64,000 nucleotides of DNA from the NCBI GenBank assembly GCA_036521195.1, contig DATDID010000009.1:1609-65608 (forward strand), in the 5' to 3' direction. This document shows positions 1 through 64,000 of the stretch, piece by piece. This DNA comes from Candidatus Dormiibacterota bacterium. GTDB lineage: Bacteria; Chloroflexota; Dormibacteria; Aeolococcales; Aeolococcaceae. Within the stretch, counting starts at the first letter, position 1, and the number at the start of each line of letters is the position of its first letter. A program made the translations under genes and the position numbers. The notes beneath the pieces were generated by a model. It had not been told where the DNA came from and ran no database searches. It was given only the letters and a program-made list of their open reading frames with translations.

Positions 1-594
1 CTCGTGCCGCACATCCGTGATCTCTGCGACCGTTTCGCGGCCGAGGGTTTCGTCGCGCTCGCGCCCGACCTGTACCACGGCAAGGACACGACCGAGCCGG
101 ACGAGGCGGGCAAGCTGCTCATGGAACTGGACCTCCCCCGCGCTGCGCGCGACATGCTCGGCGCGGGCAAATGGCTGGCGCAGAGCGACAAGACGGCCGG
201 TGACCGTGTCGGCATCGTCGGCTTCTGCATGGGCGGTGCTCTGGCGCTCTACGCGGCAACGCTGAGCGACGTGTTCGCGGCCGTCGTTCCCTTCTACCCG
301 TACATGGGAGTGACGGCCGCAGCCAAGCCCGAGGTCGCGAACATCAAGGGCGCTGTGCTCGGTCACTTCGCGACGAAGGACGAGGCGTACACGCCCGAGC
401 ACGTCGCGGCCCTCGAGGCGGAGCTGCGCGGCGCGGGCGTCGACGTCGAGTTCTTCTGGTACGAGGGCGCCGACCACGCGTTCTTCAACGACACGCGGCC
501 CGAGGTCTTCGATGAGGACGCTGCCCGCCTCGCCTGGGACCGGACGCGGGCCTTCTTCCGGACCCACCTGGCGACGACCGTCGCCCCCGTCTAG
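1..594 (+). CDS. dienelactone hydrolase family protein (5' end cut by the window edge)
   Basis: The frame of ORF 4..594 stays open to base 1. The translation contains FAAEGFVALAPDLYHG, GIVGFCMGG and a C-terminal YEGADHAFFND, which fit the DLH alpha/beta-hydrolase pattern from memory. Confidence 0.75.
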   Translation, partial: LVPHIRDLCDRFAAEGFVALAPDLYHGKDTTEPDEAGKLLMELDLPRAARDMLGAGKWLAQSDKTAGDRVGIVGFCMGGALALYAATLSDVFAAVVPFYPYMGVTAAAKPEVANIKGAVLGHFATKDEAYTPEHVAALEAELRGAGVDVEFFWYEGADHAFFNDTRPEVFDEDAARLAWDRTRAFFRTHLATTVAPV

Positions 595-724
595 GGCTCC
601 GCTCCGGGGTCGCCGCGGGGGGCGGCACCTGAATTCGGCTCCAATTCGGGTCCGATGTGTCTAGAATGCGCGCAACCTGCCTCCGAGCAGTCGCAGAACC
701 ACCCAACCACCCGGAGGAGAGCAC

Positions 725-871
725 ATGGCCACTGGCTATTGCCTCAAATGCAAGGAGCAGCGCGAGATCAAGGGCGCTGAAGCAATCACCATGAAGAACG
801 GCAAGCCTGCGACCACCGGCACGTGCCCGGTCTGCGGCACCAAGATCTTCAAGATCGGCAAAGCCGCCTAG
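725..871 (+). CDS. small zinc-ribbon protein, DUF5679-like (48 aa)
   Basis: ATG at 725 lies 7 nt after GGAGGAG (713-719). Translation is MATGYCLKCKEQREIKGAEAITMKNGKPATTGTCPVCGTKIFKIGKAA with CxxC...CxxC and GC-rich third positions. It is absent from the ORF track because it is under 60 aa. Confidence 0.75.
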   Translation: MATGYCLKCKEQREIKGAEAITMKNGKPATTGTCPVCGTKIFKIGKAA

Positions 872-879
872 ATACTCAG

Positions 880-913
880 TTGCCGGGCTCGGGCCTCGCG
901 GCCGGCCTGGCAA
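880..913. terminator. imperfect GC-rich hairpin between convergent genes
   Basis: ttgcc (880-884) pairs with ggcaa (909-913), with further G:C and G:U pairs inside. It sits between the stop at 871 (+) and the stop at 955 (-). There is no U-tract. Confidence 0.3.
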
Positions 914-954
914 TCGCGCACTGGTGACGGGGTGCAGGCGCGCCCCAGCACCAC

Positions 955-2622
955 CTACCCGAGCAGCTCGCGCTGGAGCTGGTCGAGCGGCAGCGACCCC
1001 ATATGGAGCGCATCCATGTGGAATCGCTTCAGGTCGAACTCGGCACCGAGCCTTTCCCGGAGTAGAGCGCGGATGTCGAGCCACACACGCTCCCCAACTT
1101 TGTAGCTGATCGCCTGCGCCGGCATCCCGCAGTAGCGCTCGAGCTCGCTCAGCGCGAATCCCGGGCCCCCGAAGTAGCTGTAGCGCGTGACGAAGGGGAG
1201 GGCGACCTCCCAGTCCCAGACCTGTCCGGGTGCGTATTGCTCGCTTGCGGGGATCTCGAGCTGCAGGTGGAGCCCAATGTCGACGATGACCCGCATGGCG
1301 CGAAACGCGTGGGCGGCGAGCATCCCGAGCCGGTAGTCCGGGTTCTCCAGGTATCCGAGCTCGTCCATGAGCCGCTCGGCGTAAAGCGCCCACCCCTCAC
1401 CGTGGCCGGAGTAGAAGCCCAGCTCGCGCTGGAACCTGCTGAGCCGATCCTGGAAGGTCATGCAGAGCCCCACCTGCAGGTGGTGCCCGGGGACGCCCTC
1501 GTGGTAGGCGGTGCTCACCTCGGTCCAGAGTGGGAACCGGGTCCGGTCCCGGGCCGGATACCAGGTGCGTCCGGGCCTCGAGAAGTCCGCCGACGGCGCC
1601 GTGTAGTACATCGCCGCCGCGGTTCCCGGTGGTGCCTGGCGGCACTCGACCCGGCGGATCTGCTCGGGGATGTCGAAATGCACGCCGTCGAGCTCGTCGA
1701 TCGTCCTGTCGGTGAGGTTCTGGAGGAAACCGAGGAGCTCGTCGATGCTCTCGAGCCCGCGGGCGGGGTCCTCACGAAGCAGGGCGATGGCGCCGTCGAG
1801 CCCGAGCCCGGGGGCGATCAGGTCCGCGCTGCGGTCCATCTCTGCTTCGAGCCGGTGCAACTCCTCCCAGCCCCAGGCGTACACCTCGCGCAGGTCGCCG
1901 GTCAGGCCGAGAAAACGTCGCACACCGAGTGCGTACACCTCCTCGCCGGCTGCGTCCGATTCGCGAGCGTGCGGTGCGTAGTCGTCGCGTAAGAACTTCG
2001 CGAGCTCCGCATAGGCGGTTGTCGCAAGACGCGCGCCGCTCCGAAGGGCTTCTGCGTCGGCTCCGGCCTGCCCCCCTGCCTCCGCGAGCGCCTCGAAGTA
2101 CGCCCGTCCCGAGGCATGCTCGCCGCCGAGGGTTCCTGCCTGCGTGGCGCACACGAGTGCCTGCCGTCGCGGCGCGATCTGGCCCGTGGACAGGCCGTGC
2201 CGCAGCGATGCGGTGAATCCCCGGATTGCATCGGGCACGCGCGTCATGCGGGTCGCGATATGCGCCCAGTCCTCAGGCGTGGCGCGTGGAGCGCCGTCGA
2301 AGGCCGCGCGGATGAACGAGATGGGCGAGTCGAAGTTGGAGAGCTGCCGCCACGGATTGCCCGCTGCGTAGCCCTCCTGCATGACGTCGATCCGATCGGT
2401 CATCACCGCCGCGGCGATGCGATCGGCATCGTTCTCCGGCTGGGCCGCGTCGAGGGATCGCATCGTCGACCTCGCAAGGTCGAGTCGAGCATCGACACCG
2501 TCCGGCGAGTAGTCGGTGGCCTCGTCGTCGTGCCCCGGTTCGCCGATGGCCGTAGCAGTGAACGGATCGAGACGGCAGAGCGCCGAGACGTACGAATCGG
2601 CGATACGGAAGACCTGGGTCAC
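955..2622 (-). CDS. DUF885 family protein (metallopeptidase-like)
   Basis: 555-aa ORF containing AYHEGVPGHHLQ and WALYAERLMDELG, typical of DUF885 as I recall it. Codon usage is good. Confidence 0.8.
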   Translation of the reverse strand: MTQVFRIADSYVSALCRLDPFTATAIGEPGHDDEATDYSPDGVDARLDLARSTMRSLDAAQPENDADRIAAAVMTDRIDVMQEGYAAGNPWRQLSNFDSPISFIRAAFDGAPRATPEDWAHIATRMTRVPDAIRGFTASLRHGLSTGQIAPRRQALVCATQAGTLGGEHASGRAYFEALAEAGGQAGADAEALRSGARLATTAYAELAKFLRDDYAPHARESDAAGEEVYALGVRRFLGLTGDLREVYAWGWEELHRLEAEMDRSADLIAPGLGLDGAIALLREDPARGLESIDELLGFLQNLTDRTIDELDGVHFDIPEQIRRVECRQAPPGTAAAMYYTAPSADFSRPGRTWYPARDRTRFPLWTEVSTAYHEGVPGHHLQVGLCMTFQDRLSRFQRELGFYSGHGEGWALYAERLMDELGYLENPDYRLGMLAAHAFRAMRVIVDIGLHLQLEIPASEQYAPGQVWDWEVALPFVTRYSYFGGPGFALSELERYCGMPAQAISYKVGERVWLDIRALLRERLGAEFDLKRFHMDALHMGSLPLDQLQRELLG

Positions 2623-2632
2623 GTCCCCGACG

Positions 2633-5091
<2,459 letters not shown>

Positions 5092-5092
<1 letters not shown>

Positions 5093-6105
5093 TACTGAGC
5101 TCCAACCTCCACGGGGGTTCTCACCGCGCTCGCGATCACACCGCTGACGCCCTGGTCGGCCGCGCGAGCGGCAACACGGATCGCGTTCATCGTCGCCTCG
5201 GCGTCCGACCGCCCGTGCGCGATGACCACTTCACCTGCAACGCCGAGCAACAGCGCGCCGCCCGTCTTTCGGTAGTCGACACGATCGCGGAGCGGGCGGA
5301 GCTTCGGCTTGAGCAACGCTCCGCCGACTTTGCCGCCCATGGACTTGCGGGCTTCCCGGGCGATGCTCGAGAAGAGGAAATCGCCGATGCCCTCGGCAAC
5401 CTTGAGGACGACGTTACCGGTGAACCCGTCGGTCACCACGACATCGCATGCACCTCGGAAGACGTCCTTGCCCTCGACGTTGCCGACGAAGTTGATCGGC
5501 AGTGCCGCGATGAGCGGGTGCGCGGCCTGGACGAGCTCGGATCCCTTCTCGGCCTCCTCGCCATTGCTGAGCAGGGCGACTCGCGGGCGCTCGATGCCGA
5601 GCATGGTGCGAGCGTAGACGTCGCCCATCAGCGCGAACTGCGCCAACCACTCGGCCTTGCAGTCCGTGTTGGCACCGACGTCGAGCATGAACGTCTGACC
5701 CGACTCGCTCGGGAACGCTGCGCCAATGGCGGGTCGCGCGATGCCCGGGATGCGCTTGATGGTGAACAGTGCGGCTGCCAGCATCGCACCGCTGTTGCCC
5801 GCGCTCACCACTGCGCGAGCACTGCCGGCGGCCACCAGGGCGCAGCTGCTCACCAGTGAGGAGTCGCGCTTGGCGCGCACCGCGTTGGCGGGATGCTCGT
5901 TCATCTCGATGACGTCGCGTGCGTCGACGACGGTGATCGCACCCGACGATGCGCCCGCGCTCCGCAGCTCGGCTTCGACGGTTTCGCGCCGCCCCACCAG
6001 CGTGACCGAGATGCCGTGCTCGTTCACGGCGCGCAACGCACCTTGAACGATCGCTGCCGGGGCGTTGTCACCGCCCATCGCGTCAACCGCGATTGGGAGC
6101 GGCAT
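5092..6105 (-). CDS. plsX: phosphate acyltransferase PlsX
   Basis: The internal ATG at 6105 gives [16 protein letters not shown]... and a 337-aa protein, the normal PlsX length. The start overlaps the gyrB stop (TGATG) and the stop overlaps the gyrA start (TAATG). Confidence 0.9.
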
Positions 6106-8024
6106 CAGACGTCGAGGTTGCGCACGCTCGTCGCGTGGGTCTGGATGAAGCGCTTCCGCGGCTCGACGTCCGAGCCCATGAGACGGTCGAAGATGTCGTC
6201 GGCCTTGATGGCGTCGGCGACACCGACCTGGAGCAGCACGCGGCGCTCCGGATCCATCGTGGTCGCCCACAACTCCTCCGACATCATCTCGCCAAGTCCC
6301 TTGTACCGGGAGATCTCGGTGTCACGGCCCATCGTCTTCGCCTTGTCGTCGCGCTGGTCGTCGCTGAAGGCGTACTCGGTCTGCTTGTTGCGTCCCTTGC
6401 CCTTCTCGAGCTTGTACAGCGGCGGCTGCGCGAGGTAGAGATAGCCGCCATCGACGAGCGGGCGCAGGTGGCGCCAGAAGAACGTGAGCAGCAGCGTGCG
6501 GATGTGCGAGCCGTCGACGTCCGCGTCCGCCATGAGGACGATGCGGTGGTAACGGAGCTTGTCGACGCTGAACGTCTCGCCGAAGCCCCCGCCGAGCGCC
6601 ATGATCAGGTCCTTGATCTGCTCGTTGCCGAGGATCTTGTCCGCGCGTGCCTTCTCGACGTTGAGGATCTTGCCGCGCAACGGCAGGATGGCCTGGTTGC
6701 GGCGCTCGCGCGCCTCCTTGGCCGTACCACCTGCGGACAGTCCCTCGACGATGAAGATCTCGCAATGCGCGGGGTCGCGCTCGCTGCAGTCGACGAGCTT
6801 GCCGGGCAGCGTTGCCGACTCGAGCAATGACTTGCGTTGCACGAGGTCTCGCGCTTTCGCCGCCGCCTGGCGTGCGCGTGCAGCGGTGAGCGACTGGTCG
6901 ATGATCTTGCGACCTTCGCCCGGGTTCTCCTCGAGGTACTGCATCAGCGCGTCGCTCAGCACTGTCGAGACCTGGCCCGCGACCTCGCTGTTGCCCAGCT
7001 TGGTTTTGGTCTGACCCTCGAACTGTGGCTCGCGGAGCTTGACGCTGATCACCGCGGTGAGACCGTCGCGAACGTCATCGCCCGTGAGGTTGGGATCCTG
7101 TTCCTTCAGGATGGACGCTTTGCGCGCGTACTTGTTCAACGTCGCCGTCAGCGCGGTGCGGAACCCGGTGACGTGCGCGCCGCCCTCCTCGGTATGCACG
7201 TTGTTGGCAAACGCCAGCACGTGTTCCGTGAAGACGGTGTTCTGGTACTGGAGGGCGATCTCGACGACGTTGCCGTCGATCTCGCGCTCAACGTACATCG
7301 GCTTGAAGTTGATGACGTTGCGGTTGGCGTTCAGGTATCGAACGAAGGACTGAATCCCGCCCTCGAAATGGAACGTGTACGCGGCTGCGTCGCGCTCGTC
7401 GAAGAGCTGGATCGTGATGCCCTTGTTGAGGAACGCGTAGCTGCGCAGCGAGTTCTCCACGATGTCCCAGGAGAACTCGATCTCCGGGAAGATCTCTGGG
7501 TCCGGCCAGAACTGGACGAGCGTTCCGTGACGGTCCGACTTGCCGACAACGGCAACAGGGCCGTCGGGGACGCCCCGTGTGTACGTCTGCCGGTGGATCT
7601 CCCCGTCGAGATAGACCTCGACCAGCAGACGCTCACTCAGCGCGTTGACGACCGAGAGGCCGACGCCGTGCAGACCGCCTGAGACCTTGTACCCGCCGCC
7701 GCCGAATTTGCCTCCGGCGTGCAGCGTGGTGAGGACGACCTCGAGCGCGGACTTCCTGGCCGTGGGATGCATGCCCACGGGGATACCGCGACCGTTGTCC
7801 AGCACGGACACGGATTTGTCCGCGTGCAGCGTGACCTTGATGGTGTCGCACCAGCCGGCGAGCGCCTCGTCGATGCTGTTGTCGACAAGCTCGACGACAA
7901 GGTGGTGCAGACCACGCAGGTCGGTAGAGCCGATGTACATGCCAGGTCTGCGACGGACAGGCTCGAGACCTTCCAGGATCTGAATCTGGTCGGCCGAGTA
8001 CGTGCCTTTCGAGACCCGGCTGAT
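6105..8024 (-). CDS. gyrB: DNA gyrase subunit B (start codon unresolved)
   Basis: Motifs: HHLVVELVDNSIDEA, LHGVGLSVVNALS, Toprim EIFIVEGLSAGG, PLRGKILNVEKA and DADVDGSHI. The conserved YSADQIQILEGLEPVRRRPG is encoded upstream of the first ATG (7940). The 5' end is set provisionally at ATC 8024. Confidence 0.9.
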   Translation of the reverse strand: MSRVSKGTYSADQIQILEGLEPVRRRPGMYIGSTDLRGLHHLVVELVDNSIDEALAGWCDTIKVTLHADKSVSVLDNGRGIPVGMHPTARKSALEVVLTTLHAGGKFGGGGYKVSGGLHGVGLSVVNALSERLLVEVYLDGEIHRQTYTRGVPDGPVAVVGKSDRHGTLVQFWPDPEIFPEIEFSWDIVENSLRSYAFLNKGITIQLFDERDAAAYTFHFEGGIQSFVRYLNANRNVINFKPMYVEREIDGNVVEIALQYQNTVFTEHVLAFANNVHTEEGGAHVTGFRTALTATLNKYARKASILKEQDPNLTGDDVRDGLTAVISVKLREPQFEGQTKTKLGNSEVAGQVSTVLSDALMQYLEENPGEGRKIIDQSLTAARARQAAAKARDLVQRKSLLESATLPGKLVDCSERDPAHCEIFIVEGLSAGGTAKEARERRNQAILPLRGKILNVEKARADKILGNEQIKDLIMALGGGFGETFSVDKLRYHRIVLMADADVDGSHIRTLLLTFFWRHLRPLVDGGYLYLAQPPLYKLEKGKGRNKQTEYAFSDDQRDDKAKTMGRDTEISRYKGLGEMMSEELWATTMDPERRVLLQVGVADAIKADDIFDRLMGSDVEPRKRFIQTHATSVRNLDV

Positions 8025-8289
8025 GCCCTCAGGCGGAGGGTTCGAGCTGCCTCCGTTGGCGCTCGGCGTCGGTTCGACGGGCTCCTCGTGGGGCCGTTCG
8101 GGGCGTGCGATGTCGGTTATCGGTACTGCTCCGGTTGTGACGTGAGTGTTGGAGGTGAGGCCAAAGGTGAAACCGCTCGATTACTCAGCGCTGACTGCTC
8201 AAATCGGCCGTTCCAGATGCCTCTATTCTACCAGCCTGGAGGCCTACTTTGCTCTCCTCCGCGCGGTGCGCTGCACTAGCATCAGTACG

Positions 8290-11235
8290 GTGAAGGACAC
8301 TGTCGCGGACGTAGCGGAAGAGGCTCTCAAGGAGTACCGCCGCAAGCGCGACTTCAAACAGACCCCGGAGCCGAGTGGGGACCAGGTCGGACGTGCGGAC
8401 GCGGACCGATCCGCATGGGATCTCCTGCCGCACGGACACCGCTTCTGCGTGCAGAAACACCGGGCAACGCGGATGCACTTCGACTTCCGACTCGAGCATG
8501 CCGGGGTGCTGCTCTCGTGGGCGATCCCGAGAGGCCCGAGCCTCGATCCGGCCAAGAAGCGCCTGGCCGTACAGACCGAGGACCATCCCATCGATTACGG
8601 CGAGTTCGAGGGCGTGATCCCCTCCGGGTACGGCGCTGGGACGGTGATGCTCTGGGACATCGGCACCTTCGAGTGGATCAAGGAGTCGGCCGAGGACTAC
8701 GAGCGGTCGCGCCTCAAAGGCGACATAAAATTCCGGCTCTCGGGGAGCAAGCTGTCCGGCGAGTTCGCGCTCGTGCACATCGGCGAGCGCGGACAGCAGT
8801 ACGGGGGCAGCAGCGACGGCAGCAAGAACTGGTTGATGCTCAAGAAGCGCGACGCGTCGGTGGTTGAGGGGTACGAGGCGATCGACCGCGATGTTTCGGT
8901 CAAGACCGGCAGAAGCCTGGCTGAGATAGCCAGCGACGGCGGCGGTGATCCAAGGGAGATGCGACGCGCTCGATCGCGGGGCGAGACGCCTCCGGCGACC
9001 GACTCCGCGGTGGGCGAGCCGGTCCGTGCGCCCGCCCCGATGCTGGCGACCTCGGCCGAACGCGCTTTTTCACGCGAGGGCTGGTTCTTTGAGCTGAAGT
9101 ACGACGGGATCCGGGCGATGGTCAGCGTCGCGGGTGACGCGGTCCGCATCACCGGCCGCAGAGGCAAGGACGAGACGTTGCACTACCCCGAGGCACAGGC
9201 GATCCGTGCCGGCATTCGCGCACGGCAGGCAATCGTCGACGGCGAGCTCGTCGTGCTCGACACGGACGGCCGCCCGTCGTTCGAGCGTCTGCAGCAGCGC
9301 ATCAACGTCTCACGCGAGGCCGACGCGCGGCGTCTCGCCGTCGAGCACCCCGTGACGTTCGTCGCCTTCGACCTCGTGCAGCTCGAGGGCCGCGACCTCA
9401 TGGCGACCGAGCTACGCATCCGCAAGAAGACGCTGCGCGAGACCATCGTCGACGCGCCACACATCCTCTTCGCGGAGCACGTCGAACGCGATGGCGTCGC
9501 ACTGTTCGAGGAAGCACGCAAGAACGGCATCGAAGGCATTGTCGCCAAGCGCGCGGACTCGCTGTACCGCCCCGGGCTCCGAACACCCGAGTGGGTGAAG
9601 ATCAAGTCCTGGCGTACCCAGTCGTGCGTGATCGCCGGCTACACAGCCGGCCGCGGTCGCCGCTCCAACCAACTGGGAGCGCTCATCCTCGCCATACAAG
9701 ACAACGACGGCCGCCTCAAACACTGCGGCCAGGTGGGTACCGGCTTCAACGAAAAAAGCCTGCGCGCAATCAAAGAGAAACTCGCCTCCCTGATCGTCGA
9801 CAAATGTCAACTCGACACAACCCCAAGAACAACCGAACCAGCCACCTGGGTACGACCCGAGCTGATCTGCGAAGTCCGTTTCTCGGAATGGACCAGCGAA
9901 GGCATGCTCCGCCACCCCGCCTTCCAAAAACTACGACCCGACCAAGCCCTCGACGACACCGCCCGCGAGCAGCCAACACCCGTCCCACCAAACGCCAAAA
10001 CACAACGCACGTCGCGCAACACCACTGAGCGCTCGCCAGAAGACTCCCGCGACGAGACAAGGCCCGCTGCCCAGTCCCCCGCCGACAACGCACCGAGCCC
10101 CGCCGCCTCAGCGCCGAGACGGTCGCCCCCGCACACATCGCGCATACGACCCAGCCCCGAAACAATTCGGGCAAGGAACAGTCTGGGTCGCCCCGTGGGG
10201 AGCAGCGTCGCCGGAGTGCTTGGCGACGAGGATGCCACGCCCTCCAGAGACACCGACAACCACAAGGAGACCAAGCGCGGAGGCGACGAGGGGACCCCAC
10301 GGGGACAGGACCCAGACACCATCGATGCGGCCCTGAAAACGTTGAGGACGCTGCACGGCAACGCGAGATGGGAAATAGCAGGCAGACGCCTCCCACTGAC
10401 CAACCTGGACAAAGTGCTCTGGCCCGCAGAAGGTCTGACCAAGCGGGACATGATCGAGTACTACGTGCGCATGGCGCCGTACATGATTCCGTACCTGCGG
10501 AACCGACCGCTTTCGATGCAGGTGTTCCCCGACGGCATCGATGGAAAGTCCTTCTGGAGAAAGGACAAACCGGCACATGCGCCGTCGTGGATCGAAGCAT
10601 GGACGTACCACGGTGAGAAGACCAAGACCTACATCGTCGTCAACGAGGTCGCGACACTCGCATGGGTCGCCAACGCGGGTGTCATCGATCTGCATCCATG
10701 GCATTCACGCATCGACGAACCCGGGAATCCCGATTGGGCCGTCTTCGACCTCGACCCGTTCGAGCCCGCGACGTTCCAGGACGTCATCAACATCGCCAAG
10801 CTGGTCAAAGCCGCGCTCGACCATTACGGGATGCACGGAGTCGTCAAGACCAGCGGGCAGACCGGCCTGCAGATCTACGTCCCCGTCCGCCGCGGGCCGG
10901 ACTACGCGGCCGTGCGCGGCTGGGTGGAGGAGGTCGGCAAGGCGATCGACCAGGCCGCACCGGGTCGCGTCAGCTGGGAATGGGCCGTTGCCAAGCGGAC
11001 CGGGCGCATACGCATCGACTACACGCAGAACATCATCAACAAGACGCTCGCCGCCCCCTACTCGTTGCGTCCTGCGCCCGGCGCGCCGGTATCCACCCCG
11101 ATTACCTGGGAGGAGCTCGACGACCCGCAACTGCGCCCGGATCGGTGGAACATCGCGACGATCGCCCAGCGCATCGAAGAGGTCGGCGATCTCTTCGCGC
11201 CGGCACTGCACGCGGATCAAGACCTCCCGGGCTAG
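8290..11235 (+). CDS. ligD: multidomain NHEJ ligase LigD (phosphoesterase-ligase-polymerase order)
   Basis: GTG at 8290 precedes LKEYRRKRDFKQTPEP (PE domain). Ligase motif I is FELKYDGIRAM, followed by EGIVAKRADSLYRPG. The C-terminal primase-polymerase region has DLHPW, AVFDLDP and VKTSGQTGLQIYVP. Confidence 0.93.
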   Translation: MKDTVADVAEEALKEYRRKRDFKQTPEPSGDQVGRADADRSAWDLLPHGHRFCVQKHRATRMHFDFRLEHAGVLLSWAIPRGPSLDPAKKRLAVQTEDHPIDYGEFEGVIPSGYGAGTVMLWDIGTFEWIKESAEDYERSRLKGDIKFRLSGSKLSGEFALVHIGERGQQYGGSSDGSKNWLMLKKRDASVVEGYEAIDRDVSVKTGRSLAEIASDGGGDPREMRRARSRGETPPATDSAVGEPVRAPAPMLATSAERAFSREGWFFELKYDGIRAMVSVAGDAVRITGRRGKDETLHYPEAQAIRAGIRARQAIVDGELVVLDTDGRPSFERLQQRINVSREADARRLAVEHPVTFVAFDLVQLEGRDLMATELRIRKKTLRETIVDAPHILFAEHVERDGVALFEEARKNGIEGIVAKRADSLYRPGLRTPEWVKIKSWRTQSCVIAGYTAGRGRRSNQLGALILAIQDNDGRLKHCGQVGTGFNEKSLRAIKEKLASLIVDKCQLDTTPRTTEPATWVRPELICEVRFSEWTSEGMLRHPAFQKLRPDQALDDTAREQPTPVPPNAKTQRTSRNTTERSPEDSRDETRPAAQSPADNAPSPAASAPRRSPPHTSRIRPSPETIRARNSLGRPVGSSVAGVLGDEDATPSRDTDNHKETKRGGDEGTPRGQDPDTIDAALKTLRTLHGNARWEIAGRRLPLTNLDKVLWPAEGLTKRDMIEYYVRMAPYMIPYLRNRPLSMQVFPDGIDGKSFWRKDKPAHAPSWIEAWTYHGEKTKTYIVVNEVATLAWVANAGVIDLHPWHSRIDEPGNPDWAVFDLDPFEPATFQDVINIAKLVKAALDHYGMHGVVKTSGQTGLQIYVPVRRGPDYAAVRGWVEEVGKAIDQAAPGRVSWEWAVAKRTGRIRIDYTQNIINKTLAAPYSLRPAPGAPVSTPITWEELDDPQLRPDRWNIATIAQRIEEVGDLFAPALHADQDLPG

Positions 11236-11277
11236 AACGTGCGCGTAAACCGCCGTCAGCGGGTACGCTCCACCCCG

Positions 11278-11895
11278 ATGCAACGGTTGCTTTTTCCGCT
11301 CGCACTGTTCGCGGCCGCGGGTGTCGTCGCAGGCTGCGGCTCATCCACTCCGACAGCCTCTAAGACCGCAGCTGTCACGACGCAGGCAACGCCAACGCCC
11401 GTGGCCACCGCAGTCCCGACGCCCACGCCGGTGCCCACCCCAACAGCCGCAATCCCCTGCATGCCAGGTCAGTTCGAGATCACGATCAACAACCAGCAGG
11501 GTGCTGCAGGCACCATCTACGCGACCTTCGAGATTCGGAACACGACGACGAGCGACTGCACGGAGAATGGCTACCCGAAGCTGCAGATGCTCGGCCCCAA
11601 TGGCGGCGAGCTCGCCACGCAGTGGACGAACGACAACTCGATGGCGTCGCCGTCAGCGACCGACCTCGCGCCGGGGACTGAGCCGCTTGGTGCCGCGGGC
11701 GCGACAGGGCACGGCTACTTCCTCGTGTCGTGGACCGACGCGACGTGTTCCGCAGCCGCGTCCACGTCGCCGAAGTTCTGGCAGATCACACTGCCGACAT
11801 CAGGCTTCCAGACCGACGTCACCGCCATGCCGGACAGCGATGTCTGCGGCGGCGACATCAAGGTCGGTCCGATCAAGTCCGCGCCGTACACCTGA
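11278..11895 (+). CDS. DUF4232 domain lipoprotein
   Basis: MQRLLFPLALFAAAGVVAGCGSS contains a lipobox. A Thr/Pro linker follows, then CMPGQFEITINNQQGAAGTIYATFEIRNTTTSDCTENGYPKLQM, typical of DUF4232. An alternative GTG start is at 11239. Confidence 0.75.
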   Translation: MQRLLFPLALFAAAGVVAGCGSSTPTASKTAAVTTQATPTPVATAVPTPTPVPTPTAAIPCMPGQFEITINNQQGAAGTIYATFEIRNTTTSDCTENGYPKLQMLGPNGGELATQWTNDNSMASPSATDLAPGTEPLGAAGATGHGYFLVSWTDATCSAAASTSPKFWQITLPTSGFQTDVTAMPDSDVCGGDIKVGPIKSAPYT

Positions 11896-11953
11896 TCCCC
11901 GCCCACGCCGGCGCCGTTCGACGCCAACGCCGGATTCCCAATAGAATTCGGCC

Positions 11954-12475
11954 ATGGCGGTGCTGCTGCTCAATGCCTCGTTGCAGCCGCTCAACGTGAT
12001 CAGTCACAGGCGGCTGGTCGTCCTGTTGACCAAGGAACGGGTTGCGTTTGTCGACGAGGCGGCGGAGCGCGCCGCGGCCGAAGCGCTCGCCGGCCGGCGG
12101 CTCCCCGAGGGTGTGGTGATCGTCCGCCTTCTGCGCACGATTCACGTCCCACGCCGGTTGCTCCGCCCGAACCGGCGCAATCTGCTGCTGCGCGACGACC
12201 ACACCTGCCAGTACTGCGGCCGGCTCGGCACGGCCGCCGACCTCACCGTCGACCACGTGATCCCCGTGTCCCGGGGCGGTGCGCCGGACAAATGGGAGAA
12301 CGTCGTGATCGCGTGCCGGAAGTGCAACTGGCGCAAGGCGAACCATCGCCCGGAGGAGGTCGGCCTGCTGTTGCGGCGCAAACCGGTCCCGCTCACGCAG
12401 GAGTACGCGCACATCATCTTCCTGCGCTATCCGGAGCTGAAGGAGGCGTACGACCGCCTGCTCGCCGTCGCCTGA
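11954..12475 (+). CDS. HNH endonuclease (McrA-like, about 170 aa)
   Basis: Contains CQYCGR...DLTVDHVIPVSRGG...ENVVIACRKCNWRKANH, i.e. CxxC, DH, N, CxxC. Confidence 0.85.
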   Translation: MAVLLLNASLQPLNVISHRRLVVLLTKERVAFVDEAAERAAAEALAGRRLPEGVVIVRLLRTIHVPRRLLRPNRRNLLLRDDHTCQYCGRLGTAADLTVDHVIPVSRGGAPDKWENVVIACRKCNWRKANHRPEEVGLLLRRKPVPLTQEYAHIIFLRYPELKEAYDRLLAVA

Positions 12476-12521
12476 TGAGGCTGCGTTCACGGTGATCCCG
12501 CGCCTCTATACTCGGTAGGCC

Positions 12522-13376
12522 ATGCCTCGATCCATGTGGCGCGGGGCCATCAGCTTCGGCATGGTGGCAATTCCCGTGCGGCTGTACCTCGCTACCGAGT
12601 CGAAGAGCGTCTCGTTCCGGCTGCTGTGCCCGAATGACCAGACGCCGGTGCGCAACAAGCGCTGGTGCCCCGAGGAGGATCGCGAGATCGGCTGGAGCGA
12701 TGCGCTCCGGGGCTACGAGGTCGGCAAGGACGAGTACGTGGTCATCAGCGACTCCGACCTCGACCAGTTGCCGCTGACGACGACGCACAGCATCGACATC
12801 ATCGAGTTCTGCCCCGACTCGGAGATCGAGGCAGGCGTGTACCTGAAAAGCGCCTACTACCTCGAGCCCGAGGCCGTCGGCGCGAAGCCCTACGCGCTCC
12901 TCCGCCAGGCACTCGAGAAGACCGGCAAGGTGGCCATCGGCAAGATCGCCCTCCGCGACCGCGAGCACCTCTGCCGTCTCGCGCTGCACGAGCAGGGCCT
13001 GCTGCTCAACACATTGCACTGGCCGGATGAGATCCGCTCCGCGGGCGAGCTCTCCATCCCCGACGAGAACCTCGACGTCAAGAAGGCTGAGCTCGACATG
13101 GCGGTGATGCTCATCGAGAACCTGAGCGCTCATTTCGATCCCGCCCGCCACCACGACTCATATCGCGAGGCGCTGCTCGAAGTCGTCGAATCGAAGCTCA
13201 CCAACGAGCCGATCAAGCGGCCGGAAGCGCCCGAGCAGGGCAAGGTCACGGACCTCATGGCCGCACTCAAAGCGTCGGTCGAAGCCGCGAAGTCGCGCAA
13301 GAGCGACGCTGCCGGGAGCGAGGCGTCGGACGACGCCGAAACGGCGGAACCGGCGCGCCGGCGCCGCGCTTCCTGA
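12522..13376 (+). CDS. ku: Ku protein (NHEJ end-binding)
   Basis: N-terminus MPRSMWRGAISFGMVAIPVRLYLAT and a basic, Ala-rich C-terminal tail. A TATACT hexamer lies at 12507-12512, just upstream. Confidence 0.93.
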   Translation: MPRSMWRGAISFGMVAIPVRLYLATESKSVSFRLLCPNDQTPVRNKRWCPEEDREIGWSDALRGYEVGKDEYVVISDSDLDQLPLTTTHSIDIIEFCPDSEIEAGVYLKSAYYLEPEAVGAKPYALLRQALEKTGKVAIGKIALRDREHLCRLALHEQGLLLNTLHWPDEIRSAGELSIPDENLDVKKAELDMAVMLIENLSAHFDPARHHDSYREALLEVVESKLTNEPIKRPEAPEQGKVTDLMAALKASVEAAKSRKSDAAGSEASDDAETAEPARRRRAS

Positions 13377-13393
13377 GGCTGCGCGGACCGGGA

Positions 13394-14503
13394 GTGGCGA
13401 GGACAGCAACGTCACGCGCCGTCGCGCCGGCGCTCGAGGAGCCACTGCTCTTCCGCACCCCGACGCCGCCACTCCTCCCGGGGCACATCCCGCTCGAGGA
13501 GTCGGTTCCGTGCTCGGACCCGTTCGACGATCACGACTGGCTTTTCAGCATCGACTGGGACGGCGCGCGCTCTCTCCTCTACCTCGACCCCGACAGCCCC
13601 GCGCGGGTCCAGGGTGAGACGCTCTGCGAACTCGGCCGGCGGTTTCCCGACGTCCTCGAGACGGTGGTCGCTCCGGACGGCCGGGCTGCGGTGCTCGACG
13701 GGGTCATCGCTGTGCTCGACGCGCAGGGCAGGCCGGATCTCACCGCCCTCGGCAGACGCCTGGCCGCCGGACCGGCACTGGCTGGCGAGCTCCCCGCGGT
13801 CTATCTCGCGTTTGACGTCCTCCATCTCGACGGCCGCCCGGTCACCGGCTGGGCGCTCGAGCGTCGCGTTGAGGCACTGAGCGCGTTTGCCGGGAGCGGC
13901 GACGTGCTCCAGGTACCGGACCACGTGCGTGGCCGGGGCAGCGCGCTCGCGGCAGCCGCCACCGCTCGCAGCCTCCCCGCACTGCTGGCGCGCCGGGCGA
14001 GAGCTCCGTACCGGCCCGGTCTGGCATCGCCGGATCGCCTCCGGATCCCACTCCTCGAGCAGACGACCTGCGTCATCGCGGGCATCATCGAACGCCGTCT
14101 CGGCGCTCCCCGGCTCATCCTCGGCGAGATGGTCGCGGGACGGCTGGTGTTTGCGGGTCAGGTGGAAGGCCCGCACGACAAAGTGGTCTCGCGCTGGCTC
14201 GCGCAGCAGGCGGCAAGCCTCACCGTCGGTGCCGCGATGCTCGACGGCGTTCAACCGTTTGACGCGACGTGGCTGCGACCCGCGTTGACAGCCACGATCC
14301 GCCACCAGGGCAGGGGTGCCGGCGGCGCGTTGTTGCAGCCGTCGCTCCTCGCGGTCCGCGACGACGTGGAGCCGCGCTGGTGCGTGCGCCGTCCACCGGT
14401 CGCGGCACCGGCGGACGCCGCTGAACGCTTCGGGTTCGCGCCAACGTTGATCGTTCCCCTTCCGCTGGGCGACGCCGCACTCCTGCCCCGGCCTCGAACA
14501 TGA
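13394..14503 (+). CDS. ATP-dependent DNA ligase-like protein with degenerate catalytic motifs
   Basis: Ligase-like layout (WLFSIDWDGAR, AVLDGVIAVLD, YLAFDVLHLDGRPV, APYRPG). Motif I reads D-W-D-G-A-R where K-x-D-G-x-R is expected. Confidence 0.7.
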   Translation: MARTATSRAVAPALEEPLLFRTPTPPLLPGHIPLEESVPCSDPFDDHDWLFSIDWDGARSLLYLDPDSPARVQGETLCELGRRFPDVLETVVAPDGRAAVLDGVIAVLDAQGRPDLTALGRRLAAGPALAGELPAVYLAFDVLHLDGRPVTGWALERRVEALSAFAGSGDVLQVPDHVRGRGSALAAAATARSLPALLARRARAPYRPGLASPDRLRIPLLEQTTCVIAGIIERRLGAPRLILGEMVAGRLVFAGQVEGPHDKVVSRWLAQQAASLTVGAAMLDGVQPFDATWLRPALTATIRHQGRGAGGALLQPSLLAVRDDVEPRWCVRRPPVAAPADAAERFGFAPTLIVPLPLGDAALLPRPRT

Positions 14504-15354
14504 CCGGCGGGGTGCTGATGTGCCCGCCGAACCACTTCGGCATCGAGTACGAGATCAACCCGTGGATGCACGTGGCCGTCCAGGTGGACCATGCGCTGGC
14601 GGAGGAGCAGTGGCAGGCGCTGCATCGCACCTACGTCGACATGGGTGTCGACATCGAGCTTGCGACGCCGGTGGCCGGGCTCCCCGACATGGTGTTCACT
14701 GCGAACGCGGCGGTCGTCTGGGACGGGCGCGCTGTCCTCGCGAACTTCCACCATCGCGAGCGCCAGGGCGAGGAGTCGCACTGGCGGGCTGAGCTGGAAC
14801 GGCTGCACTTCGAGGTGCACGAGCTGCCTCGATCGCTGTCGTTCGAGGGTGCCGGCGACGCGCTCTTCGTCGGCGACCGCCTCTTCTGCGGCACCGGATT
14901 CCGGACCGATCGTGAGTCGCACCGGCCTGTTGCCCGCATCCTCGAGGTCGAGGTGGTCACGCTCGAGCTGGTCGACCCGCGCTTCTATCACCTCGACACG
15001 TGCTTCTGTCCGCTTGACGCGAACACGGTGATCGCCGCTCCGGAGGCCTTTTCCTCGGCATCCGCACAGCTCATTCGCCAGCTTGTCCCGAACCTCGTCG
15101 AAGTCTCGGTCGAGGTGGCCGCCGGCTTTGCCTGCAACGCGATGCCGCTGGGAACCCAGGTCGTCTCGTCGCTCACCATCGCCCAGCTCGAAGAGCCGCT
15201 CCGAGCAGCCGGATTCACGATCGTCCCGATGGCGATGGGGGAGTTCCTCAAGGCAGGCGGCGGAGTGCGCTGCCTCTCCCTGCCGCTCGGCACCGGCAAC
15301 CCGAACGGGCTTGTCACCCCGCGCAACGCCCAGGGAAGCTCCACCAACCTCTGA
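14500..15354 (+). CDS. pentein-superfamily enzyme (amidinotransferase / dimethylarginine dimethylaminohydrolase-like)
   Basis: Contains CPPNHFGIEYEINPWM, HLDTCFCPL and the C-terminal nucleophile context GGGVRCLSLPL. ATGA overlap with the preceding gene. Confidence 0.7.
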   Translation: MTGGVLMCPPNHFGIEYEINPWMHVAVQVDHALAEEQWQALHRTYVDMGVDIELATPVAGLPDMVFTANAAVVWDGRAVLANFHHRERQGEESHWRAELERLHFEVHELPRSLSFEGAGDALFVGDRLFCGTGFRTDRESHRPVARILEVEVVTLELVDPRFYHLDTCFCPLDANTVIAAPEAFSSASAQLIRQLVPNLVEVSVEVAAGFACNAMPLGTQVVSSLTIAQLEEPLRAAGFTIVPMAMGEFLKAGGGVRCLSLPLGTGNPNGLVTPRNAQGSSTNL

Positions 15355-15388
15355 GCTGTTTCCCAGACTTCCGCGCGAAGATGGGCCC

Positions 15389-16114
15389 GTGTCCTCTCCC
15401 AGCACGAGTGAGCCGAACCGCATTCTGGTGGTCGACGACGAACGGGCGATCACGGACCTGGTCGCCATGGCGCTCAAGTACGAGGGCTTCACCGTCCAGA
15501 CCGCGGCGACCGCGAAAAGCGCGCGCCACGCGGTCATGGACTTCCGCCCCGACCTGATGATCCTCGACGTCGGACTGCCTGACGACGACGGGTTCACCGT
15601 CGTGCAGCGGCTGATCACCGACGGCGTCAAGGTGCCCGTGATCTTCCTCACGGCGCGCGACGCGACCGAGGAGAAGGTCCACGGCCTTACCATCGGCGGC
15701 GACGACTACGTCACCAAGCCCTTCAGCATCGAGGAGCTCGTCGCGCGGATTCGTGTCGTGCTGCGTCGCCACCATCCCGATGCGGGAGCCGCGAGCAACA
15801 AGCTGGTGCTGCACGATCTCGAGCTCGACGACGAGACCCACGAGGTCTTCCGCGCCGGTGCGGTCATCGATCTGACCCGCACCGAGTTTCGTCTGCTCCG
15901 CTACCTGATGATGAACAGCGGCCGGGTGCTGTCTCGCACGCAGATCCTCGATCACGTCTGGGATTACGACTTCGGCGGCGATGCCAGCGTGCTCGAGACC
16001 TACATCAGCTATCTGCGGCGCAAGGTCGACCAGGTGGATCCGCCGCTGATCCACACCGTTCGCGGCGTCGGCTACGTCATGCGGGTCCCGCGCGCGAGCG
16101 CGGCCCAGGCGTGA
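15389..16114 (+). CDS. OmpR-family response regulator
   Basis: The in-frame GTG at 15389 gives ...NRILVVDDERAI, DLMILDVGLPDDDG, and the winged-helix end HTVRGVGYVMR. Confidence 0.9.
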   Translation: MSSPSTSEPNRILVVDDERAITDLVAMALKYEGFTVQTAATAKSARHAVMDFRPDLMILDVGLPDDDGFTVVQRLITDGVKVPVIFLTARDATEEKVHGLTIGGDDYVTKPFSIEELVARIRVVLRRHHPDAGAASNKLVLHDLELDDETHEVFRAGAVIDLTRTEFRLLRYLMMNSGRVLSRTQILDHVWDYDFGGDASVLETYISYLRRKVDQVDPPLIHTVRGVGYVMRVPRASAAQA

Positions 16115-16146
16115 ACTGCGCGCCGGCCATGTCCCCGGGACCGTAA

Positions 16147-17565
16147 ATGTCGCTGCGCCTCCGACTGCTGCTCACCCTGGCACCCTTGTTCATCATCGGT
16201 CTCGCCGCGGCTGACGCCGGCACATACGCGGCCGTGCAGGGCACTTTGTTGCACGGTGTCGACCAGCAGCTGGTGAGCATTCAGCCGAGCGTCACGAACG
16301 TGCTCACCAACGTGCTCTTCGGGCACGGCCCACAGGGGCCGGGTGATGGCTTCGGCCAGGCGGACGCCTTTCCCGCCGGCACCTATGCAGAGCTCATCGA
16401 CGCCGGCTCGTCGAAGGTGCTCGCGGTGGGATATCTCTACGGGGGCAGCCTTGCGGCGTCGACCTCGCATCCCGTGTTCCCGGACAACATCGGAAAACAC
16501 TCCGAGACGTTGACGGTTTCCGGCAGTGGGACCTGGCATTCCTACCGCGTGTCTGTTGCGCCCGTTCCAGAAGAGCAGGGCCTGGTCTCCGTTGTCGCTG
16601 TCCCGCTCGATGGCGTCGACGGAGTCGACAACACGCTCAGCACGCTGCTCCTGTTCGAGATCGCGATCAGCAGCGGCATCACCGTCCTCGTGCTGCTCGC
16701 GACCTTCTTCCTCGTCCGCCGTGGCATGCGTCCGCTGGAGCGGATGGGAGCCACCGCGCGGACCATCGCGGCAACCGGGCTGGGCAGCCGCGTCTCCCCA
16801 TCGACGGAGAAAACCGAGGTCGGGCGCCTCGGTCTTGCGCTCAACGAGATGCTCGGCCAGATCGAGCGCGCCTTCGCCGAGCGCGAGGTGGTGGAACAGC
16901 GCCTTCGTCACTTCGTGTCCGACGCGTCGCACGAGCTGCGCACCCCGCTGACGTCGATGCGCGGATATGCCGAGCTGCTACAGCGCAATCCCGACATGTC
17001 ACGCGATGACGTGCTGCTCGCGGTGCGCCGCATCGAGGACGAGACGCGGCGCATGGGGTTGCTCGTCGACGACCTCCTGCTGCTCGCGCGACTCGACCAG
17101 AGGCGCCCGCTGGACCGCGCGACCGTCGACCTCACGTCGATGATCAACGACGCGGTCAGTGACGCGCGCGCCGCCGACCCTGGACGCACCGTGATCTCCC
17201 GCATCGCCGCACCGATGGTCGTGACCGGTGACGATCTGCGCCTGCGCCAGGCCGTCGCAAATCTCGTACGCAATGCGCTCGTGCACACGCCTGCAGGCAG
17301 TCCCGTGGAAGTGACGCTCCGTCCCGAGAACACGCATGCCGAGATCGACATCATCGACCACGGTCCGGGCGTTCCCGCGGAACAGCGCCAGCGGATCTTC
17401 GAGCGGTTCCACCGCGCCGACCCGCTGCGCAGTCGCGACCAGGGAGGCAGTGGTCTCGGTCTCAGCATCGCGGCCGCCGTCGTGAACGCGCACGGCGGCC
17501 GCATCAGCGTCGAGGACACACCGGGTGGCGGCGCGACCTTCCGCATCGAGCTGCCCGCAGGGTGA
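16147..17565 (+). CDS. sensor histidine kinase (TM-HAMP-HisKA-HATPase)
   Basis: H-box SHELRTPLTSMRGYAELL, N-box NLVRNALVHTP, G-boxes DHGPGVP and GGSGLGLSI, and two N-terminal hydrophobic segments. Confidence 0.9.
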   Translation: MSLRLRLLLTLAPLFIIGLAAADAGTYAAVQGTLLHGVDQQLVSIQPSVTNVLTNVLFGHGPQGPGDGFGQADAFPAGTYAELIDAGSSKVLAVGYLYGGSLAASTSHPVFPDNIGKHSETLTVSGSGTWHSYRVSVAPVPEEQGLVSVVAVPLDGVDGVDNTLSTLLLFEIAISSGITVLVLLATFFLVRRGMRPLERMGATARTIAATGLGSRVSPSTEKTEVGRLGLALNEMLGQIERAFAEREVVEQRLRHFVSDASHELRTPLTSMRGYAELLQRNPDMSRDDVLLAVRRIEDETRRMGLLVDDLLLLARLDQRRPLDRATVDLTSMINDAVSDARAADPGRTVISRIAAPMVVTGDDLRLRQAVANLVRNALVHTPAGSPVEVTLRPENTHAEIDIIDHGPGVPAEQRQRIFERFHRADPLRSRDQGGSGLGLSIAAAVVNAHGGRISVEDTPGGGATFRIELPAG

Positions 17566-17569
17566 GCTG

Positions 17570-18157
17570 ATGTCAAATCAAGTGCTCTGGTACACCACGC
17601 GCGGCGCCGGCGCGGTCAGCCTCATCCTGCTCAGCGCCGTCGTCGTCCTCGGGTTGCTCGCGCGCCTTCGAGTCGAGGCTCGAGGATGGCCGCGGTTCCT
17701 CAGCGCGGCCGTGCACGGAGACCTCGCGCTCATGACGCTCGTGTTCCTGCTGCTGCACATCGTCACCGCAATCGTCGATCCCTTCACGCACCTTGGGCTC
17801 GTCGCAGCCTTGGTGCCGTTCGGGTCGTACTACCGCACGCTGTGGCTTGGCCTCGGCACCATCTCGTTCGAGCTGCTCATCGCGATCGTCGCGACGAGCC
17901 TGCTGCGACGTCACATCGGCGCACGCACCTGGCGCGCGATCCACTGGCTCGCGTACGCAAGCTGGCCGGTGGCCGTGCTCCACGGCATCGGCACGGGGAC
18001 TGACAGCACAGCGTCGTGGATGGTGGCCATCGACATCGTCTGCATCGCGTCTGTACTCGTTGCTGCCGGCTGGCGCCTTCTCGCGGCGCCCCCGGATCCG
18101 CTTGCGGGCGAACGCCGCGATGCGGCGGAGCGCGCGTCGTTCGGAACAGGACGATGA
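17570..18157 (+). CDS. ferric reductase-like (MsrQ/YedZ-like) transmembrane heme protein
   Basis: Polytopic. Paired histidines in TM helices (AVHGDLALMTLVFLLLHIV and AIHWLAYASWPVAVLHGI) have the 13-14 residue spacing typical of bis-heme FRD domains. Confidence 0.7.
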   Translation: MSNQVLWYTTRGAGAVSLILLSAVVVLGLLARLRVEARGWPRFLSAAVHGDLALMTLVFLLLHIVTAIVDPFTHLGLVAALVPFGSYYRTLWLGLGTISFELLIAIVATSLLRRHIGARTWRAIHWLAYASWPVAVLHGIGTGTDSTASWMVAIDIVCIASVLVAAGWRLLAAPPDPLAGERRDAAERASFGTGR

Positions 18158-19380
18158 CGTTGTCAGTGCTCGCCGGTCCCGCGCCGGCTACCGGGACGGA
18201 GGGCTACGCGGCGCATGTCGCGCGACTGGGCCCGCTACCGCTGAGCACGTCTGCGCTCATCGATACCATCGACCGCAGTGAGCTCCGTGGCAAAGGAGGA
18301 GCGGGCTTCCCGGCCGCGACGAAATGGCGCGCAGTCGCGTCGCGGCGAGCGGGAAACCCTGTCGTGCTCGCCAACGGTGGCGAGGGTGAGCCACTCAGTC
18401 GCAAGGATCGGACGTTGATGGAGCAACGTCCCCATCTCGTGATCGACGGCGCGCTGCTCGCGGCGGGTGCGGTCGGCGCACGCGAGATCGTCCTGTACGT
18501 CGGCGCCGACCACACGGGCGCGATCCGCGCGATGCAGCGAGCGGCCGGCGAGCGCCCACCGAGGGAGCGCGACCTCCTTCACGTCGTGAGCGCCCCAGTG
18601 CGCTACGTCTCCGGTGAGGAGACCGCCGCAGTCAACTTCGTCAACACCGGCATCGCGTTGCCGACGTCGATTCCACCCCGTCCGTACGAGCGCGGAGTCG
18701 ACGGCCGCCCCACGCTGGTGCAGAACGTGGAAACGCTTGCGCACGCCGCGCTCATCGCGCGCTCCGGTGACGCCTGGTTCCGTTCGCTCGGCGTTGGCAC
18801 TGCGTCGGGGACGACGTTGATCTCCGTCGGTGGCGCGGTGCCGCAGACGATGCTCATCGAGGCGCCGCAGGGCACGACCATCACCGATGCAGTCAACGCT
18901 GCAGGTGGTCTCACTGCCGACAGTGACGCTGTACTGCTCGGTGGCTACTTCGGCAGCTGGGTTGCAGCGTCGACGGCATGGGGTCTGGTCATCGATGCGG
19001 ACGGGTTGCGTGCCAACGGGTACTCGCTCGGCTGCGGAGTGATCGCCGTGCTCCCTGCAGGACGGTGCGGCGTCGTCGAGACCGCGCGGATCCTGGCGTA
19101 TCTCGCGCACGAGAGCGCTCGCCAGTGCGGCCCATGCACCTTTGGTCTCCGAGCGATCTCGGCGGCGACCGGACGTGTCGCGGCGCTCACGTCTTCGGAC
19201 GGCGACCTCGACCACATCAAACGTTGGTCGGGGCTGCTCGCCGGCCGCGGCGCGTGCCGCCATCCCGATGGCGCCGCCGGGTTGCTCGGCTCAGCGCTTC
19301 GGGTGTTTGCGGAGGAGTTTCAGCGACACGACCAGCAACACCGCTGCAGCGCAACCATCGCGCAGTCGGTGGCGTCATGA
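18154..19380 (+). CDS. NuoF-like NAD(P)H-binding / 4Fe-4S protein
   Basis: LRGKGGAGFPAATKW (NuoF glycine-rich motif) and the C-terminal cluster context ESARQCGPCTFG...CRHPDG. ATGA overlaps at both ends. Confidence 0.75.
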   Translation: MTLSVLAGPAPATGTEGYAAHVARLGPLPLSTSALIDTIDRSELRGKGGAGFPAATKWRAVASRRAGNPVVLANGGEGEPLSRKDRTLMEQRPHLVIDGALLAAGAVGAREIVLYVGADHTGAIRAMQRAAGERPPRERDLLHVVSAPVRYVSGEETAAVNFVNTGIALPTSIPPRPYERGVDGRPTLVQNVETLAHAALIARSGDAWFRSLGVGTASGTTLISVGGAVPQTMLIEAPQGTTITDAVNAAGGLTADSDAVLLGGYFGSWVAASTAWGLVIDADGLRANGYSLGCGVIAVLPAGRCGVVETARILAYLAHESARQCGPCTFGLRAISAATGRVAALTSSDGDLDHIKRWSGLLAGRGACRHPDGAAGLLGSALRVFAEEFQRHDQQHRCSATIAQSVAS

Positions 19381-19595
19381 GCGGACGGTATGTCGTCGCC
19401 GTCGACCGCATCAAGTGCGACGGACACGGTGTCTGCGCCGATCTGCTGCCCGAGATGATCGAGCTCGATGACTGGGGCTATCCGATCATCCTGCCCGGTG
19501 CGGTGCCCCCGTCGGTGCTGCCCCATGCCCGGCGCGCAGTATCGGGTTGTCCGACGCTGGCACTCCGGCTCCAGGCGCTCGCGGCGCGACGTTGA
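19377..19595 (+). CDS. small ferredoxin
   Basis: 72 aa: MSGRYVVAVDRIKCDGHGVCADLLPEMIELDDWGYPI...AVSGCPTLALRL, a single-cluster ferredoxin pattern. Confidence 0.75.
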   Translation: MSGRYVVAVDRIKCDGHGVCADLLPEMIELDDWGYPIILPGAVPPSVLPHARRAVSGCPTLALRLQALAARR

Positions 19596-19651
19596 CCTCC
19601 GCGGCCTCCCGAGTGCCGGAGTCGCGAGCTCAGAGCCGTCGAGTCTTTCCC

Positions 19652-19687
19652 GGGAGTCTGCTCGGTCATCGATGAGACCGGACTCCC
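19652..19687 (+). terminator. long nested hairpin after the ferredoxin gene
   Basis: gggagtc (19652-58) pairs with gactccc (19681-87). The inner part contains the perfect palindrome tcatcgatga. No U-tract. It could be a terminator or an operator. Confidence 0.3.
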
Positions 19688-19744
19688 AGAGGGATCCCAG
19701 CATCCTCATTGCACGCATCAAGATGCGATCTCCAGGCTGGAGCA

Positions 19745-20521
19745 ATGCACCCCGCGACCCGGCCCGCAATCGACATCGCGATTCCCGTGCACAACGAGGA
19801 ACGCGACCTCGACGCGAGCATCCGCACGCTGCACGCCCATGTACAGCGCCAGCTCGCATGTTCCACGTGCATCACGATCGTCGATAACGCGAGCACGGAC
19901 GCCACGCAGGCTATCGGCGCTCGGCTCGCCGCCGAACTCGACGGTGTGTGTTACATGCGCCTCGACGACGTGGGACGCGGCAGAGCGTTGCGTGCCGCGT
20001 GGCTCGCGAGCGGCGCCGATGTCGTCGCGTACATGGACGTGGATCTCTCCACCGACCTGCGCGCCTTGCGCGACCTGGTCGAGCCGGTCCTCGCCGGTCG
20101 CGCCGATATTGCAATCGGCAGCAGGCTGATGTCCGGGGCGCGTGTCACGCGCAGTCTCAAGCGTGAGTGCATCTCGCGTTGCTACAACCTCGTGCTGCGT
20201 ACGTTCCTGCATCTGCGAGTGCGCGACGCGCAGTGCGGTTTCAAAGCAGTACGCGCGGGGGTTGCTCGTGAGCTGCTCCCGTCCGTGCGAGACGAGGGTT
20301 GGTTCTTCGACACCGAGCTGCTCGTGCTCGCGCAGCGCGCGCGACTCCGCACGCTGGAGTTCCCCGTCACATGGATCGAGGACACCGACTCGCGCGTCAA
20401 GATCGTGAGCACCGCGATGAGGGATCTCCGGGGAGTGGCGCGCATGCTGCGGAGCCAACCCGGCACGCTGGGCAGGGCGCCCCTGGTCGCCTTTTCCCAG
20501 GATTCGCCCAGGAATCCTTGA
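19745..20521 (+). CDS. family 2 glycosyltransferase (polyprenol-phosphate sugar synthase-like)
   Basis: Contains IDIAIPVHNEE, IVDNASTDAT and YMDVDLSTDL (DxD). Alternative TTG start at 19709. Confidence 0.85.
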   Translation: MHPATRPAIDIAIPVHNEERDLDASIRTLHAHVQRQLACSTCITIVDNASTDATQAIGARLAAELDGVCYMRLDDVGRGRALRAAWLASGADVVAYMDVDLSTDLRALRDLVEPVLAGRADIAIGSRLMSGARVTRSLKRECISRCYNLVLRTFLHLRVRDAQCGFKAVRAGVARELLPSVRDEGWFFDTELLVLAQRARLRTLEFPVTWIEDTDSRVKIVSTAMRDLRGVARMLRSQPGTLGRAPLVAFSQDSPRNP

Positions 20522-20820
20522 CCCTGGCTCCAGGGGAGGTGCTCATCCTGAGATGCGTGAACAGGATCACTGTCGCCGAACGTGACCGCGCGCTAAGGTT
20601 TCGGAAGAAGCTCACGGTGTCGTCAGGCGTCGGCGCCACGGTTGCCGTCGTCGCCCTGGCCGCACTCTCGGCACACACGTACGCTGGAACCCTCAGTGCA
20701 ACGTCGACCACATCAATGACGACAACCCCGGCATCGAGCAGCACCGCAGCGCCACTCGCAACAGGCTCGGCGAGCAGCGGCAGCTCGTCGTCAGCAAGCG
20801 CGGTGAGCGGCGCCTCGTGA
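20518..20820 (+). CDS. small membrane-anchored or secreted Ser/Thr-rich protein
   Basis: A basic stretch RFRKK, then the hydrophobic VGATVAVVALAALSA, then an S/T/A-rich tail ending AVSGAS. A TTG start overlaps the GT2 stop (TTGA) and the stop overlaps the apbE GTG (GTGA). GTG starts at 20539 or 20557 are also possible. Confidence 0.5.
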   Translation: MTLAPGEVLILRCVNRITVAERDRALRFRKKLTVSSGVGATVAVVALAALSAHTYAGTLSATSTTSMTTTPASSSTAAPLATGSASSGSSSSASAVSGAS

Positions 20821-21752
20821 CCGTCACCGCGCACAGGGGAACGGCGTTCGGAACCCTCATGCAGGTGGTCGTCACCGATCCCGAGCACCTGGAGCGCGCA
20901 ACCTCGGCGGTGGAGCGCGTCGTCGACTCGATCGACCGCACGTGCAGCCGGTTCCGCGATGACAGCGAGCTCAGCATGTTGCTCGCAGGCAGTGGCCGCC
21001 ACGAGACGACGGTCTCGGCGGTGCTCGGTGAGGCGATCGCCACCGCGTTGCGTGCAGCCGAGCTCACCGACGGCGCTGTCGACCCCACGGTTGGAGGCGC
21101 GGTTCGCAACGCCGGCTATACGGTCGACTTCGGTGCGCTCGCCCCCGATGGCGCACCGATTTCCCTGACGGTCCACCCGGTCCCCGGCTGGCGCCGGATC
21201 ACGTATTCGCCGGCATCGAGAGTTGTCGAGATCCCCGCCGGCATCGAGGTCGACCTGGGTGCCACCGCGAAAGCGCTCGCCTCCGATCTCGCTGCCGAAG
21301 CGGCAAGCGTCGCGGTCGACGGTGGCGGTGTCCTCGTCAGCCTTGGCGGTGATGTGGCCGTCGCGGGTCTGCCACCGGACGAGGGCTGGCACGTGCAGAT
21401 TGCCGAGAACAGCCGGGCGCCGATCACGCGCGACGGCGAGACGATCGCGATCCGCTCAGGCGGTGTGGCGACCTCCAGCACGACGGTTCGCCGCTGGCGC
21501 CGCGGCGGCGTCGAGCTGCATCACATCATCGATCCGGCGACCGGGCTGCCGGCCATCGGTCCGTGGCGGACGGTGAGCGTCGTCGCCGGCAATTGCGTGG
21601 ACGCGAACATCGCGGCCACTGCGGCGATCGTCCGAGGCGTTGCGGCAATGGCCTGGCTCGAGTCGGCTGGGCTTCCGGCGCGACTTGTCGATCGATCCGG
21701 CGACGTCCGTCGGGTCGGCGGCTGGCCCCCCGCCAGTCCTCAGGCGTCCTGA
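20817..21752 (+). CDS. apbE: FAD:protein FMN transferase (ApbE family)
   Basis: Contains CSRFRDDSELSML and VDLGATAKALASD. ApbE length is about 310 aa. Confidence 0.85.
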   Translation: MTVTAHRGTAFGTLMQVVVTDPEHLERATSAVERVVDSIDRTCSRFRDDSELSMLLAGSGRHETTVSAVLGEAIATALRAAELTDGAVDPTVGGAVRNAGYTVDFGALAPDGAPISLTVHPVPGWRRITYSPASRVVEIPAGIEVDLGATAKALASDLAAEAASVAVDGGGVLVSLGGDVAVAGLPPDEGWHVQIAENSRAPITRDGETIAIRSGGVATSSTTVRRWRRGGVELHHIIDPATGLPAIGPWRTVSVVAGNCVDANIAATAAIVRGVAAMAWLESAGLPARLVDRSGDVRRVGGWPPASPQAS

Positions 21753-22540
21753 GCGATCAGCGCCTGCACTTCCCGCTGGTAGCGACGCGTGTCGTCGTAC
21801 ACACCGTGGGTCGCGACGCTCGCATCACCCTGGTAATACCCGGCGAGCGTCGCCGCGATATCGCCTTCGTGCTTGTTCATGAGGTGCCGCAGCAGCATCG
21901 CGCCCGCGACGACGTTGTCCTGCGCGCGCCAGATGTCGAGCTGTGTGCCCGCGATGTGGCGCGACACCCACTCACCGGTGAACGGCTCGATCTGCATCAC
22001 GCCGACGGCGCCGGTGGGGGACACCCGATCCTGGTGCCAGTTCGATTCCGCCCACGCGACCGCACGCAGGAGCCGCGCGTCCACGCCGACATCGGCAGCG
22101 ACGAAGCTGACGAGCGCGTTCATGCGCGGCAGGCGGCCCGGCACGACCATTTCGTCGCCTTCGGCGATGGGCGCATTGACCCCGATCCCGTTGGCGCGAG
22201 CGAGTGCGGTGGGATCGACACCGAAGCGTCGGGCTGTCTCGAAGACTCCCTCGCCGCGCCCCACGCGGTAGGTCTCGGAGTCCTCACCCCCGCGCGCATA
22301 CGCCGGCAATGCCAGTGACGCATCGGGGATCTGGAGCATCTGACCAACCTGCAGGAGGTCGGTCGGGGCAATCGCGTTGGCGTTCAGCAAGGCCGCCACG
22401 CTGGTGCCGTGACGGACCGCGATGTCCGACGCCGTGTCCCCGGGGCGAACGATGTATGAGCTCGCGAAGACCGCGGAGGGGATGGTTGCCACGGCGGTCG
22501 CGCCGAGCGCTGCTGCGGCAAAACGAGATTTCGTCGGCAT
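21740..22540 (-). CDS. LysM-domain lytic transglycosylase (SLT domain)
   Basis: ATG 22540 follows GAGGAA. A signal-like N-terminus, two LysM repeats (YIVRPGDTASDIA..., YRVGRGEGVFETA...), and an SLT core AWAESNWHQD...GAVGVMQI. Confidence 0.85.
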   Translation of the reverse strand: MPTKSRFAAAALGATAVATIPSAVFASSYIVRPGDTASDIAVRHGTSVAALLNANAIAPTDLLQVGQMLQIPDASLALPAYARGGEDSETYRVGRGEGVFETARRFGVDPTALARANGIGVNAPIAEGDEMVVPGRLPRMNALVSFVAADVGVDARLLRAVAWAESNWHQDRVSPTGAVGVMQIEPFTGEWVSRHIAGTQLDIWRAQDNVVAGAMLLRHLMNKHEGDIAATLAGYYQGDASVATHGVYDDTRRYQREVQALIAQDA

Positions 22541-22731
22541 CCGGGTTCCTCGTGTAGTGAGACGTTGGGGGGATGGGGGAACCGGTCGCCCGTTGGCGAC
22601 CAGCGCAGCGTAGGCACACCCGATCGCTGGCGTCAAGCTTTGGCGGTCGCCGTAACGGTTTCGTCACAACGGAGTCGTCTCCGTGTGAACTTTCGTCGAA
22701 CCGACGTGAGTGCTACGCTGGCCGTAAAGCC

Positions 22732-23085
22732 ATGCGACTCCCGAGCCTGCCTCGCACCTCGCTACCGACCACACTGGTGGCGGCGACGTGCGGTGTCGGC
22801 CTCGGATTGATCACATTCGTGCTCGCCGCGTGGCTGCACAGCGTCGGCGCAAATGGAGCTGCCTCGATGCTTTCTGAAGCCGCACTGCTCGCCGCACTCG
22901 CGTGCGTCGCCGGCTTCGCGTTCTTCGGCGGCAACGTGCGCCTTCGCGGTGCGCGCGTCCCCATCAATCGCGCGCTTCCTCCGTCCTGGTGGCCGCGTGA
23001 GGCGGATTCCGTGTCGCTGCTCGCTGCCTGCGTCGGTGCTCCGCTGGTGATCGGCGCCGGCGCCGCGGTCCTGCTCTTCCGCTAG
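22732..23085 (+). CDS. hypothetical small membrane protein
   Basis: 117 aa with three or four hydrophobic segments and good GC3. I recognise no family. Confidence 0.5.
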   Translation: MRLPSLPRTSLPTTLVAATCGVGLGLITFVLAAWLHSVGANGAASMLSEAALLAALACVAGFAFFGGNVRLRGARVPINRALPPSWWPREADSVSLLAACVGAPLVIGAGAAVLLFR

Positions 23086-24167
23086 ACCCGCGGCCCCTCT
23101 GCGAACTGGGCGATGGCCCAGGAAGCGGCCTCGCGGACGACGGGATCCGGATCATCTTCCGCACTGCGCTGTAGCGCGGGAAGCGCGCGTCGATCGCCCG
23201 CATTGCCGAGGGCGATCGCGCAGTTGCGTGCGAGCCCGGCTCGGCCCGTTCTCCATACGGCAGTTCGCCGGAAACGCGCGGCGAATGCCTCGTCACTGAG
23301 CTCGAGGCACTCGACAAGGTCTGGATTCGGCACCGGACCATGCGCAGTCGTGGACGATCCCGCCCCGAGTGGCGCAGGGGCGAGGCGGTGGTTGATCGGG
23401 CACGCTTCCTGACAGAGGTCGCAGCCGAAGGCCCAGGTGCCCATGAGCGGACGCAGGTCCATGGGAATCGCTCCGCGATGCTCGATGGTGAGGTACGAGA
23501 TGCAGCGCCGAGCGTCGATCACGCCCGGTGCGGTGATTGCTCCCGTCGGGCAGGCGGGAAGGCATTCGCGGCACTGTCCGCATCCACGCCGCGACGGAGC
23601 GTCAACAGGCAGCAGCACCGACACCGCGATGCCGGCAAGCATCACGTACGACCCGGCTTCCCGCGTGATCACCGAGGCGTGCTTGCCCGCGAATCCGATC
23701 CCGGCGCGCTCGGCGATGGGCCGGTCGAGTGCCCAACCATGATCGATGAACCGTTTGGCCTCGAGGGTGTCGACTCGCTCACGCAGCCACCCGACCAGCG
23801 CATCGCAGCGATCGGCAAGCAGATCGTGGTAGTCGATAGCTCCTCCGCCGCCGTCCATGCATGCGTAGGCGGCAAACCGCCCGCGCACCGGACCCTCGGA
23901 GCCCGGTTCAGCGGCGCGGACGGGGCGATACGGCCAGGCCAGCGCGATGATCGAGCGCGCCCACGGATACCGCGCGCCGATATCCGCCGACGCCTCGACG
24001 CGCTCGCGCGTGTACCAGGGCATGCCGTCCATCCGCCCGGCGTCGATCGCTGCGAGCCCTCGATCCCGCGCCTCGGCGAAGGGTCGGGCCGAGGTCACCC
24101 CGCTGGCCGAGAACCCGAGGCGGCGCGCTTCGTCGCCGAGCTCGGCCTTCAGCCTCACGCCGTCCAT
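23082..24167 (-). CDS. queG: tRNA epoxyqueuosine(34) reductase
   Basis: Contains CGQCRECLPACPTGAI, CISYLTIEH and GCDLCQEACPIN, plus a C-terminal HEAT-like ALGNAGD...DPDPVVREAASWA. Confidence 0.9.
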   Translation of the reverse strand: MDGVRLKAELGDEARRLGFSASGVTSARPFAEARDRGLAAIDAGRMDGMPWYTRERVEASADIGARYPWARSIIALAWPYRPVRAAEPGSEGPVRGRFAAYACMDGGGGAIDYHDLLADRCDALVGWLRERVDTLEAKRFIDHGWALDRPIAERAGIGFAGKHASVITREAGSYVMLAGIAVSVLLPVDAPSRRGCGQCRECLPACPTGAITAPGVIDARRCISYLTIEHRGAIPMDLRPLMGTWAFGCDLCQEACPINHRLAPAPLGAGSSTTAHGPVPNPDLVECLELSDEAFAARFRRTAVWRTGRAGLARNCAIALGNAGDRRALPALQRSAEDDPDPVVREAASWAIAQFAEGPRV

Positions 24168-24209
24168 GCCTCGATGGTGTCACGCGGCCCGACACCGTAG
24201 GATCGAGAC

Positions 24210-25487
24210 ATGGCGCGCCTGCTGTGCATCATGGGCTCCGGTGAGACCACGCCCACGATGGTGTCCGTCCACGCGGACCTGTTGACGAGGCTGGGACCTC
24301 GTCCAGTCCCCGCCGTGCTCCTCGATACGCCGTTCGGCTTCCAGGAAAACGCCGCTGACATCAGCGAGAAGACCGTTGCGTACTTTCGCGAGCGGGTCGG
24401 CTTCCCGATCGCGGTGGCGACGTTCCGCAACCGCGAGGAGGCGACGCCGCTCGAGTACGAGACCATGCTCTCCCGAGTCGCCGAGGCGCGCTATGTGTTC
24501 GCCGGACCCGGGAGCCCGAGCTATGCACTCCGGCAGTGGCGGGACACCGCAGTTCCCGAGCTGCTCAACGCGAAGTTGCGCGAGGGCGGATGCGTCACGC
24601 TCGCCAGCGCTGCCGCCGTCGGTGTCGGGATGTTCGCCCTTCCGGTGTACGAGGTCTACAAGGTTGGCGAGGACCCGCGCTGGCTCGAAGGACTCGACCT
24701 GCTCGGCATCACCGGGCTTCGCGTCGCCGTCGTCCCCCACTACAACAACGCCGAGGGCGGCACGCACGACACCCGGTACTGCTACATGGGCGAGCGCCGG
24801 CTGCGCATGCTCGAGACCCTGCTTCCCGAGGATGTCGACATCCTCGGCGTCGACGAGCACACCGCGGCGATCGTCGACCTCGATGCCGGAACGGTGTCCA
24901 TCCGAGGACGCGGTGGACTCACCCTGCGCCGCCGGGGGAAGTCACAGCGATTCGAGAACGGCACGACGCTCGCGATCAGCGACCTCGCGCGCGATTCGCA
25001 CGGCTCAGGCGACGGATCCGCGGCGTCATCCGACGTCGCCGCACCCGGCGTTGAAACGTCCCTGGCGCCCCCGGCACCCGGGGTGTCGCCGTTCCTCCAG
25101 GAGGTCACGCGGCAATCCGAGCTCGCCGACAGCGCGCTCGCCGGTCGCGACGTCGACGGCGCGGTCGGCGCGGTGCTCGCCATCGACTCGCAGATGCACG
25201 AGTGGGAGGCGGACACGCTCGATTCGGACGAGCAGGACCGTGCGCGAGAGGTGCTGCGGCGATACGTCGTCCGCCTTGGGGACCTGGCTCGCAGCGGAGC
25301 GGGCGACCCTCGCGACCTGATCGCCCCAGTCGTGGACGGCATTCTCGAGCTGCGTGTTCAGATGCGCGCCGCCGGCGAATATGCGCTTGCCGACAAGTTG
25401 CGCGACGCACTCGTCGATGCCGGCATCGAGGTGCGTGACACGCCCGAGGGATCGACCTGGGAGCTTGCTGTCACGACGCCAGCCTGA
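24210..25487 (+). CDS. conserved hypothetical protein: GATase1/S51-like N-terminal fold plus CysRS-type C-terminal tail
   Basis: The N-terminus LLCIMGSGETTP...YVFAGPGSPSY...HYNNAEGG resembles class-I amidotransferase/S51 folds. The C-terminus ELRVQMRAAGEYALADKLRDALVDAGIEVRDTPEGSTWEL resembles the extreme C-terminus of cysteinyl-tRNA synthetases. Confidence 0.55.
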   Translation: MARLLCIMGSGETTPTMVSVHADLLTRLGPRPVPAVLLDTPFGFQENAADISEKTVAYFRERVGFPIAVATFRNREEATPLEYETMLSRVAEARYVFAGPGSPSYALRQWRDTAVPELLNAKLREGGCVTLASAAAVGVGMFALPVYEVYKVGEDPRWLEGLDLLGITGLRVAVVPHYNNAEGGTHDTRYCYMGERRLRMLETLLPEDVDILGVDEHTAAIVDLDAGTVSIRGRGGLTLRRRGKSQRFENGTTLAISDLARDSHGSGDGSAASSDVAAPGVETSLAPPAPGVSPFLQEVTRQSELADSALAGRDVDGAVGAVLAIDSQMHEWEADTLDSDEQDRAREVLRRYVVRLGDLARSGAGDPRDLIAPVVDGILELRVQMRAAGEYALADKLRDALVDAGIEVRDTPEGSTWELAVTTPA

Positions 25488-25494
25488 CGCAGGG

Positions 25495-27831
25495 TCAGGC
25501 GGTGGCTTCGCCGGGCGCCGACGTGTCGAGTACCGGTTCCTCGGGGCGGCCAAGCCAGTAGCCCTGACCGGCGGTCACACCGAGCGCAGTCAGCTGGTCA
25601 GCGGTCGCCTCGTCCTCGATGCCCTCAGCGATGACGCACGAGCCGGAGCTGCGCGCGTATGCCACGGTCGCCTCGATGACGGCGCGAGCTCCGCGCTCGC
25701 CCCAGTCCTGCGTGATGCTCTTCGCGACCTTCACGTACTCGGGCACCGCAGCGGCAAGCAGCTCGAGCGTCGAGTGGCCTTCGCCGATGTCGTCCAGCGC
25801 AAAGCGGAAACCGTGCTCTCGATAGCTCGCGAGCACGAAGCGCAGGCGCTGTTTGTCAGCGATCGACTCGCGCTCGGTGATCTCCAGCACCATCGTCTCC
25901 GGACTCCGTTCCGCCCATCGCGCGAGCAAGAGCATGTGGTCGACCGGGTGAATGGGATCGAGCAGCATCGCCGCGGAGACATTGAGGAAGAGCGGCGCGT
26001 CGTCCGGCAGCGCCGATGCGGCTGACATCGCGATCCTGCGGCAGATCCAGTCGACCTCCTTGGTGACGCCGCGCCGGTGCGCGAGCGCAAAGACATCCTC
26101 GACGCCGTCGAGTGGATCGCGCAGGCCGGGAACGCGCGCGAGCGCCTCATAGCCGAGCACCTTGTGGTCGGTGAGGCGGACGATCGGCTGGAACGTCGCC
26201 CGGATGACGCGTCGCTTGCTGAGAATCGCGTCGAGCATGGCTCCCGCGTCGCTGCCGCCGTTGAGCAGGCTCGGCAGCGAGCGCTCACCGGCGACGACCA
26301 CCCGATCACGACCCTCGTGCTTCGCGCGCGAGAGCGCCTCATCCGCCGCCAGCCACAACGCGTGCACACCGCCGGCTCCCGCGGCGACGCCGGCGCTGAT
26401 TCGCGCCTTGCCATGCGGCAACGCAACGCCGTGCAGTGACAGGCGCATCCTCTCGGCGATCGCGATCGCCTCCTCCTCGCTGGTTGCGTCCATGATTGAC
26501 ACAAACTCGTCGCCGCCGATGCGGAGGAGCTGATCGCCTGCGCGGAGCTGGGCACGGAGCGTGCGGGCCACCTCGACGAGCAGCATGTCGCCCGCCTCAT
26601 GGCCGAACTCGTCGTTGAGCGGCTTCAGATGGTCGACGTCAATCGCGACGACCGCCGTGGCGAGCGCCATCTCACCGAGGCGTTCCTCGAACGCGCGCCG
26701 GTTGCCGACCTTCGTCAGCGGATCCGTCGTGGCATGCATCGCCTTCTCCTCGAAGAGGCCCGCGCGCGCGACTGCGACCGCGGCCTCATCGGCGATTGCC
26801 TGGACCACGGTCAGGTCGTCGAGATCCCACGTGCCGCGTCGCGCATGCGAGATCAGCGCAAGGACGCCGATCACGCGGCCGCCGGTGGCACGGAGCGGTG
26901 CCGCGACAAAGCTGCGCGAGCGACGCCCGCCGCCGAGGCTTTCGAGCTCCTCGAGACGCGAGTCGGGCATCCCGGCATAGGCCTGCCTGATGTCGCGTGG
27001 TGTGCGCAGAAGGCACGCGTCGCCGGTCGAGTACACACGTCCGATGACCCCTTCGCCGGCGCCCATCGTGACGAGCGGGCCGGCTGCCGGCGTCACGCCA
27101 CCGGGGCCGAGGATGAGCGGGAGAGTCGCGAGCGCGCCCGAGTCGGTGTCGAAGAGCAGGACCCGGCCCCAGGTCGCGTCCGGGTACGCCTCATGGCATC
27201 CGCTGAGCACAGCGGCCGCAACCCCACCCGAATCGGTGGTGAGCCCAAGCCGTTGCGCGACGTCGGCCACGGCTCGTAGCCGTCGCGACTGCGCTTGATA
27301 GTGACGCTCGGTCAGCGACCAGTTCGAATACGCAAGGACGGTGACGCCGACGAGCAGCGCGTCGATCTGAATCAACTCCTTGAACCCGCTGCCCGCAATC
27401 ATCCCGGACCACCACCAGACACCGGCAAGTCCGGCCAACGATGCCAGCAGGACCGTCCAGAGCGCGATGGGCCGGGCTGACGGGTCGACGGTCAGCAGCA
27501 CCGCGACGAACCCGAGCACGATCAGTGGCACCGGATGTGCGAGGCGAGGCGCTGCGAGCCCGAGGATGATCGTGCAGAGCGCGACGCTCGTCAGGCCCTG
27601 GACCAACGCCGCGGTCGACGCGCTGACGCGTGCCGCGTGACGCAACCGGATCGTGACCTCGAGCATGACGGCAGCCACGACCACGACCTCGATCTCCACC
27701 AGCATCACTCGCGGCGGCAGAGCGGAGTCGACCAGCTGCCACCCGGTGATGCCGAGCAGCACGCCTGTCGCAAGTAGTGGCAGCCAGCGCCGGGCGGCGC
27801 TCTCGGTATGCATAACCCTCTCGGGTCCCAA
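25495..27831 (-). CDS. membrane-bound GAF-GGDEF-EAL protein (c-di-GMP turnover)
   Basis: A polytopic N-terminus, a GAF-like middle, RIGGDEFVSIM, then EAL-domain motifs GYEALARV, FALDDIGEGHS and EGIEDE. Confidence 0.9.
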   Translation of the reverse strand: MGPERVMHTESAARRWLPLLATGVLLGITGWQLVDSALPPRVMLVEIEVVVVAAVMLEVTIRLRHAARVSASTAALVQGLTSVALCTIILGLAAPRLAHPVPLIVLGFVAVLLTVDPSARPIALWTVLLASLAGLAGVWWWSGMIAGSGFKELIQIDALLVGVTVLAYSNWSLTERHYQAQSRRLRAVADVAQRLGLTTDSGGVAAAVLSGCHEAYPDATWGRVLLFDTDSGALATLPLILGPGGVTPAAGPLVTMGAGEGVIGRVYSTGDACLLRTPRDIRQAYAGMPDSRLEELESLGGGRRSRSFVAAPLRATGGRVIGVLALISHARRGTWDLDDLTVVQAIADEAAVAVARAGLFEEKAMHATTDPLTKVGNRRAFEERLGEMALATAVVAIDVDHLKPLNDEFGHEAGDMLLVEVARTLRAQLRAGDQLLRIGGDEFVSIMDATSEEEAIAIAERMRLSLHGVALPHGKARISAGVAAGAGGVHALWLAADEALSRAKHEGRDRVVVAGERSLPSLLNGGSDAGAMLDAILSKRRVIRATFQPIVRLTDHKVLGYEALARVPGLRDPLDGVEDVFALAHRRGVTKEVDWICRRIAMSAASALPDDAPLFLNVSAAMLLDPIHPVDHMLLLARWAERSPETMVLEITERESIADKQRLRFVLASYREHGFRFALDDIGEGHSTLELLAAAVPEYVKVAKSITQDWGERGARAVIEATVAYARSSGSCVIAEGIEDEATADQLTALGVTAGQGYWLGRPEEPVLDTSAPGEATA

Positions 27832-27893
27832 GCGTAGTCGGCAGCGTCCGGCAGGATTGACGCGTTACGCGCTTGTGTCGAGTTCCTCTGAGA

Positions 27894-28319
27894 TCAGGAA
27901 CTCCCGACAGCCACCGTTCCGGTGAGTGCGGCGCCGATCGTGCGTCTCCCATCCATCGGGGACAGGACCACCTGCGCGCTCCCGGCATCTCCCGCCGCGA
28001 AGAACAGCTGCACGGGTGCGCTGGACTGGCTGGTCAGCTCGCCGCCGCACGCCTTGCCGTCGACGAACGGCTCCTTGTCGACGTTCTGGAAGATCGCGTC
28101 CACCGGCATCAACGGCCCCTGGATCACGGCGCTGACGCAGAGTTGACCCACAACCGAGAAGCCTGTGTTGTCGATGGAGACGTCGATCTCCACCTGCTTG
28201 CCGGCCGGCGTCGACGCCGGGATCACGCCGCTCAGGTCCGCCATCGCATTGCCGGAGGTCGCGAACAGCGGGGCGACCACCCCGAGAAACAACCCCACCA
28301 GAACGGCACCCGCCACCAC
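27894..28319 (-). CDS. hypothetical membrane-anchored protein
   Basis: GTG start, one N-terminal TM helix (AGAVLVGLFLGVVAPLF), then a roughly 110-aa beta-rich-looking domain. No family recognised. Confidence 0.5.
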   Translation of the reverse strand: MVAGAVLVGLFLGVVAPLFATSGNAMADLSGVIPASTPAGKQVEIDVSIDNTGFSVVGQLCVSAVIQGPLMPVDAIFQNVDKEPFVDGKACGGELTSQSSAPVQLFFAAGDAGSAQVVLSPMDGRRTIGAALTGTVAVGSS

Positions 28320-28390
28320 GAGGAAGACGATCCTTGGATTGCCCTGGATCCAGCGCTTGATAGCTGCGATGACGCTTTCTCTGCCCTCGT

Positions 28391-29995
28391 CTAGATCGTT
28401 GCCGGCGGGCGGTACTCGCCGAACACGGTACGCAACGACCCGCAGATCTCGCCCAGCGTCGCCTCCGTGCGGACCGCGTCGATGATGCGCGGCATGAGCG
28501 GCGCATCCGAGCTCGCCGCCTCGTGGATTGCCTCGAGCGACGCCTCGACGCTGACCGCGTCCCGGAGCGACCGGTGCTGGGCAAGCCGCTCTGCCTGGTC
28601 CGCCATGACTCGCTCGTCGGGCCGGAACAGCAGTGGCGCGCCTTTCTCCTCGGTCTCGGTATGTCGGTTCACGCCGACGATCACCTTGTCGCCGGCAGCG
28701 ATCGCGCGCTCGGTGCGGTACGCCTCGTCCTGGATGAGCTGCTGCATCCAGCCCGACTCGATACAGGCGACCGCACCTCCGCGGGCATCGACCTCGGCGA
28801 GCAGCTCCAGCGCTCGGCGCTCGAGCTCATCGGTGAGCCACTCCACGTGGTACGAGCCCGCGAGCGGGTCGACGGTGTTGGTGACTCCCGTCTCCTCCGC
28901 GATGATCTGCTGCGTGCGCACCGCAATGCGCTGCGCCTTCTCCGTCGGGATCGAGAGCGCCTCGTCGTAGCACGAGAGCGCGAGCGACTGGACGCCGCCG
29001 AGCACCGCGGCGAGCGCCTCGATCGCCGCGCGCACGATGTTGTTCTCCGGTTGTTGTGCCGTGAGTGTCGAGCCACCGGTCTGCGTGTGCGTCCGCAGCA
29101 TCAGCGACCGCGGATCGCGTGCGCCGAAACGCTCGGCCATGACGCGCGCCCACATCCGTCGCAGCGCGCGGTACTTGGCGATCTCCTCGAAGAAATCAAT
29201 GTGCGTGTTGAAGATCCACGACAGCTTCGGCGCGAAATCGTCGACATCGACGCCTCGCGCAACGGACGCCTCGACGTACGCGATGGCGTTGGCGATCGCG
29301 AATGCCATCTCCTGCACAGCGGTGCTGCCCGCCTCACGGATGTGATACCCGGACAGTGAGATCGGATTGAATTTCGGTGCGTGCGCCGTGCACCACGCGA
29401 TGAGATCCGCAGCGAGTAGCAACGACGGGCGCGGCGGATAGATGAAAGTACCCCGAGCGATGTACTCCTTGAGGACATCGTTCTGCACCGTTCCCATGAT
29501 CGAATCCGCGTCGACACCCTGACGCTCAGCTGCGACCGCGTACATCGCGACGAGCACCGGCGCCGGTGCGTTGATCGTCATCGACGTGCTCACGTCGCTC
29601 AGCGAAATGTCCGCGAAGAGGTCCTGCATGTCGCGCACCGAGTCGATGGCGACGCCGACCTGCCCCACCTCACCCGCGCTCCGCGGATCGTCGCTGTCGA
29701 GCCCCATCTGTGTCGGCAGATCGAAGGCAACCGACAATCCCGGCTGCCCCTGCGCCAGCAGGTAGCGAAAGCGCGCGTTGGCGTCGGTGGCCGTGCCGAA
29801 ACCCGCGTACTGGCGAATGCTCCAGAGACGCCCCCGGTACATCGTCGGCTGGATGCCGCGCGTGAACGGGGGCTGACCGGGCAGGCCCTCGTCGCGGACG
29901 GCGTCATGTCCGGCGAGGTCTTCGGGGGTGTACAGCGGTGCGATGGGGATGCCGCTGCCGGTTTCGAAGTGTTCCTTACGCTTGCCGTGCGCCAT
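28391..29995 (-). CDS. methylmalonyl-CoA mutase family large (catalytic) subunit, no B12-binding domain in this ORF
   Basis: ATG 29995 gives MAHGKRKEHFETGSGIPI.... Contains FTRGIQPTMYRGRLWSIRQYAGFGTA and GLSVAFDLPTQMG. Confidence 0.88.
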   Translation of the reverse strand: MAHGKRKEHFETGSGIPIAPLYTPEDLAGHDAVRDEGLPGQPPFTRGIQPTMYRGRLWSIRQYAGFGTATDANARFRYLLAQGQPGLSVAFDLPTQMGLDSDDPRSAGEVGQVGVAIDSVRDMQDLFADISLSDVSTSMTINAPAPVLVAMYAVAAERQGVDADSIMGTVQNDVLKEYIARGTFIYPPRPSLLLAADLIAWCTAHAPKFNPISLSGYHIREAGSTAVQEMAFAIANAIAYVEASVARGVDVDDFAPKLSWIFNTHIDFFEEIAKYRALRRMWARVMAERFGARDPRSLMLRTHTQTGGSTLTAQQPENNIVRAAIEALAAVLGGVQSLALSCYDEALSIPTEKAQRIAVRTQQIIAEETGVTNTVDPLAGSYHVEWLTDELERRALELLAEVDARGGAVACIESGWMQQLIQDEAYRTERAIAAGDKVIVGVNRHTETEEKGAPLLFRPDERVMADQAERLAQHRSLRDAVSVEASLEAIHEAASSDAPLMPRIIDAVRTEATLGEICGSLRTVFGEYRPPATI

Positions 29996-30020
29996 CAAGG
30001 CAGCATATACACTCCCCCCG

Positions 30021-30869
30021 ATGGCGCTCCCGGTGACCCCGTTGCTCGTCGAGGACTCGGCCGCTGCGCTCGCCGTCGACGGCTGGCAGTACACGCAGCG
30101 CCAGCTCTACTACGCAACGTGCGCGAAAGCCGAAACCCCTGCCTCCAACGCCGCTTCCAACGGCGAGATCGGTCTCGGCGTGCTGCTGATCCTCGTTGGA
30201 CTCATCCTCATCGGTATCAAGGTCGCGTTCGTGCTGTTCGTCTCGCTCGGCGTTGCGCTCGTGCTCACCGGCATCATCGGACGGCTGCGACGGCCGGTCC
30301 TCGTCGGACGCGTGCTCGCCCTCTCGTTCGATGAGTTCAAGGCCAGGTTCGGTGACCTCAGACCTGCGGGGCTCATCGATCCGGCCGCGGCGCTGCCCAC
30401 GCCCGACGCGAATGCTGCCGGCGGCACAACGATCATCTGCGACACGACCGATACGGCGAGCCTGGTCGCCGCCAACCTCGCCCACGTGGAGGTCGGCTCG
30501 GTGATGGTGGTTGCAGCGAAGGACGGCAGCGCCGACGCGCCCAACGGACGTGCGATCGTCCTGCACGACGCGTCGCCGCGCGGCTGTGCACTCGTGCTGA
30601 ATCTCCGCGACGAGGGCATCGCCGCAGAGGACGCGGGTCTCCGTCCGTCAGACGTCGACGGGCCGTCCCATCAGGTCATCGAGGGTGCGCCTGCGCGCCT
30701 GCCTCGTGACCTGAGCACGCTGTTGCGCCGCGACGAGATCGACTGGTTGCTCAGCGGCCGCAGGGTGGAGGTCGCGACGCTCACCTCGGAAGTCGCGATG
30801 GCTAGTGTGCTCGCGGCGATCAGACGGCTTGATCCGTCTCGCGGCGATGATCCGCAGCAAGCCGGCTGA
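30021..30869 (+). CDS. hypothetical membrane protein
   Basis: The ATG at 30021 avoids overlap with the mutase gene. There are two TM helices (GLGVLLILVGLILIGIKVAFVLFVSLGVALVLTGIIG) and a roughly 190-aa C-terminal soluble part. High GC3. Confidence 0.55.
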   Translation: MALPVTPLLVEDSAAALAVDGWQYTQRQLYYATCAKAETPASNAASNGEIGLGVLLILVGLILIGIKVAFVLFVSLGVALVLTGIIGRLRRPVLVGRVLALSFDEFKARFGDLRPAGLIDPAAALPTPDANAAGGTTIICDTTDTASLVAANLAHVEVGSVMVVAAKDGSADAPNGRAIVLHDASPRGCALVLNLRDEGIAAEDAGLRPSDVDGPSHQVIEGAPARLPRDLSTLLRRDEIDWLLSGRRVEVATLTSEVAMASVLAAIRRLDPSRGDDPQQAG

Positions 30870-31821
30870 GCAGCTCGGGATCGACGTCGGCGCCTGACAC
30901 GGCTGCGACCTTGCACGCAGTCTCAGCACGGAGCGTTGCGGTGCGACGGCCTTCCTCGAGGAGGGCGCGCTCACCGAGCACAGCGCCGGGACCGACCTGC
31001 GCCACCGGCGCGGCGTCGACCTCGACCGCCAGGACGCCGTCGAGCAGCACATACATCTCGTGCCCGTCGTCGCCCTGCTCGACGAGGGGCGCCCCTTGCT
31101 TGACCGTCACGATGCGTGGTTTCGCAGCGCCGCGCATCAGTCGCAACGAGAGCTCGCGCTCGAGCGCGGACTCGACCTCGGTGACGAGCGCCGGCGAGTC
31201 CTCGTCGCCCCATGGGGTGTGATCGCCGAACGCGTGCAGTGACCACCGCTTGAAATCCACCAGGCCGGACTTCTTCGCGAGATTCCGCTCGTTGTCGTAG
31301 ATCCAGTGACGTGGGAACGGGCTCGCACCGATGACGTCGTGTGTGGACCTGCCGTCAGCGAAGATCGTGAGCGTCAGCGTCGTCCATGCAAGTGGCGCCA
31401 CGAGCTGGACGAACGGAGGGTGACTCACCCTGCGCGGCGCCGGGACACCCGTGCGTCCACCAGCCGTTTGCGTGAAGCGCACCCAGCCTTCGCCCGCGAC
31501 CGCCTGCGGACGCCGGTCGGGAAACGCGACTGCGGCAAAGGTCATCCCGCGGCCACCGAGCCTGAGCGTGGTGGCGCCGATCTGGCCGCCGCCGTCCTGT
31601 CCGAAGTCCGTGATGCGCCCGTCTTCCACCTCGATCCATGCCGTCAGTTCGTTGGCGAAACGGAACCGATCGGCGTCGCGAAGCGCATCGAGCGAGTCGA
31701 TGTGGTCCGGGGGCGGGTCGTCGTAATGGGCGACGCCCATCTCGAACGGCATCTTGGTGACCCCTTCGATCGCCTCCGAGGGGATCCACGAAATCGACGT
31801 GACCGATGACTGGATGCGCAT
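30820..31821 (-). CDS. cyclic nucleotide-binding domain protein with an uncharacterised N-terminal domain
   Basis: The C-terminus VKQGAPLVEQGDDGHEMYVLLDGVLAVEV...GPGAVLGERALLEEGRRTATLRA is a CAP-type cNMP-binding fold. I do not recognise the roughly 200 N-terminal residues. Confidence 0.8.
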   Translation of the reverse strand: MRIQSSVTSISWIPSEAIEGVTKMPFEMGVAHYDDPPPDHIDSLDALRDADRFRFANELTAWIEVEDGRITDFGQDGGGQIGATTLRLGGRGMTFAAVAFPDRRPQAVAGEGWVRFTQTAGGRTGVPAPRRVSHPPFVQLVAPLAWTTLTLTIFADGRSTHDVIGASPFPRHWIYDNERNLAKKSGLVDFKRWSLHAFGDHTPWGDEDSPALVTEVESALERELSLRLMRGAAKPRIVTVKQGAPLVEQGDDGHEMYVLLDGVLAVEVDAAPVAQVGPGAVLGERALLEEGRRTATLRAETACKVAAVSGADVDPELLSRLAADHRRETDQAV

Positions 31822-31967
31822 GTTGGTCCTCCGTGGTCGTGATCATGGCGCGCGCTGCTGATCGGCGTCGAGGGTGCGTGGACCACGGCTGACGGTGAGG
31901 GCCGCCCCCCGCAGACCGTGGTGGCAGCCCCATTTCCTTCCGCGCCGCGCTCACTAGAGTGGGCGCC

Positions 31968-33284
31968 ATGCCTTCGGAGCCGATGATCCGCGTCGTCCTC
32001 GCCGACGACAATCTCATCGTCCGCGAAGGCGTGAGGGCACTGCTGTCCATAGCCGGGGATCTCGAGGTCGTCGCCGTTGCGGGTGATTACGACGAACTCC
32101 TTGCGGGAGCCGCGGAGCATGTGCCGCAGGTGGTGGTGACCGACATCCGGATGCCACCGGACTTCACCGACGAAGGGATTCGGGCCGCACGGATCGTGCG
32201 CATGCGCAATCCCGGGACCGGGGTGGTGATCCTGTCGCAGTACGACGAGCCCGAGTACGCGATCTCCCTGCTCAGTGAAGGCGCCGCCGGTTACGCGTAT
32301 CTCCTCAAGGATCGCGTCGGCGACGGCGATCAGCTTGCACGCGCCGTGCGGGAGGTCAGCACCGGTGGTTCGATGCTCGACCCGCGCATCGTCGACGCAC
32401 TGACGAGACCCGTCAGTGAGGGAGGCGGCCTGACCGACGTCGAGGAACGCCTGCTGCGGATGGTCGCCGAGGGCAAGCCCGTCAAGGCGATCGCGGCGTC
32501 ACTGCACACGACACCGACGTCGGTTGGCGACGACGTCGAGCAACTGTTCCTGAAGCTCGCGCAGCAGGCGAGTGCCGGCACCCAGGGTGCGCTCGATCGG
32601 TTGCGGTTGCTGCACAAGGTGATCATCGATCGCGAGGAGCAGGGCGAGAGTCTCAGTCGCATGCTGCCCGGCGGGATTGCGCAGCAGATGCGCGAGCACG
32701 GCATCGAGGCAGGCAGAACCGAACGGCTCACCGTGACGGTGCTCATGTCCGATATCCGAGCGTATTCCACCATCGCCGAGCAATCGGATCCATCGATCCT
32801 CGCCGGCCAGCTGAACGAACATCGTGCCGCCATGAACCACGCGCTGCTCCGTGAGGGCGGCACCGTCATGCAGTTCGTCGGTGATGCGGTCATGGCTGTC
32901 TTCGGTGCCCCACTCCTGCAGCCGGACCACGCGCAGCGTTCGCTTGCCGCAGCGCTCGCGATGCATGCTGCGCAAGCACACGTCAACGAGGAGTGGGCTG
33001 TGCGCGGGCTGCCGCCGTTCCACATCGGCATCGGCCTGTCCACCGGAGACGTTGCCGCTGCGCTCCTCGGGTCGGAGGAGCGTCTCGAGTACTCGGTGGT
33101 CGGCGACGCGGTGAACCTCGCGCAACGCCTGCAACAGTGGGGCGACGGCGGACAAACGGTGCTGAGTGAACCGACGTACGAGGCGTTGATCCAGAAGCCT
33201 GATGCGGAGCGCATCGAGCCGGCGCTCGTCAAGGGTCGTCACACCCCGGTTGGCGCGTATCGCATCGGCGCGGTGGTGGCATGA
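31968..33284 (+). CDS. response regulator fused to a LuxR-type HTH and a class III adenylate/guanylate cyclase domain
   Basis: REC: IRVVLADDN...VVTDIRMPP. HTH: LTDVEERLLRMVAEGKPVKAIAASLHTTPTSVGDDVEQLFLKL. Cyclase: VLMSDIRAYS, FVGDAVMAVFGAP, YSVVGDAVNLAQRLQ. A GTG at 31959 is also possible. Confidence 0.85.
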   Translation: MPSEPMIRVVLADDNLIVREGVRALLSIAGDLEVVAVAGDYDELLAGAAEHVPQVVVTDIRMPPDFTDEGIRAARIVRMRNPGTGVVILSQYDEPEYAISLLSEGAAGYAYLLKDRVGDGDQLARAVREVSTGGSMLDPRIVDALTRPVSEGGGLTDVEERLLRMVAEGKPVKAIAASLHTTPTSVGDDVEQLFLKLAQQASAGTQGALDRLRLLHKVIIDREEQGESLSRMLPGGIAQQMREHGIEAGRTERLTVTVLMSDIRAYSTIAEQSDPSILAGQLNEHRAAMNHALLREGGTVMQFVGDAVMAVFGAPLLQPDHAQRSLAAALAMHAAQAHVNEEWAVRGLPPFHIGIGLSTGDVAAALLGSEERLEYSVVGDAVNLAQRLQQWGDGGQTVLSEPTYEALIQKPDAERIEPALVKGRHTPVGAYRIGAVVA

Positions 33285-35398
33285 CGTCGCAGCCTGCAGC
33301 ACGGCGCGACGTCTGGCTGGCCTGGGTGATCGGTGCGCTGTGTCTGCCGATGCTCATTGGCAGCGTCGTCCTGCTTGTCCTGGACTGGAACGTCATCGAC
33401 GCGCCGGCCACGTCCCAACTGCCGTATCTGGTTGCGGCACCCATCACCGGCATCCTCGGTGTGTTGATCGCGACACGCCGTCCGCGCAACCCAACGGGGT
33501 GGCTGCTGCTTGGAATCGGCGCGAGCAACGTCGTGTCGACCACGGGCGGATTGGCCGCTGTGCGAGGGCTTGCGAGCGGCGCTGTTCCTTCGGGCTGGGT
33601 TGCGTGGTCTGCGTTTGTCTTCACCAACGTCGGTTCGGTTGGCGCGCTGCTCGTTGCGGCACTGATCCTCGTGTTTCCCGACGGTCACCTCCTGCCGGGT
33701 CCGCGCTGGCGGTGGGCGACGGTGGTGGTTTCGCTCGCCGTCGCGGTGGGACTCGCGGCGTCGATCGTTGCGCCTGCGCCGCTGCAACTCAGTCCGAACC
33801 TGCCAAGTGTCCCCAACCCCGTCGGGATCGGTGCGCTCAACAGTCTGACGAGCAACGGGAGCCCCATCGAGCTGGGGATCCTGTTCATGCTTCTCCTCGT
33901 TCTTGCTGCGGCGGCGGTGCGGCTCCGGCGGTCACGTGGCATCGAGCGGAGTCAGATGCGCTGGTTCGCCTACGTCGCAGCGGCGTCGGTGGCGGTCATC
34001 GTCGTCGGGTTCTTCGTGGTGAACGCCAACGCAGATCTCGGGAACAACATCAGTGACCTCGGGTTCGGCTTCGGCTTCTATCTGCTCGTTCCAGCGACCA
34101 TCGGTGTCGCGGTGATGAGGTACGGCCTGTACGACATCGATGTCTTCATCAGTCGAACGCTCGTGTACGGTTCGCTTGCGGTGTTCATCACAGCCGTGTA
34201 CGTGGGCATCGCAGTTGGAATCGGAACGCTGGTGGGCAGTGGCGGCAAGCCGAATCTCGCGCTGTCGATCCTCGCGACGGCGATCGTGGCGATCGGGTTC
34301 CAGCCCGTGCGCGAACGCGTCCAGAGGATAGCCAACCGGCTCGTGTATGGGAAGCGGGCGACGCCGTATGAGGTGTTGAGTGAATTCTCAGGCCGCGTTG
34401 CGGAGACGTATGCCGCCGATGAGGTGCTGCCGCGCATGGCTCGAGTGCTGCGGGAAGGGACCGGTGCGGAATCCGCGACCGTATGGCTGCGCGGCGCCCT
34501 GGAACTTCGGCCCGCAGCGACCTATCCCGACCAGACGATCGCCCGCGATTCGTTGCCCATGAGCAACGGATCACTCCCCACAATGCCGGATTCGTCGCGC
34601 GTGGTCGAGGTGCGCCATCAGGGCGAGCTGCTCGGCGCGTTGAGCGTGACGAAGCGCCGTGGTGAAACGCTGACGCCGATCGAGGACAAGCTCGTTGACG
34701 ACCTGGCGCACCAGGCGGGCCTCGTGCTCAAGAACGTCGGATTGAGCGCAGATCTGCAGGCGCGGCTTGACGAGCTGCGCGCGTCACGGCAGCGACTCGT
34801 CCACGCGCAGGACCTCGAGCGCCGCCGCCTCGAACGGAACCTCCATGACGGTGCGCAGCAGCACCTCGTGGCGCTCAAGGTGAAGCTTGGACTTGCGGAG
34901 ATGTTTCTCACTCGTGACCCGGAGAAGGCAACGGCGGCACTCGTGCAACTCAAGCACGACGCCGACGAAGCCCTCGAGACGCTGCGCGACCTGGCCCGCG
35001 GCATCTACCCACCGCTGCTCGCTGACAAAGGTCTTGTCGTCGCGCTGGAGTCGCAGGCACGGAAAGCGACCGTACCGGTGAGCTTCGACGCCGACGGTGT
35101 ATCCCGCTATTCGCAGGACGTCGAGGCGACTGTGTACTTCTGCGTGCTCGAGGCCCTGCAGAACGTGCAGAAATATGCGCACGCTACGCGTGCGGTGGTG
35201 CGCATCCACGCCGACGCCGACCTCGTCACCTTCGACGTCACCGATGACGGCGAAGGCTTCGATGTGGCGGTGGCCAGGAAAGGTGCCGGCCTCACCAACA
35301 TGAACGACCGTCTCGATGCGCTCGGGGGGCGCGTCCGGGTGACCTCCGAGATCGGTCGCGGCACCACGGTTCGCGCGGAGGTACCGGTGACGCTGTGA
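33281..35398 (+). CDS. sensor histidine kinase (polytopic sensor, HisKA_3 type), paralog 1
   Basis: A multi-TM N-terminus, RNLHDGAQQHLVALKVKL (HisKA_3 H-box), and HATPase motifs LEALQNVQKYA and DDGEGF...GAGLTNM. ATGA overlap with the upstream regulator. Confidence 0.9.
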   Translation: MTSQPAARRDVWLAWVIGALCLPMLIGSVVLLVLDWNVIDAPATSQLPYLVAAPITGILGVLIATRRPRNPTGWLLLGIGASNVVSTTGGLAAVRGLASGAVPSGWVAWSAFVFTNVGSVGALLVAALILVFPDGHLLPGPRWRWATVVVSLAVAVGLAASIVAPAPLQLSPNLPSVPNPVGIGALNSLTSNGSPIELGILFMLLLVLAAAAVRLRRSRGIERSQMRWFAYVAAASVAVIVVGFFVVNANADLGNNISDLGFGFGFYLLVPATIGVAVMRYGLYDIDVFISRTLVYGSLAVFITAVYVGIAVGIGTLVGSGGKPNLALSILATAIVAIGFQPVRERVQRIANRLVYGKRATPYEVLSEFSGRVAETYAADEVLPRMARVLREGTGAESATVWLRGALELRPAATYPDQTIARDSLPMSNGSLPTMPDSSRVVEVRHQGELLGALSVTKRRGETLTPIEDKLVDDLAHQAGLVLKNVGLSADLQARLDELRASRQRLVHAQDLERRRLERNLHDGAQQHLVALKVKLGLAEMFLTRDPEKATAALVQLKHDADEALETLRDLARGIYPPLLADKGLVVALESQARKATVPVSFDADGVSRYSQDVEATVYFCVLEALQNVQKYAHATRAVVRIHADADLVTFDVTDDGEGFDVAVARKGAGLTNMNDRLDALGGRVRVTSEIGRGTTVRAEVPVTL
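34148..35398 (+). repeat. paralogous roughly 1.25-kb segment, copy 1 (kinase C-terminal two-thirds)
   Basis: From ISRTLVYG to the stop, the protein aligns without gaps by eye to 36325..37593. Long identical peptide runs occur, for example GSGGKPNLALSI and RLVYGKRATPYEVLSEFSGRVAETYAADEVLPRMARVL. Confidence 0.8.
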
Positions 35399-37593
35399 TC
35401 GCGGCACCAGCAGCCGACGCTCTTCGGCATCGCTCGCGCTTGACTGCTCCTGCCGTTGCCTGGGCGCTCGCGGTGATAGCGCTCGCCTTTTTCATCACCG
35501 ACGCGGCGGTGTACTTCTCGCCGCTCACGCCGCCGGCACTGTTCAAAGCCGGCGGTGGTGCGATCAGCGCCTTCTGGCTCTTTCCGTACGCATCGATCAT
35601 CCCGGTGGGATTGCTCATCGCGCTGCGCAGGCCTGCGAATGGCATCGGATGGCTGATGCTCGTCGCCGTGATGCTCCTCGGAGCCGGAGCAGCCGCTGCG
35701 CTGGTGGGATCCATTCTCGCGCAATCACACAACAGGATCGGCGACCCCATCCTTCTCTTCTCGGCGCTGTGGAACGCGACCGGAGGTGGCGTTCTCGCGC
35801 TGCTGCTTGTGATGCTGCTGATCTTTCCGGATGGCCATCTGCCGTCGAAGCGATGGCGATGGCTTTTGTACTCAATCCTTTCCTTCGCCGTCATCGGGCT
35901 GGTCCTCGTCATCGTCAGTCCGATTCCAGGCACGCTCGGTGAGACAACGACTCCCCAGCCTGGAGTCGTGCTCCCGGTCAGCATGCTTGCGATCAAGGGG
36001 ATCGCTGGGATTGTCACCGCGTTCTCGAATGTTGTCGGCGTCGTCTTCACGTTGGAGGCTGCTGCTGTCCTTGTCTCGATCTTCCTGCGGATGCGCGGCG
36101 CCGACGCCGATCGCCGGCAGCAGGTCAAGTGGGTCGCCTTTGCCGGAGTGATCACGCTGACGATCGTCTTCGTGCTCAACGGGATTCCTGTCGGCAACTC
36201 CGGCGAGCCCCCGCCTCTGTACTTCGTCATCGCCGGACCGCTGCTCATCCTCGCCGGCGTCGCCATACCCGGAGCGATCGGGATTGCCGTGTTGAAGTAC
36301 CAGCTGTACGACATCGACGTTCTCATCAGCCGCACGCTCGTGTACGGCGTGCTGGCCGCTTTCATCACCGCGGTCTACGTGGGCATTGCGGTTGGGGTGG
36401 GCACGCTAGTGGGGAGCGGTGGCAAGCCGAATCTCGCGTTGTCCATCGTCGCCACCGCCATCGTGGCGGTCGGATTCCAGCCGGTTCGTGAGCGCGTGCA
36501 GAGAGTCGCGAATCGGCTCGTCTACGGGAAGCGAGCAACGCCGTACGAAGTCCTCAGCGAGTTCTCCGGACGCGTGGCGGAGACATACGCCGCCGACGAG
36601 GTGCTCCCGCGAATGGCACGGGTCCTGCAGGAGGGAACGGGTGCGGAATCGGCGACCGTGTGGCTGCGTGGAAGCGCCGAACTGCGGCCTGCGGCAACGT
36701 ATCCGGACGGGACTGAAATCCACGAGCCGCTGCCGATGAGCAACGGATCACCGCCCCTGCTGCCGGATACGACCCGGGCTGTGGAAGTTCGCCACCAGGG
36801 GGAATTGCTCGGTGCGTTGAGCGTCAGCAAGCGCAGAGGCGAAGCGTTGACACCGATCGAGGACAAGCTCATCGATGACCTCGCGCTCCAGGCGGGACTG
36901 GTACTCAAGAATGTCGGGCTCAGCGCAGATCTGCAGCTGCGCCTCGATGAGCTGCGTGCGTCGCGACAGCGACTCGTGCACGCCCAGGATCTGGAACGCC
37001 GGCGTTTGGAACGCAATCTCCATGACGGTGCGCAGCAGCATCTCGTTGCGCTGAAGGTGAAGCTGGGGCTGGTAGAGATGCTCCTCGGCCGCGACCCAGC
37101 GAAGGCGGCGGCAACGCTGGGACAGCTCAAGGGTGACGCAGACGAGGCGCTCGAAACCTTGCGTGATCTGGCACGTGGGATCTACCCGCCGCTGCTTGCG
37201 GACAAAGGACTCGTCGTCGCGCTGGAATCGCAGGCTCGCAAGGCGACGGTGCCAGTCAGCGTTGAAGCCGGAGCGGTGACACGCTACTCGCAGGATGTCG
37301 AGGCGACTGTGTATTTCTGCGTCCTCGAGGCGCTGCAGAACGTGCAGAAATACGCGGGCGCGACGCAGGTCGTTGTCCGTCTTTCGGCCGGCAATGGGAC
37401 GCTGGCCTTCAGCGTCCTCGATGACGGTGCAGGCTTCGACCCAGCAGTCGCGAAAAAGGGCGCGGGCCTCACCAACATGGCCGACCGTATCGACGCACTC
37501 AACGGCAGCGTCCTGGTCACATCACATCTCGGCGCCGGCACAACGGTGCATGGCGAGCTGCCTGCCGTGTCTCGCGACCCGGTCGAGGTCTGA
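35395..37593 (+). CDS. sensor histidine kinase (polytopic sensor, HisKA_3 type), paralog 2
   Basis: Same cytoplasmic architecture as paralog 1 with a different N-terminal TM sensor region. GTGA overlap with paralog 1. Confidence 0.9.
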   Translation: MIAAPAADALRHRSRLTAPAVAWALAVIALAFFITDAAVYFSPLTPPALFKAGGGAISAFWLFPYASIIPVGLLIALRRPANGIGWLMLVAVMLLGAGAAAALVGSILAQSHNRIGDPILLFSALWNATGGGVLALLLVMLLIFPDGHLPSKRWRWLLYSILSFAVIGLVLVIVSPIPGTLGETTTPQPGVVLPVSMLAIKGIAGIVTAFSNVVGVVFTLEAAAVLVSIFLRMRGADADRRQQVKWVAFAGVITLTIVFVLNGIPVGNSGEPPPLYFVIAGPLLILAGVAIPGAIGIAVLKYQLYDIDVLISRTLVYGVLAAFITAVYVGIAVGVGTLVGSGGKPNLALSIVATAIVAVGFQPVRERVQRVANRLVYGKRATPYEVLSEFSGRVAETYAADEVLPRMARVLQEGTGAESATVWLRGSAELRPAATYPDGTEIHEPLPMSNGSPPLLPDTTRAVEVRHQGELLGALSVSKRRGEALTPIEDKLIDDLALQAGLVLKNVGLSADLQLRLDELRASRQRLVHAQDLERRRLERNLHDGAQQHLVALKVKLGLVEMLLGRDPAKAAATLGQLKGDADEALETLRDLARGIYPPLLADKGLVVALESQARKATVPVSVEAGAVTRYSQDVEATVYFCVLEALQNVQKYAGATQVVVRLSAGNGTLAFSVLDDGAGFDPAVAKKGAGLTNMADRIDALNGSVLVTSHLGAGTTVHGELPAVSRDPVEV
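36325..37593 (+). repeat. paralogous roughly 1.25-kb segment, copy 2
   Basis: Counterpart of 34148..35398. The DNA differs at many synonymous positions while the protein is largely conserved. Confidence 0.8.
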
Positions 37594-37599
37594 AGCGTC

Positions 37600-37980
37600 C
37601 TACGCGGACGACGCGGCGTCCCAGGCCTCGATGAGACGGTCCGGACTGAACTCCGACTTGGAGATGAACCCCGCCGCGCCTGCTTCAGCGGCGCGCGGTC
37701 CGTACTCATCGGCCTCATAGGTCGACAACACAAGCACCACCACGGGCTTGCCCGAATCCACCTCGGAGAGGATCTCCCTGGTCGCATCGAGACCACTGAT
37801 CCCCGGCAGATTCACGTCCATGAGCACCAGATCGGGACGGAGCTCACGCGCCGACTTCACCGAGTCCTCGCCGGTCTCGACCTCACCCACGACCTCGAAT
37901 CCGTCGGTGAGCTCGACGACCGTGCGGGCCACGTCGCGAAACGGCGCTTGATCGTCGACGATCAACACCCGTACGCTCAT
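37600..37980 (-). CDS. single-domain (CheY-like) response regulator
   Basis: 126 aa: VLIVDDQAPFR, DLVLMDVNLPGISG and GFISKSEF. No output domain. Confidence 0.88.
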   Translation of the reverse strand: MSVRVLIVDDQAPFRDVARTVVELTDGFEVVGEVETGEDSVKSARELRPDLVLMDVNLPGISGLDATREILSEVDSGKPVVVLVLSTYEADEYGPRAAEAGAAGFISKSEFSPDRLIEAWDAASSA

Positions 37981-38082
37981 GTCAGGTCTCGCATGCTGCC
38001 ACGGTATCCCGACAGCGTCGCCGGGGCAACCCTGCAGCCATCACTCGTCGGGTGATGCAGGCACCCTGGCAACCGGCTCGCC

Positions 38083-38088
38083 TATCCT
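38083..38088 (+). promoter_or_regulatory. candidate -10 element (TATCCT, TANNNT type) positioned for a leaderless transcript
   Basis: TATCCT is followed by 6 nt and then the GTG start at 38095. There is no SD in between. Confidence 0.3.
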
Positions 38089-38094
38089 CACGTC

Positions 38095-38760
38095 GTGCCG
38101 ATTCGTGTGGTCCTCGCGGAGGACAACTACCTGCTCCGTGAAGGCATTCGCCAGCTGCTCGAGACTTCCGGCGAGATCGACTTGCTCGCGTCGTGCGCCG
38201 ACCTTCCCGAGCTCGAGCACGCGATCGAGGAGCACAGCCCGGCGGTGGTCATCACCGACATCCGCATGCCACCGACCGGCACCGATGAAGGATTGCGCGC
38301 CGCGGAGCGACTCCGAACTGAGCGACCCGAGGTCGGCGTGGTCGTGCTCAGCCAGTACGCCGAACCCGAATACGCGCTCGCGTTGCTGGAGAAGGGTGCG
38401 AGCGGTCGCGCCTATCTCCTCAAGGAGCGTGTCTCCGACATCGACCAGCTCGTCGGTGCGGTGCGTGAGGTTGCGCGTGGTGGTTCGGTGATCGACCCGC
38501 GCGTTGTCGAAGTGCTGGTCGCCGCGCGGAGTGCCGCGCGCAATTCGCCGATCGCGCAGTTGACACGACGCGAGCTCGACGTCCTGCAACAGGTCGCGAT
38601 GGGACGGAACAACGCCGGCATCGCTGCCGCCCTGTTTCTCACGGAGCGCGCGGTCGAGAAGCACATCAACGCGATCTTCTCCAAGCTCGATCTGTCCGAG
38701 GAGCCCGACGTGCACCGGCGAGTGAAAGCGGCGCTCGTCTACCTCGCCGCGCAGCCGTAG
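38095..38760 (+). CDS. NarL/LuxR-family response regulator
   Basis: IRVVLAEDNYLLREG, VVITDIRMPP, and HTH LTRRELDVLQQVAMGRNNAGIAAALFLTERAVEKHINAIFSKL. Confidence 0.9.
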   Translation: MPIRVVLAEDNYLLREGIRQLLETSGEIDLLASCADLPELEHAIEEHSPAVVITDIRMPPTGTDEGLRAAERLRTERPEVGVVVLSQYAEPEYALALLEKGASGRAYLLKERVSDIDQLVGAVREVARGGSVIDPRVVEVLVAARSAARNSPIAQLTRRELDVLQQVAMGRNNAGIAAALFLTERAVEKHINAIFSKLDLSEEPDVHRRVKAALVYLAAQP

Positions 38761-38761
38761 G

Positions 38762-40021
38762 TCAGTCCCGCTCCTGCGCATCGTGCGCACCGACGAGCAC
38801 CGCCATGTTGCCCATAGGGTGCTTGTTCTCGCGCATCAGTTGATGCGCATGACCGACCTCATCGAACGCGAACGTCTGTGACAGGCACGGGTCGACCTCG
38901 CCGCTGATGACCATGTCGTTGAAGGCCGCAGCTTCCTGATCGTTGGCGAAGTGCGAGCCCTGGAGCCGCTTCTGGCGCATCCAGAGATAACGAAGGTCCA
39001 CCGCCGCGTGATAGCCGGTGGTGCCGGCACAGATGACGACCATCCCGCCGTTCTCACACACGAAGATCGATGTCGGGATGGTGTCCTCGCCGGGATGCTC
39101 GAAGACGATGCGCGGGTTGCGTCGCTCGCCGATGACATCCCAGAGCGCCTTGCCGAACGCCCGGGCGCCTGCGCTCCACGCCGCAAATGCCGCGTCGTCG
39201 CGCCAGTTCGGGATCACGCCCCAGTGGGAAAAGTCGCGCCGGTCGATGTACCCCCGCGCGCCGAGGTCCATGCAGTATTTGCCGCGTTCCGGTCCGGAGG
39301 TGACGGCGACAGGGATTGCGCCCTTGGCTTTCGCGATCTGGATCGCCTGCGAACCGAGCCCACCCGATCCGCCCCAGATGAGCACGACATCGTCCTTTTG
39401 CACCGTGTGTGGATGCCACGAGCACAGCATCCGGTACGCAGTGGCGCCGACCAGCGTGCCGGCAGCCGCAGCCGCCCAACTCAGCCGTGCGGGCTTGGGC
39501 AGCAACTGATGGGCCTGCACGAGCGTGTACTGCGCGAAGCTTCCCCAGTTGGTCTCGTATCCCCAGATCCGGGCGCTCGGCGCGACGATCGGGTCGCCGC
39601 CGGCCGTGATCCACGGGTCTTCGGGATCCCACATCCCGCAGTGCGCGACGACGTGATCACCGACACGGACGTTCTCGACACCGTCGCCGACCGCCCACAC
39701 GATCCCGGACGCGTCGCTGCCCCCGATGTGGAACGCCTCGTGCTCACCCGCCTTCTCGCGAGCGGCGATGACGTCGACCGGTCGGCCAAGGGCGGCCCAC
39801 ACGTTGTTGTAGTTGACGCCCGCAGCCATCACGTAGACCAGCGCCTCTCCCGGACCCGGCGTCGGCGTGGCGATCGTCTCGATCTTGAAGGCTGTCTGCG
39901 GATCACCGTAGCGCTCAGGGCGGATCAGCGACGCGTGCATCAACCCCGGGACGTCGCCGAGCGACGGCATCGTCCCGACATCGGTCGCATCGGCGTGCGG
40001 CATTGCGCTCGGACAATACAC
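38762..40021 (-). CDS. ccr: crotonyl-CoA carboxylase/reductase
   Basis: Contains [44 protein letters not shown] and [16 protein letters not shown], characteristic of Ccr-type MDR enzymes. An ATG at 40003 is an alternative start. Confidence 0.85.
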
Positions 40022-40102
40022 GGGGCAGCGTTTTCAGCGACCCCACGGTTCGCTACACTCACCGACGCTCTTGGGACGACCACGTAAGGGGAGGACCCGG
40101 CG

Positions 40103-41227
40103 GTGACGTGTGCCCACTGCGGTAAGCAGGTGCCCGATGCGGCCTTCTGCACCAACTGCGGTGCCCACCAGGGCCTTGCCAACGACGGGGTCGCCGCACA
40201 GGAACGAACGCAGCACTTCGCTGCGCACCCGGGTGAGCACGTCTCCCAACCGTCGGTCTTCAGCACGCTGCTCCCGCACCTGGGACATCGAAGGATCCAC
40301 GAGTTCCGCTGGGCCTTCATCATCGGGCTCGCCGCGATCGTCGTCCTCGTCGCGACAGGGCTCATCGTCGCGGCCTTGCTGGCGTCGATCTTCCTCGTGC
40401 CGACCCTTTACATCCTCTATCTGTACGAGGCGCAGGTCTATCGCGACGAGCCCGCGCTGGTGCTGGGTGCGACGCTCGCCGGCGGGATCATCCTCGGACT
40501 GATCGTCACCATCATTGCGGACCGGATCATCGGTGTGAGCCTGGGTTCCGACTCTGGTTCGATCTTTGCGTACACGGTGATCCTGCCGATTATTCAGCTG
40601 GTCGTCATGCCGCTGCCGGCGCTGTTCCTGCTGACGCGTCCGCAGTTCGGCGAGACCATCGACGGGCTCGTCTTCGGCATCACCGCCGGTCTCGGTTTCG
40701 GGCTGGCCGAGGGGATCGTCAATTATTCGAATGTCATCGCCAATCTCGGCGTGCACACCGACTCCGCATCGTGGATCTACCCGATGGTGTCGCTCGCGGT
40801 GCTCGTGCCGCTCGTGCATGGGAGCGCCTCGGGCGCGATCACCGCATCGGTGTGGCGTCCATTTCGCGCGGGCACCGCACGGTGGGTGTCGCTGTTCGCG
40901 ATACCGATCGCGCTCGTCGCGGTGCTGGCGTTCTACGCGGGCGGCCAGATACTCGTCACGCACGACGCCGCGCCGCTCATCGTGCTCGCCTATCAGGCTG
41001 CAATCGTCCTCATCCTGATCGTATACATCCGCCATCTGGTGCACCACGCGCTGCTCGAGGAGGGTCGCGACCTCGGCTATCGCGCCATCGTGTGCGCGCA
41101 CTGCCACCACCACGTGATGGCCGCGGGTTTCTGCCCGAGTTGCGGGAGTGCGCTCAGCGCCTCGCCACGGCGCGAGACGGGCGCAGAACCGTCGCCTGTC
41201 GCGGCTTCGACGACGGAGGCCACATAG
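40103..41227 (+). CDS. PrsW-like polytopic membrane protein flanked by N- and C-terminal zinc ribbons (copy A)
   Basis: N-terminus CAHCGKQVPDAAFCTNCG and C-terminus CAHCHHHVMAAGFCPSCG. The membrane core has YLYEAQVYRDEP and DGLVFGITAGLGFGLAEGIVNY, resembling PrsW family blocks. Confidence 0.6.
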   Translation: MTCAHCGKQVPDAAFCTNCGAHQGLANDGVAAQERTQHFAAHPGEHVSQPSVFSTLLPHLGHRRIHEFRWAFIIGLAAIVVLVATGLIVAALLASIFLVPTLYILYLYEAQVYRDEPALVLGATLAGGIILGLIVTIIADRIIGVSLGSDSGSIFAYTVILPIIQLVVMPLPALFLLTRPQFGETIDGLVFGITAGLGFGLAEGIVNYSNVIANLGVHTDSASWIYPMVSLAVLVPLVHGSASGAITASVWRPFRAGTARWVSLFAIPIALVAVLAFYAGGQILVTHDAAPLIVLAYQAAIVLILIVYIRHLVHHALLEEGRDLGYRAIVCAHCHHHVMAAGFCPSCGSALSASPRRETGAEPSPVAASTTEAT

Positions 41228-42238
41228 ATGGCACTCGCCTGCCCGCAGTGCGGGACCAGCAACCCGGACGGCAACGCGTTTTGCGTGAGTTGCGGCTCCG
41301 CGCTCACCGCGACCTCCATCGGGGACGAGGTCACCCGGACCATACAGACAGCTCCGTTCGCGCCGGCACCGGTTGCTGCAGGCGCGCCGCCGTTTGCCGT
41401 AGCGCCTGGAACAGCACTGCCGCCTCTGAGCTTCCTGCCGGAGGGAGACACGCCGCCGGCCGGATACGCCCCGCCGTCGGGACCGTATCTGCCGGCACCT
41501 CCGTCAGGAGCCGCGCCGGCGCATCGGACATCGAGCACGATGCTCATCGCGATCGTCGTGATCGTCCTGCTCCTCGTCGGAGGTGGCGGCGTTGCCTACG
41601 CCGCGCTGAACAAGGGCGGAACGACGCCGGCGCCGACGGCCAACATCCCGGTCACCGTTCCCACCACTGCGCCGACCGCGGCTCCAACGGCTGCCCCAAC
41701 GCAGCCGCCCTCGTCGATTCCACAGTCCGCTTCGACCGGGCACATTGTCGCCACACCATTCGCCAAGGTGTTCGTCCCCACTGGTTTCACCGTCATCGAC
41801 CAGGAGTCGGACTCCATTGTCATGGGCCCGAACAGTGGCAGTGAAAATGCGGTCGGTGCACAGGCCCAGCCACTCAACGGCGCGACCACCAACGCGCAGC
41901 TCGACCAGGACCTGCTTGCGGGCGACCAGCAGAGTGACGATCCGAGCGCGAAGATGTGCAGCACCAAGGCGCCATCGCAGACTCAACTCGTTGGGTCGGG
42001 CGGGACCATCACCGCTGACGTCATCTCGATCTGCGAGAACCTCACGCCCCCCAACGGACCGGCATTCGCGGCGATCGACGGTTACTTCGCCGGCGTCGCC
42101 CAGGCCGCGGATGGCAGCTTCAAAGCCGTGTGGTTCGAATTCCTCGCGCCTGCGAGCAGCTTCGCGGCGTTCACCAACAGCATTCCGTCGGCGATGATCA
42201 CGCAGACGGTGTTCGCGGACGCCTCGCCACCCTCCTAG
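41228..42238 (+). CDS. zinc-ribbon / Pro-rich linker / single-TM / extracytoplasmic-domain protein (partner A)
   Basis: CPQCGTSNPDGNAFCVSCG, a Pro/Ala-rich linker, the TM helix MLIAIVVIVLLLVGGGGVAY, a Thr/Pro linker, and a roughly 170-aa outside domain. The ATG directly abuts the previous stop. Confidence 0.6.
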   Translation: MALACPQCGTSNPDGNAFCVSCGSALTATSIGDEVTRTIQTAPFAPAPVAAGAPPFAVAPGTALPPLSFLPEGDTPPAGYAPPSGPYLPAPPSGAAPAHRTSSTMLIAIVVIVLLLVGGGGVAYAALNKGGTTPAPTANIPVTVPTTAPTAAPTAAPTQPPSSIPQSASTGHIVATPFAKVFVPTGFTVIDQESDSIVMGPNSGSENAVGAQAQPLNGATTNAQLDQDLLAGDQQSDDPSAKMCSTKAPSQTQLVGSGGTITADVISICENLTPPNGPAFAAIDGYFAGVAQAADGSFKAVWFEFLAPASSFAAFTNSIPSAMITQTVFADASPPS

Positions 42239-42243
42239 TCCGG

Positions 42244-43038
42244 TCACCTTCCCTGGAAGTGCAGGTTGGTGAGGACGTAGTCGAACGACTGGTCCGTCGC
42301 AAGGTAGAACGGCGCGTCGCCACCGGTGTTGCTCTCACACCACATCTCGGCCACGAGTGTTGTGTTGCCGTGCGTCGCGGCGATGATCACGATGCCGACC
42401 GGGTTGCCGGAACTGCCTGAGGTCGAAACGAGGTTCGCGGTGTATCCGGTGCCGACTCCGGGGATGAGTCCGACCTCCGCGCCGGGCACCGGCTCGACCG
42501 CGGTGATGTCCTGGAACTGATTGCCCGAGAAGTCACCGAGCGCGTTCTGCACCGCCTGCGATGTGTTGGTCCCGGACATCGCGGTGACGAGGATCTCGCC
42601 GATGGTGTCGCCCTGCTTGTCCTCCGCGAGGAAGTCGGCGGCGTTCGACGACGGATCGGGTTGGTTGATCGTGAGGTTCGAGCCGCTGTAGTCGATGACG
42701 AATCCCCATTTCGTGTCGACGAATTCGCGCGAGTCAGGAAGCCGCGTGCCGACGTCCGGCCCGCAGTAGAACCCGCAACCCTGCGCGCTCGTCGATACCT
42801 TGACGGCGAGGACGGTGACAAGGGTTGCGACGATGGCGACCACAGCCAGTGCCGCGATGATCACCGTTGCGTGGGACAGCTTGGATGGGTGAGTCGCGCT
42901 CGCATACGGCGGAAGCGGTAGTGGTCGCGCAGCCGCACCCGGCGCTGTCGCCGCGCCGCACTTTCCGCAGAAGGCGCTGCCGGCGCTGAGCGGTGCGCCG
43001 CAATGCCCGCAGAAATGACCGCCGAACGTCGTGGTCAT
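42244..43038 (-). CDS. zinc-ribbon / single-TM / extracytoplasmic-domain protein (partner B)
   Basis: The ATG at 43038 gives MTTTFGGHFCGHCGAPLSAGSAFCGKCG. TM helix VIIAALAVVAIVATLVTVLAV, then a roughly 190-aa outside domain. ATGA overlap with the upstream gene. Confidence 0.6.
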   Translation of the reverse strand: MTTTFGGHFCGHCGAPLSAGSAFCGKCGAATAPGAAARPLPLPPYASATHPSKLSHATVIIAALAVVAIVATLVTVLAVKVSTSAQGCGFYCGPDVGTRLPDSREFVDTKWGFVIDYSGSNLTINQPDPSSNAADFLAEDKQGDTIGEILVTAMSGTNTSQAVQNALGDFSGNQFQDITAVEPVPGAEVGLIPGVGTGYTANLVSTSGSSGNPVGIVIIAATHGNTTLVAEMWCESNTGGDAPFYLATDQSFDYVLTNLHFQGR

Positions 43039-44180
43039 GATGCGATCTCCTCGACGGCGGCGTGGCGTGCATGCTTCGGTGCGGCGAGGCGCGCGGCACC
43101 GCAATTCGGACAGAACGCCATGGTGTGCACGAGTCGATGGCACTCACCGCAGGGCGCGAGCGGGCCGATGCTGTGCTTGCCCGCCTCCTCGAGCAGCGCT
43201 GCATGCAGGACAACACGAACCACCACGAGCAACACGGCGCCGAGCGCCGTCCAGATGAGCAGCGACGACAGTGGGTCGGGCGTGTAGTACCCGGCAACAC
43301 CGAGCACGACCTGCGCGGCGAATCCGGCGATCACACCGATGGGCGTCACCCAGCCGGCGCGGCCAGCGTGTCCGGGGGCTCGCCTCCACAGCGCCGCGGC
43401 GATAACGCCGGTCGTCCCTGCATTCACCACCGACGCGACCACGCCGCTGCGCAGGATGCGCAGGACATCGTCGGCCGCGATGCCGTGAACGAGTGGTGCG
43501 GTGAAGAACGGCCAGGAGCTGGCGATGACAGCAACAAGCGTGAAACCGAGGGCGGACGCAACGGCGAAGGTGAGCCCGTCGAGCGTCTCGTCGAATTTCG
43601 TGCGTGTCAGCAGGACGAGCGGCCCGGCGAGCATCAGCGCCTGCGCAATCAACGGCAGGAGCACGCCCGTCACGAGTGGTCCCTGAACGGTGCCACTGAG
43701 CTGCGTCGTCGTCAGGTGGTTCGCGATGACGAAGTAGAGGAATCCGAGCACGCCGCCCGTGACGACGGTGAGGAGCAGGACCTGGATCGGCTCGTCCTCG
43801 TACACCTCGGACTCGTAGAGGTAGAGCAGGTACAGCACTGGGAGGAGCAGCACCGAGACGAGCGTCGCCGGTGCGACGAATCGGAGCGCTGCGAGCAGCA
43901 GCACCACACCGACGCCGCCGATGAGCACCTCGCGGAAGACGTGCACCTGGCGATGCGGCAGGTGCGGGAACAGCGTTGTGATCACCGACGAGCGGGTGAC
44001 GTGCTCATCCGGCGCGGCCGCGTACGACGATGCGCGTCCGCGCCCGGCGTTGCCTTCGAGGTGTTCGCCGCAGTTGCCGCAGAAGACACCCGCGGGAACA
44101 TGCGCGCCGCAGTGTCTGCAGGTCACCGTCTCCGTCGTGCCGCTCGCGTCGCCGCGGGTACGCGCAGGCGTGTCGGTCAT
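43035..44180 (-). CDS. PrsW-like polytopic membrane protein flanked by zinc ribbons (copy B)
   Basis: CRHCGAHVPAGVFCGNCG and CGECHRLVHTMAFCPNCG. SVITTLFPHLPHRQVHVFRE is paralogous to SVFSTLLPHLGHRRIHEFRW of copy A. The ATG at 44180 overlaps the S53 stop (ATGA). Confidence 0.6.
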   Translation of the reverse strand: MTDTPARTRGDASGTTETVTCRHCGAHVPAGVFCGNCGEHLEGNAGRGRASSYAAAPDEHVTRSSVITTLFPHLPHRQVHVFREVLIGGVGVVLLLAALRFVAPATLVSVLLLPVLYLLYLYESEVYEDEPIQVLLLTVVTGGVLGFLYFVIANHLTTTQLSGTVQGPLVTGVLLPLIAQALMLAGPLVLLTRTKFDETLDGLTFAVASALGFTLVAVIASSWPFFTAPLVHGIAADDVLRILRSGVVASVVNAGTTGVIAAALWRRAPGHAGRAGWVTPIGVIAGFAAQVVLGVAGYYTPDPLSSLLIWTALGAVLLVVVRVVLHAALLEEAGKHSIGPLAPCGECHRLVHTMAFCPNCGAARLAAPKHARHAAVEEIAS

Positions 44181-45940
44181 CCGCTCGCCCCGTGAGTCTT
44201 CTCGTACCACTCGAAGTCATTGGTGAGCGCGCCGACATCGGGTGTGCCGAGACCCGTCGCCATGTCCCACCCCGGGCCGGCGGCGAAGTGCAGGTTCGAG
44301 CCGAGCGTGATGTCGTGGAACGCGGGCGCGGGCAGCCCGGGAGGCGATTGTGCGAAGAGGTAGAGAGCGGGATTGGCAAAGCCGACCGGCGGCAGTGACT
44401 TCTGCGAGAGATTCTCGTCGATGAGCGCTGCGACCGCCGCCCAGAAGGGTGCCGCTGCCGACGTTCCGCCGACCGGGCCCTCCTCCGTCTGACCAGCAGT
44501 CTGTCCAGGGCCGATGATGTCCCAGCCCGAGAGGATGTCAGCGTTGGCCGCGACATCGGGAACGCCGCGACCGGTCATCGAGGCGGTAATGCCGGGTGCC
44601 ACCTGCCACGTCGGTCGCGACAGTTGCGTGCTCATGCCACCACCGCTGCCCCACTGCTCGACGGGCTCACCCCACGCGGACTCCTGGAAGTAGCCGCCGT
44701 CCTCAGCGAGGAATGCGGTGGTGCCGCCCACGGCCGTCACGCCGACACTCGACGCGTCGGGCATCACGGATATCTCGGTGTTGCCGTTTGCGTCCTGGTT
44801 GGGAAAGTTGTTGAGGCACATGTATGCGCCGCGGTCTCCGGATGCCCAGAAGATGCTCATCCCCTGTGCCGCGGCGGCCACGTCAACCTGGTTCTCGGCG
44901 GCTCCGTCCGCGGCAGCGCCTCGCTCGTGCTCGCATTCGTGCTCGCTGATGCTGCTCGAGAGGATGACGTGTGGGGAAGCCGCGGCGATCGCCTTGATGA
45001 CGTCGGGGATGGCGGCGCCGTTGCTGAATTCGTAGACGACCTCATGTGCGCCGGGAGCGATGCCGTGCACGATCTCGAGGTCGAGGGCGGCCTCGCCGGC
45101 CACGTCCGAATACTGTTTGTCGCCGCTGACAAGTGGTGCGCCCCAGTCAGCCGCGTCCTGGTGGATCTCCACGTTGAACGGCACCGTGGGAGTGAACTTC
45201 TTCGCAAATGCGTTGAGCACGCTGGTCGGCGGCACTCCCCACTCGAGGAAGACCACGGTCTGCCCTGTGCCGTCGAGTCCCGCTTTGCGCAGCGGTGTGA
45301 TGTCGTAGAAGTTCGTCATGTCCGCCGGCGTGACACCGTCGACGTCCGCGGCGGGGACGGCCGACGTCAGGTCGCGCACGTAGTTGTCGAGCCCGGTGAC
45401 GGCGATGACCATTCCGGCGAGCTGCGCAGGAATCGCCGGTGCAGTCAGCGATGAGTAGAACGCGGTGCCGTCCGGGGTCACGAAGCGATGGATGCTGATC
45501 CGGAGGAATCGCTCGACAGCATCAGCCGAGCCGCTGACCGTCAGCAGCACTGCGCCGGACGTCCAGTGCGCGGTGAGGCCGGCGGCGGTGAGGGCTCTGA
45601 GCGCGGCAGCGACACGCGCCGGATCGGGTCCGAACCGGCTAGCGAACTCGGCCGAGGTCATGGCGGAGCCACTCGCGAGCGCATCCTGCAGTGCGTTGGG
45701 GTCGCGGTCGGCGAGCGTCAGGTCGAAGGACATGGGCTGCGCCGAAAGAATGGGTCCGAGGTCGCGGCTGTCGCGGATCGCCACCTCGAGCGGGGCCAGG
45801 CCGCTGGACGGCGAGGTCTGCGTCGTCGATTGCGATGACGGCGGTGGCTGGCGCGCTTGGGTTCGCGACAAGGTCGTCTGCGAGGTGCAGGCGGCGAGAC
45901 CGAGCAAGCACACGAGGCTCGCCACGAGCAATCGACCCAC
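44177..45940 (-). CDS. S53 (sedolisin/kumamolisin-like) serine peptidase lipoprotein with pro-domain
   Basis: GTG start and lipobox LLGLAAC. An N-terminal pro-kumamolisin-like activation region. Catalytic serine context GGTSAAAPFWAAVAALI. Confidence 0.8.
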   Translation of the reverse strand: MGRLLVASLVCLLGLAACTSQTTLSRTQARQPPPSSQSTTQTSPSSGLAPLEVAIRDSRDLGPILSAQPMSFDLTLADRDPNALQDALASGSAMTSAEFASRFGPDPARVAAALRALTAAGLTAHWTSGAVLLTVSGSADAVERFLRISIHRFVTPDGTAFYSSLTAPAIPAQLAGMVIAVTGLDNYVRDLTSAVPAADVDGVTPADMTNFYDITPLRKAGLDGTGQTVVFLEWGVPPTSVLNAFAKKFTPTVPFNVEIHQDAADWGAPLVSGDKQYSDVAGEAALDLEIVHGIAPGAHEVVYEFSNGAAIPDVIKAIAAASPHVILSSSISEHECEHERGAAADGAAENQVDVAAAAQGMSIFWASGDRGAYMCLNNFPNQDANGNTEISVMPDASSVGVTAVGGTTAFLAEDGGYFQESAWGEPVEQWGSGGGMSTQLSRPTWQVAPGITASMTGRGVPDVAANADILSGWDIIGPGQTAGQTEEGPVGGTSAAAPFWAAVAALIDENLSQKSLPPVGFANPALYLFAQSPPGLPAPAFHDITLGSNLHFAAGPGWDMATGLGTPDVGALTNDFEWYEKTHGASG

Positions 45941-45952
45941 GGGAGGCGAATA

Positions 45953-47265
45953 TTACGGGCCCGGTCGATAGCGCCACACCGACGGAAACGCTGCCGCCGC
46001 GGCGCCGAGACCGACGAGACAGAGCGCGCCGCCGGTGATGATCGCCACTTCCGCGCCGAACGCGTTTGCCACGATGCCTGTCTCGACGTCCCCGAGATAC
46101 GGGCCGCCGGCCACCACCATGAAGTAGAGCGAGGTGAGCCGGCCCCGGAGTTCGTTGGGAGCGATCCGCTGCATGATCGTGGTGCGACAGACGGCGCTGA
46201 AGCTGTCGGCGCCACCGGCAAGGGCGAGCAGCAGCAGCGCGACCCGGAGGCTGTGGGCGAACCCGAAAGCGACCACCGCGACGCCCCACACCGCGATCGA
46301 GATCACGATGATCCGGCCGAGGCGCTTGGAGCGAGCTGTCGGCCCGCTGATCAGCGCGGCGACGACTGCGCCGAATCCCGGTGCGGAGTAGAGGAAGCCC
46401 AACCCCTGGGCGCCGGCGTGGAATGTGTTCGCTGCCAGCACCGGGAAGACGGCACGCGGCAGGCCGAAGATCATCGCCGCGAGGTCCATGGCGAACGTGC
46501 CGAGCAGGATCGGCTGGCGGCGGGTGAACTGGATGCCCCGAAGGATCGCCGCAAGCGGCCGCTCTCGCTCCGTCGATGAGTGTCCCTGCGGCGGCAGCAG
46601 CATCACGGCGACCAGCGCGGCGCTGAACGTGACCACGTCGACCGAGTACGCCTCGGCGAGTCCCAGATGCGCGATGACGAGGCCGCCGATTGCAGGCCCC
46701 GCGACGAGTGTCGTCTGGAACAGCGCGATGTTCAGCGAGAGCGCCCCGGCAACTGATCGCTGCCGACGAGGTTCGGGATGATCGCCGTGCGCGTCGGGGA
46801 ATCGACAGCGCCCACCAGCGCCGCGAGCGCGACGATGCCGTATAGCGCCAGCAGTGGCGGGTTCCCGGTGTAAGCACCCAACGCGAGCAGCCCTGAGCAC
46901 GAGGCGAGACAGAGTTGGGTGACGAGCAGGACCCGCCGGCGGTCGAACCGGTCGGCGATCGCGCCACCGCCGAGCGATCCCACGATGAGCGGGACGGCCT
47001 GGACGATGCCCAGCAAGCCCACGTACAGCGCCGATTTCGTCAGTGCGTACACCTGGAACGGGACCGCGACCAGCGTGATCTGGCGGCCGATCAGGGAGAT
47101 GAGCTGGCCGATGAACAGCCGCCGGAACGGCCGCGATTCCCGGAGTGCTCGGGCGTCGACCGCCATGGTCCGGACGACCCGGCTGGCCATCGGCCTGCGC
47201 ACGAGCGGCGATGCCGGTTCGACGCTCGGGCCGTCGGGGGCCGGTGGAGTCAGTTCGTCGGGCAC
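45953..47265 (-). pseudogene. MFS transporter (EntS/MFS_3-like) split by a frameshift
   Basis: Two ORFs in different frames (46732..47265 and 45953..46900) together form one MFS protein: ...IIPNLVGSDQLP | GALSLNIALFQTTLVAGPAIGG.... The frames switch at the C4 run 46744-46747. Confidence 0.7.
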
Positions 47266-48773
47266 GTCGTCCCCGTCCGCGGCAGCATGAGCTTCACCAG
47301 GTACGCCTGCTCATACGAGTCGGCGCACGCGCTCTTGCCGAACGAGACGTGCCCGTCGCCGTCACGCGTCAGGAGGACGGATCCTGGGAAGAACGGGACC
47401 GCACCGAGCGCCCACTTGTACGGTGTTGCGGGATCTCCGGTGGCGCCGACGAAGAGCAGTGGCGCGGTCTGGACCGTGTGGAACGACGGTGGCTGCGCGT
47501 GGAACGGCCAGTACGCGCAGACCAGCGCGCCCCACACCGTGCCGGCGCCGAAATGCGGATCGATCGCATTCATGCGTTGCGCCTCGGCAACGTACGTCGA
47601 GAGGTCGGTGGGCACCGAGCCGTCCGCGCACGCGATCGCCATGTTCGCTTCTGCGAGGGGCGCATAGGTGCCGTTGCTCCTGCGCCCGACGTAGTCGTCG
47701 GCGGAACTGAGCAGCAGATCCCCGTTGCCGGAGGCCGCCTGATTGATCGCGTTGGCGAGCGCCTGCTCGACGTCGCGGTCCTCGGCCGGCTCGTAGAGGT
47801 AGGTGATGATCCCCGTGATTGCCTCTGCTCGCGTCAGCGCGCGCCCGTTCACGAGCAGCGGAGCTCGGGCTGCCTGCGCGAGCACGCCCGCGATCGTCGC
47901 GGCGGGGGACCGCTGGAAGCCGCATCCCTGCGCGCAGTCGGTCTCGAAATCGGCGAGGTCATGCTCGAACGCTGTCGCCTGATCCTCGGAAGCGGGCAGC
48001 AGCGGGATCGTCGGGTTCTCAACTCCGTCGAGCACCATGGCGCGCACGTTGTTCGGGTACAGCGATGCGTAGGTCTCGCCGAGGAACGTCCCGTAGCTCA
48101 GACCGAGGTAGGTGAGCGGCGCAGCACCCAACCCGCGGCGCAGCTCCTCGAGGTCCCGGGCGGTGTACTGCGTCCCGAGAAAGAGGAGCGTCCGTCCGGT
48201 GCGTGCGAGGCACCCGGCCGCGAAACGCTGCGAGAGCGCGACCAGCGTGCGCTCGCTCTGCGCCGTGTTCGCGATGGGATCGGCAGAGTAGTACTGGTCG
48301 AGGTCTGGCCCCGACAGGCAGTGCGCAGCGTCACTCTGTCCGGTTCCCCTCGGATCGAACGACACGATGTTGAACGACGCGCGCAGGCCGGCGAACTCAG
48401 TCGCAGCCTCGTTCAGGAAGTCGGTCCCCGGCTCGCCGGGCCCGCCTGGATTGACGACGATCGAGCCTTGCGCCGATCCGTCGAGCGCGGGCAGTCGCGC
48501 TACCGCGATCGAGATGGTTGAGGCGGACGGATCGGCATAGTCGAGCGGGACGTTCATCGTCGCGCACTGCAGCCCACTGACGCCCGAGCACGGACGGAAG
48601 CTGAGCGGCGGAACTGCCGGCAGCGTCAGTGGCGGCGGTGCGGGCAGCGGCAGGGCACCGATCGTCGGTTCATCGGTGGGCAGTGGCGTCGTCGCCGTTG
48701 GACTCGAGCTGCAGCCGGTGGCGGCGCAGACCGCCGCGATAAGCGCGAGCCGCCTCCACACTCTGGATCGCAC
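47250..48773 (-). CDS. secreted alpha/beta hydrolase (tripeptidyl aminopeptidase-like) lipoprotein
   Basis: Lipobox AAVCAATGCSS, NPGGPGEPG, and nucleophile elbow YLGLSYGTFLG. GTG starts at 48806, 48773 or 48761 are all possible. Confidence 0.8.
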   Translation of the reverse strand: MRSRVWRRLALIAAVCAATGCSSSPTATTPLPTDEPTIGALPLPAPPPLTLPAVPPLSFRPCSGVSGLQCATMNVPLDYADPSASTISIAVARLPALDGSAQGSIVVNPGGPGEPGTDFLNEAATEFAGLRASFNIVSFDPRGTGQSDAAHCLSGPDLDQYYSADPIANTAQSERTLVALSQRFAAGCLARTGRTLLFLGTQYTARDLEELRRGLGAAPLTYLGLSYGTFLGETYASLYPNNVRAMVLDGVENPTIPLLPASEDQATAFEHDLADFETDCAQGCGFQRSPAATIAGVLAQAARAPLLVNGRALTRAEAITGIITYLYEPAEDRDVEQALANAINQAASGNGDLLLSSADDYVGRRSNGTYAPLAEANMAIACADGSVPTDLSTYVAEAQRMNAIDPHFGAGTVWGALVCAYWPFHAQPPSFHTVQTAPLLFVGATGDPATPYKWALGAVPFFPGSVLLTRDGDGHVSFGKSACADSYEQAYLVKLMLPRTGTTCPTN

Positions 48774-48833
48774 CGGGGCAACGCTATCCTGTCCGCCGAT
48801 GCGCACGCGGCCCTCGCTCCCGATCCGAGCGTC

Positions 48834-49619
48834 ATGAGCGATCGCGATACCTGGAACCCGACCCAATACGAGCGCTTCCGCAGCGAGCGTGAGCACCCGT
48901 TTCACGACCTCGCGGCACTCATCACGCGACGTCCGGCCGGACGCGTCGTGGACCTCGGCTGCGGCACAGGTCTGCTCACCGCGGCGCTGCACCAGCAGCT
49001 CGGTGCCGCGTCGACCCTTGGTGTTGACTCTTCAGACGCGATGCTCGAGCGCGCTCGGAGTCTCGAGGCTCCCGGACTGGCGTTCGTGCACGGGGACATC
49101 GGTGCTTGGGAGCCTGACGCACCGTTTGACGTCGTGTTCTCCAACGCTGCCCTGCAATGGCTGCCCGACCACCCGCGACTGTTCAAGCGGTTGACCGCGA
49201 TGCTCGTGCCCGGTGGCGAGCTTGCGGTGCAGGTTCCCGCAAACTTCGATCACGTGTCGCACACGCTCGCGGCAGACATCGCGCGGGAGGAGCCGTTCGC
49301 AAGCGCCATGCACGGATACACGCGCACGTTCTCGGTGCTTGCTCCCGAGGCGTACGCGTCCATGTTGTACGAGCTCGGCTATGCCGCGCAGTACGTGCGC
49401 TTGCAGGTCTACGGGCACGTCCTCGAGTCCGCGGATGCAGTAGTGGAGTGGGTGAAGGGCACGCTGCTCACCGACTACGAAGCGCGCATGCCCGAATCCC
49501 TGCACGCCGCGTTCGTCGCTCGCTACCGCGAACGCCTCAACGCGGCGCTCGGCGATCAGCGCCCGTATTTCTATCCGTTCAAGCGCATCCTCTTGTGGGG
49601 CCGGTTGGCCGGCGACTGA
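48834..49619 (+). CDS. tam: trans-aconitate 2-methyltransferase-like SAM methyltransferase
   Basis: WNPTQYERFRSEREHPFHDL, SAM motif VVDLGCGTGLLT, and FSNAALQWLPDH. Confidence 0.75.
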   Translation: MSDRDTWNPTQYERFRSEREHPFHDLAALITRRPAGRVVDLGCGTGLLTAALHQQLGAASTLGVDSSDAMLERARSLEAPGLAFVHGDIGAWEPDAPFDVVFSNAALQWLPDHPRLFKRLTAMLVPGGELAVQVPANFDHVSHTLAADIAREEPFASAMHGYTRTFSVLAPEAYASMLYELGYAAQYVRLQVYGHVLESADAVVEWVKGTLLTDYEARMPESLHAAFVARYRERLNAALGDQRPYFYPFKRILLWGRLAGD

Positions 49620-49621
49620 CT

Positions 49622-50263
49622 GTGGAGATCAAGCGCCTCGACCTCGCACACGTCACCATCGAGGGAAGTCAGTGGCCGGTGCACGGCTACGTGATCCTGC
49701 ACGAGCAGTTGGGAACCATCCTCGTCGACACCGGCTGCGGTGGGCCCGAAGTGGTGATGCGGTACTTCGCCGTTGTCAACCGAACCGTCGCCGAGGCGCT
49801 CGCGGATCACGACCTCGCGCCGATCGACGTGAAGATGGTGATCAACACACACTTGCACTTCGATCACTGCGGGCAGAACCCGGCGTTCGAGCACGCGCCG
49901 CTGATGGTGCAGCGGGCCGAGCACGAGCGAATCTTTCGCGAGCGCGATGAGGTCACCGACTGGATCGAGGCGTCCGGCATGCGCTTCGAGTTGGTGGACG
50001 GTGAGGTGCAACTGGCGGACGACCTGCGAATCATCACAACCCCGGGTCACACGTCCGGACATCAGTCGGTCATCGCGACGACAGAGACCGGCACCGAACT
50101 GTTCATCGGTGACGCGGTGTACACACGCGCGATATGGGATCACGCGAGCGCGTCGTCCAAGCTGCCTTCGGGTCAGGCGGCCGACCGAGAGTCCTGGGAT
50201 CGGACCGTCGCGGATCTACGTGGGCGGAAGCCGGCGAAAGTCCACTTCTGCCACGACTCCTAG
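49622..50263 (+). CDS. MBL-fold metallo-hydrolase (lactonase-like)
   Basis: The in-frame GTG at 49622 gives VEIKRLDL.... Contains INTHLHFDHCG (HxHxDH) and TPGHTSGH. Confidence 0.8.
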   Translation: MEIKRLDLAHVTIEGSQWPVHGYVILHEQLGTILVDTGCGGPEVVMRYFAVVNRTVAEALADHDLAPIDVKMVINTHLHFDHCGQNPAFEHAPLMVQRAEHERIFRERDEVTDWIEASGMRFELVDGEVQLADDLRIITTPGHTSGHQSVIATTETGTELFIGDAVYTRAIWDHASASSKLPSGQAADRESWDRTVADLRGRKPAKVHFCHDS

Positions 50264-51579
50264 TCGTCCCCGACGTCGCGTTCCAGCTCACGGATCACCG
50301 CATGACGCGACCAGCACGCATCGGCAACGACGCTCACCGCATATGCCCGGTCGAAGGGCTCGCCGCCACCGAGCGCGACCGCGGCGTTGGCAGCAACCTG
50401 AGGGTTCGGCGTAAGTCCTGGACTTGGGACCGCGACGAACGGCTTCAACACAGTTCCGTCCGACAACTCGAACTGCATCGGCTCACCGCTGACGACACGG
50501 ATCCCGAACGCTCCATCGTGATGTCGCCGGTGATGAAACCGGCACAACGAAACGAGGTTGTCCATGTCGGTGCGACCGCCATGCGCCCAGTGCTTGATGT
50601 GATGTCCTTCAGCGCGCGCCGGAGGAACACTGCATCCCGGGAACCGGCATCCCTGGTCGCGAGCCTGCAGCGCGAGCCGAAGACGCGATGACAGCACGCG
50701 GTGGACACGACCCACATCCAGAACCTTGCCGTCGCGTTCGAGAACGGAGACCACGTCGGAGTCGCAAGTGAGCCACTGCGCGGCGTCGAAGGGGAGCCAC
50801 GGGCCGTCCTCTATGTGACAGCGCGCCGCTGGATCGCGCGTGATGAGTGCTGTCTGATCGACGTGCACCACAACCTGACGTGTCGGAGCGGGAGTCGGCG
50901 TTGCCGACACGCTGGCGATCCATTCTTCGCAGACGCGAACGAGCGCATCGGCACAAAGGACTTCGTATGTGAGCTCGGCCGGATCGTCGACTCCACCGTC
51001 GGCGCGGGACGATGACCGCAACTCGGAGACGAGTGCGGCAGCGGCAGCCTCCACAGCAGCCCGGATCACGGCACCGTCCTCGCGGGTCAGCACCGCGGTC
51101 AGCTGCAGCATCCCATCGTCCCGCCACCACGTGTGCAAGCCGCGCCGCTGCAGCGCGTGCTCGGCGAGATCCGGGTCGCCTGCATCGATCGCACTCGATA
51201 CCGCACGACAGATCCTGCTCAGCTGACCGCCCGAAGCGTTGAGTGCCACGTCGAGCCAGACCCCTTCATCCTCAGGGACGGCGACCTTTGTGACCCTGCG
51301 GACCTTGTCGAACGACAGGCGTCCATCCGCGAACGCTTCGGCGAGCTGAGGCAACGCCTCAAGGGCATGCCCCTTGCGAACCATCTCCGCTCCGGTCGCG
51401 ACATCGACCCCGGCGTGGATGGAGAGCCAGTGCGCGCACGACCGGAGCCCGGCGCCCATCCAGCCGCCCACGCCGTCGTACTCGGCGCTCAAGCGCACCA
51501 GCTCCGCGGTGGCCGCATTGATCTGCGCCGAGAGCTCCTCGATGCGGCGGCCGACATCCTGGCTGATGTTTTTGCTCAC
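50260..51579 (-). CDS. DUF222 + HNH endonuclease (13E12-repeat-family-like)
   Basis: The N-terminal DUF222-like region has ELVRLSAEYDGVGGW and LAEAFADGRLSFDKV. The C-terminus is CRFPGC...HHIKHWAHGGRTDMDNLVSLCRFHH. GTG 51579 lies next to an AT-rich promoter-like tract. Confidence 0.85.
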   Translation of the reverse strand: MSKNISQDVGRRIEELSAQINAATAELVRLSAEYDGVGGWMGAGLRSCAHWLSIHAGVDVATGAEMVRKGHALEALPQLAEAFADGRLSFDKVRRVTKVAVPEDEGVWLDVALNASGGQLSRICRAVSSAIDAGDPDLAEHALQRRGLHTWWRDDGMLQLTAVLTREDGAVIRAAVEAAAAALVSELRSSSRADGGVDDPAELTYEVLCADALVRVCEEWIASVSATPTPAPTRQVVVHVDQTALITRDPAARCHIEDGPWLPFDAAQWLTCDSDVVSVLERDGKVLDVGRVHRVLSSRLRLALQARDQGCRFPGCSVPPARAEGHHIKHWAHGGRTDMDNLVSLCRFHHRRHHDGAFGIRVVSGEPMQFELSDGTVLKPFVAVPSPGLTPNPQVAANAAVALGGGEPFDRAYAVSVVADACWSRHAVIRELERDVGDD

Positions 51580-51585
51580 GCGAAT

Positions 51586-51615
51586 ATAATAAACAAACGT
51601 ATGTTCGGCTGGCAA
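51586..51615 (-). promoter_or_regulatory. sigma70-like promoter positioned for a leaderless mRNA
   Basis: On the minus strand: TTGCCA (51615-51610), 18 nt, TATTAT (51591-51586), 6 nt, GTG (51579). This is the most AT-rich stretch I saw in the window. Confidence 0.4.
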
Positions 51616-51742
51616 GTGGGGAAATCTGCCGCGGGTCCAGTGCCGTTGAGAAGTCGGGCCCAGACATCCGTGGCGCACGCGCGCACACGAAAGCGCATCC
51701 AAACCGGCCGCTGCAGCTACCGCCAGCAGCCGCTGGTCCCGC

Positions 51743-51756
51743 GCCCCGATCGGGGC
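51743..51756 (-). terminator. perfect 14-nt palindrome just downstream of pckA
   Basis: gccccgatcggggc lies 10 nt after the pckA stop. A second small hairpin, ccagc-agcc-gctgg, is at 51723-51736. No U-tract. Confidence 0.35.
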
Positions 51757-51765
51757 CGCCGTCAG

Positions 51766-53325
51766 CTACGAAATCGCGTTGACGATCTCGGGCCGCAAGC
51801 CGGGGAAACCGGCGAGGTACTCGCGTCGGTCCGCCTTCAACTTCGCGACCAGCGCCTGGTACTCATCGCTTCGCCCCTGCCGCTCATACAACTTGCGCGG
51901 CTGAAGGATCTCCGGGTCGTCGATCCCAGGCAGGGACACAGCGACCTCGTAGCCGAAGTCCGGATCCGTCTCCCACTCGATCGTGCCCTCGGAGATCGCC
52001 TTGACCATCGCGCTGGAGTACGAGATCGAGACCTTCTTACTGCGCTCGTCGTCATCCCTGCCACCGACGCGGCCGGTGTTGAGCAGGTACACCGCAAAGC
52101 TGCCGCTGTCCATCAGTTCGAGGAACCGATTGCCCTGCTGCTCGTGACGCAACGGGAAGAACGGGTTCGTGCCGGGAACACGCAGGAACTTGCCGGCCTC
52201 TTCAGCACCGCCGGCCGACGTGCCGCGTGTCTCGCCGAGCATGAAATACAACGCCGCCTGCTCACGGTTGAGCCGCGCGACACCGGGAATGAGGTTGTCG
52301 TTGCGGTTGAGGATGAGGAAGTGATCGACCGCTTTGACCTCGCGGGCGTCCTTGTGCCAGCCGAGTGCATCCATCTGGAAGACGGCGCGGCCGTTGGGCG
52401 TATACGACGTGTCGAAGAAGTCGACGACGCCCGCGTCATCCTGCGACACGTTCTCGAGGTACGTCTCCGGCTTGCAGACGGCGCCATAGATGGTCGGCTC
52501 GTCCGCGGGATCCAGCGCGAAGGTCTTCGCGAAGCAGCCGTTCTCCGTTGCGACGATGCGCCCCGCGGGATACAGGGCCACGAAATCGTCCTGCACGGGT
52601 TTGCTGTCGTTCTGGCGCGTGAACGTCGTTGTGGTCTTGCCCGTTCCCGACAAACCGATGATGAGCAACGCCTGCTCGCCGCGAGCCGTCGGCACCACCT
52701 TGCAACCCGCGTGCAGGGAGAGACCACCCTGGTCGTAGGTGAGCTTGTTCCACATGCGGAGCCCGCCCTTCTTGGACTCCCCGAAGTAGTCGCTGTTCAG
52801 CACGCGCGTCACGCCGGCCTCGAGGTCGACGGCGATCACGCGGTCATTCGGGTAGCCGGGAGCTTCGAGGTTCGGCGTGTAGATAACGGTGAGCACCGGC
52901 GCGAAGTCCGGGCCGGGGTTCTCGGGATCGAAATACAGCCAGCGCTGCATGCCGGCGATGTTGGCGTTGGCAGCTTCGATGTACAGACGCGCCGCAACAC
53001 GATGATCGCTGTCGTTGCCGATGTAGCCGTCGATGACGAGCATGTCCTGGTCGCGGATGTACGCGTCCTGACTGTCGGCGATCTTCTGACCGTCGGCGCG
53101 GCTCATGGTCTGGTCCGAGTGCTCCTCGGGCCGATCAGTGACGACATACGTGCTCGCCTTGCTCCGCGAGACAACGCGGGTCTGCACGTTGTAGTTGTCG
53201 TACTCGGTGTGGCGCGCGTTGGGCATGCGCGACGTCAATTCGCGCAACTCCGCAGGCGACGGGTTCCAGCGGATGTTGCGAGCTGCGGGCAGGTTGCTCG
53301 CATGGGTCTTGATGACGTCGGTCAT
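51766..53325 (-). CDS. pckA: phosphoenolpyruvate carboxykinase (ATP)
   Basis: ATG 53325 follows GGAGGAG. Contains GLSGTGKTT (kinase-1a), and ATP-PEPCK blocks LNRNDNLIPGVARL and FLNTGRVGG-like LLNTGRVGG. Confidence 0.9.
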   Translation of the reverse strand: MTDVIKTHASNLPAARNIRWNPSPAELRELTSRMPNARHTEYDNYNVQTRVVSRSKASTYVVTDRPEEHSDQTMSRADGQKIADSQDAYIRDQDMLVIDGYIGNDSDHRVAARLYIEAANANIAGMQRWLYFDPENPGPDFAPVLTVIYTPNLEAPGYPNDRVIAVDLEAGVTRVLNSDYFGESKKGGLRMWNKLTYDQGGLSLHAGCKVVPTARGEQALLIIGLSGTGKTTTTFTRQNDSKPVQDDFVALYPAGRIVATENGCFAKTFALDPADEPTIYGAVCKPETYLENVSQDDAGVVDFFDTSYTPNGRAVFQMDALGWHKDAREVKAVDHFLILNRNDNLIPGVARLNREQAALYFMLGETRGTSAGGAEEAGKFLRVPGTNPFFPLRHEQQGNRFLELMDSGSFAVYLLNTGRVGGRDDDERSKKVSISYSSAMVKAISEGTIEWETDPDFGYEVAVSLPGIDDPEILQPRKLYERQGRSDEYQALVAKLKADRREYLAGFPGLRPEIVNAIS

Positions 53326-53486
53326 GACTCCTCCAATTTCCCTGGCGGATTCCGTGGCGGCGTGTCCCCCCGCTCGTCCACGTTCGTCTTTCCAGCCAGT
53401 GTTTCCGGACCTCGCGAGCATAGCAAAGGGTCGCGCGTGGGCCGATTGCGCCGGTCTGCGCCTCGTATGGTTGTAGGCTGTCGCTG

Positions 53487-54446
53487 ATGACTCAAACCGC
53501 ACCGGCTCCCATCGCTGAGGCCACCTCGCTTCGCGAGAAGTCCTGGGTCTTCTTCAATGGCGAAACCGTTCGCTATGCGGATGCCAAAGTTGGCCTGCTG
53601 ACGCACGGCCTCAACTACGGCACGGGCGTGTTCGAGGGCATCCGCGCCTACTGGAACGCCGAGCGCGAGCAGCTCTACGCGCTGTCCGTCCCGCAGCATT
53701 TCGAACGCATGCAGCAGAACGCCCGCGTACTGCAGATGGTCATTCCCTGGTCGGCTGAGGAACTCATCGAAACCACGCTCGACCTGCTGCGCCGCAACGA
53801 GTACCGCGAGGACGTCTACATCCGGCCGCTCTCCTTCAAGGCAGCCGAGATCATCGGGGTCAAGCTCCACGATGTCCCCGACAGCTTCGCCATCGTCACC
53901 GCGCCGATGGGCTTGTACGTCGGCAACGGGGGGATTCGCTGCATGGTCTCGTCCTGGCGCCGCATCGATGACTCGATGGCGCCGGTCCGGACCAAGTGCA
54001 CCGGCCTCTACGTCAACTCGGCGCTCGCCAAAAGTGAAGCGCTACAAGGCGGATTCGACGAGGCGATCATGCTGACCAGCGGCGGTCATGTCTCCGAGGG
54101 CAGCGCCGAGAACATCTTCATCGTCCGGCGCGGCGAGGTGCTCACGCCGCCGCCGTCCGACAGCATCCTCGAGGGCATCACGCGCGCGTCCGTGATCCAC
54201 GTCCTCCGCGAGGAGCTTGGGCTCGAAGTGCGCGAACGGACCATCGACCGCTCTGAGCTCTACGTCTCTGACGAGGTGTTCATGGTCGGCACCGGCGCGC
54301 AGGTGGCGCCGGTCATCGAGATCGACCGCCGCCGTATCGGTGACGGCGAGCCGGGACCCCTGACGATGCGTGTCCAGGACACATACCACAAGGTCGTCAC
54401 GGGTCGCGATCCGAAATACATGGCCTGGCTGACGCCCGTCTACTGA
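53487..54446 (+). CDS. ilvE: branched-chain amino acid aminotransferase (class IV)
   Basis: Contains YGTGVFEGIRAY, SAENIFIVRRGEVLTPP and ILEGITRASV. 319 aa. Confidence 0.88.
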   Translation: MTQTAPAPIAEATSLREKSWVFFNGETVRYADAKVGLLTHGLNYGTGVFEGIRAYWNAEREQLYALSVPQHFERMQQNARVLQMVIPWSAEELIETTLDLLRRNEYREDVYIRPLSFKAAEIIGVKLHDVPDSFAIVTAPMGLYVGNGGIRCMVSSWRRIDDSMAPVRTKCTGLYVNSALAKSEALQGGFDEAIMLTSGGHVSEGSAENIFIVRRGEVLTPPPSDSILEGITRASVIHVLREELGLEVRERTIDRSELYVSDEVFMVGTGAQVAPVIEIDRRRIGDGEPGPLTMRVQDTYHKVVTGRDPKYMAWLTPVY

Positions 54447-55567
54447 GACCGAGCCGGGAACGCCTCCCGGATCGCCTGCGCTCCCGCACGGCGGAGCAGC
54501 GCTCGGGTATGGCGCATCGGATCGATCGACTCGTCGATCGCATCCAGTCCGATCGCGGCATCGAAGAGGTCGGGCAGACGGTCGCTGACCGTGCCGCACA
54601 CGGCAACGCATGGGATGCCCAACCGTTTCGCCCTCACTGCGACCTCCGCCGGAGCCTTGCCCACCCTTGTCTGGCCGTCCAACCGACCCTCGCCGGTGAT
54701 GGCGACCGAGGCGTCGGCCAGCGCTGAGTCCAGTCCGATGACGTCACAGACGAGCGCCGCACCCGGCAGGAGATGCGCGCCGATCAAAGCAAGGCCGAAC
54801 CCGCACCCTCCCGCCGCGCCGGCTCCTGGAAGGCCGGCCACGTCGCTTGCGGCAGGTTCGCGAGCCATGCGCGCGAGATGCCCCAGCGCTTGCTCGAGAC
54901 GCTCCACCTCGCGCGGAGAGGCACCCTTCTGAGCAGCGAACATGCGGGCCGCCCCCTCGGGACCGAGCAGCGGGCTTCGGATGTCGCAGGCGACGTCGAT
55001 CGAGCAGCGCGACAGCTCGGGATGCAGATCGGACACGTCGATCTTGGCCAGCTCCTCGAGGCCGGCGCCGCCCGGTCCGATCTCCGCGCCGCGCGCATCG
55101 AGCAACTGAACCCCGAGGGCCTGCAGCAGGCCGGCGCCTCCATCGGTGCACGCGCTGCCCCCGACCCCGACCACGATCCGCGTGCACCCGGCGTCGAGTG
55201 CTCGCCGGATCAACTCACCGGTGCCGCGAGACGTTGCATGGAGCGCGTCCAACCGGGCCGGATCCACGAGCCGCAGTCCTGATGCTTCTGCGAGCTCCAC
55301 CACCGCGGTCCTCTCGTCGAGCATGCCGAGCCGTGCGGTCACCGTTCGGCCCAAGGGCCCCGTCACCCGATGCCGGGCCACGGTCGATCCAGTGCGCGCT
55401 GCGAGGAGGACATCGAGGGTCCCATCGCCGCCGTCCGCGACGGGAAGCTCGAGCGCGTCAGCGCCGGCGTCGCGAACGCCAAGGGCCAGAGCCCGCGCCG
55501 CGGCCCGGGCGCTGAGCGTTCCCTTGAACGCATTCGGCGCGCAGACCGCGACCGGCTGTGTGCTCAG
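54440..55567 (-). CDS. glxK: glycerate kinase (start unresolved: CTG 55567 or GTG 55600)
   Basis: Contains VAVCAPNAFKGTLSA and PVADGGDGTLD. The long upstream part of ORF 54440..56032 overlaps the fur-family gene in another frame. Confidence 0.8.
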   Translation of the reverse strand: MSTQPVAVCAPNAFKGTLSARAAARALALGVRDAGADALELPVADGGDGTLDVLLAARTGSTVARHRVTGPLGRTVTARLGMLDERTAVVELAEASGLRLVDPARLDALHATSRGTGELIRRALDAGCTRIVVGVGGSACTDGGAGLLQALGVQLLDARGAEIGPGGAGLEELAKIDVSDLHPELSRCSIDVACDIRSPLLGPEGAARMFAAQKGASPREVERLEQALGHLARMAREPAASDVAGLPGAGAAGGCGFGLALIGAHLLPGAALVCDVIGLDSALADASVAITGEGRLDGQTRVGKAPAEVAVRAKRLGIPCVAVCGTVSDRLPDLFDAAIGLDAIDESIDPMRHTRALLRRAGAQAIREAFPARSQ

Positions 55568-56007
55568 GGGGCGATGAGTGCTGCGGCACAGGCCGCGCAC
55601 GTGCCGTAGAAATCCAGCGCCGCGTGGTCGAGCGCGAACCCGTAACCGCCGCGCACCGCATCGATGAGCTGGTTCACCGCGGTGTCGTCGATCTCGGTCG
55701 TCGACCCGCAGTGGCGGCAGACGAGGTGGTGGTGATGGTTGTCGGCGCACGACGTGTAGACGTGGATATGGCCTTCCGCCTCGAAACGCTGCGCCAGACC
55801 GGCATCGACGAGGAAGTCGAGCGTCCGGAACACGGTCGCGCGCCCGAGTTGCGGGTGCTCGGCATGCAGGGATTCGTACAGCTCCTGCGCGCTCACCGTG
55901 TGTGGCGCCCGGGCGAGCGCTCCGGCAACGATCATCCGTTGCAGGGTCAGGCGATGTCCCTGGGCTGCGAGCCGGTCGGCGACGCTGGTCGTTGCGGAGA
56001 CGACCAC
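55564..56007 (-). CDS. Fur-family metalloregulator (Fur/Zur/PerR not distinguishable)
   Basis: A winged helix (RATVFRTLDFLVDAGL), an HHHHLVCRHCG metal site, and a C-terminal CAAC. Confidence 0.85.
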   Translation of the reverse strand: MVVSATTSVADRLAAQGHRLTLQRMIVAGALARAPHTVSAQELYESLHAEHPQLGRATVFRTLDFLVDAGLAQRFEAEGHIHVYTSCADNHHHHLVCRHCGSTTEIDDTAVNQLIDAVRGGYGFALDHAALDFYGTCAACAAALIAP

Positions 56008-56010
56008 CGG

Positions 56011-57132
56011 TCAGTCCACCCGCCGGAGCCACAGGTCCGGATGCCGCAACTCCTCGAGCGACGGCATCATCGCAGCGGACTCCCAGACCCGGTTGAGCGT
56101 CGTCAGCCCAGCACGATCGAACACCGCGACGGCGAACTGCTCGCCCACCTCGTACTGGCGCATCTTGATCTCGAGGCCGGTGATCGTCAGGATGAGTCGC
56201 TCCATCGGGCCGCGCTGGCGGCGGCGCCGCTGCATGGCAGCCTCGAGCTTGTCAGAGCCGCGAATCGCTTTCCGTCCGGCTCGATGCATGAGGAAGTTGC
56301 TGTACCCCTCGAGCACGCTCATCACCGCCTGGACGTGACTGACGGCGCGCAACTGTCCGCGTACGGTCTCCGGCAACTTGCGAACCATGTCGCGTGAGGG
56401 CAGCAGCGTCTCGCCATCGGCCGACAAGGCATCGATCATCAGGCCGCGCATGAGGTCCTGCAAATGCTCGCCAAGCCAGGGGTGCAGCTCGAACTGCCAC
56501 GCGTGGGTCAGTTCGTGGAGGATCAGCCAGGGGCGGAGGTCGGTGTCGCCAAGCGAGAGGTCGCGCTCGATCCCCGCGATATTCGGCTCCACGAGATAGA
56601 GCGCACTCGGCAGGGATGCGCCGCCGGGCTCGTCGACCAGCGTGAGCACCGGGTCGTACTGGCCGAGCACCCGGCGCGACATGAGGCCGAACAGCTCGCC
56701 GACGTACCGATCGAGGACCCGGCGGCTCAGCCCCGTTGCGATCGACTCCGGGACGCGGGCACGGAGCTTTTCGACGGGTGCGAGCAGGCGCTGGACCATC
56801 CCCAGGTTCGCGTCGATGAACCCCGTTCGGTCGAGCGCGACGAATCTCGGGTAGGACGTCAGAGGCACCTGGGAGATCTCGGTCATCATCGGCGCCACCC
56901 GGGCTGCCATCTCGGTGTATGCCGCCTCCAGGGCGGGAGCATCGATCGTCCGGCCCGGAATGCCCCCGGTTCGCGACACCGCGATGCGGCGTACGTCCTC
57001 CCAGTCGACAAGGCGGCGCTGGGTCTTGACCTGCGGCCGGAGCAGGACGCGGGCCGAGATGACGGCTCCGGCGCCGACTGCTCCAACGGTGAGTGTCCGG
57101 CGGACGAGGTCCGATCGAGTGGTCGGGCTCAT
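56011..57132 (-). CDS. DUF2342-type zinc-dependent metalloprotease-like protein
   Basis: HELTHAWQF (HExxH) in a roughly 370-aa helical protein. The layout matches the DUF2342 family as I recall it. Confidence 0.7.
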   Translation of the reverse strand: MSPTTRSDLVRRTLTVGAVGAGAVISARVLLRPQVKTQRRLVDWEDVRRIAVSRTGGIPGRTIDAPALEAAYTEMAARVAPMMTEISQVPLTSYPRFVALDRTGFIDANLGMVQRLLAPVEKLRARVPESIATGLSRRVLDRYVGELFGLMSRRVLGQYDPVLTLVDEPGGASLPSALYLVEPNIAGIERDLSLGDTDLRPWLILHELTHAWQFELHPWLGEHLQDLMRGLMIDALSADGETLLPSRDMVRKLPETVRGQLRAVSHVQAVMSVLEGYSNFLMHRAGRKAIRGSDKLEAAMQRRRRQRGPMERLILTITGLEIKMRQYEVGEQFAVAVFDRAGLTTLNRVWESAAMMPSLEELRHPDLWLRRVD

Positions 57133-57172
57133 GCTTCGATCATACGGGTGACCGCTCGCAGACCCCGCTCAC

Positions 57173-58018
57173 TTACATCGAGGAACCGGACCGCCCGTCG
57201 ATGTAGACCGGATGCTCCGGCGGCTTGCCCTCGAGCCAGTAGGCGTCGAGACGCTCGTCCGTCCAGCCCCGCTCGCGCAGGAAGGGCTCGTCGAGAATCT
57301 GCTGCCCTGTCAGCGTGGGTGGCTCGGTTCCGACGATTTCCATCATCGCGTCGCAGAGGATCTCCGGCGACCGCCACTGGCTTCGGTCCCCAAGCCCCCA
57401 GTTGATGCTGGCCAGGCTCTCGATGATGGTCACCGGCCAGAGCGAGTTGCACGCGATCCCGTCGGACTCGACTTCCGCGGCGATTCCGATGGCCATCCGC
57501 GTCATGCCCATCTTGGTGGTCATGTAGGCGACGTGTCCCGGGCTCGGCGTGGTGCTGATGGGAGGGCTGCACATGATGATGTGGCCCCAGTGGCGCTCGA
57601 CCATGTGCGGCAGCGCGTAGTACGAGCACAGATACGCCGCGCGCACATTGATCTCCCACATCAGGTCGTAGCGTTTCGGAGGCGTGTCCAGCACCGGTTG
57701 CCACCACAGGGCACCGGCGTTGTTGACAAGGATGTCGAGACGCCCGAAGCGCTCGATCGTCGCGTCCACCATCGCTTTGACCTCGTCGTCGTGACGAACG
57801 TCGACGCGCACGGCGAGCGCGTTTCCTCCGGCGGCCTCGATCTCTGCCGCGACGGTGTGGATGCTGCCCGGAAGCTTGTCGGTCCCCGCCTCGGACTTGC
57901 CGGTGATGACGACCGATGCGCCTTCACTGGCAAGGCGAAGTGCCATCGCGCGACCGATGCCGCGGCTCGATCCGGTGACAACGGCGACGCGTTGCTCGAG
58001 TGGGCGAGAGGCACTCAT
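57173..58018 (-). CDS. SDR-family oxidoreductase
   Basis: VTGSSRGIGRA (TGxxxGxG), NNAG, and YMTTKMG (YxxxK). Confidence 0.88.
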   Translation of the reverse strand: MSASRPLEQRVAVVTGSSRGIGRAMALRLASEGASVVITGKSEAGTDKLPGSIHTVAAEIEAAGGNALAVRVDVRHDDEVKAMVDATIERFGRLDILVNNAGALWWQPVLDTPPKRYDLMWEINVRAAYLCSYYALPHMVERHWGHIIMCSPPISTTPSPGHVAYMTTKMGMTRMAIGIAAEVESDGIACNSLWPVTIIESLASINWGLGDRSQWRSPEILCDAMMEIVGTEPPTLTGQQILDEPFLRERGWTDERLDAYWLEGKPPEHPVYIDGRSGSSM

Positions 58019-58041
58019 CGGCGCGCATCATATGCGCCGCT

Positions 58042-58854
58042 ATGGGGAGAGACGTTGTGAAGTGGGTCGGCGCCCTCCTGGCCGTGGTCGGGACTGCCGC
58101 GTTTGTCTACGGGCTGATCGTGTTGATCTCTAACGGAAACTGCGGGTGCTCGGACGACGGGTTCTGCTCCGGTCCACCGTGCCCGCCGGCGGACAACCTC
58201 GGCTTCCTCGGGCTCTTCGCCGGGATCTGGGTCGCGATCGGCGGCATCATCATGATGAGTGCGGCCGCTTCCCGCGCCAGGGTGGCGAAGTGGCGAGCGC
58301 AATTCGCAGCAGGCACCAGCGCGTACACGGGCTCGCGGCTCGCGACGCCCGCCGGCACTCCAAGCGGCTTGACGTTCCAGTCGATGGGCGGCGCGTTCGG
58401 CGCAACGCCGGGAATGACCATGGCCCCCGGCATGAATCCGGCCATGTTCGACCCGAAAGCGATGAACGATCTAGCCCAGCAACTCCAGGCTGTCAGGCAG
58501 GCGAACAGCGGTAACCCGGAGGCGGCACGACAAGCAACGCTCGACGTCTTACGCGGCCACGGATATCAGATTCCGGCGAACGTTCCGCCGGGTCCGTTGG
58601 TCCTGCAGGCAGGGACGAGCCCGGTCGCCACCGCGAGCGGTCCCGGTTTTGCGCTCCCCAGCACACTTGGACCGGCGCCTGGTTCCGCTGAGGCGATCCT
58701 CGCCGCCGATGCGCAGGCCGGTGTCCCGACAGCACAGCCCGCGCAGGGTGACGCGACCGGTCGGCTCCAGGAGCTCGACGCGTTGAAGGCGCAGGGCGTT
58801 GTCAACGACGCGGAATACGCAGCGCAGCGCCAGCGGATCCTCGACTCGATCTGA
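58042..58854 (+). CDS. membrane protein with a C-terminal SHOCT domain
   Basis: Two TM helices around a Cys-rich loop (NGNCGCSDDGFCSGPPCPP), a low-complexity middle, and a C-terminus LQELDALKAQGVVNDAEYAAQRQRIL. Confidence 0.65.
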   Translation: MGRDVVKWVGALLAVVGTAAFVYGLIVLISNGNCGCSDDGFCSGPPCPPADNLGFLGLFAGIWVAIGGIIMMSAAASRARVAKWRAQFAAGTSAYTGSRLATPAGTPSGLTFQSMGGAFGATPGMTMAPGMNPAMFDPKAMNDLAQQLQAVRQANSGNPEAARQATLDVLRGHGYQIPANVPPGPLVLQAGTSPVATASGPGFALPSTLGPAPGSAEAILAADAQAGVPTAQPAQGDATGRLQELDALKAQGVVNDAEYAAQRQRILDSI

Positions 58855-58859
58855 TCCGC

Positions 58860-59465
58860 TCAGCGAACGAGTGCGGCGATGTCCTCGACGTTGCGGCCGA
58901 GCGCGTCGGTCAGCGGCCCCGGGAGCCGGCGCTGGAGGATCTCCGCGACGCTCGTGTAATACCAGAGCTGCTGCTTCGGATCAGTGACGGTGAAGCGCTG
59001 CCAGACCACGTCGCCCTCGGTGCGCAGATCCTCGAGAATCGCGCCCGAGTTGTGGACCTTGTCGCATGCCGAGACGAGCAGGACGTCCTCATCGGCGTCG
59101 TCGAGATGCTGGAGGTACTGTTCCTTGCGCTCGCGCCATCCGGGCTTGGGCTGCCCGGGAACCGCGATTGCGTCGCTGCACGCCATGACGATGCGTGCGA
59201 CCCGCTCGCCGAACTGATCCTCGATGACGCTGTGAGTCGCGGCCCCGTCGTTCGAGTCCTCGACAGTGTCGTGGAGGAGGGCGGCGATGGCGACATCCTC
59301 GTCGGCACCGTGCTCCAGCGCGAGCGCGGAGACCGACATGACGTGCGCCATGTAGGGGATACCGGTCTTCTTCCGGAACTGGTCCCCGTGGATGGCCCAG
59401 GCCAGCGCGAACGCCGTGGCGAAGCGGCGGGTCAGCGGTGGCGCGGTGGTATCGCGATCGGGCAC
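58860..59465 (-). CDS. RelA/SpoT-type HD hydrolase (small alarmone hydrolase-like)
   Basis: Contains AIHGDQFRKKTGIPYMAHVMSVS, AALLHDTVED, FGERVARIV and ACDKVHN. The GTG at 59465 is chosen as start; the ORF is open up to 59651. Confidence 0.75.
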   Translation of the reverse strand: MPDRDTTAPPLTRRFATAFALAWAIHGDQFRKKTGIPYMAHVMSVSALALEHGADEDVAIAALLHDTVEDSNDGAATHSVIEDQFGERVARIVMACSDAIAVPGQPKPGWRERKEQYLQHLDDADEDVLLVSACDKVHNSGAILEDLRTEGDVVWQRFTVTDPKQQLWYYTSVAEILQRRLPGPLTDALGRNVEDIAALVR

Positions 59466-59497
59466 GAGGACATTGTCCGTAATCGCCAGAATGACGC

Positions 59498-60007
59498 GTG
59501 CGCTTCTATCTGGGCCATCGACTTCCAGGAGGGTACTGGGCGGGATTCTCGACGTACGCGAGGCGTCCGCAACATGCGGCGCGACAGGCGGCCAGAGCGA
59601 CCGGAGGCATCGGCTGTGTCGGCTACATCGTGCTTGCGGTCGTGCTCGCATTGAGCATCGCGTATTGGTACATCAGCGTTCCTGTGCTGGTGCTGACGGC
59701 GATCGCCGTCGGTGTGACGGTGCATCGCCAGCACGTGCAGCGCGAGCGTCAGTCTGCCGCCGCCGCTCCGGCGGCGGTTGCGCCAGCGGCGTCCGTTTCG
59801 CCGGTGGTCGCCACGCCACACCAGCCGCTGCAGACACCGCAACGCAAACCGCCGCTGACCGTGCCGGCAGACACATTCAAGGTCGGATCGCTCGTGCACC
59901 TTGAGAAGGACGGGACTCGTGCGACGTACTTCGTCGACCACGGTCGCACCCCTGACGAGATTGTCCTGAAACGCGTGACCAGCACCCCGACGGCGCCCGA
60001 TGCCTGA
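59498..60007 (+). CDS. hypothetical two-TM membrane protein with a small C-terminal soluble domain
   Basis: TM pair GYIVLAVVLALSIAYWYISVPVLVLTAIAVGV, an Ala/Pro linker, and the end FKVGSLVHLEKDGTRATYFVDHGRTPDEIVLKRV. The 3' end overlaps the next start by 8 nt (ATGCCTGA). The start is uncertain (59498 or GTG 59630). Confidence 0.5.
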   Translation: MRFYLGHRLPGGYWAGFSTYARRPQHAARQAARATGGIGCVGYIVLAVVLALSIAYWYISVPVLVLTAIAVGVTVHRQHVQRERQSAAAAPAAVAPAASVSPVVATPHQPLQTPQRKPPLTVPADTFKVGSLVHLEKDGTRATYFVDHGRTPDEIVLKRVTSTPTAPDA

Positions 60008-62438
60008 CACCGCGCTGCTCAGCCTCGTCGTCGATCGGATCGACGCGCATCCCCCGGCGGCCGGGGCTGCGGACCTGATTCTTGCCGCATTCCAGGGCGC
60101 TGCGTCGGTTGATGCGACGCTCCGCGGCGACGGGGGCTCGACGTTGGCGTCCGCCGCCCACATCGCCGCAACCGCAACGCCCGCGGCCGTGTACATCACC
60201 GCGATCGAGGTCGAGGGCTTCCGGGGTATCGGGCCGCCGTCGACGCTGCAGATCGACCCGGGACCGGGCCTGACGCTGGTCGTCGGCCGCAACGGCTCCG
60301 GGAAGTCGTCGTTCTCCGAAGCGCTCGAGATGGTGTTGCTGGGCACCAACCAGCGCTGGGAGCAGCGCGTCAAGGTGTGGCGCGACGGGTGGCAGAACCT
60401 CCATCACCGGCATACGCGCGTGGCCGCGCGCTTCACCATCGACGGGCGCAAGCAGCCGCTGGACGTCGCCAGGGTCTGGAAGGATAGCGATGGCGTCGAT
60501 GGTTCGACGCTGACCGTCGATGGCAAGACAGCGTCTCCTGATGTGCTCGGGTGGACGCAGCAGCTCGCGGGCTATCCCCCACTGCTGTCGCACAACGAGC
60601 TCGAGCACGCACTCGACCGTGAGCAGTCGAAGCTGTATGACGCGCTCGCCGGCATCCTGGGTCTCGGCGATCTCGCCATGGCGCAGCAGGTCTTGCAGAA
60701 GGCACGCCTGGATCGCGAGCGCGATGTCAAGGCTGCGCGCGAGGCTTTGCCGCAACTGCGTGCGCTGCTCGAGCGGACGACCGACGAGCGCGCCGAGCTG
60801 GTGCGAGCCGCGCTCGCATCGAAAACGTGGGACCTCGACGTCGTCGCAGGGACAGTCGGCGGTGATGCGCAGAGTGATGAAACCATCGTGTTGCGCAAGC
60901 TTCGTGATCTTGCGGGGCTCCCGGTCCTCGACCGCGAGCGACTCACTATCGCGGTCACCGAGTTGCGCGATGCACAGGCCGCCGCCGAGCGTTTGCGGAG
61001 CACCGACGCGGGGCGGGCGCACGAGACGGCATCGCTGTTGCAGCAGGCGCTTGATATGCACGCGCATGCGGAGGGCGAGCGCTGTCCCGTCTGCGGCACC
61101 GAAGGCGTGTTGACCTATCAGTGGCGCATACAGGCGCGCGATCAGGTAGCGGCGCTCCGCGCCGACGCGGAAGCAGTGCGTACCGCGCACAACATGCTCG
61201 ACAACGCAATGCGGCAGGGGCGCCAGCTCGTGACCGCTCCCTTGCGGACGCTCCGCGATGGCGCTGGTGCGGGTATCGACATAGCCCCGGTGGTCGATGC
61301 CTGGGAACGGTGGTCGAGCGTGTCCGCCGACGATGACGCCCTTGCGCTGGCGAGTCATCTCGAGACGCACGGACCGCCGCTGATCGCAGCCGTCGGCGAT
61401 CTTCGGCGGGCTGCCGCAGCCGAGCTCGAACGGTTGGAGCGAGCATGGCGGCCCGCTGCGGACGCGATTGCATTGTGGCTACCGCTCGGACGCCGTGCGC
61501 AGGCAGCCGAGCAGGAGGTCGCGCGCCTCAAGGACGCCGAACGGTGGTTGAAGGAGGCACACGACGAGTTGCGCGACGAGCGCTTTCGTCCGATTGCCGG
61601 TGCGGTGCAGGAGAACTGGACGCAACTTCGTCAGGACAGCAACGTCTCGCTCGGCGATCTGCGCCTGCTTGGTGCGCAGACGCAGCGCCGTCTGTCGCTC
61701 GACGTCAAGGTCGATGGAGAGCACGGATCCGCGCTCGGGGTCATGAGCCAGGGCGAGCTGAACTGCCTTGCGCTCTCACTGTTCCTGCCGCGAGCGTCGA
61801 TGCCCGAGTCGCCGTTCCGCTTCGTCGTCATCGACGACCCGGTGCAGGCGATGGATCCCGCCAAGGTTGCGGGGCTCGCGCAGGTGCTCGCCCGCGCAGC
61901 AAAGGAGCGCCAGGTGATCGTCCTCACGCATGACACACGTCTGGCAGATGCGATGAGCGCGCTCGACATTGCCGCGACAGTTGTCGAAGTGGTGCGGCGT
62001 GAGCAGTCCGTCGTTGAGTTGCGCCGGATCCAGGATCCTGTGCAGCGCTACATCAAGGACGCGTTCGCCGTTGCCAACAGCGGCGACCTGCCCCCAGAGG
62101 CGCTCCGCGTTGTTCCGGGCTTCTGCAGGCTCGCGCTTGAGGCGGCGTCGTCACTCGCCGCCACGCGCTACATGCTGCATCAGGGCAAGTCCTATAGTGA
62201 GGTCGAGTACGCGCTGCAGAAGCCGACGACGCTGAACATGTGGCTGGCGCTCGCGTTGTTGCATGACGCCGATCGTGCCGGCGATGTCTCCGGATACCTG
62301 TTCAAAAACCACCCGTCGGCGGTGGATGCCGTCAAGGAGTGCAACCGCGGGACACACAGTGGGAAGGTGTACGGCGACATGCGCCAGTTCATCCGCAGCG
62401 TCGAGCAGCTCACGTTGAAGATGCTCGAGGCGCGCTGA
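60000..62438 (+). CDS. SMC/Rad50-like ABC-type ATPase with a coiled-coil insert, central CxxC and a helical C-terminal extension
   Basis: Walker A GRNGSGKSS, a long A/L/R/E-rich helical insert with CPVC at 61083-61094, signature-like MSQGELN, Walker B FRFVVIDDP, and H-loop VLTHD. 812 aa. Confidence 0.8.
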   Translation: MPDTALLSLVVDRIDAHPPAAGAADLILAAFQGAASVDATLRGDGGSTLASAAHIAATATPAAVYITAIEVEGFRGIGPPSTLQIDPGPGLTLVVGRNGSGKSSFSEALEMVLLGTNQRWEQRVKVWRDGWQNLHHRHTRVAARFTIDGRKQPLDVARVWKDSDGVDGSTLTVDGKTASPDVLGWTQQLAGYPPLLSHNELEHALDREQSKLYDALAGILGLGDLAMAQQVLQKARLDRERDVKAAREALPQLRALLERTTDERAELVRAALASKTWDLDVVAGTVGGDAQSDETIVLRKLRDLAGLPVLDRERLTIAVTELRDAQAAAERLRSTDAGRAHETASLLQQALDMHAHAEGERCPVCGTEGVLTYQWRIQARDQVAALRADAEAVRTAHNMLDNAMRQGRQLVTAPLRTLRDGAGAGIDIAPVVDAWERWSSVSADDDALALASHLETHGPPLIAAVGDLRRAAAAELERLERAWRPAADAIALWLPLGRRAQAAEQEVARLKDAERWLKEAHDELRDERFRPIAGAVQENWTQLRQDSNVSLGDLRLLGAQTQRRLSLDVKVDGEHGSALGVMSQGELNCLALSLFLPRASMPESPFRFVVIDDPVQAMDPAKVAGLAQVLARAAKERQVIVLTHDTRLADAMSALDIAATVVEVVRREQSVVELRRIQDPVQRYIKDAFAVANSGDLPPEALRVVPGFCRLALEAASSLAATRYMLHQGKSYSEVEYALQKPTTLNMWLALALLHDADRAGDVSGYLFKNHPSAVDAVKECNRGTHSGKVYGDMRQFIRSVEQLTLKMLEAR

Positions 62439-62833
62439 TGGCCGGCGCATCGTCGGTGGACGCGCATACGCTCGTGTCCACGGCGCGCGACCTCATCCGG
62501 GACGACGACGCGACCACCGCGGGGCTTTGGCCTCGCGCGGCGGCGCTGCTTGCTCGCCAGGGGCTTGAGCTTGCAATGGAGCGGCTGTGGCAGGTCACCG
62601 CGCCGGGACTGGAGCGCACGCCGACGAAGTGCCAGTTGCTCTGCGTCGGCGACATGCTCAACGACCGCACGCTCGGCGGCCGCGCGATGCTCACGTGGAA
62701 CTCGTTGTCCAGCGCCTGCCATCACCGCGTGTACGAGTTGCCGCCGACGGCGTCGGAGTTGAACCTGGCGCTCGAGACGGTCTGGGATCTTGCAGAGGCG
62801 GTGGAGCGTTTGCGGGGCAAGATAAAGGCCTGA
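62438..62833 (+). CDS. hypothetical small helical protein coupled to the ATPase
   Basis: The ATG overlaps the ATPase stop (TGATG). The 131-aa all-helical-looking sequence (LLARQGLELAMERLW...LSSACHHRVYE...LAEAVERLRGK) has good GC3. Confidence 0.6.
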   Translation: MAGASSVDAHTLVSTARDLIRDDDATTAGLWPRAAALLARQGLELAMERLWQVTAPGLERTPTKCQLLCVGDMLNDRTLGGRAMLTWNSLSSACHHRVYELPPTASELNLALETVWDLAEAVERLRGKIKA

Positions 62834-62851
62834 TCCGGCGATCCGCCGTGC

Positions 62852-63136
62852 TTACGCGGCGTGCAGGGCGGCGCTCAGGACCGAGGGATCGATGACAGCC
62901 GGCTGTTGGGCGGGAATCGTCACCACCACCGTTTCACCCCGCGCCATCACGTGGCGGGGCCGAACCAGGGTTATGCCGACAATATTTCCGGCGGAATCTA
63001 GTCGAAGCGCATGACCTTCCGGCGACTCGTCGAAGGCGACCGCGGTTTTCGGATCACCGACGTGGAGGTACAGTACGTCTCCCTCCGGGTCGTACAGAAC
63101 GTTGTCGAAGGTGATTCCGGCGATCGTTGTTGTCAT
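62852..63136 (-). CDS. DUF2283 domain protein (putative antitoxin-like partner)
   Basis: MTTTIAGITFDNVLYDPEGDVLYLHVGD...GNIVGITLV matches the DUF2283 pattern. ATGA overlap with the upstream gene. Confidence 0.75.
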   Translation of the reverse strand: MTTTIAGITFDNVLYDPEGDVLYLHVGDPKTAVAFDESPEGHALRLDSAGNIVGITLVRPRHVMARGETVVVTIPAQQPAVIDPSVLSAALHAA

Positions 63137-63483
63137 GGCATTGCTCTTCTTGGGAACGCTGTGATGATCAGGCCAACATCACCTGAATAGACTACGACAA
63201 CCTTTATCCAGGCGCTTGGTCCGCCAGGGAGGTAGAACCAAGCCTCACCATCCGATTTTGTGCGCTGGACGGCGGGCGCATGGATGGCTCGCATCACGAG
63301 GTGCGGCTGCTGACGTAGTTCTGGATGGCGGGAGGCAATGTGATCCCATCTGCCGAGCGTGAGGCTGACGCGGCGCCGCTGGGGGTCTGTGGTGACCGCG
63401 ATGATTCGTCTCTGATGCACGGGTTGGGCAACTCTCCTGGACAAAGCGCTCGAGATCAGCGGCATCACCTCCGGCTGGAACAT
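63133..63483 (-). CDS. small toxin-like protein (W-x-HI-x-x-RHPE type) upstream of DUF2283
   Basis: LTLGRWDHIASRHPELRQQPHLVMRAI...AWFYLPGG...IKVVVVY...IITAFP resembles small nuclease-like toxins commonly paired with DUF2283. The start is uncertain (63483, 63465 or 63576). Confidence 0.55.
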   Translation of the reverse strand: MFQPEVMPLISSALSRRVAQPVHQRRIIAVTTDPQRRRVSLTLGRWDHIASRHPELRQQPHLVMRAIHAPAVQRTKSDGEAWFYLPGGPSAWIKVVVVYSGDVGLIITAFPRRAMP

Positions 63484-63621
63484 GCCGATCACCGTCGCCG
63501 TTCTCCAGGGACATCGAACGGTCAATCCGAGTTCTGGAATCCCGCGACAGCCATGTGTCGCGGGAGCACTCGACACTCAGCCCTGGAGATCCGTGGCGGG
63601 GTAGCGAAGTGAGGAAAAGCG

Positions 63622-64000
63622 ATGCTCAGGAAGGTGGAACCCATCACCCTCGGCTGCGACGTGCGCATCGAGGGCGACAACATCGCCGTCACGGGTCTCT
63701 CTCTGCACGACGCCGATCTGGCGTCATATGTGAGCCAGCACCCGGAGGTTGATCGGCCGGCTGTGGTGGAGCGCGGACTGAAGGTTGGGTTGATTGCCTT
63801 GCGCAATGCGAGCGTGACGATCAACGTCGACTTCGTCGCGCGAGAGTTCGACCGGCTCATGCACCGTACCGATGAGTCGCACCATCGGGCGGCGATCGCG
63901 CTCGACGCCGCGCTGCGTGAAACCTTCGCGGCGAAGGACGGAACGCTGCCGCGCACGCTCGAGCAATTCCTCGGCAAGGACGGAACGCTGCGCAGGCTCG
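63622..64000 (+). CDS. hypothetical protein, 3' end beyond the window
   Basis: ATG 63622 follows GAGGAAAAG. The frame is open to the window end (MLRKVEPITLGCDVRIEGDNIAVTGLSLHDADLASYV...). It is not in the ORF track because it has no stop in the window. High GC3. Confidence 0.6.
   Translation, partial: MLRKVEPITLGCDVRIEGDNIAVTGLSLHDADLASYVSQHPEVDRPAVVERGLKVGLIALRNASVTINVDFVAREFDRLMHRTDESHHRAAIALDAALRETFAAKDGTLPRTLEQFLGKDGTLRRL

Follow-up and report, generated by a model that had tools for sequence, protein, structure and literature searches.

The DNA considered here (a 'window' of 64,000 nucleotides from a Dormibacteria genome) raises the question of what a ligase-like protein that has lost its catalytic lysine might be doing beside Ku. 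[quoted passage not shown] The preliminary description of the locus proposed that this protein is an NHEJ accessory factor involved in end-bridging or in the regulation of LigD, a suggestion that is an inference, backed by strict co-occurrence and adjacency with ku.

The locus and its ligase-like product

The ku gene (12522..13376, forward strand) encodes a protein of 284 amino acids that is matched by PF02735 (E 3e-42) and TIGR02772 (285 bits). The pseudo-ligase gene (13394..14503, forward strand) was found after it as originally described: a GTG-initiated reading frame of 369 amino acids, free of internal stops. Direct reading of the DNA identified the GTG at 13394 as the earliest start in this frame, with no further ATG, GTG or TTG ahead of the conserved region. 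Because ku ends at 13376 and the pseudo-ligase begins at 13394, the two genes are separated by 17 nt, one fewer than the 18 nt first given. The same strand encodes, at 8146..11235, an intact LigD with three domains (PE-Lig-Pol) and canonical motifs; these coordinates correspond to the longest open reading frame, the start codon of which is uncertain. Directly upstream of ku lies an HNH endonuclease gene (11954..12475, forward strand), which is retained at that position in most related loci and is taken here as genomic context. On the other side, a pentein/DDAH-like gene (14500..15354, forward strand) overlaps the stop codon of the pseudo-ligase (ATGA).

The likeness to LigD-type ligase domains extends over the full length of the protein. 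A profile search aligned it to positions 9-300 of the 302 positions of TIGR02779 (E 2e-31), and pairwise alignments matched it to the LigD of the window (30% identity over 315 columns, E 5e-32) and to two structures of the Mtb LigD ligase domain, 6NHX and 1VS0 (E 5e-14 and 3e-13, respectively). The comparison with ligase profiles that had been proposed earlier thus returned significant ligase-domain homology, with every curated cut-off missed (TIGR02779, 109.3 bits against 227.75; PF01068, 24.6 against 26.2; PF04679, 22.4 against 27.5). An AF2 model of the protein (pLDDT 85.8, pTM 0.83) gave as its best Foldseek matches the Mtb LigD ligase domain structures 6NHX (E 7e-23), 1VS0 and 6NHZ (E 7e-23 to 1e-21), with TM scores of up to 0.72 by target length; as modelled, the pseudo-ligase retains the two-domain fold composed of a nucleotidyltransferase (NTase) and an OB domain. 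It thereby resembles the Mtb domain (Rv0938 residues about 450-759) in full-length homology, fold and genomic association with ku. It differs in the absence of the lysine nucleophile, in the alteration of nine of ten ATP/AMP contacts, in scoring below the curated cut-offs, and in possessing family-specific extensions at its N-terminus (about residues 1-35) and C-terminus (about residues 336-369) together with 42 family-specific conserved positions.

The former active site

The remnant of motif I (D-W-D-G-A-R, 13553..13570, forward strand) places Asp54 at the position of the adenylylation lysine, while the arginine that follows (Arg59, corresponding to Mtb Arg486) is kept: the sequence reads SIDWDGAR, whereas the LigD of the window reads ELKYDGIR. 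The codons reported for this element (gac tgg gac ggc gcg cgc) are present, at 13553-13570 rather than at about 13552-13569. Across an alignment of 60 family members, position 54 is occupied by Asp in 56 and by Glu in four, and position 59 is Arg in all 60. The codon of Glu75 (13616..13618, forward strand) marks a charge reversal of the motif Ia arginine that contacts the ATP gamma-phosphate (Mtb Arg501); this position is Glu in 56 of the 60 and Arg in all active relatives. Within the remnant of motif III (L-D-G-V-I-A-V-L-D, 13694..13720, forward strand), the equivalent of Glu530 is Val104 (LDGVIAV, against VDGELVV in the LigD of the window), and Val is found there in 58 of the 60 members. Motif IV has become P-A-L-L-A-R-R (13976..13996, forward strand; EGIVAKR in the LigD of the window), with Glu613 replaced by Pro195 and Lys618 by an invariant Arg200. 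The replacements in these three motifs had been noted at the outset, and alignment to the LigD of the window and to 6NHX and 1VS0 returned the same correspondences. To them is added motif V, which the preliminary description did not mention: it reads R-L-R-I-P (14036..14050, forward strand), as opposed to WVKIK in the LigD of the window, so that the Trp has become Arg215, Lys635 has become Arg217 and Lys637 has become Pro219.

Ten ATP/AMP contacts of Mtb LigD have been published (PMC8656161), of which the pseudo-ligase keeps one, Arg486. The others are altered (K481D, R501E, E479S, E530V, E613P/A, R629A, K637A/P, K618R and K635R). The adenine-stacking Phe of motif IIIa varies within the family (T18/F17/I9/S7/C6 of 60), as does the position of the metal ligand Glu613 (P, A, S, V or T). 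A search for a lysine displaced elsewhere at motif I found none, nor is there a conserved lysine in any other part of the protein: no column of the 60-sequence alignment exceeds 7% Lys, and the median number of lysines per family member is 0. Ligation by the lysyl-AMP route is therefore predicted to be impossible for the pseudo-ligase, since it possesses no lysine nucleophile and its ATP site is dismantled. Judged by its sequence, it is a pseudoenzyme, derived from a stand-alone copy of an NHEJ (LigD-type) ligase domain; homology, loss of essential residues and purifying selection (described below), the three properties by which pseudoenzymes are recognized, were all observed.

Two fixed acidic residues, Asp54 and Glu75, have been acquired on the face that once held the active site, and their presence argues against a ligase-like clamping of nicks there. 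Because of these new charges and the loss of the motif Ia arginine, canonical engagement of nicks or DNA ends by the NTase face appears to be disfavoured. The isoelectric point of the protein in the window is 6.3, and the family median is 8.7.

Conservation, descent and linkage to ku

The altered motif I is a property of the family. Among 120 listed homologues (with identity down to 43%), the motif I position can be read in 110 rows, with Asp in 105, Glu in five and Lys in none, and S-[IV]-[DE]-W-[DE]-G is seen in every orthologue that was retrieved beside ku in a related genome; the retention of KxDG among orthologues beside ku, raised previously as a possibility, was thus not encountered in any listed row. 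Asn or Gly occupies position 54 in rare members (P0134, P0140). The earlier view that the gene is under selection rather than decaying is borne out by dN/dS values of 0.097-0.141 for close pairs (that is, 0.10-0.14), which are comparable to those of Ku (0.075-0.11) and LigD (0.14) in the same genome pairs. Comparison with 101 active ligases identified 36 positions that are conserved both in those enzymes and in the pseudo-ligase family (including W55, G57, R59, D102, G103, D141, R322 and D324) and 42 that are conserved in the pseudo-ligase family only; within the family, the arginines of motif VI (Arg322) and motif I (Arg59) show no variation. All of the genomes compared are MAGs.

The presence of the gene follows that of ku exactly. 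Among 27 other genomes of the same GTDB family, ku was found in 24 and the pseudo-ligase in precisely those 24; none of the three ku-negative genomes encodes it. In 23 of the 24 it is the next gene after ku, in the same orientation, and gaps of 3-18 nt separate the two genes in the window and on longer contigs. The two genes remain paired where 47-55 kb separate them from ligD or where ligD is on a different contig (G220, G233, G236 and G227), and they stay adjacent where other neighbours have been rearranged. Such co-occurrence and operonic linkage are what would be looked for in a component of Ku-dependent NHEJ. Within this one GTDB family, the pseudo-ligase is held by purifying selection as a fixed partner of ku.

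Phylogenetic analysis placed the Ku-adjacent stand-alone ligase-like genes of the class in a single clade (support 99/97), which includes an active subclade with every ATP contact and the dead family on a long stem branch (1.1). The pseudo-ligase descends from an active ligase gene that was located directly downstream of ku in the ancestor of the class. The active Ku-adjacent ligases of sister Dormibacteria families (L012-L015 and L017) share with it the position after ku, a similar size, and a tail ending in a hydrophobic-Pro motif (...DLTRFPF), but keep all catalytic motifs and ATP contacts and are only about 30% identical to the protein of the window. A further degenerate ligase (the 'R-type', found in another Dormibacteria family; L016, L023 and L024) also directly follows ku, belongs to the same clade and, like the pseudo-ligase, has lost the lysine of motif I and both lysines of motif V. 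Its replacements nevertheless differ (K to R, R501 to Q, E530 to I or C, L/Q in motif V, and His in motif VI), and it keeps the motif IV lysine. The best tree joins the pseudo-ligase family (the 'D-type') to the active clade with support of 79/59 only, and a tree that holds the D-type and R-type together gave a p-AU of 0.35 in the AU test. One additional Ku-adjacent ligase (L018) has no motif V.

The genome of the window also encodes the intact LigD, a 316-residue ligase, a LigC-like ligase and a 565-residue ligase. Stand-alone ATP-dependent ligases of the LigC type are back-up enzymes of NHEJ and base excision repair (BER). Two paralogues of this type in the same genome (L002 and L003) resemble the pseudo-ligase in consisting of a single ligase domain without Pol or PE domains; they differ from it in that they are catalytically intact and located away from ku, and in that L002 has no C-terminal tail. 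Because genomes with an active Ku-adjacent ligase also bear a separate ligase-like reading frame adjoining a Pol-domain reading frame, ligase redundancy is general in the class.

The C-terminal peptide and the probable role of the protein

The C-terminal extension contains a peptide (F-A-P-T-L-I-V-P-L-P-L-G-D, 14435..14473, forward strand) that is predicted to be disordered and represents a candidate docking motif. The family consensus is F-x-P-T-[LV]-[LI]-x-x-L-P-[LM]; every family member has F348, P350, T351, L356 and P357, all of which fall where the pLDDT of the AF2 model is low. Related hydrophobic-Pro tails are found in Ku-adjacent relatives of both the active type and the R-type; the ligase L002, which is not linked to Ku, has no such tail. 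The T-L-L-x-P-L element of the tail is similar to QLSLPL, although the Gln is missing. The presence of a canonical sliding-clamp-binding motif was rejected, as none of the 60 family tails contains a Gln-initiated pattern of the QL[SD]LF or QLxLxL type. In Mtb, the C-terminus of Ku is reportedly contacted by residues D522, K579 and L580 of the LigD ligase domain, which correspond in the alignment to 6NHX and 1VS0 to G96, E160 and A161 of the pseudo-ligase. Because these positions are non-conserved or charge-reversed, the use of the same Ku interface finds no support.

Since the protein has lost the catalytic lysine and nearly all ATP contacts, yet is under selection and, in one family of uncultured bacteria from soil, is always accompanied by ku, it probably assists DNA break repair in a non-enzymatic and so far undescribed way; that it acts more specifically as a Ku-partnered, non-catalytic component of NHEJ is the reading that we favour, with moderate confidence. 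Ku and the pseudo-ligase would be co-expressed from one operon, and the latter would dock, via its conserved disordered C-terminal peptide, to a partner that is most plausibly Ku itself. It might then take part in end joining as a third component without catalytic activity, serving as a scaffold that stabilises or organises the complex of Ku with DNA ends, and/or might pass those ends to a catalytically competent LigD or LigC. Such a role would resemble the structural part played by catalytically dead ligase IV in eukaryotes, where inactive Lig4 supports NHEJ structurally (PMC9638927, PMC10858965, PMC11754673). The analogy is one of function: in both cases a protein with the ligase fold would assist end joining in a non-catalytic way, the break being sealed by another ligase, but ligase IV is normally also the catalyst, and its dead versions were engineered, whereas the pseudo-ligase is fixed in a dead state that arose naturally and has a gene of its own, with no orthology to ligase IV beyond the shared ligase superfamily. 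A more far-reaching version, in which NHEJ in these organisms comprises Ku, an obligate, dedicated and non-catalytic ligase-fold subunit that docks by its tail to organise or bridge the ends, and LigD or LigC as the sealing enzyme, is put forward only tentatively.

Several other explanations compete with a positive role in end joining. A dead ligase domain could act as a decoy or negative regulator that competes with LigD or LigC over access to Ku or to DNA ends and so throttles or times mutagenic joining instead of promoting it. The dead site, the selection and the linkage to ku are evidence that this explanation shares with the favoured reading, and a retained tail motif related to that of the active enzymes beside ku would equip the protein to compete for the same docking site. 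Nothing in silico separates a decoy from a positive scaffold, but the strict one-to-one retention with ku and the 42 newly conserved positions suit an integral subunit at least equally, and we regard the decoy as rather unlikely. That the gene is a pseudogene in decay, or a normal ligase damaged in a single strain, as the scores below all curated family cut-offs might suggest, is refuted by dN/dS values of about 0.1, by the unbroken reading frames of orthologues with as little as 43% identity, by the family-wide state of motif I and fixed substitution of the ATP contacts, and by the confidently predicted fold; the probability that we would still assign to it is negligible.

New chemistry in a remodelled pocket is improbable as well. 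Asp54 and Glu75, together with Arg59, Arg200 and Arg217, might constitute a different active site, with a hydrolase acting on 5'-adenylylated or other phosphorylated DNA ends and a phosphate or nucleotide sensor as possibilities; Asp/Glu54, Glu75, Arg200 and Arg217 are each fixed in 93-100% of members, a non-random pattern, and Arg322 and Arg59 are invariant. The adenine and ribose contacts have nevertheless been lost (E479S, E530V and the variable Phe of motif IIIa), a variable residue has replaced the metal ligand Glu613, rare members carry Asn or Gly at position 54, and the fixed charges could merely be salt bridges that fill an empty pocket. Slightly less probable again is a function unrelated to end joining, whether as a passenger of the ku operon or as a partner of the downstream pentein-type enzyme. 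The overlap of the pentein gene with the pseudo-ligase stop, found in the window and in one related locus (L026), would accord with such a partnership, but PhoU/PHO4 separates the two in L028, and in L027 the pentein gene is missing from the spot after the pseudo-ligase, with ku still adjacent in both; the pentein gene is thus a variable neighbour rather than an obligate partner. Against the same proposal stand the exact match of presence and absence with ku in the 27 related genomes and the derivation of the protein from a Ku-adjacent NHEJ ligase. Membership in an anti-phage defence system was also rejected: neither the pseudo-ligase nor Ku nor the pentein gene matched any PADLOC-DB model, and the HNH gene gave only generic HNH matches.

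No account of a natural, lysine-less, Ku-linked ligase paralogue was found in the literature searched, which included a structural review of LigD and a comparative-genomics paper on NHEJ and the coverage of which excluded most subscription journals. Annotation presents a problem: the JGI label for the family is "bifunctional non-homologous end joining protein LigD", and a large domain-level census of NHEJ applied no catalytic-residue criteria (the terms 'catalytic' and 'lysine' each occur 0 times; PMC7719229). Because catalytic residues are ignored, a census of this kind would score the pseudo-ligase as a functional LIG domain.

If the favoured reading is correct, a conserved, selected and Ku-locked dead ligase would represent an extra, non-enzymatic component of bacterial NHEJ, and would allow a natural experiment on what NHEJ ligases contribute structurally, the eukaryotic proof of which needed an engineered dead Lig4. 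The series of active, R-type and D-type proteins in one class provides a tractable system for the study of a change from enzyme to scaffold. Under the three-component reading, catalysis would have been lost more than once among Ku-adjacent ligases (in the D-type, the R-type and the motif V-less L018), and therefore selection would long have maintained the Ku-adjacent ligase mainly for a structural task; if that reading is true, the pseudo-ligase would provide a natural parallel in bacteria to the scaffolding performed by ligase IV/XRCC4.

A Ku-adjacent homologue of the NHEJ ligase domain

The open reading frame at 13394-14503 (+ strand) encodes an uninterrupted product of 369 aa from a GTG start, and lies directly behind a canonical bacterial ku gene (12522-13376, +; PF02735, E 3e-42; TIGR02772, 285 bits). 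The Ku-adjacent frame of the preliminary description stands, with its spacing after the ku stop corrected from 18 to 17 nt; likewise, the motif I codons quoted there are present in the DNA, at 13553-13570 (+) rather than at about 13552-13569. The GTG at 13394 is the earliest in-frame start, and no further ATG, GTG or TTG follows ahead of the conserved region.

The product (the ‘pseudo-ligase’) is homologous to the NHEJ ligase domain over the whole of that domain’s length. TIGR02779 matches with an E of 2e-31 (residues 42-330 on model positions 9-300 of 302), the ligase-domain structures of Mtb LigD align at E 5e-14 (6NHX) and 3e-13 (1VS0), and the window’s own LigD is 30% identical over 315 columns (E 5e-32). 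It scores below all curated cut-offs, reaching 109 of the 227.75 bits that TIGR02779 requires and staying slightly under gathering for the two Pfam ligase domains. These alignments reproduce the earlier readings of motifs I, III and IV and add motif V: the sequences ELKYDGIR, DGE, EGIVAKR and WVKIK in the window’s LigD correspond to SIDWDGAR, DGV, PALLARR and RLRIP. The observation is confirmed, and the reading of 13394-14503 as a pseudo-ligase is supported.

Adenylation site and selective constraint in the D-type family

Relatives of the pseudo-ligase, 142 of which were found among 5.8 billion proteins, carry source names (for those listed) of either ‘hypothetical protein’ (Candidatus Dormibacterota MAGs) or, at JGI, ‘bifunctional non-homologous end joining protein LigD’. 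When the best 120 of the 142 (reaching down to 43% identity) were aligned, the motif I nucleophile position proved to be Asp in 105 and Glu in 5 of the 110 rows that cover it, and Lys in none; the motif III Glu is replaced by Val (116 sequences), the motif IV Lys by Arg (120) and the first motif V Lys by Arg (116). The aligned homologues thus share the loss of the lysine, and the KxDG that would have marked a strain-specific lesion is absent from them. A substitute lysine was also sought across a 60-sequence alignment of this ‘D-type’ family (Asp or Glu at motif I), in which every column is at most 7% Lys and members have 0-4 lysines each, with a median of 0; the possibility, raised earlier, of a lysine placed elsewhere therefore fails, and the loss stands. 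Lysyl-AMP chemistry is impossible in most D-type members, because they contain no lysine at all. When 1.84 billion representatives were searched exhaustively with a HMMER profile, about 24 D-type clusters at 50% identity emerged, each at 238 bits or above, followed by ordinary ligases at 218 bits or below. The motif loss is a family trait and not a lesion.

Outside the D-type family, about 20 more stand-alone LigD-like proteins among the top 150 representatives (within P0144-P0248 of the profile search) have no motif I lysine, being of Leu, Arg, Ala, Ser, Asn and Asp types, so that nucleophile loss seems to be recurrent in NHEJ-type ligase domains.

The ATP/AMP contacts of Mtb LigD, as given in a structural review (PMC8656161, section 6), were mapped through the 6NHX/1VS0 alignment (chain index + 449 = Mtb numbering, verified on K481, E530 and E613). 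Arg486 is kept, as Arg59 (60/60). The remaining positions are changed: Glu479 to Ser52 (58/60), Lys481 to Asp54 (56 D, 4 E), Arg501 to Glu75 (56/60), Glu530 to Val104 (58/60), Glu613 to a variable Pro/Ala/Ser195, Lys618 to Arg200 (60/60), Arg629 to Ala211 (52/60), Lys635 to Arg217 (57/60) and Lys637 to Ala/Pro219, while the position of the adenine-stacking Phe of motif IIIa is variable (T18/F17/I9/S7/C6). All these contacts are intact in the window’s LigD, in its LigC-like paralogue and in the active Ku-adjacent ligases of a sister family. Given such losses against a background of retention, the D-type ATP site is, judged residue by residue, comprehensively dismantled, with two charge reversals fixed.

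The fold has been kept. An AF2 model built with the family alignment (pLDDT 85.8, pTM 0.83) has ordered NTase and OB domains, with low confidence for residues 1-17 and most of 340-369; its best Foldseek matches, at E 7e-23 to 1e-21, are 6NHX, 1VS0 and 6NHZ, with archaeal and human ligases ranking next. The dN/dS of the pseudo-ligase gene (NG86, closest pairs, controlled against adjacent genes) is 0.097-0.141, near that of Ku (0.075-0.113) and LigD (0.140), with the HNH gene at 0.04-0.05; the early impression of a gene under selection rather than decaying is borne out. Comparison with 101 ligases of intact catalytic site, drawn from the representative search, identified 36 positions conserved in both groups (a structural core), 24 that are relaxed in the D-type, and 42 at least 90% conserved in the D-type only, among them C40, S52, D54, E75, V104, H144, R200, R215, R217, C226, W268, T301, R307 and W329. 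Past the ligase core, a tail predicted to be disordered carries the invariant peptide F348-x-P350-T351-[LV]-[LI]-x-[PA]-L356-P357-[LM]. Taken together, the kept fold, the selection, the D-type-only constraints and the invariant tail indicate a change of function, not decay. Cys40 and Cys330 are invariant in the 60-sequence alignment and Cys226 is 92% conserved, Cys40 being specific to the dead family. A canonical clamp-binding motif sought in the D-type tail was not found there, and PADLOC has no model matching the gene.

Linkage to ku and ancestry

The recurrent order on related long contigs is ligD - (DUF4232) - HNH - ku - pseudo-ligase gene. The spacing from ku is 3-18 nt, also in locus L027 despite ABC-transporter genes inserted upstream of ku, and in L028, where PhoU/PHO4 lies between the pseudo-ligase and pentein genes. 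Across a class sample of 121 genomes (orthologue threshold, E below 1e-45), 108 of which have Ku, D-type orthologues are confined to the window’s GTDB family. They occur in 24 of its 27 other genomes, exactly the 24 with ku; the three without ku also lack the pseudo-ligase gene. By coordinate comparison, 23 of these 24 genomes have the gene immediately after ku and in the same orientation, and the other (G224) has it on a separate contig. Full-length LigD above the curated cut-off is found in 25 of the 31 genomes sampled, that is, in most carriers; it lies 47-55 kb away in two (G220, G233) and on another contig in two more (G236, G227), yet the ku-pseudo-ligase pair is intact, and the gene therefore tracks Ku, not LigD.

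In two genomes from genus g6 of the same family, whose completeness (81-92%) may itself explain the gap, no LigD ligase domain exceeded the curated cut-off: G155 has ku and the pseudo-ligase, and G308 has fragmentary ligase-like matches only. Their search returned only a LigC-like ligase beside a Pol-domain gene, together with a Pol-containing frame of 576 aa located separately. The HNH endonuclease gene (173 aa; 11954-12475, +), 46 nt upstream of ku, keeps that place in the majority of related loci, is more strongly constrained than Ku (dN/dS 0.04-0.09) and has only weak PtuB-like or generic HNH matches in PADLOC; it may encode an NHEJ-linked nuclease. A pentein/DDAH-like gene (14500-15354, +) overlaps the pseudo-ligase stop (ATGA) in the window and in L026, and is not a constant neighbour, being displaced by PhoU/PHO4 in L028 and missing at that spot in L027.

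Sister families also carry a stand-alone ligase-like gene (about 350-400 aa) directly after ku. In one (L012-L015, L017) it is catalytically canonical, unlike the D-type; in another, the ‘R-type’ (L016, L023 and L024, from G110, G053 and G041), it is degenerate by different changes (motif I EVRWDG, with Lys to Arg; motif III DG[IC]; motif V WLLVQ; motif VI His). The R-type loci have a further ligase-like ORF about 800 nt downstream. One member of the otherwise active clade, L018 (G074:C304), keeps the motif I lysine but is missing Arg629 and, with WLVVE at motif V, the two lysines there; it could represent an intermediate stage or a third, separate decay. A maximum-likelihood tree joins all Ku-adjacent stand-alone ligase-like genes in one clade (99/97), apart from LigD ligase domains, with a long D-type stem (1.1 substitutions per site); an AU test of a single loss common to D-type and R-type gave p 0.35. 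The post-OB tail has a hydrophobic-Pro ending in all three groups (...DLTRFPF in the active clade, ...LPQLPF in the R-type, ...LP[LIF] in the D-type). L002, a ligase of the window’s genome that is not Ku-linked, lacks this tail, so that the tail is probably an ancestral trait of Ku-linked stand-alone ligases, retained by the dead forms.

A proposed role in end joining

The pseudo-ligase has a ligase fold without lysyl-AMP capability, is under purifying selection and family-specific constraints, and is strictly linked to ku; from this, an accessory role in NHEJ is plausible. Co-produced with Ku, it would serve the end-joining machinery as a non-catalytic component, most likely with the conserved C-terminal peptide as a docking element, and might stabilise the Ku-end complex or pass ends to LigD or LigC. 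Intact ligases are available from other genes of the genome: besides LigD, one of 316 aa, one of 565 aa and a LigC-like one. The motif Ia arginine, which reportedly has a DNA-backbone role (from work on the Chlorella virus ligase), is lost; this argues against ligase-like nick clamping, as do Asp54 and Glu75, which lie on what was once the DNA/ATP face. The window’s protein is mildly acidic (pI 6.3; family median 8.7), and those ligase-domain residues of Mtb LigD that reportedly touch the Ku C-terminus are not conserved in it. The closest functional precedent is catalytically inactive ligase IV, which plays a structural role in vertebrate NHEJ (PMC9638927, PMC10858965, PMC11754673).

A decoy or negative regulator would draw on the same evidence as the accessory role, with the sign reversed. 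New chemistry in a remodelled pocket would account for the fixed Asp/Glu/Arg set, but the adenine, ribose and metal ligands are lost; a function unrelated to end joining is a further rival. Decay of the gene is refuted.

Searches of full-text literature, in a coverage that leaves out most subscription journals, yielded no account of a natural ligase paralogue that is both lysine-less and Ku-linked, and a large comparative NHEJ study (PMC7719229) uses neither ‘catalytic’ nor ‘lysine’ anywhere in its text. A domain-level census of this sort would score D-type genes as ordinary LIG domains; the pseudo-ligase is classed here as a derivative of the NHEJ ligase domain that is non-catalytic and has become fixed as a partner of Ku.

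Follow-up and report, generated by a model that had tools for sequence, protein, structure and literature searches.

Described relatives of the PrsW family

PrsW of Bacillus subtilis (YpdC; MEROPS M82; PF13367; NF033739) is the site-1 protease of the anti-sigma-W factor RsiW. The two large membrane proteins of the locus described here (A1 and B1, Table 1) share with it a homologous polytopic fold, the Y..(D/E)EP loop, the F.E..DG..(F/Y)G...LGF motif and the order of the TM helices. They differ from PrsW by an extra N-terminal TM helix, two ribbons predicted to be cytoplasmic, family-specific motifs and the active-site changes detailed below; moreover, neither an RsiW-like substrate nor a sigma factor turned up among the flanking genes examined. 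PrsW and CPBP are distant relatives (PMC3482391). The combination of PrsW with a Zn ribbon, common to A1 and B1, was noted by Zhang, Aravind et al. in 2012, who explicitly distinguished it from toxin-linked PrsW; in their note the peptidases are taken as active, and neither a degenerate active site nor an obligate ribbon-TM partner, fusions or a sedolisin linkage are described (PMC3482391).

Non-catalytic scaffolds or regulators of the CAAX-protease-like type have precedents, and one of them, SpbR, regulates a membrane protease, SpsB (bioRxiv 10.1101/2020.05.21.109470; PMC12260438). The SpdC-SagB and SpbR-SpsB systems of Staphylococcus aureus resemble the present modules in that SpdC and SpbR are polytopic, belong to the same protease superfamily as A1 and B1 and have degenerate motifs. 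SpdC and SpbR bind a single-pass extracytoplasmic enzyme, which they scaffold or inhibit; a complex of this kind is putative for A1 and B1. SpdC and SpbR belong to the Abi/CPBP branch and not to PrsW, lack zinc ribbons, and their partner genes are neither translationally coupled nor fused. In the iRhom-ADAM17 system, a rhomboid pseudoprotease controls a membrane-tethered protease. There too an inactive intramembrane-protease homolog with added cytoplasmic domains is coupled to an extracytoplasmic protease, but the fold is unrelated and the system eukaryotic, so that the likeness is one of analogy only.

Organisation of the locus

The window (the whole stretch of 64,000 nucleotides analysed, from a Dormibacterota genome) contains two convergent modules, A1/A2 on the plus strand and B1/B2 on the minus strand. 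The reading frames and junctions proposed for these four genes in an earlier note are borne out by the ORF coordinates, as is the head-on convergence with 5 bp between the stops; neither a terminator-like site nor an unusually stable hairpin (z -1.0 and -1.2) was found at this junction. The spacing between the stops is variable, homologous matches ending about 12-20 bp apart in relatives. The two-gene cassette proposed in that note holds for A, whereas B is a three-gene operon (S53, B1, B2) in which each junction is an ATGA overlap.

Table 1. Coordinates of the genes and features of modules A and B in the window.
Feature	Position	Strand	Remarks
A1	40103-41227	+	374 aa PrsW-family membrane protein; GTG start 8 nt past GGGGAGG
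A1 N-terminal zinc ribbon	40109-40159	+	C3, C6, C16, C19; 92% or more of the family's representatives keep the Cys
A1 Q165-L166	40595-40600	+	position of PrsW E75-E76 by alignment
A1 C-terminal zinc ribbon	41093-41143	+	C331, C334, C344, C347
A2	41228-42238	+	336 aa partner; ATG immediately 3' of the A1 TAG
A2 ribbon	41240-41293	+	CxxC..CxxC
A2 TM helix	41540-41608	+	
A2 Mog1/PsbP-like ectodomain (model)	41735-42235	+	invariant C244 and C269
Gap between convergent stops (42236-42238, 42244-42246)	42239-42243		5 bp, TCCGG
B2	43038-42244	-	264 aa partner; ATGA overlap with B1
B2 ectodomain	42247-42783	-	low-confidence model, PsbP/Mog1 fold
B2 TM helix	42802-42870	-	
B2 ribbon	42958-43011	-	CxxC..CxxC
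B1	44180-43035	-	381 aa PrsW-family paralog of A1
B1 ribbons (two)	44070-44120 and 43101-43151	-	CxxC..CxxC
S53 sedolisin gene	45940-44177	-	587 aa; stop overlaps the B1 ATG start (ATGA)

The paralogy claimed for the two large proteins is confirmed by 36% identity across the full length (E 1e-52), while the sequence likeness of A2 and B2 is confined to the ribbon. The idea of a mirror-image duplication stands in so far as the modules are paralogous and convergent; as judged from their sequences they are ancient paralogs and a recent inverted duplication is rejected, since little mirror similarity is left at the DNA level (71% across 102 nt, and a further 34 nt of ribbon sequence).

A1 and B1: a PrsW fold with a degenerate active site

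In A1, about 8 predicted TM helices lie between an N-terminal and a C-terminal ribbon. The PrsW relationship suspected earlier was upheld by the HMM comparison: both proteins exceed the gathering score of the Pfam PrsW profile PF13367 (23.5), albeit by narrow margins (28.1 bits for A1 and 23.7 bits for B1), and a profile of the family aligns with B. subtilis PrsW over 209 columns with 87% probability (hhalign). The equivalog cut-off of NF033739 (225 bits) is missed by B1 (28.7 bits), and A1 gives no match to this model at E <= 1, compared to 321 bits for the reference B. subtilis PrsW sequence.

The PrsW residues E75, E76 and K79 (EExxK) align to Q165, L166 and M169 in A1 (QLxxM) and to A, Q and M in B1 (AQxxM), exactly at the PIIQLV and PLIAQAL segments where the loss of the paired glutamates had been surmised. 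Q165 is kept in 121 of the 122 rows of the A-type alignment, and just 2 of the 112 representatives of the family have EExxK intact. The catalytic histidine is not conserved either: PrsW H175 aligns to G240 of A1, and the column of the adjacent H239 has 85 His and 33 Gln among the 122 rows, while only 13 of the 112 family representatives have His there. In B1 the positions aligned to the motif-2 Glu and His read A and N/A, respectively, whereas A1 still has the motif-2 Glu (E203), together with a His displaced by one residue in the alignment. Conservation among the 112 representatives lies instead in the ribbon Cys, P58, P100, D187-G188, P236, W251, R310, H314 and E320, and is concentrated in the ribbons and the predicted cytoplasmic loops.

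Judging from these alignments, A1 and B1 have lost the PrsW proteolytic residues and consequently are unlikely to cleave their partners. Residual or altered catalysis may persist in the A lineage, since E203 and H239 are kept in A1 and xExxK in deep A-type relatives. These observations bear on the possibility that A1 and B1 work as active PrsW proteases of the site-1 type and cleave the ribbon-TM partners on an extracytoplasmic cue, the ribbon or ectodomain being released as a signal. Such regulated proteolysis would suit the placement of both proteins in the PrsW family and the signalling-peptidase role proposed by Zhang et al. for PrsW proteins fused to Zn ribbons (PMC3482391), as well as some relatives that keep xExxK, the motif-2 Glu and a His (e.g., P0201, P0209, P0212 and P0220); nevertheless it appears rather unlikely, given that neither Glu of EExxK is present in A1 or B1, that an 89%-identical ortholog has Q in place of H239, and that the catalytic motifs are missing in the fused forms too.

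Zinc ribbons and the single-pass partners

Six ribbons in four genes had been claimed, and all are found as CxxC-x9/10-CxxC in A1, A2, B1 and B2. The PF13240 threshold of 25 is exceeded by A2 (28.7 bits) and B2 (29.3 bits); the A1 and B1 ribbons score under it, but 91% or more of the representatives keep their four Cys. The ribbon, linker and one TM helix read earlier in each partner were also recovered: in A2 the ribbon is followed by a Pro-rich linker (conserved motif SPYL..HR), the TM helix and the ectodomain, and in B2 by a linker with PPY..SKLSH, the TM helix, an invariant CGFYC and the ectodomain.

The A2 ectodomain is modelled with a pLDDT >90 and matches 3lyd, SciW, PsbP, Mog1, Apa and LpqN in Foldseek (probability 1.0, target-normalised TM-score about 0.46-0.58); by this model it is a Mog1/PsbP-like fold. 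For B2 the same fold is assigned tentatively, as its model matches PsbP, Mog1, DcrB and Tsi3 with a mean pLDDT of only 55. The partners had been thought to carry different ectodomains, which these models, one of them of low confidence, contradict. The predicted fold is thus one that A2, and tentatively B2, have in common with extracytoplasmic proteins such as LpqN, Apa, Mtc28, DcrB, Tsi3 and PsbP. Identity to the known proteins is only about 8-14% in structural alignments and, unlike them, the A2 and B2 domains are anchored by an N-terminal ribbon and a TM helix and coupled to a PrsW-like protein. A2 was also considered as a type VII secretion-associated protein (TIGR03931, Rv3446c) and rejected (25.7 against a cut-off of 47.6).

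The cytoplasmic portion of the partners is predicted to consist only of the ribbon of ~20 aa and the Pro-rich linker. Neither A2 nor B2 matched the zf-HC2 (ZAS) Pfam profile at E <= 1, and no sigma factor is encoded among the flanking genes examined (31959 to 46900). A zinc-binding anti-sigma factor, which would carry a cytoplasmic domain with HxxxCxxC and have a cognate ECF sigma gene, was therefore rejected as an identity for A2 or B2, and the anti-sigma or regulated-proteolysis module put forward in the earlier note finds neither its substrate domain nor its catalytic residues here.

The sedolisin of module B

The gene upstream of B1 encodes a pro-enzyme with a lipobox signal (LAAC) that matches PF09286 (53.7 bits), PF00082 (33.2 bits) and pro-kumamolisin (1t1e, E 8e-34). 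It has the features of a sedolisin (MEROPS S53), namely a pro-kumamolisin activation domain, the subtilase fold, a Ser-Glu-Asp triad and an oxyanion Asp; GEAALDLE, ASGDRG and GGTSAAAP align to the catalytic positions, where the kumamolisin Glu, Asp, Asp and Ser are all intact. By sequence it is apparently an active lipoprotein sedolisin, and a mycosin identity (TIGR03921) was rejected (21.8 against 278.75). All 10 B1-type loci have an S53 gene not more than about 7 kb away; A-type modules have no linked protease.

Conserved pairs and natural fusions

The survey bore out the expected co-conservation of the pairs: across 80 Dormibacterota loci, a ribbon plus TM reading frame begins at -7 to +14 nt after 80 of 86 PrsW-like genes (~93%), compared to 35 of 710 (at most 5%) when the same test is applied to other long ORF ends, and the pairs are sometimes duplicated. 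Many representatives of 590-720 aa are natural fusions of the order ribbon, PrsW-like, ribbon, TM and extra domain. In one of them (P0243) a B1-like part (37% identity, E 2e-44) is joined to an ectodomain resembling that of B2 (28% identity, E 2e-11), and a B2-ectodomain HMM matches 7 fused representatives. A longer fusion (P0251; 1041 aa, 2 contigs) joins a PrsW-like part and a TM helix to an S53 domain 35% identical to that of the window; additionally, an S53/S8 gene directly adjoins 5 of 6 fused forms examined.

It could be argued that the genes are merely syntenic neighbours without a functional tie, or that some are spurious, since many false ORFs arise in high-GC DNA and, the cassettes apart, the local order of genes is variable. 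Both ideas are effectively refuted: every junction is a start/stop abutment or an ATGA overlap, the adjacency far exceeds its background, the fusions are independent and each gene has dozens of conserved homologs. The fused forms also recall a class in which an N-terminal PrsW is joined to a C-terminal extracellular module or peptidase (PMC3482391), and a polymorphic-toxin-like role could be imagined in which a C-terminal or partner-encoded extracellular domain, or the sedolisin, would be extruded by the PrsW-like domain and set free as an effector. This export or auto-processing is quite improbable, as the residues needed for release are absent, the same study sets the Zn-ribbon versions apart from toxin-linked ones (PMC3482391), the ectodomains are conserved orthologs and not polymorphic cassettes, no immunity-like genes were seen, PADLOC gives no matches, and the S53 gene carries its own lipoprotein signal peptide.

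A putative membrane scaffold

The modules point to an undescribed membrane scaffold and not to a signalling protease. We give roughly even chances to the reading that each cassette encodes a membrane complex of a non-catalytic PrsW-fold scaffold and its partner, that of B also working with the sedolisin; the association with a single-pass partner is supported by the translational coupling together with the natural fusions. In such a complex, the ~8-TM protein (A1 or B1), devoid of its proteolytic residues, would bind the single TM helix of the coupled A2 or B2, while on the cytoplasmic side its two ribbons and conserved juxtamembrane motifs would assemble with the partner ribbon, and the partner would expose a protein-binding domain of the Mog1/PsbP type to the cell's exterior. 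The B-type platform would cooperate with the lipoprotein sedolisin of its operon, in all likelihood tethering, positioning or restraining it at the membrane surface; SpdC-SagB, SpbR-SpsB and iRhom-ADAM17 are the nearest analogues of such an arrangement.

A bolder and doubtful extension makes the B module a bacterial counterpart of iRhom-ADAM17 by analogy. A PrsW-derived pseudoprotease, wired to the cytoplasm via a three-ribbon zinc module, would use the Mog1/PsbP-like adaptor to hold and gate the lipoprotein sedolisin at the cell surface, so that extracellular proteolysis would come under the control of the cytoplasmic state, e.g., through effects of zinc or redox on the ribbons; the Glu-to-Gln changes would preserve the old active site as a helix-binding pocket.

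The scaffold reading would add a PrsW-branch case to the emerging theme of inactive intramembrane-protease homologs that scaffold or regulate single-pass enzymes. It would also identify a candidate for a dedicated membrane partner of bacterial sedolisins, and provide a testable binding partner for the very common, uncharacterised architecture of an N-terminal zinc ribbon followed by a TM helix. Proteins of the A1/B1 type are named 'PrsW family intramembrane protease' or 'RsiW-degrading proteinase' in databases, a protease annotation that is probably misleading because the residues for that activity are absent.

The family is sizeable: 254 clusters match at E <= 1e-30 when the library is grouped at 50% identity, and relatives are encoded by at least 184 stretches of species-representative genomes, the best 80 of which are nearly all from Dormibacterota, an abundant and uncultured soil phylum.

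Gene layout and a third gene in cassette B

The ORF coordinates in the window (GC about 0.66) confirmed what the earlier note had described, namely four ORFs with close junctions and two cassettes that converge with 5 bp between the stop codons of A2 and B2. A1 and B1 (374 and 381 aa) are the PrsW-like membrane proteins with zinc ribbons, and A2 and B2 are their ribbon and single-TM partners. Neither a terminator-like site nor a significant hairpin was found at the 5-bp junction when both were looked for. The description of cassette B as a two-gene unit held for B1 and B2 and had overlooked a third gene, which encodes an S53 sedolisin. ATGA overlaps join S53 to B1 and B1 to B2, which makes cassette B a three-gene operon, S53-B1-B2. 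In a profile search the S53 ORF showed a subtilase domain together with a Pro-kumamolisin activation domain, and its hit to pro-kumamolisin (1t1e) has E 8e-34. The catalytic positions are intact, with Glu/Asp in GEAALDLE, the oxyanion Asp in ASGDRG and the Ser in GGTSAAAP, and the protease is apparently active. Its N-terminus, read straight from the sequence, is MGRLLVASLVCLLGLAAC and looks like a lipoprotein signal. In the best genomic relative, OY970307.1, gene order is identical and A1 is 94% identical.

Features of the two cassettes and of the surrounding genes (window coordinates)
Feature	Position	Strand	Remark
Signalling cluster	31959-38760	+	upstream
Zinc-type alcohol-dehydrogenase-family oxidoreductase	38762-40021	-	ADH_N + ADH_zinc_N; after signalling cluster
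A1	40103-41227	+	ORF confirmed
Conserved stretch of A1 (residues 35-69)	40205-40309	+	N-terminal ribbon to TM1
A2	41228-42238	+	ATG immediately after A1 TAG
S53-B1-B2 block	42244-45940	-	about 3.7 kb
B2	43038-42244	-	ATGA overlap with B1
B1	44180-43035	-	ORF confirmed
S53	45940-44177	-	587 aa; stop overlaps B1 start by ATGA
MFS_3 transporter (PF05977)	45953-46900	-	ends 12 nt upstream of S53 start

PrsW relationship and degenerate active site

The proposed relationship of A1 and B1 to PrsW was borne out by narrow passes of the PF13367 gathering score of 23.5 bits (28.1 for A1, 23.7 for B1) and by profile alignment with PrsW. Against the NCBIfam PrsW equivalog (cut-off 225), B1 scored 28.7 and A1 gave no match at E <= 1; the Bacillus subtilis PrsW sequence used as reference scored 321 bits, which validates it. 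A family profile of 112 sequences (110 representatives plus A1 and B1) clustered at 50% identity aligned with this PrsW at 87% probability over 209 columns. PrsW E75, E76 and K79 correspond to Q165, L166 and M169 of A1, the motif-2 Glu to E203 and H175 to G240, with H239 one residue off, and B1 has A, Q, M, A and N/A at the E75, E76, K79, motif-2 Glu and His positions. This register is confirmed by relatives whose EExxK (P0193 and P0208) or xExxK motifs fall in the same columns; together with the broader profile, the EExxK-retaining relatives overrule a shallow-profile hhalign register that placed EE one residue off. EExxK is retained in two of the 112 family sequences, and 13 of them have H in the His column. 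In an A-type alignment of 122 rows (120 A1 orthologs, A1 and B1), Q165 is kept in 121, while position 239 is H in 85 and Q in 33, being already Q in an ortholog 89% identical to A1. In each paralog a Gln has taken the place of one of the paired glutamates, as Q165 in the A type and as Q166 in the B type. The degenerate motif positions lend good support to the suspicion that B1 is non-catalytic and make the same likely for A1.

The rival reading is that of a PrsW cleaving an anti-sigma-like partner, as the earlier note had proposed in describing the partners as possible substrates of regulated proteolysis. Zhang et al. (2012; PMC3482391) listed fusions of PrsW with zinc ribbons as presumed signalling peptidases. 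Cleavage by A1 or B1 is unlikely, since their catalytic site is missing, the partners lack an anti-sigma domain and no sigma factor lies among the flanking genes examined. The interpretation in the earlier note is supported in part, in the PrsW relationship, the suspected loss of catalysis and the co-conservation of the pairs.

Across the 112-sequence family the conserved positions are the eight ribbon Cys, R35, AA.P.E, P58, F68-R69, P100, Y106, P117, P162, D187-G188, P236, W251, R310, H314 and E320. Hydropathy and charge distribution fit a topology of eight TM helices with both ends intracellular, on which most conserved positions other than Pro and Gly map to the cytoplasmic face. The cytoplasmic stretch of A1 from the N-terminal ribbon to TM1, and its equivalent in B1, is strongly conserved; its A-type form is R..(F/Y)AAHPGEHV.QPS..T.FPHLGH.K.HEFR, of which R35, AA.P.E, S54, L56, P58 and F68-R69 are held across the wider family. 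A metal site in AAHPGEHV..PHLGH was considered and dropped because H46, H59 and H62 vary in that family. The sole match of A1 by sequence among solved structures was a spurious ribbon match to Cas12f1.

Co-conservation, duplication and natural fusions

The relatives scanned were the best 80 of at least 184 genomic stretches, nearly all labelled Dormibacterota with a minority under other phylum labels. Among 86 PrsW-like genes with enough downstream sequence in these loci, 80 have, at -7 to +14 nt downstream, an ORF with CxxC..CxxC at its start and a single TM, compared with 35 of 710 other long ORF ends that pass the same test, which bears out the expected co-conservation of the pairs; in most of them the ATG directly follows the stop codon. 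With tblastn, A2-like partners can still be recognised where A1 identity is down to 45-50%; the partners themselves are then 25-34% identical, a sign of their faster evolution. We hold with high confidence that the A and B genes form a functional unit.

Duplication and rearrangement of the module are real: tandem same-strand A1-A2-A1'-A2' arrays occur in two loci (L018, 6001-10136; L055, 6001-9981), with both PrsW-like copies of each pair at about 48-51% identity to the window A1, and an A cassette lies next to a B cassette in 10 of the best 80 of at least 184 loci, in convergent, tandem or shuffled order. In fairly close relatives (L007-L012, L015 and L016) the S53-B1-B2 block is missing and the MFS gene directly follows A2; its presence or absence between A2 and MFS is an indel of a complete module. 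A1 and B1 are 36% identical end to end (E 1e-52). At the DNA level the mirror similarity covers 102 nt of the most conserved loop, at 71%, and another 34 nt in the ribbon, and B1-type orthologs occur at 43-52% identity in distant Dormibacterota genomes. The weakness of the DNA similarity and these distant orthologs rule out a recent inverted duplication and indicate, by sequence comparison, that the cassettes are ancient paralogs.

A search of 1.84 billion representative proteins returned 1524 clusters at E <= 1e-3, of which 254 reach E <= 1e-30. Many matches are fused proteins of 590-720 aa with a ribbon, a PrsW-like core, a ribbon, an extra TM and a domain of about 150-300 aa. In one such protein, P0243, residues 2-354 are B1-like (37% identity, E 2e-44) and residues 451-571 resemble the B2 ectodomain (28% identity, E 2e-11), whose HMM matches seven such fused proteins. 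P0251 (1041 aa) joins a PrsW-like part and a TM to an S53 catalytic domain that shares 35% identity with the window S53; it is encoded on two contigs, each from a different sample, and three members of its 90% cluster are 1041 aa long. In the fused forms one ribbon separates the core from the extra TM, so either the split form arose by fission or the fused form by fusion at this ribbon. P0070 (457 aa, on a 46-kb ENA contig) was rejected as an A1-A2 fusion: it joins A1 1-311 in frame to A2 191-336 with both ribbons and the TM removed, the linker and the start of the ectodomain being deleted too, and is probably a pseudogene, a deletion allele or an artefact of assembly, so that it was left out of the evidence.

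Partner ectodomains

Sequence similarity between A2 and B2 was detectable in the ribbon only, also by profile comparison; the suggestion of a shared fold comes from the models alone. AlphaFold2 models residues 170-336 of A2 with pLDDT above 90, and in structure comparison the A2 ectodomain matches 3lyd, SciW, PsbP, Mog1, Apa and LpqN. For B2 the model is weak, with a mean pLDDT of 55, a broadly similar strand-helix-strand-helix order and matches to PsbP, Mog1, DcrB, Tsi3 and LpqN. Both partners have invariant extracellular Cys pairs (C244 and C269 in A2, CGFYC in B2) and a conserved P-Y..H motif right before the TM. We take A2 and B2 to be diverged paralogs of the same fold, an assignment that is tentative for B2. 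Weak matches to TIGR03931 and TIGR03921, both far below cut-offs, led to rejection of a type VII secretion link.

Sedolisin linkage and a possible scaffold

All 10 B1-type loci among the best 80 of at least 184 loci have an S53 gene no more than about 7 kb away. An S53 or S8 gene overlaps, or lies a few bases from, five of the six fused forms whose contigs were examined (P0243, P0239, P0237 with two copies, P0247 and P0258); the 4.8-kb contig of P0271 has no S53 gene. A pseudoprotease scaffold module fits the system best, because of the tight coupling, the fusions, the degenerate active site, the conservation centred on ribbons and predicted cytoplasmic loops, the protein-binding ectodomain and the linkage to an apparently active lipoprotein protease. 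A1 and B1 would serve as non-catalytic scaffolds for their translationally coupled partners, and in the B-type module this platform would control the lipoprotein sedolisin, a specific mechanism whose chances we judge to be evenly balanced. The iRhom-ADAM17 pair is a eukaryotic analogy for a pseudoprotease scaffold. The wider CAAX-protease-like superfamily offers two documented precedents: SpdC is a scaffold for the single-pass hydrolase SagB (10.1101/2020.05.21.109470), and SpbR inhibits the signal peptidase SpsB by binding to it (PMC12260438). No account of the degenerate active site, of the obligate partner or of a link to sedolisins came up in full-text literature searches.

Neighbouring genes

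The MFS_3 transporter gene may be part of the B operon, since it lies on the same strand and 12 nt before the S53 start; a homolog occurs near the PrsW-like gene, convergent or divergent, in more than half of the best 80 of at least 184 loci. The upstream signalling cluster comprises a response-regulator/adenylate-cyclase fusion, two HisKA_3 histidine kinases (705 and 732 aa) and a NarL-type regulator, and the oxidoreductase gene that follows it is syntenic with A1 in close relatives. PADLOC gave no hits, and an anti-phage defence system was set aside as a candidate. At the locus of the fused form P0239 (L085, 1-6004), the pair formed by the S8 gene and the fused PrsW-like gene lies directly downstream of SIR2_2 and 1223-aa nSTAND/AAA_16-WD40 genes, a neighbourhood that is defence-like or signalling-like. 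In the deep-branching locus L024, a 178-aa ORF (5409-5945) between the MFS gene and the A1-like gene resembles, by eye, the peptide-methionine sulfoxide reductase MsrA.

Follow-up and report, generated by a model that had tools for sequence, protein, structure and literature searches.

A pair of adjacent genes, encoding an 812-residue zinc-hook ABC ATPase and a 131-residue helical protein, forms a conserved unit that was found in a 64,000-nucleotide stretch of Dormibacterota DNA (the window). Profile comparison supports the small protein as a free-standing paralogue of the C-terminal domain of the ATPase, and structure prediction models it confidently as a HEPN-type helical bundle, an assignment made by fold alone. 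By analogy, the pair probably works as an RNA-cutting switch in defence or stress, and its closest likeness is the DNA-damage-triggered tRNA nuclease RloC, which like PrrC is an anticodon nuclease made of an ABC ATPase fused to a HEPN-type RNase and which, unlike PrrC, has a hooked coiled-coil insert. The features of the locus, in window coordinates, are these:

58860..59651, minus strand: SpoT-type HD hydrolase (HD_4), given as the maximal open reading frame; divergent neighbour, Pfam HD_4 5.9e-20
59498..60007, plus strand: gene for a protein with two transmembrane (TM) helices, 169 aa, GTG start
60000..62438, plus strand: gene for the coiled-coil ABC ATPase (Rad50/LmuB-like), 812 aa
60285..60308, plus strand: Walker A, GRNGSGKS, residues 96-103, with K102 at 60303-60305; read from the sequence and invariant in 26 diverse homologues
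61083..61097, plus strand: zinc-hook motif CPVCG (CPVC at 61083-61094); C362, P363 and C365 invariant in 26 diverse homologues
61743..61934, plus strand: C-terminal half of the ABC head, with MSQGELN at 61743, FRFVVIDDP at 61815 and VLTHD at 61920
62013..62435, plus strand: predicted HEPN-like helical domain of the ATPase, residues 672-812, from AF2, Foldseek and profile alignment
62127-62129, 62139-62141 and 62355-62357, plus strand: ATPase triad R710, E714 and H786, from conservation in diverse homologues
62438..62833, plus strand: gene for the free-standing small protein of predicted HEPN fold, 131 aa counted from ATG
62555-62557, 62567-62569 and 62720-62722, plus strand: small-protein triad R40, E44 and H95, from conservation

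A first-pass annotation of this DNA had proposed three forward reading frames chained by overlaps, and the chain is plainly visible in the sequence: the two-TM gene shares 8 nt with the ATPase gene (ATGCCTGA at 60000-60007), which in turn shares 1 nt with the small-protein gene (TGATG at 62436-62440). Comparison of 83 loci divided the proposed trio. The 131-aa gene lies directly downstream of the ATPase gene in 77 of them, and so that linkage stands. The two-TM gene, proposed as a further member of the trio, was found only in 15 close loci from a single Dormibacterota clade. The conserved unit is thus two genes, not three, and the two-TM gene is a lineage-specific accessory outside the conserved core, gained upstream in the Dormibacterota clade and translationally coupled.

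The product of the two-TM gene has a single hydrophobic stretch of about 45 residues (approximately 31-77), which fits a two-helix hairpin, and has no family match in Pfam, PADLOC or NCBIfam. Relatives conserve its N-terminus, MRFYLGHRLPGG..., and this confirms the start at 59498. At two loci (L003 and L013) the two-TM gene lies beyond the HD gene and is not coupled to the ATPase gene. The HD hydrolase is likewise linked only within the Dormibacterota clade, in the 15 close loci. Matches to it occur at 17 of the 83 loci, two of them 3-5.5 kb away and in other phyla. Its true start is probably near 59490; in relatives, the HD gene starts 18-60 bp from the start of the two-TM gene.

In the ATPase, a variable N-terminal stretch of about 65 aa precedes the split head; the helical insert, about 330 aa long, bears the hook, and a helical domain forms the C-terminus. 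The split ABC head and CPVC hook first claimed for the 812-aa protein are borne out by motifs read from the sequence and by Pfam ABC matches (SMC_N, 7.8e-19, plus AAA_21 and AAA_23). The Walker A motif is present as described, at a position slightly upstream of the earlier estimate, "near 60315". MSQGELN serves as the ABC signature, FRFVVIDDP as Walker B, and VLTHD as the H-loop (H644). Homologues conserve the core motifs GRNGSGKS, MSQGELN, VVIDDP, and THD, all four of which the ATPase has. In Walker B, D612-D613 places an Asp at the usual position of the catalytic Glu, and by analogy this replacement suggests a slow, switch-like ATPase. The Pfam model Rad50_zn_hook matches weakly (E 0.028). 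Relatives fall into 928 clusters (50% identity, E<=1e-30); the best 150 of these are mostly about 780-850 aa long and mostly covered over nearly their full length. Orthology to SbcC, RecN, RecF, or SMC had been doubted, rightly: NCBIfam equivalogs for SbcC/Rad50, RecN, RecF, and SMC score 15-30 bits against cut-offs of 172-1000, and the scores for two general NCBIfam Rad50 models, 24 and about 20 bits, compare with cut-offs of 700 and 847. The ATPase resembles SbcCD/Rad50-Mre11 as a coiled-coil ABC ATPase with a zinc hook, but differs in having no nuclease partner, a much shorter coiled coil, and an extra C-terminal domain.

That extra domain shows the pattern R710-x3-E714-x71-H786, with R710 and H786 invariant and E714 at least 90% conserved in diverse ATPase homologues. 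Its AF2 model (pLDDT 89.6) has seven helices. Foldseek returned weak matches for it, many of them HEPN toxins (TM 0.27-0.41, best E 0.17), and searches of Pfam and PADLOC returned none. In the small protein, with pattern R-x3-E-x50-H, which is that of the PrrC/RloC anticodon-nuclease triad, the residues R40, E44, and H95 are the sole invariant positions across 51 diverse sequences. The AF2 model of the small protein (pLDDT 88.9) matches the HEPN structures 4nqf, 7bxo, 2hsb, 2q00, 1wol, and 3o10 at TM 0.46-0.62, four of the six at 0.55-0.62; Foldseek probabilities reach 1.0, but E-values lie between 0.04 and 0.5. The top match is 3mfn (TM 0.67), which carries no annotation. The family comprises at least 1808 clusters at 90% identity, and among those listed all are unnamed and lack Pfam domains. 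PADLOC yields no match to the small protein even at E<=10, the LmuC and LmuA models included. Sequence profiles link neither module to Pfam HEPN families, to the C-terminal part of PF13166, or to PDB chains, and the canonical HEPN motif Rx4-6H is absent from both. The small protein resembles HEPN-MNT/HepT systems in predicted fold, with a TM of about 0.6 when laid over HepT and further HEPN domains, but not in motif, sequence-profile match, or the presence of an MNT partner.

The first-pass annotation had suggested, by eye, that the 131-aa protein repeats the C-terminal extension of the ATPase. BLASTP detected no similarity between the two (E 5.7), and shallow profiles compared with hhalign gave a probability of 1.2%. 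Diverse profiles (79 sequences set against about 75) gave a full-length alignment of 117 columns with an E-value of 8.8e-5, in which the R, E, and H of the two modules fall in register. This alignment scores 25.2; reversed alignments score 11-12.6, and 150 column shuffles reach 12.7 at most. The suggestion of a paralogous module thus holds in a profile-profile test with shuffled and reversed controls. Close to the His there is only an R-x2-H, whose Arg is conserved to at least 90% in the fused domain but varies in the small protein.

Contrary to the distance from known kinds first assigned to the system, its architecture is that of RloC (PMC2610378), and its nearest relative by sequence is Lamassu LmuB. 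Like the ATPase, RloC has about 800 aa, a split ABC head, a helical insert with a CXXC zinc hook, and a C-terminal domain with Arg-X3-Glu ... His (PMC2610378). The RloC catalytic motif is Arg-X3-Glu-X36-52-His (PMC2610378), and the nuclease is governed by the ATPase, DNA, and the hook (PMC3458546, PMC3874168). R692/E696/H737 of GkaRloC may be set beside R710/E714/H786 of the ATPase, although the spacing of 71 in the fused domain lies outside the RloC range of 36-52, whereas that of 50 in the small protein lies inside it. RloC is a single self-contained gene, while the ATPase comes with an obligate second gene, for a free-standing nuclease-like module, and its C-terminal domain has no detectable sequence similarity to that of RloC. 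Pfam model PF13166 (AAA_13), which we take to be the PrrC/RloC family model, scores 30.9 bits against the ATPase, below its gathering score of 36; the match pairs residues 578-648 with model positions 496-573 of 713, is confined to part of the ABC C-lobe, and leaves the C-terminal part unmatched. The PADLOC PrrC model matches the head alone, at 6.7e-4.

We see about an even chance that the pair couples a sensor ATPase of the RloC kind to a heterodimeric HEPN RNase. HEPN domains work as dimers, with residues from both protomers in the active cleft (PMC3710099). By analogy with RloC, the hook-linked ATPase would detect DNA that is foreign or abnormal, with ends, breaks, and replication intermediates as examples. 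ATP binding and hydrolysis would then alter the pairing of the C-terminal domain with the small protein, and the altered pairing would turn on a metal-independent HEPN RNase, probably tRNA-directed, whose action would halt translation and so serve as a DNA-damage checkpoint or as abortive defence. The analysis shows the linkage of the genes, the conservation of the motifs, the HEPN-type fold predicted for the small protein, and the kinship of the two modules; that the proteins form a heterodimer, cut RNA, respond to DNA, and act in defence we infer from such analogies.

The same two related modules could also be arranged as in a toxin-antitoxin system. The C-terminal domain of the ATPase would be the sole nuclease, active as a homodimer on head engagement, and the small paralogue would be a decoy that caps it until the sensor fires. 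HEPN toxins are commonly restrained by a bound partner (PMC3710099), and translational coupling and strict co-occurrence would suit a stoichiometric inhibitor. A pure decoy needs no putative catalytic triad, however, yet the triad supplies the only invariant positions in the small protein, and we judge this variant rather unlikely. A decayed copy of the pair (L087), in which the small gene is intact and the ATPase is truncated, speaks neither for nor against it.

Comparison with catalogued defence systems bears on a further alternative. In keeping with the first suggestion of an undescribed system, there is no system-level match to a named defence system: PADLOC v2 matched none of its named systems, returned matches to the ABC head alone, and was blank for the C-terminal domain, small protein, and two-TM protein, the first two of which it does not cover. 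The top PADLOC matches of the ATPase are the defence ATPases mad3, LmuB, HEC-01A, and PDC-S06. The LmuB model, PDLC03859, is among the two best defence-ATPase matches (1.6e-22, residues 213-653) and, unlike the mad3 match, reaches into the coiled coil. LmuB, the Rad50/SMC-like sensor of the Lamassu/ABC-3C/DdmABC defence family, and the ATPase have in common a CPxCG hook, a short coiled coil, and a replaced catalytic residue in Walker B. The pair might accordingly be a Lamassu of unrecognised layout, in which the ATPase is LmuB, the small protein is a non-enzymatic LmuC-like middle component, and the effector is elsewhere or absent. The PDLC03859 match, with part of the coiled coil included, and the CPVCG hook, a form described for LmuB as "CPxCG or similar" (PMC10586767), favour this reading, which we nonetheless regard as improbable. 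A review gives LmuB as about 650 aa, with an E-to-Q form of Walker B that is general (PMC10586767); the ATPase has DD rather than D-Q, and at 812 aa it has an extra C-terminal domain that a protein of LmuB length would lack. The small protein lies downstream of the ATPase and not in the middle, and it has a predicted HEPN-type fold with an invariant triad and no match to LmuC or LmuA models. No LmuA-like gene is adjacent in the loci examined, with neither an LmuA match nor a recurrent third gene among proteins neighbouring the pair; instead of LmuA and LmuC genes, the pair has a putative effector joined to the C-terminal end of the ATPase, with a second copy downstream. The earlier statement that no SbcD/Mre11, kleisin, LmuA, or Toprim gene is adjacent agrees with Pfam, PADLOC, NCBIfam, and neighbourhood searches, which found none among the neighbours.

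Loci with both genes span Dormibacterota, Acidobacteriota, Actinomycetota, Gemmatimonadota, Chloroflexota, and Proteobacteria/Myxococcota, at least six phyla, in a patchy distribution, and the family reaches at least 578 species representatives. RloC, similarly, is laterally spread and at times beside restriction systems (PMC2610378, PMC3458546). A GmrSD type IV restriction gene is directly upstream of the pair in Streptomyces loci, and the pair occurs on Streptomyces plasmid pM92 beside NB-ARC/TPR and DUF6119 genes. A PLD-helicase-DUF3427 type IV restriction gene overlaps the end of the pair at one metagenome locus; such a gene also lies about 4.4 kb downstream of the pair in the contig under study. 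The decayed copy L087 is in an island rich in toxin-antitoxin genes. Neighbours suggestive of defence or mobility also include an AbiEii toxin-antitoxin pair and a transposase. In other phyla, the flanks hold both defence-like genes and ordinary metabolic ones; across the 83 loci, no other gene recurs near the pair outside the Dormibacterota clade, and no phage-borne copies were found.

Within the Dormibacterota clade, the accessory-like context first perceived here proves to be one of housekeeping genes in syntenic order (Zincin_2, adh_short ... Cpn60). The order from adh_short/HD_4 to Cpn60 is stable across genomes whose ATPases are 65-100% identical, the module has diverged about as fast as neighbours such as Zincin_2, and all copies are intact. 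The module is chromosomally fixed in this clade, in a setting and with an evolutionary pace atypical for defence genes. That the pair is simply a Dormibacterota housekeeping factor for DNA repair or chromosome maintenance, an analogue of Rad50/RecN peculiar to the lineage and served by the small protein as an accessory subunit, has little probability in our view: stable synteny, neighbour-like divergence, and intact copies fit it, but the patchy phylum distribution, plasmid copies, adjacent restriction and toxin-antitoxin genes, the decayed copy, the lack of an Mre11/SbcD-type nuclease partner, and RecF, RecN, SMC, and Rad50 scores far under NCBIfam cut-offs all speak against it.

Returning to the RloC-like reading, we tentatively offer a broader form of it, as a possibility on the doubtful side. 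The pair would be an undescribed, widespread immune or stress module, in which a Lamassu-related zinc-hook ATPase captured a HEPN-type nuclease domain and needs the duplicated, free-standing copy to form a heterodimeric RNase. In Dormibacterota, it would have been domesticated as a fixed chromosomal checkpoint from DNA damage to translation, linked to a membrane protein and lying next to a (p)ppGpp-type hydrolase. If this is true, a large family has been invisible to Pfam and PADLOC v2, and Lamassu-type SMC-like sensors would be joined to tRNA nucleases of the RloC/PrrC type, two well-studied defence themes, in a design undescribed for either: a fused nuclease-like domain with an obligate paralogous partner. 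With that design, the gating of a HEPN dimer by a Rad50-like sensor would become tractable to test. For a defence gene, it is unusual to stay fixed so long at a single chromosomal site, as in Dormibacterota, and one may ask whether modules of this kind can turn into housekeeping stress checkpoints.

The window DNA is high-GC, and its nearest relatives are Candidatus Dormibacterota metagenome-assembled genomes. ENA contig ERZ25039548:contig_81435 (locus L001) is the counterpart of the window, with small indels between the two (coordinate offset 50005 at the start of the locus, 49999 at the ATPase). The three forward ORFs with overlapping junctions described in the first-pass annotation are all present:

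59498..60007, forward strand: first ORF, two-TM protein, 169 aa
60000..62438, forward strand: second ORF, ATPase, 812 aa
62438..62833, forward strand: third ORF, small protein, 131 aa

The junction between the first two, ATGCCTGA, is an 8-nt overlap, and that between the ATPase and small genes, TGATG, a 1-nt overlap. The start of the two-TM gene is placed at 59498 because this N-terminus is kept in relatives; the one hydrophobic stretch in its product, about 45 residues long, fits a TM hairpin as read from the sequence. The ATPase matches the Pfam models SMC_N (7.8e-19), AAA_21, and AAA_23, with a weak match to Rad50_zn_hook. Its ATP-binding motifs and hook are conserved, and the motifs lie at or near the positions first assigned to them, with CPVC at 61083-61094. 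A search around the operon for LexA-type boxes (GAAC-N4-GTTC), sigma-70 promoters, and terminators found nothing above chance.

The ATPase family is large, comprising 928 clusters at 50% identity with E<=1e-30, the best 150 of which are mostly about 780-850 aa long and mostly aligned over nearly full length. With one genome scanned per GTDB species, at least 578 carriers were confirmed, distributed over Dormibacterota, Acidobacteriota, Actinomycetota (including Streptomyces, Pseudonocardia, Blastococcus, and Planosporangium), Gemmatimonadota, Chloroflexota, and some Proteobacteria/Myxococcota. Among 83 homologous loci compared, the small-protein profile matches the ORF directly 3' of the ATPase in 77, so that the two genes are co-conserved, as had been proposed; in several of the remaining six, the ATPase match reaches the contig end. 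Clustering of all neighbouring ORFs yielded no further recurrent partner outside the Dormibacterota clade. The two-TM protein occurs in 15 loci, every one from a close Dormibacterota relative whose ATPase is at least 65% identical, and the SpoT-type HD_4 hydrolase occurs in those same 15 loci, with two distant matches in other phyla. In loci L003 and L013, the two-TM gene lies beyond the HD gene, uncoupled from the ATPase. With the two-TM and HD_4 genes linked to the ATPase only in the Dormibacterota clade and the small gene found so consistently beside the ATPase, the core is therefore the pair. The trio put forward in the first-pass annotation is a lineage-specific elaboration of that pair, and the family as a whole can do without the two-TM protein. 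Linkage of the two-TM gene to the SpoT-like hydrolase is not separable from plain synteny.

In L003 and L013 (6857-7949), the two-TM gene is convergent with the HD hydrolase gene and overlaps its 3' end; the HD gene stands between the two-TM gene and the ATPase, retaining the TM-HD adjacency with the TM-ATPase coupling gone. Long ORFs in loci L045, L058, L059, and L073 were considered as possible fusions of ATPase and small protein, and are apparently artefacts of reading frame in high-GC DNA; in L045 the ORF start and the start of the ATPase match lie in different frames, and no fusion was confirmed.

Across 51 diverse sequences of the small protein, spanning 31-84% identity to the window copy, the sole invariant residues are R40, E44, and H95. 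The AF2 model, built from a shallower alignment than this diverse one, is a confident five-helix bundle (pLDDT 88.9). The structures that it resembles best are mostly HEPN domains, with probabilities up to 1.0 and E values of only 0.04-0.5; TM scores to the model are 0.67 for 3mfn (an unannotated protein), 0.62 for 7bxo (HepT), 0.60 for both 4nqf and 2hsb, 0.55 for 2q00, 0.49 for 1wol, and 0.46 for 3o10. The small protein is thus predicted, from its model, to have a HEPN-type fold. No match to it was found in PADLOC at E<=10.

The C-terminal domain of the ATPase (residues 672-812) carries a comparable set of residues, with R710 and H786 invariant and E714 nearly so. Its AF2 model has seven helices (pLDDT 89.6). 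Foldseek with this domain gave no significant match, HEPN toxins being frequent among the weak best hits, and the domain alone had no match in PADLOC. For both modules, searches of every alignment member against Pfam gave nothing consistent, and there was no NCBIfam match and no PDB match by profile-sequence search. In both models, R-x3-E occupies an equivalent place in a long second helix (39/43 in the C-terminal domain, 40/44 in the small protein) and the His closes the penultimate helix. Neither BLASTP between the C-terminal extension and the small protein (E 5.7) nor hhalign with shallow alignments (probability 1.2%) was informative, the similarity being too weak for either to reveal the relationship. 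Diverse alignments give an hhalign match of E 8.8e-5 between the two modules, which spans 117 columns and keeps R, E, and H in register. The score of 25.2 compares with 11.1-12.6 for reversed alignments and, over 150 column shuffles, with a mean of 2.6, a standard deviation of 2.1, and a maximum of 12.7. The C-terminal domain and the small protein are accordingly taken, on these profile comparisons, to be paralogues, which bears out a resemblance first noticed by eye.

Among known systems, the gp57r HEPN system of mycobacteriophage Butters has an unrelated architecture. An SbcC/Rad50, RecN, RecF, or SMC identity for the ATPase, of which the first-pass annotation had named the SbcC/RecN/RecF type as the competing possibility, is excluded by score and by missing partners. 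Lamassu comes nearer. The head and coil of the ATPase are close to LmuB by sequence (PADLOC E 1.6e-22; mad3 scores 2.7e-23 over the head only), and its CPVCG hook fits the CPxCG form described for LmuB. However, the pair lacks an LmuA or LmuC gene, and Walker B reads DD in the ATPase, in contrast to the E-to-Q form in LmuB. The closest likeness in layout is to RloC, described as an ABC ATPase in which a coiled-coil insert bears a CXXC zinc hook and the C terminus is an anticodon nuclease with the catalytic triad Arg-X3-Glu-X36-52-His (R692/E696/H737 in GkaRloC). The DNA-dependent ATPase of RloC activates this nuclease, as do mutations of the hook, and double-strand-break inducers activate it in vivo (PMC2610378, PMC3458546, PMC3874168). 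Nuclease domains of the RloC type have been classed as divergent HEPN domains (PMC3710099). Compared with the published description of RloC, the ATPase shares this layout at nearly equal positions. It falls below the threshold of PF13166, which we take to be the model covering the PrrC/RloC family, and that model matches part of the head only. Its triad spacing is 71 residues rather than 36-52, whereas the separate paralogous partner, which RloC lacks, has a spacing of 50, within the RloC range.

In the Dormibacterota clade, the order PEPCK, aminotransferase, FUR, Zincin_2, adh_short, HD_4 is conserved upstream, followed by the two-TM gene, the ATPase, the small gene, a variable stretch with accessory genes, and Cpn60. 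Between clade genomes, identity is 65-82% for the ATPase and 75-88% for the small protein, in step with neighbours like Zincin_2 (56-79%). In the clade the module is thus an old one passed on vertically, not a recent island, and the accessory-like context first ascribed to it does not hold. An insertion in the window, a DUF2283-containing pair, separates the small gene from a conserved 423-aa gene:

62852-63136, reverse strand: DUF2283 protein, 94 aa
63133-63576, reverse strand: unclassified protein, 147 aa, overlapping the DUF2283 gene

These two proteins (62852-63576) form a toxin-antitoxin-like pair, which looks like an insertion specific to the window's genome. In relatives the gap between the small gene and the 423-aa gene is far shorter (about 92 nt in L003, median about 170 nt). 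The 423-aa gene recurs downstream of the module in 9 clade loci, and in L014 it is found immediately upstream; it may belong to the operon as one more lineage-specific member. Its product is without a family match (window 63622-64000, forward strand, continuing past the window end). In L001 (13623-15574) it is followed by a gene for a YbjN/TY-Chap3-like protein, a succession checked in L001 and L003 only.

Beyond the window, the contig encodes an ADP-ribosylglycohydrolase and, from a split gene, a type IV methyl-directed restriction enzyme. In L001 the latter is a PLD-ResIII-DUF3427 enzyme (17220-20341; PADLOC mREase_IV 1e-186) about 4.4 kb past the small gene, and its division into two ORFs suggests a frameshift or an error in the assembly; a gene of this type is also near the pair in L032. 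For the HD hydrolase (window about 58860-59651, reverse strand), the gene caller shortens the L001 copy to 145 aa, and the N-terminal peptide MAQIEAH... is in frame in L002 and out of frame in the window; the 5' end of the gene may carry a frameshift or sequencing error. In L002, the PEPCK, Zincin_2, and TM genes are each broken across frames (1605-3165, 4757-5859, 7252-8031), and look like long-read assembly indel errors rather than real pseudogenes. Between adh_short and the HD gene, the window has a forward ORF at 58000-58854 (284 aa maximally, 266 aa by gene caller), missing there in L002 and L003, whose Ala/Gly/Pro-rich product has only a faint SHOCT match in precomputed Pfam data.

Contexts elsewhere differ. 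At 81820-84695 of NZ_CP101138.1, Streptomyces plasmid pM92 carries the pair beside NB-ARC/TPR, DUF6119, large AAA ATPase, and kinase genes. A GmrSD type IV restriction gene is upstream of the ATPase in 8 loci, six from Streptomyces species (the call, by Pfam and PADLOC, was made on proteins of six of the 8). In one JGI metagenome locus, AddAB-like genes precede the pair and its end is overlapped by a PLD-helicase-DUF3427 restriction gene. A transposase and an AbiEii toxin-antitoxin pair are near the module in another locus. Ordinary metabolic genes make up many other flanks, and a tblastn search of phage genomes found no copies of the module. Foldseek against viral models returned nothing significant. 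Taken together, the pair has a patchy, mobile distribution that tastes of defence but lacks the strict signature of a defence island. Locus L087 (8088-9399) has an intact small gene beside a 289-aa ATPase remnant (profile positions 508-748), in a toxin-antitoxin-rich island with many HicAB, DUF433, Uma2, and HNH genes, and is therefore a copy of the module in decay.

The ATPase and small protein are thus a co-inherited, translationally coupled pair with two related helical modules, both of which retain one set of three polar residues. If RloC and HEPN dimers are a guide, the fused module would pair with the free one into an RNase cleft. The hook-linked ATPase might sense DNA ends, damage, or foreign replication intermediates, and nucleotide-dependent movements of its head would turn on the nuclease, stopping translation; with Asp where Walker B usually has Glu, the ATPase may be a slow, switch-like one. 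In the main variant of the scheme, the small protein is an inhibitory decoy. The observation behind the first-pass annotation stands, with the pair replacing the trio as its unit. Its reading is right in part. The pair is a variant on the ABC-ATPase-plus-HEPN (RloC/PrrC) and Lamassu-sensor themes, not categorically new, and may possibly be described already under another name. The pair is coherent and unannotated, probably a conflict or stress system, and in this Dormibacterota lineage the module is vertically fixed.
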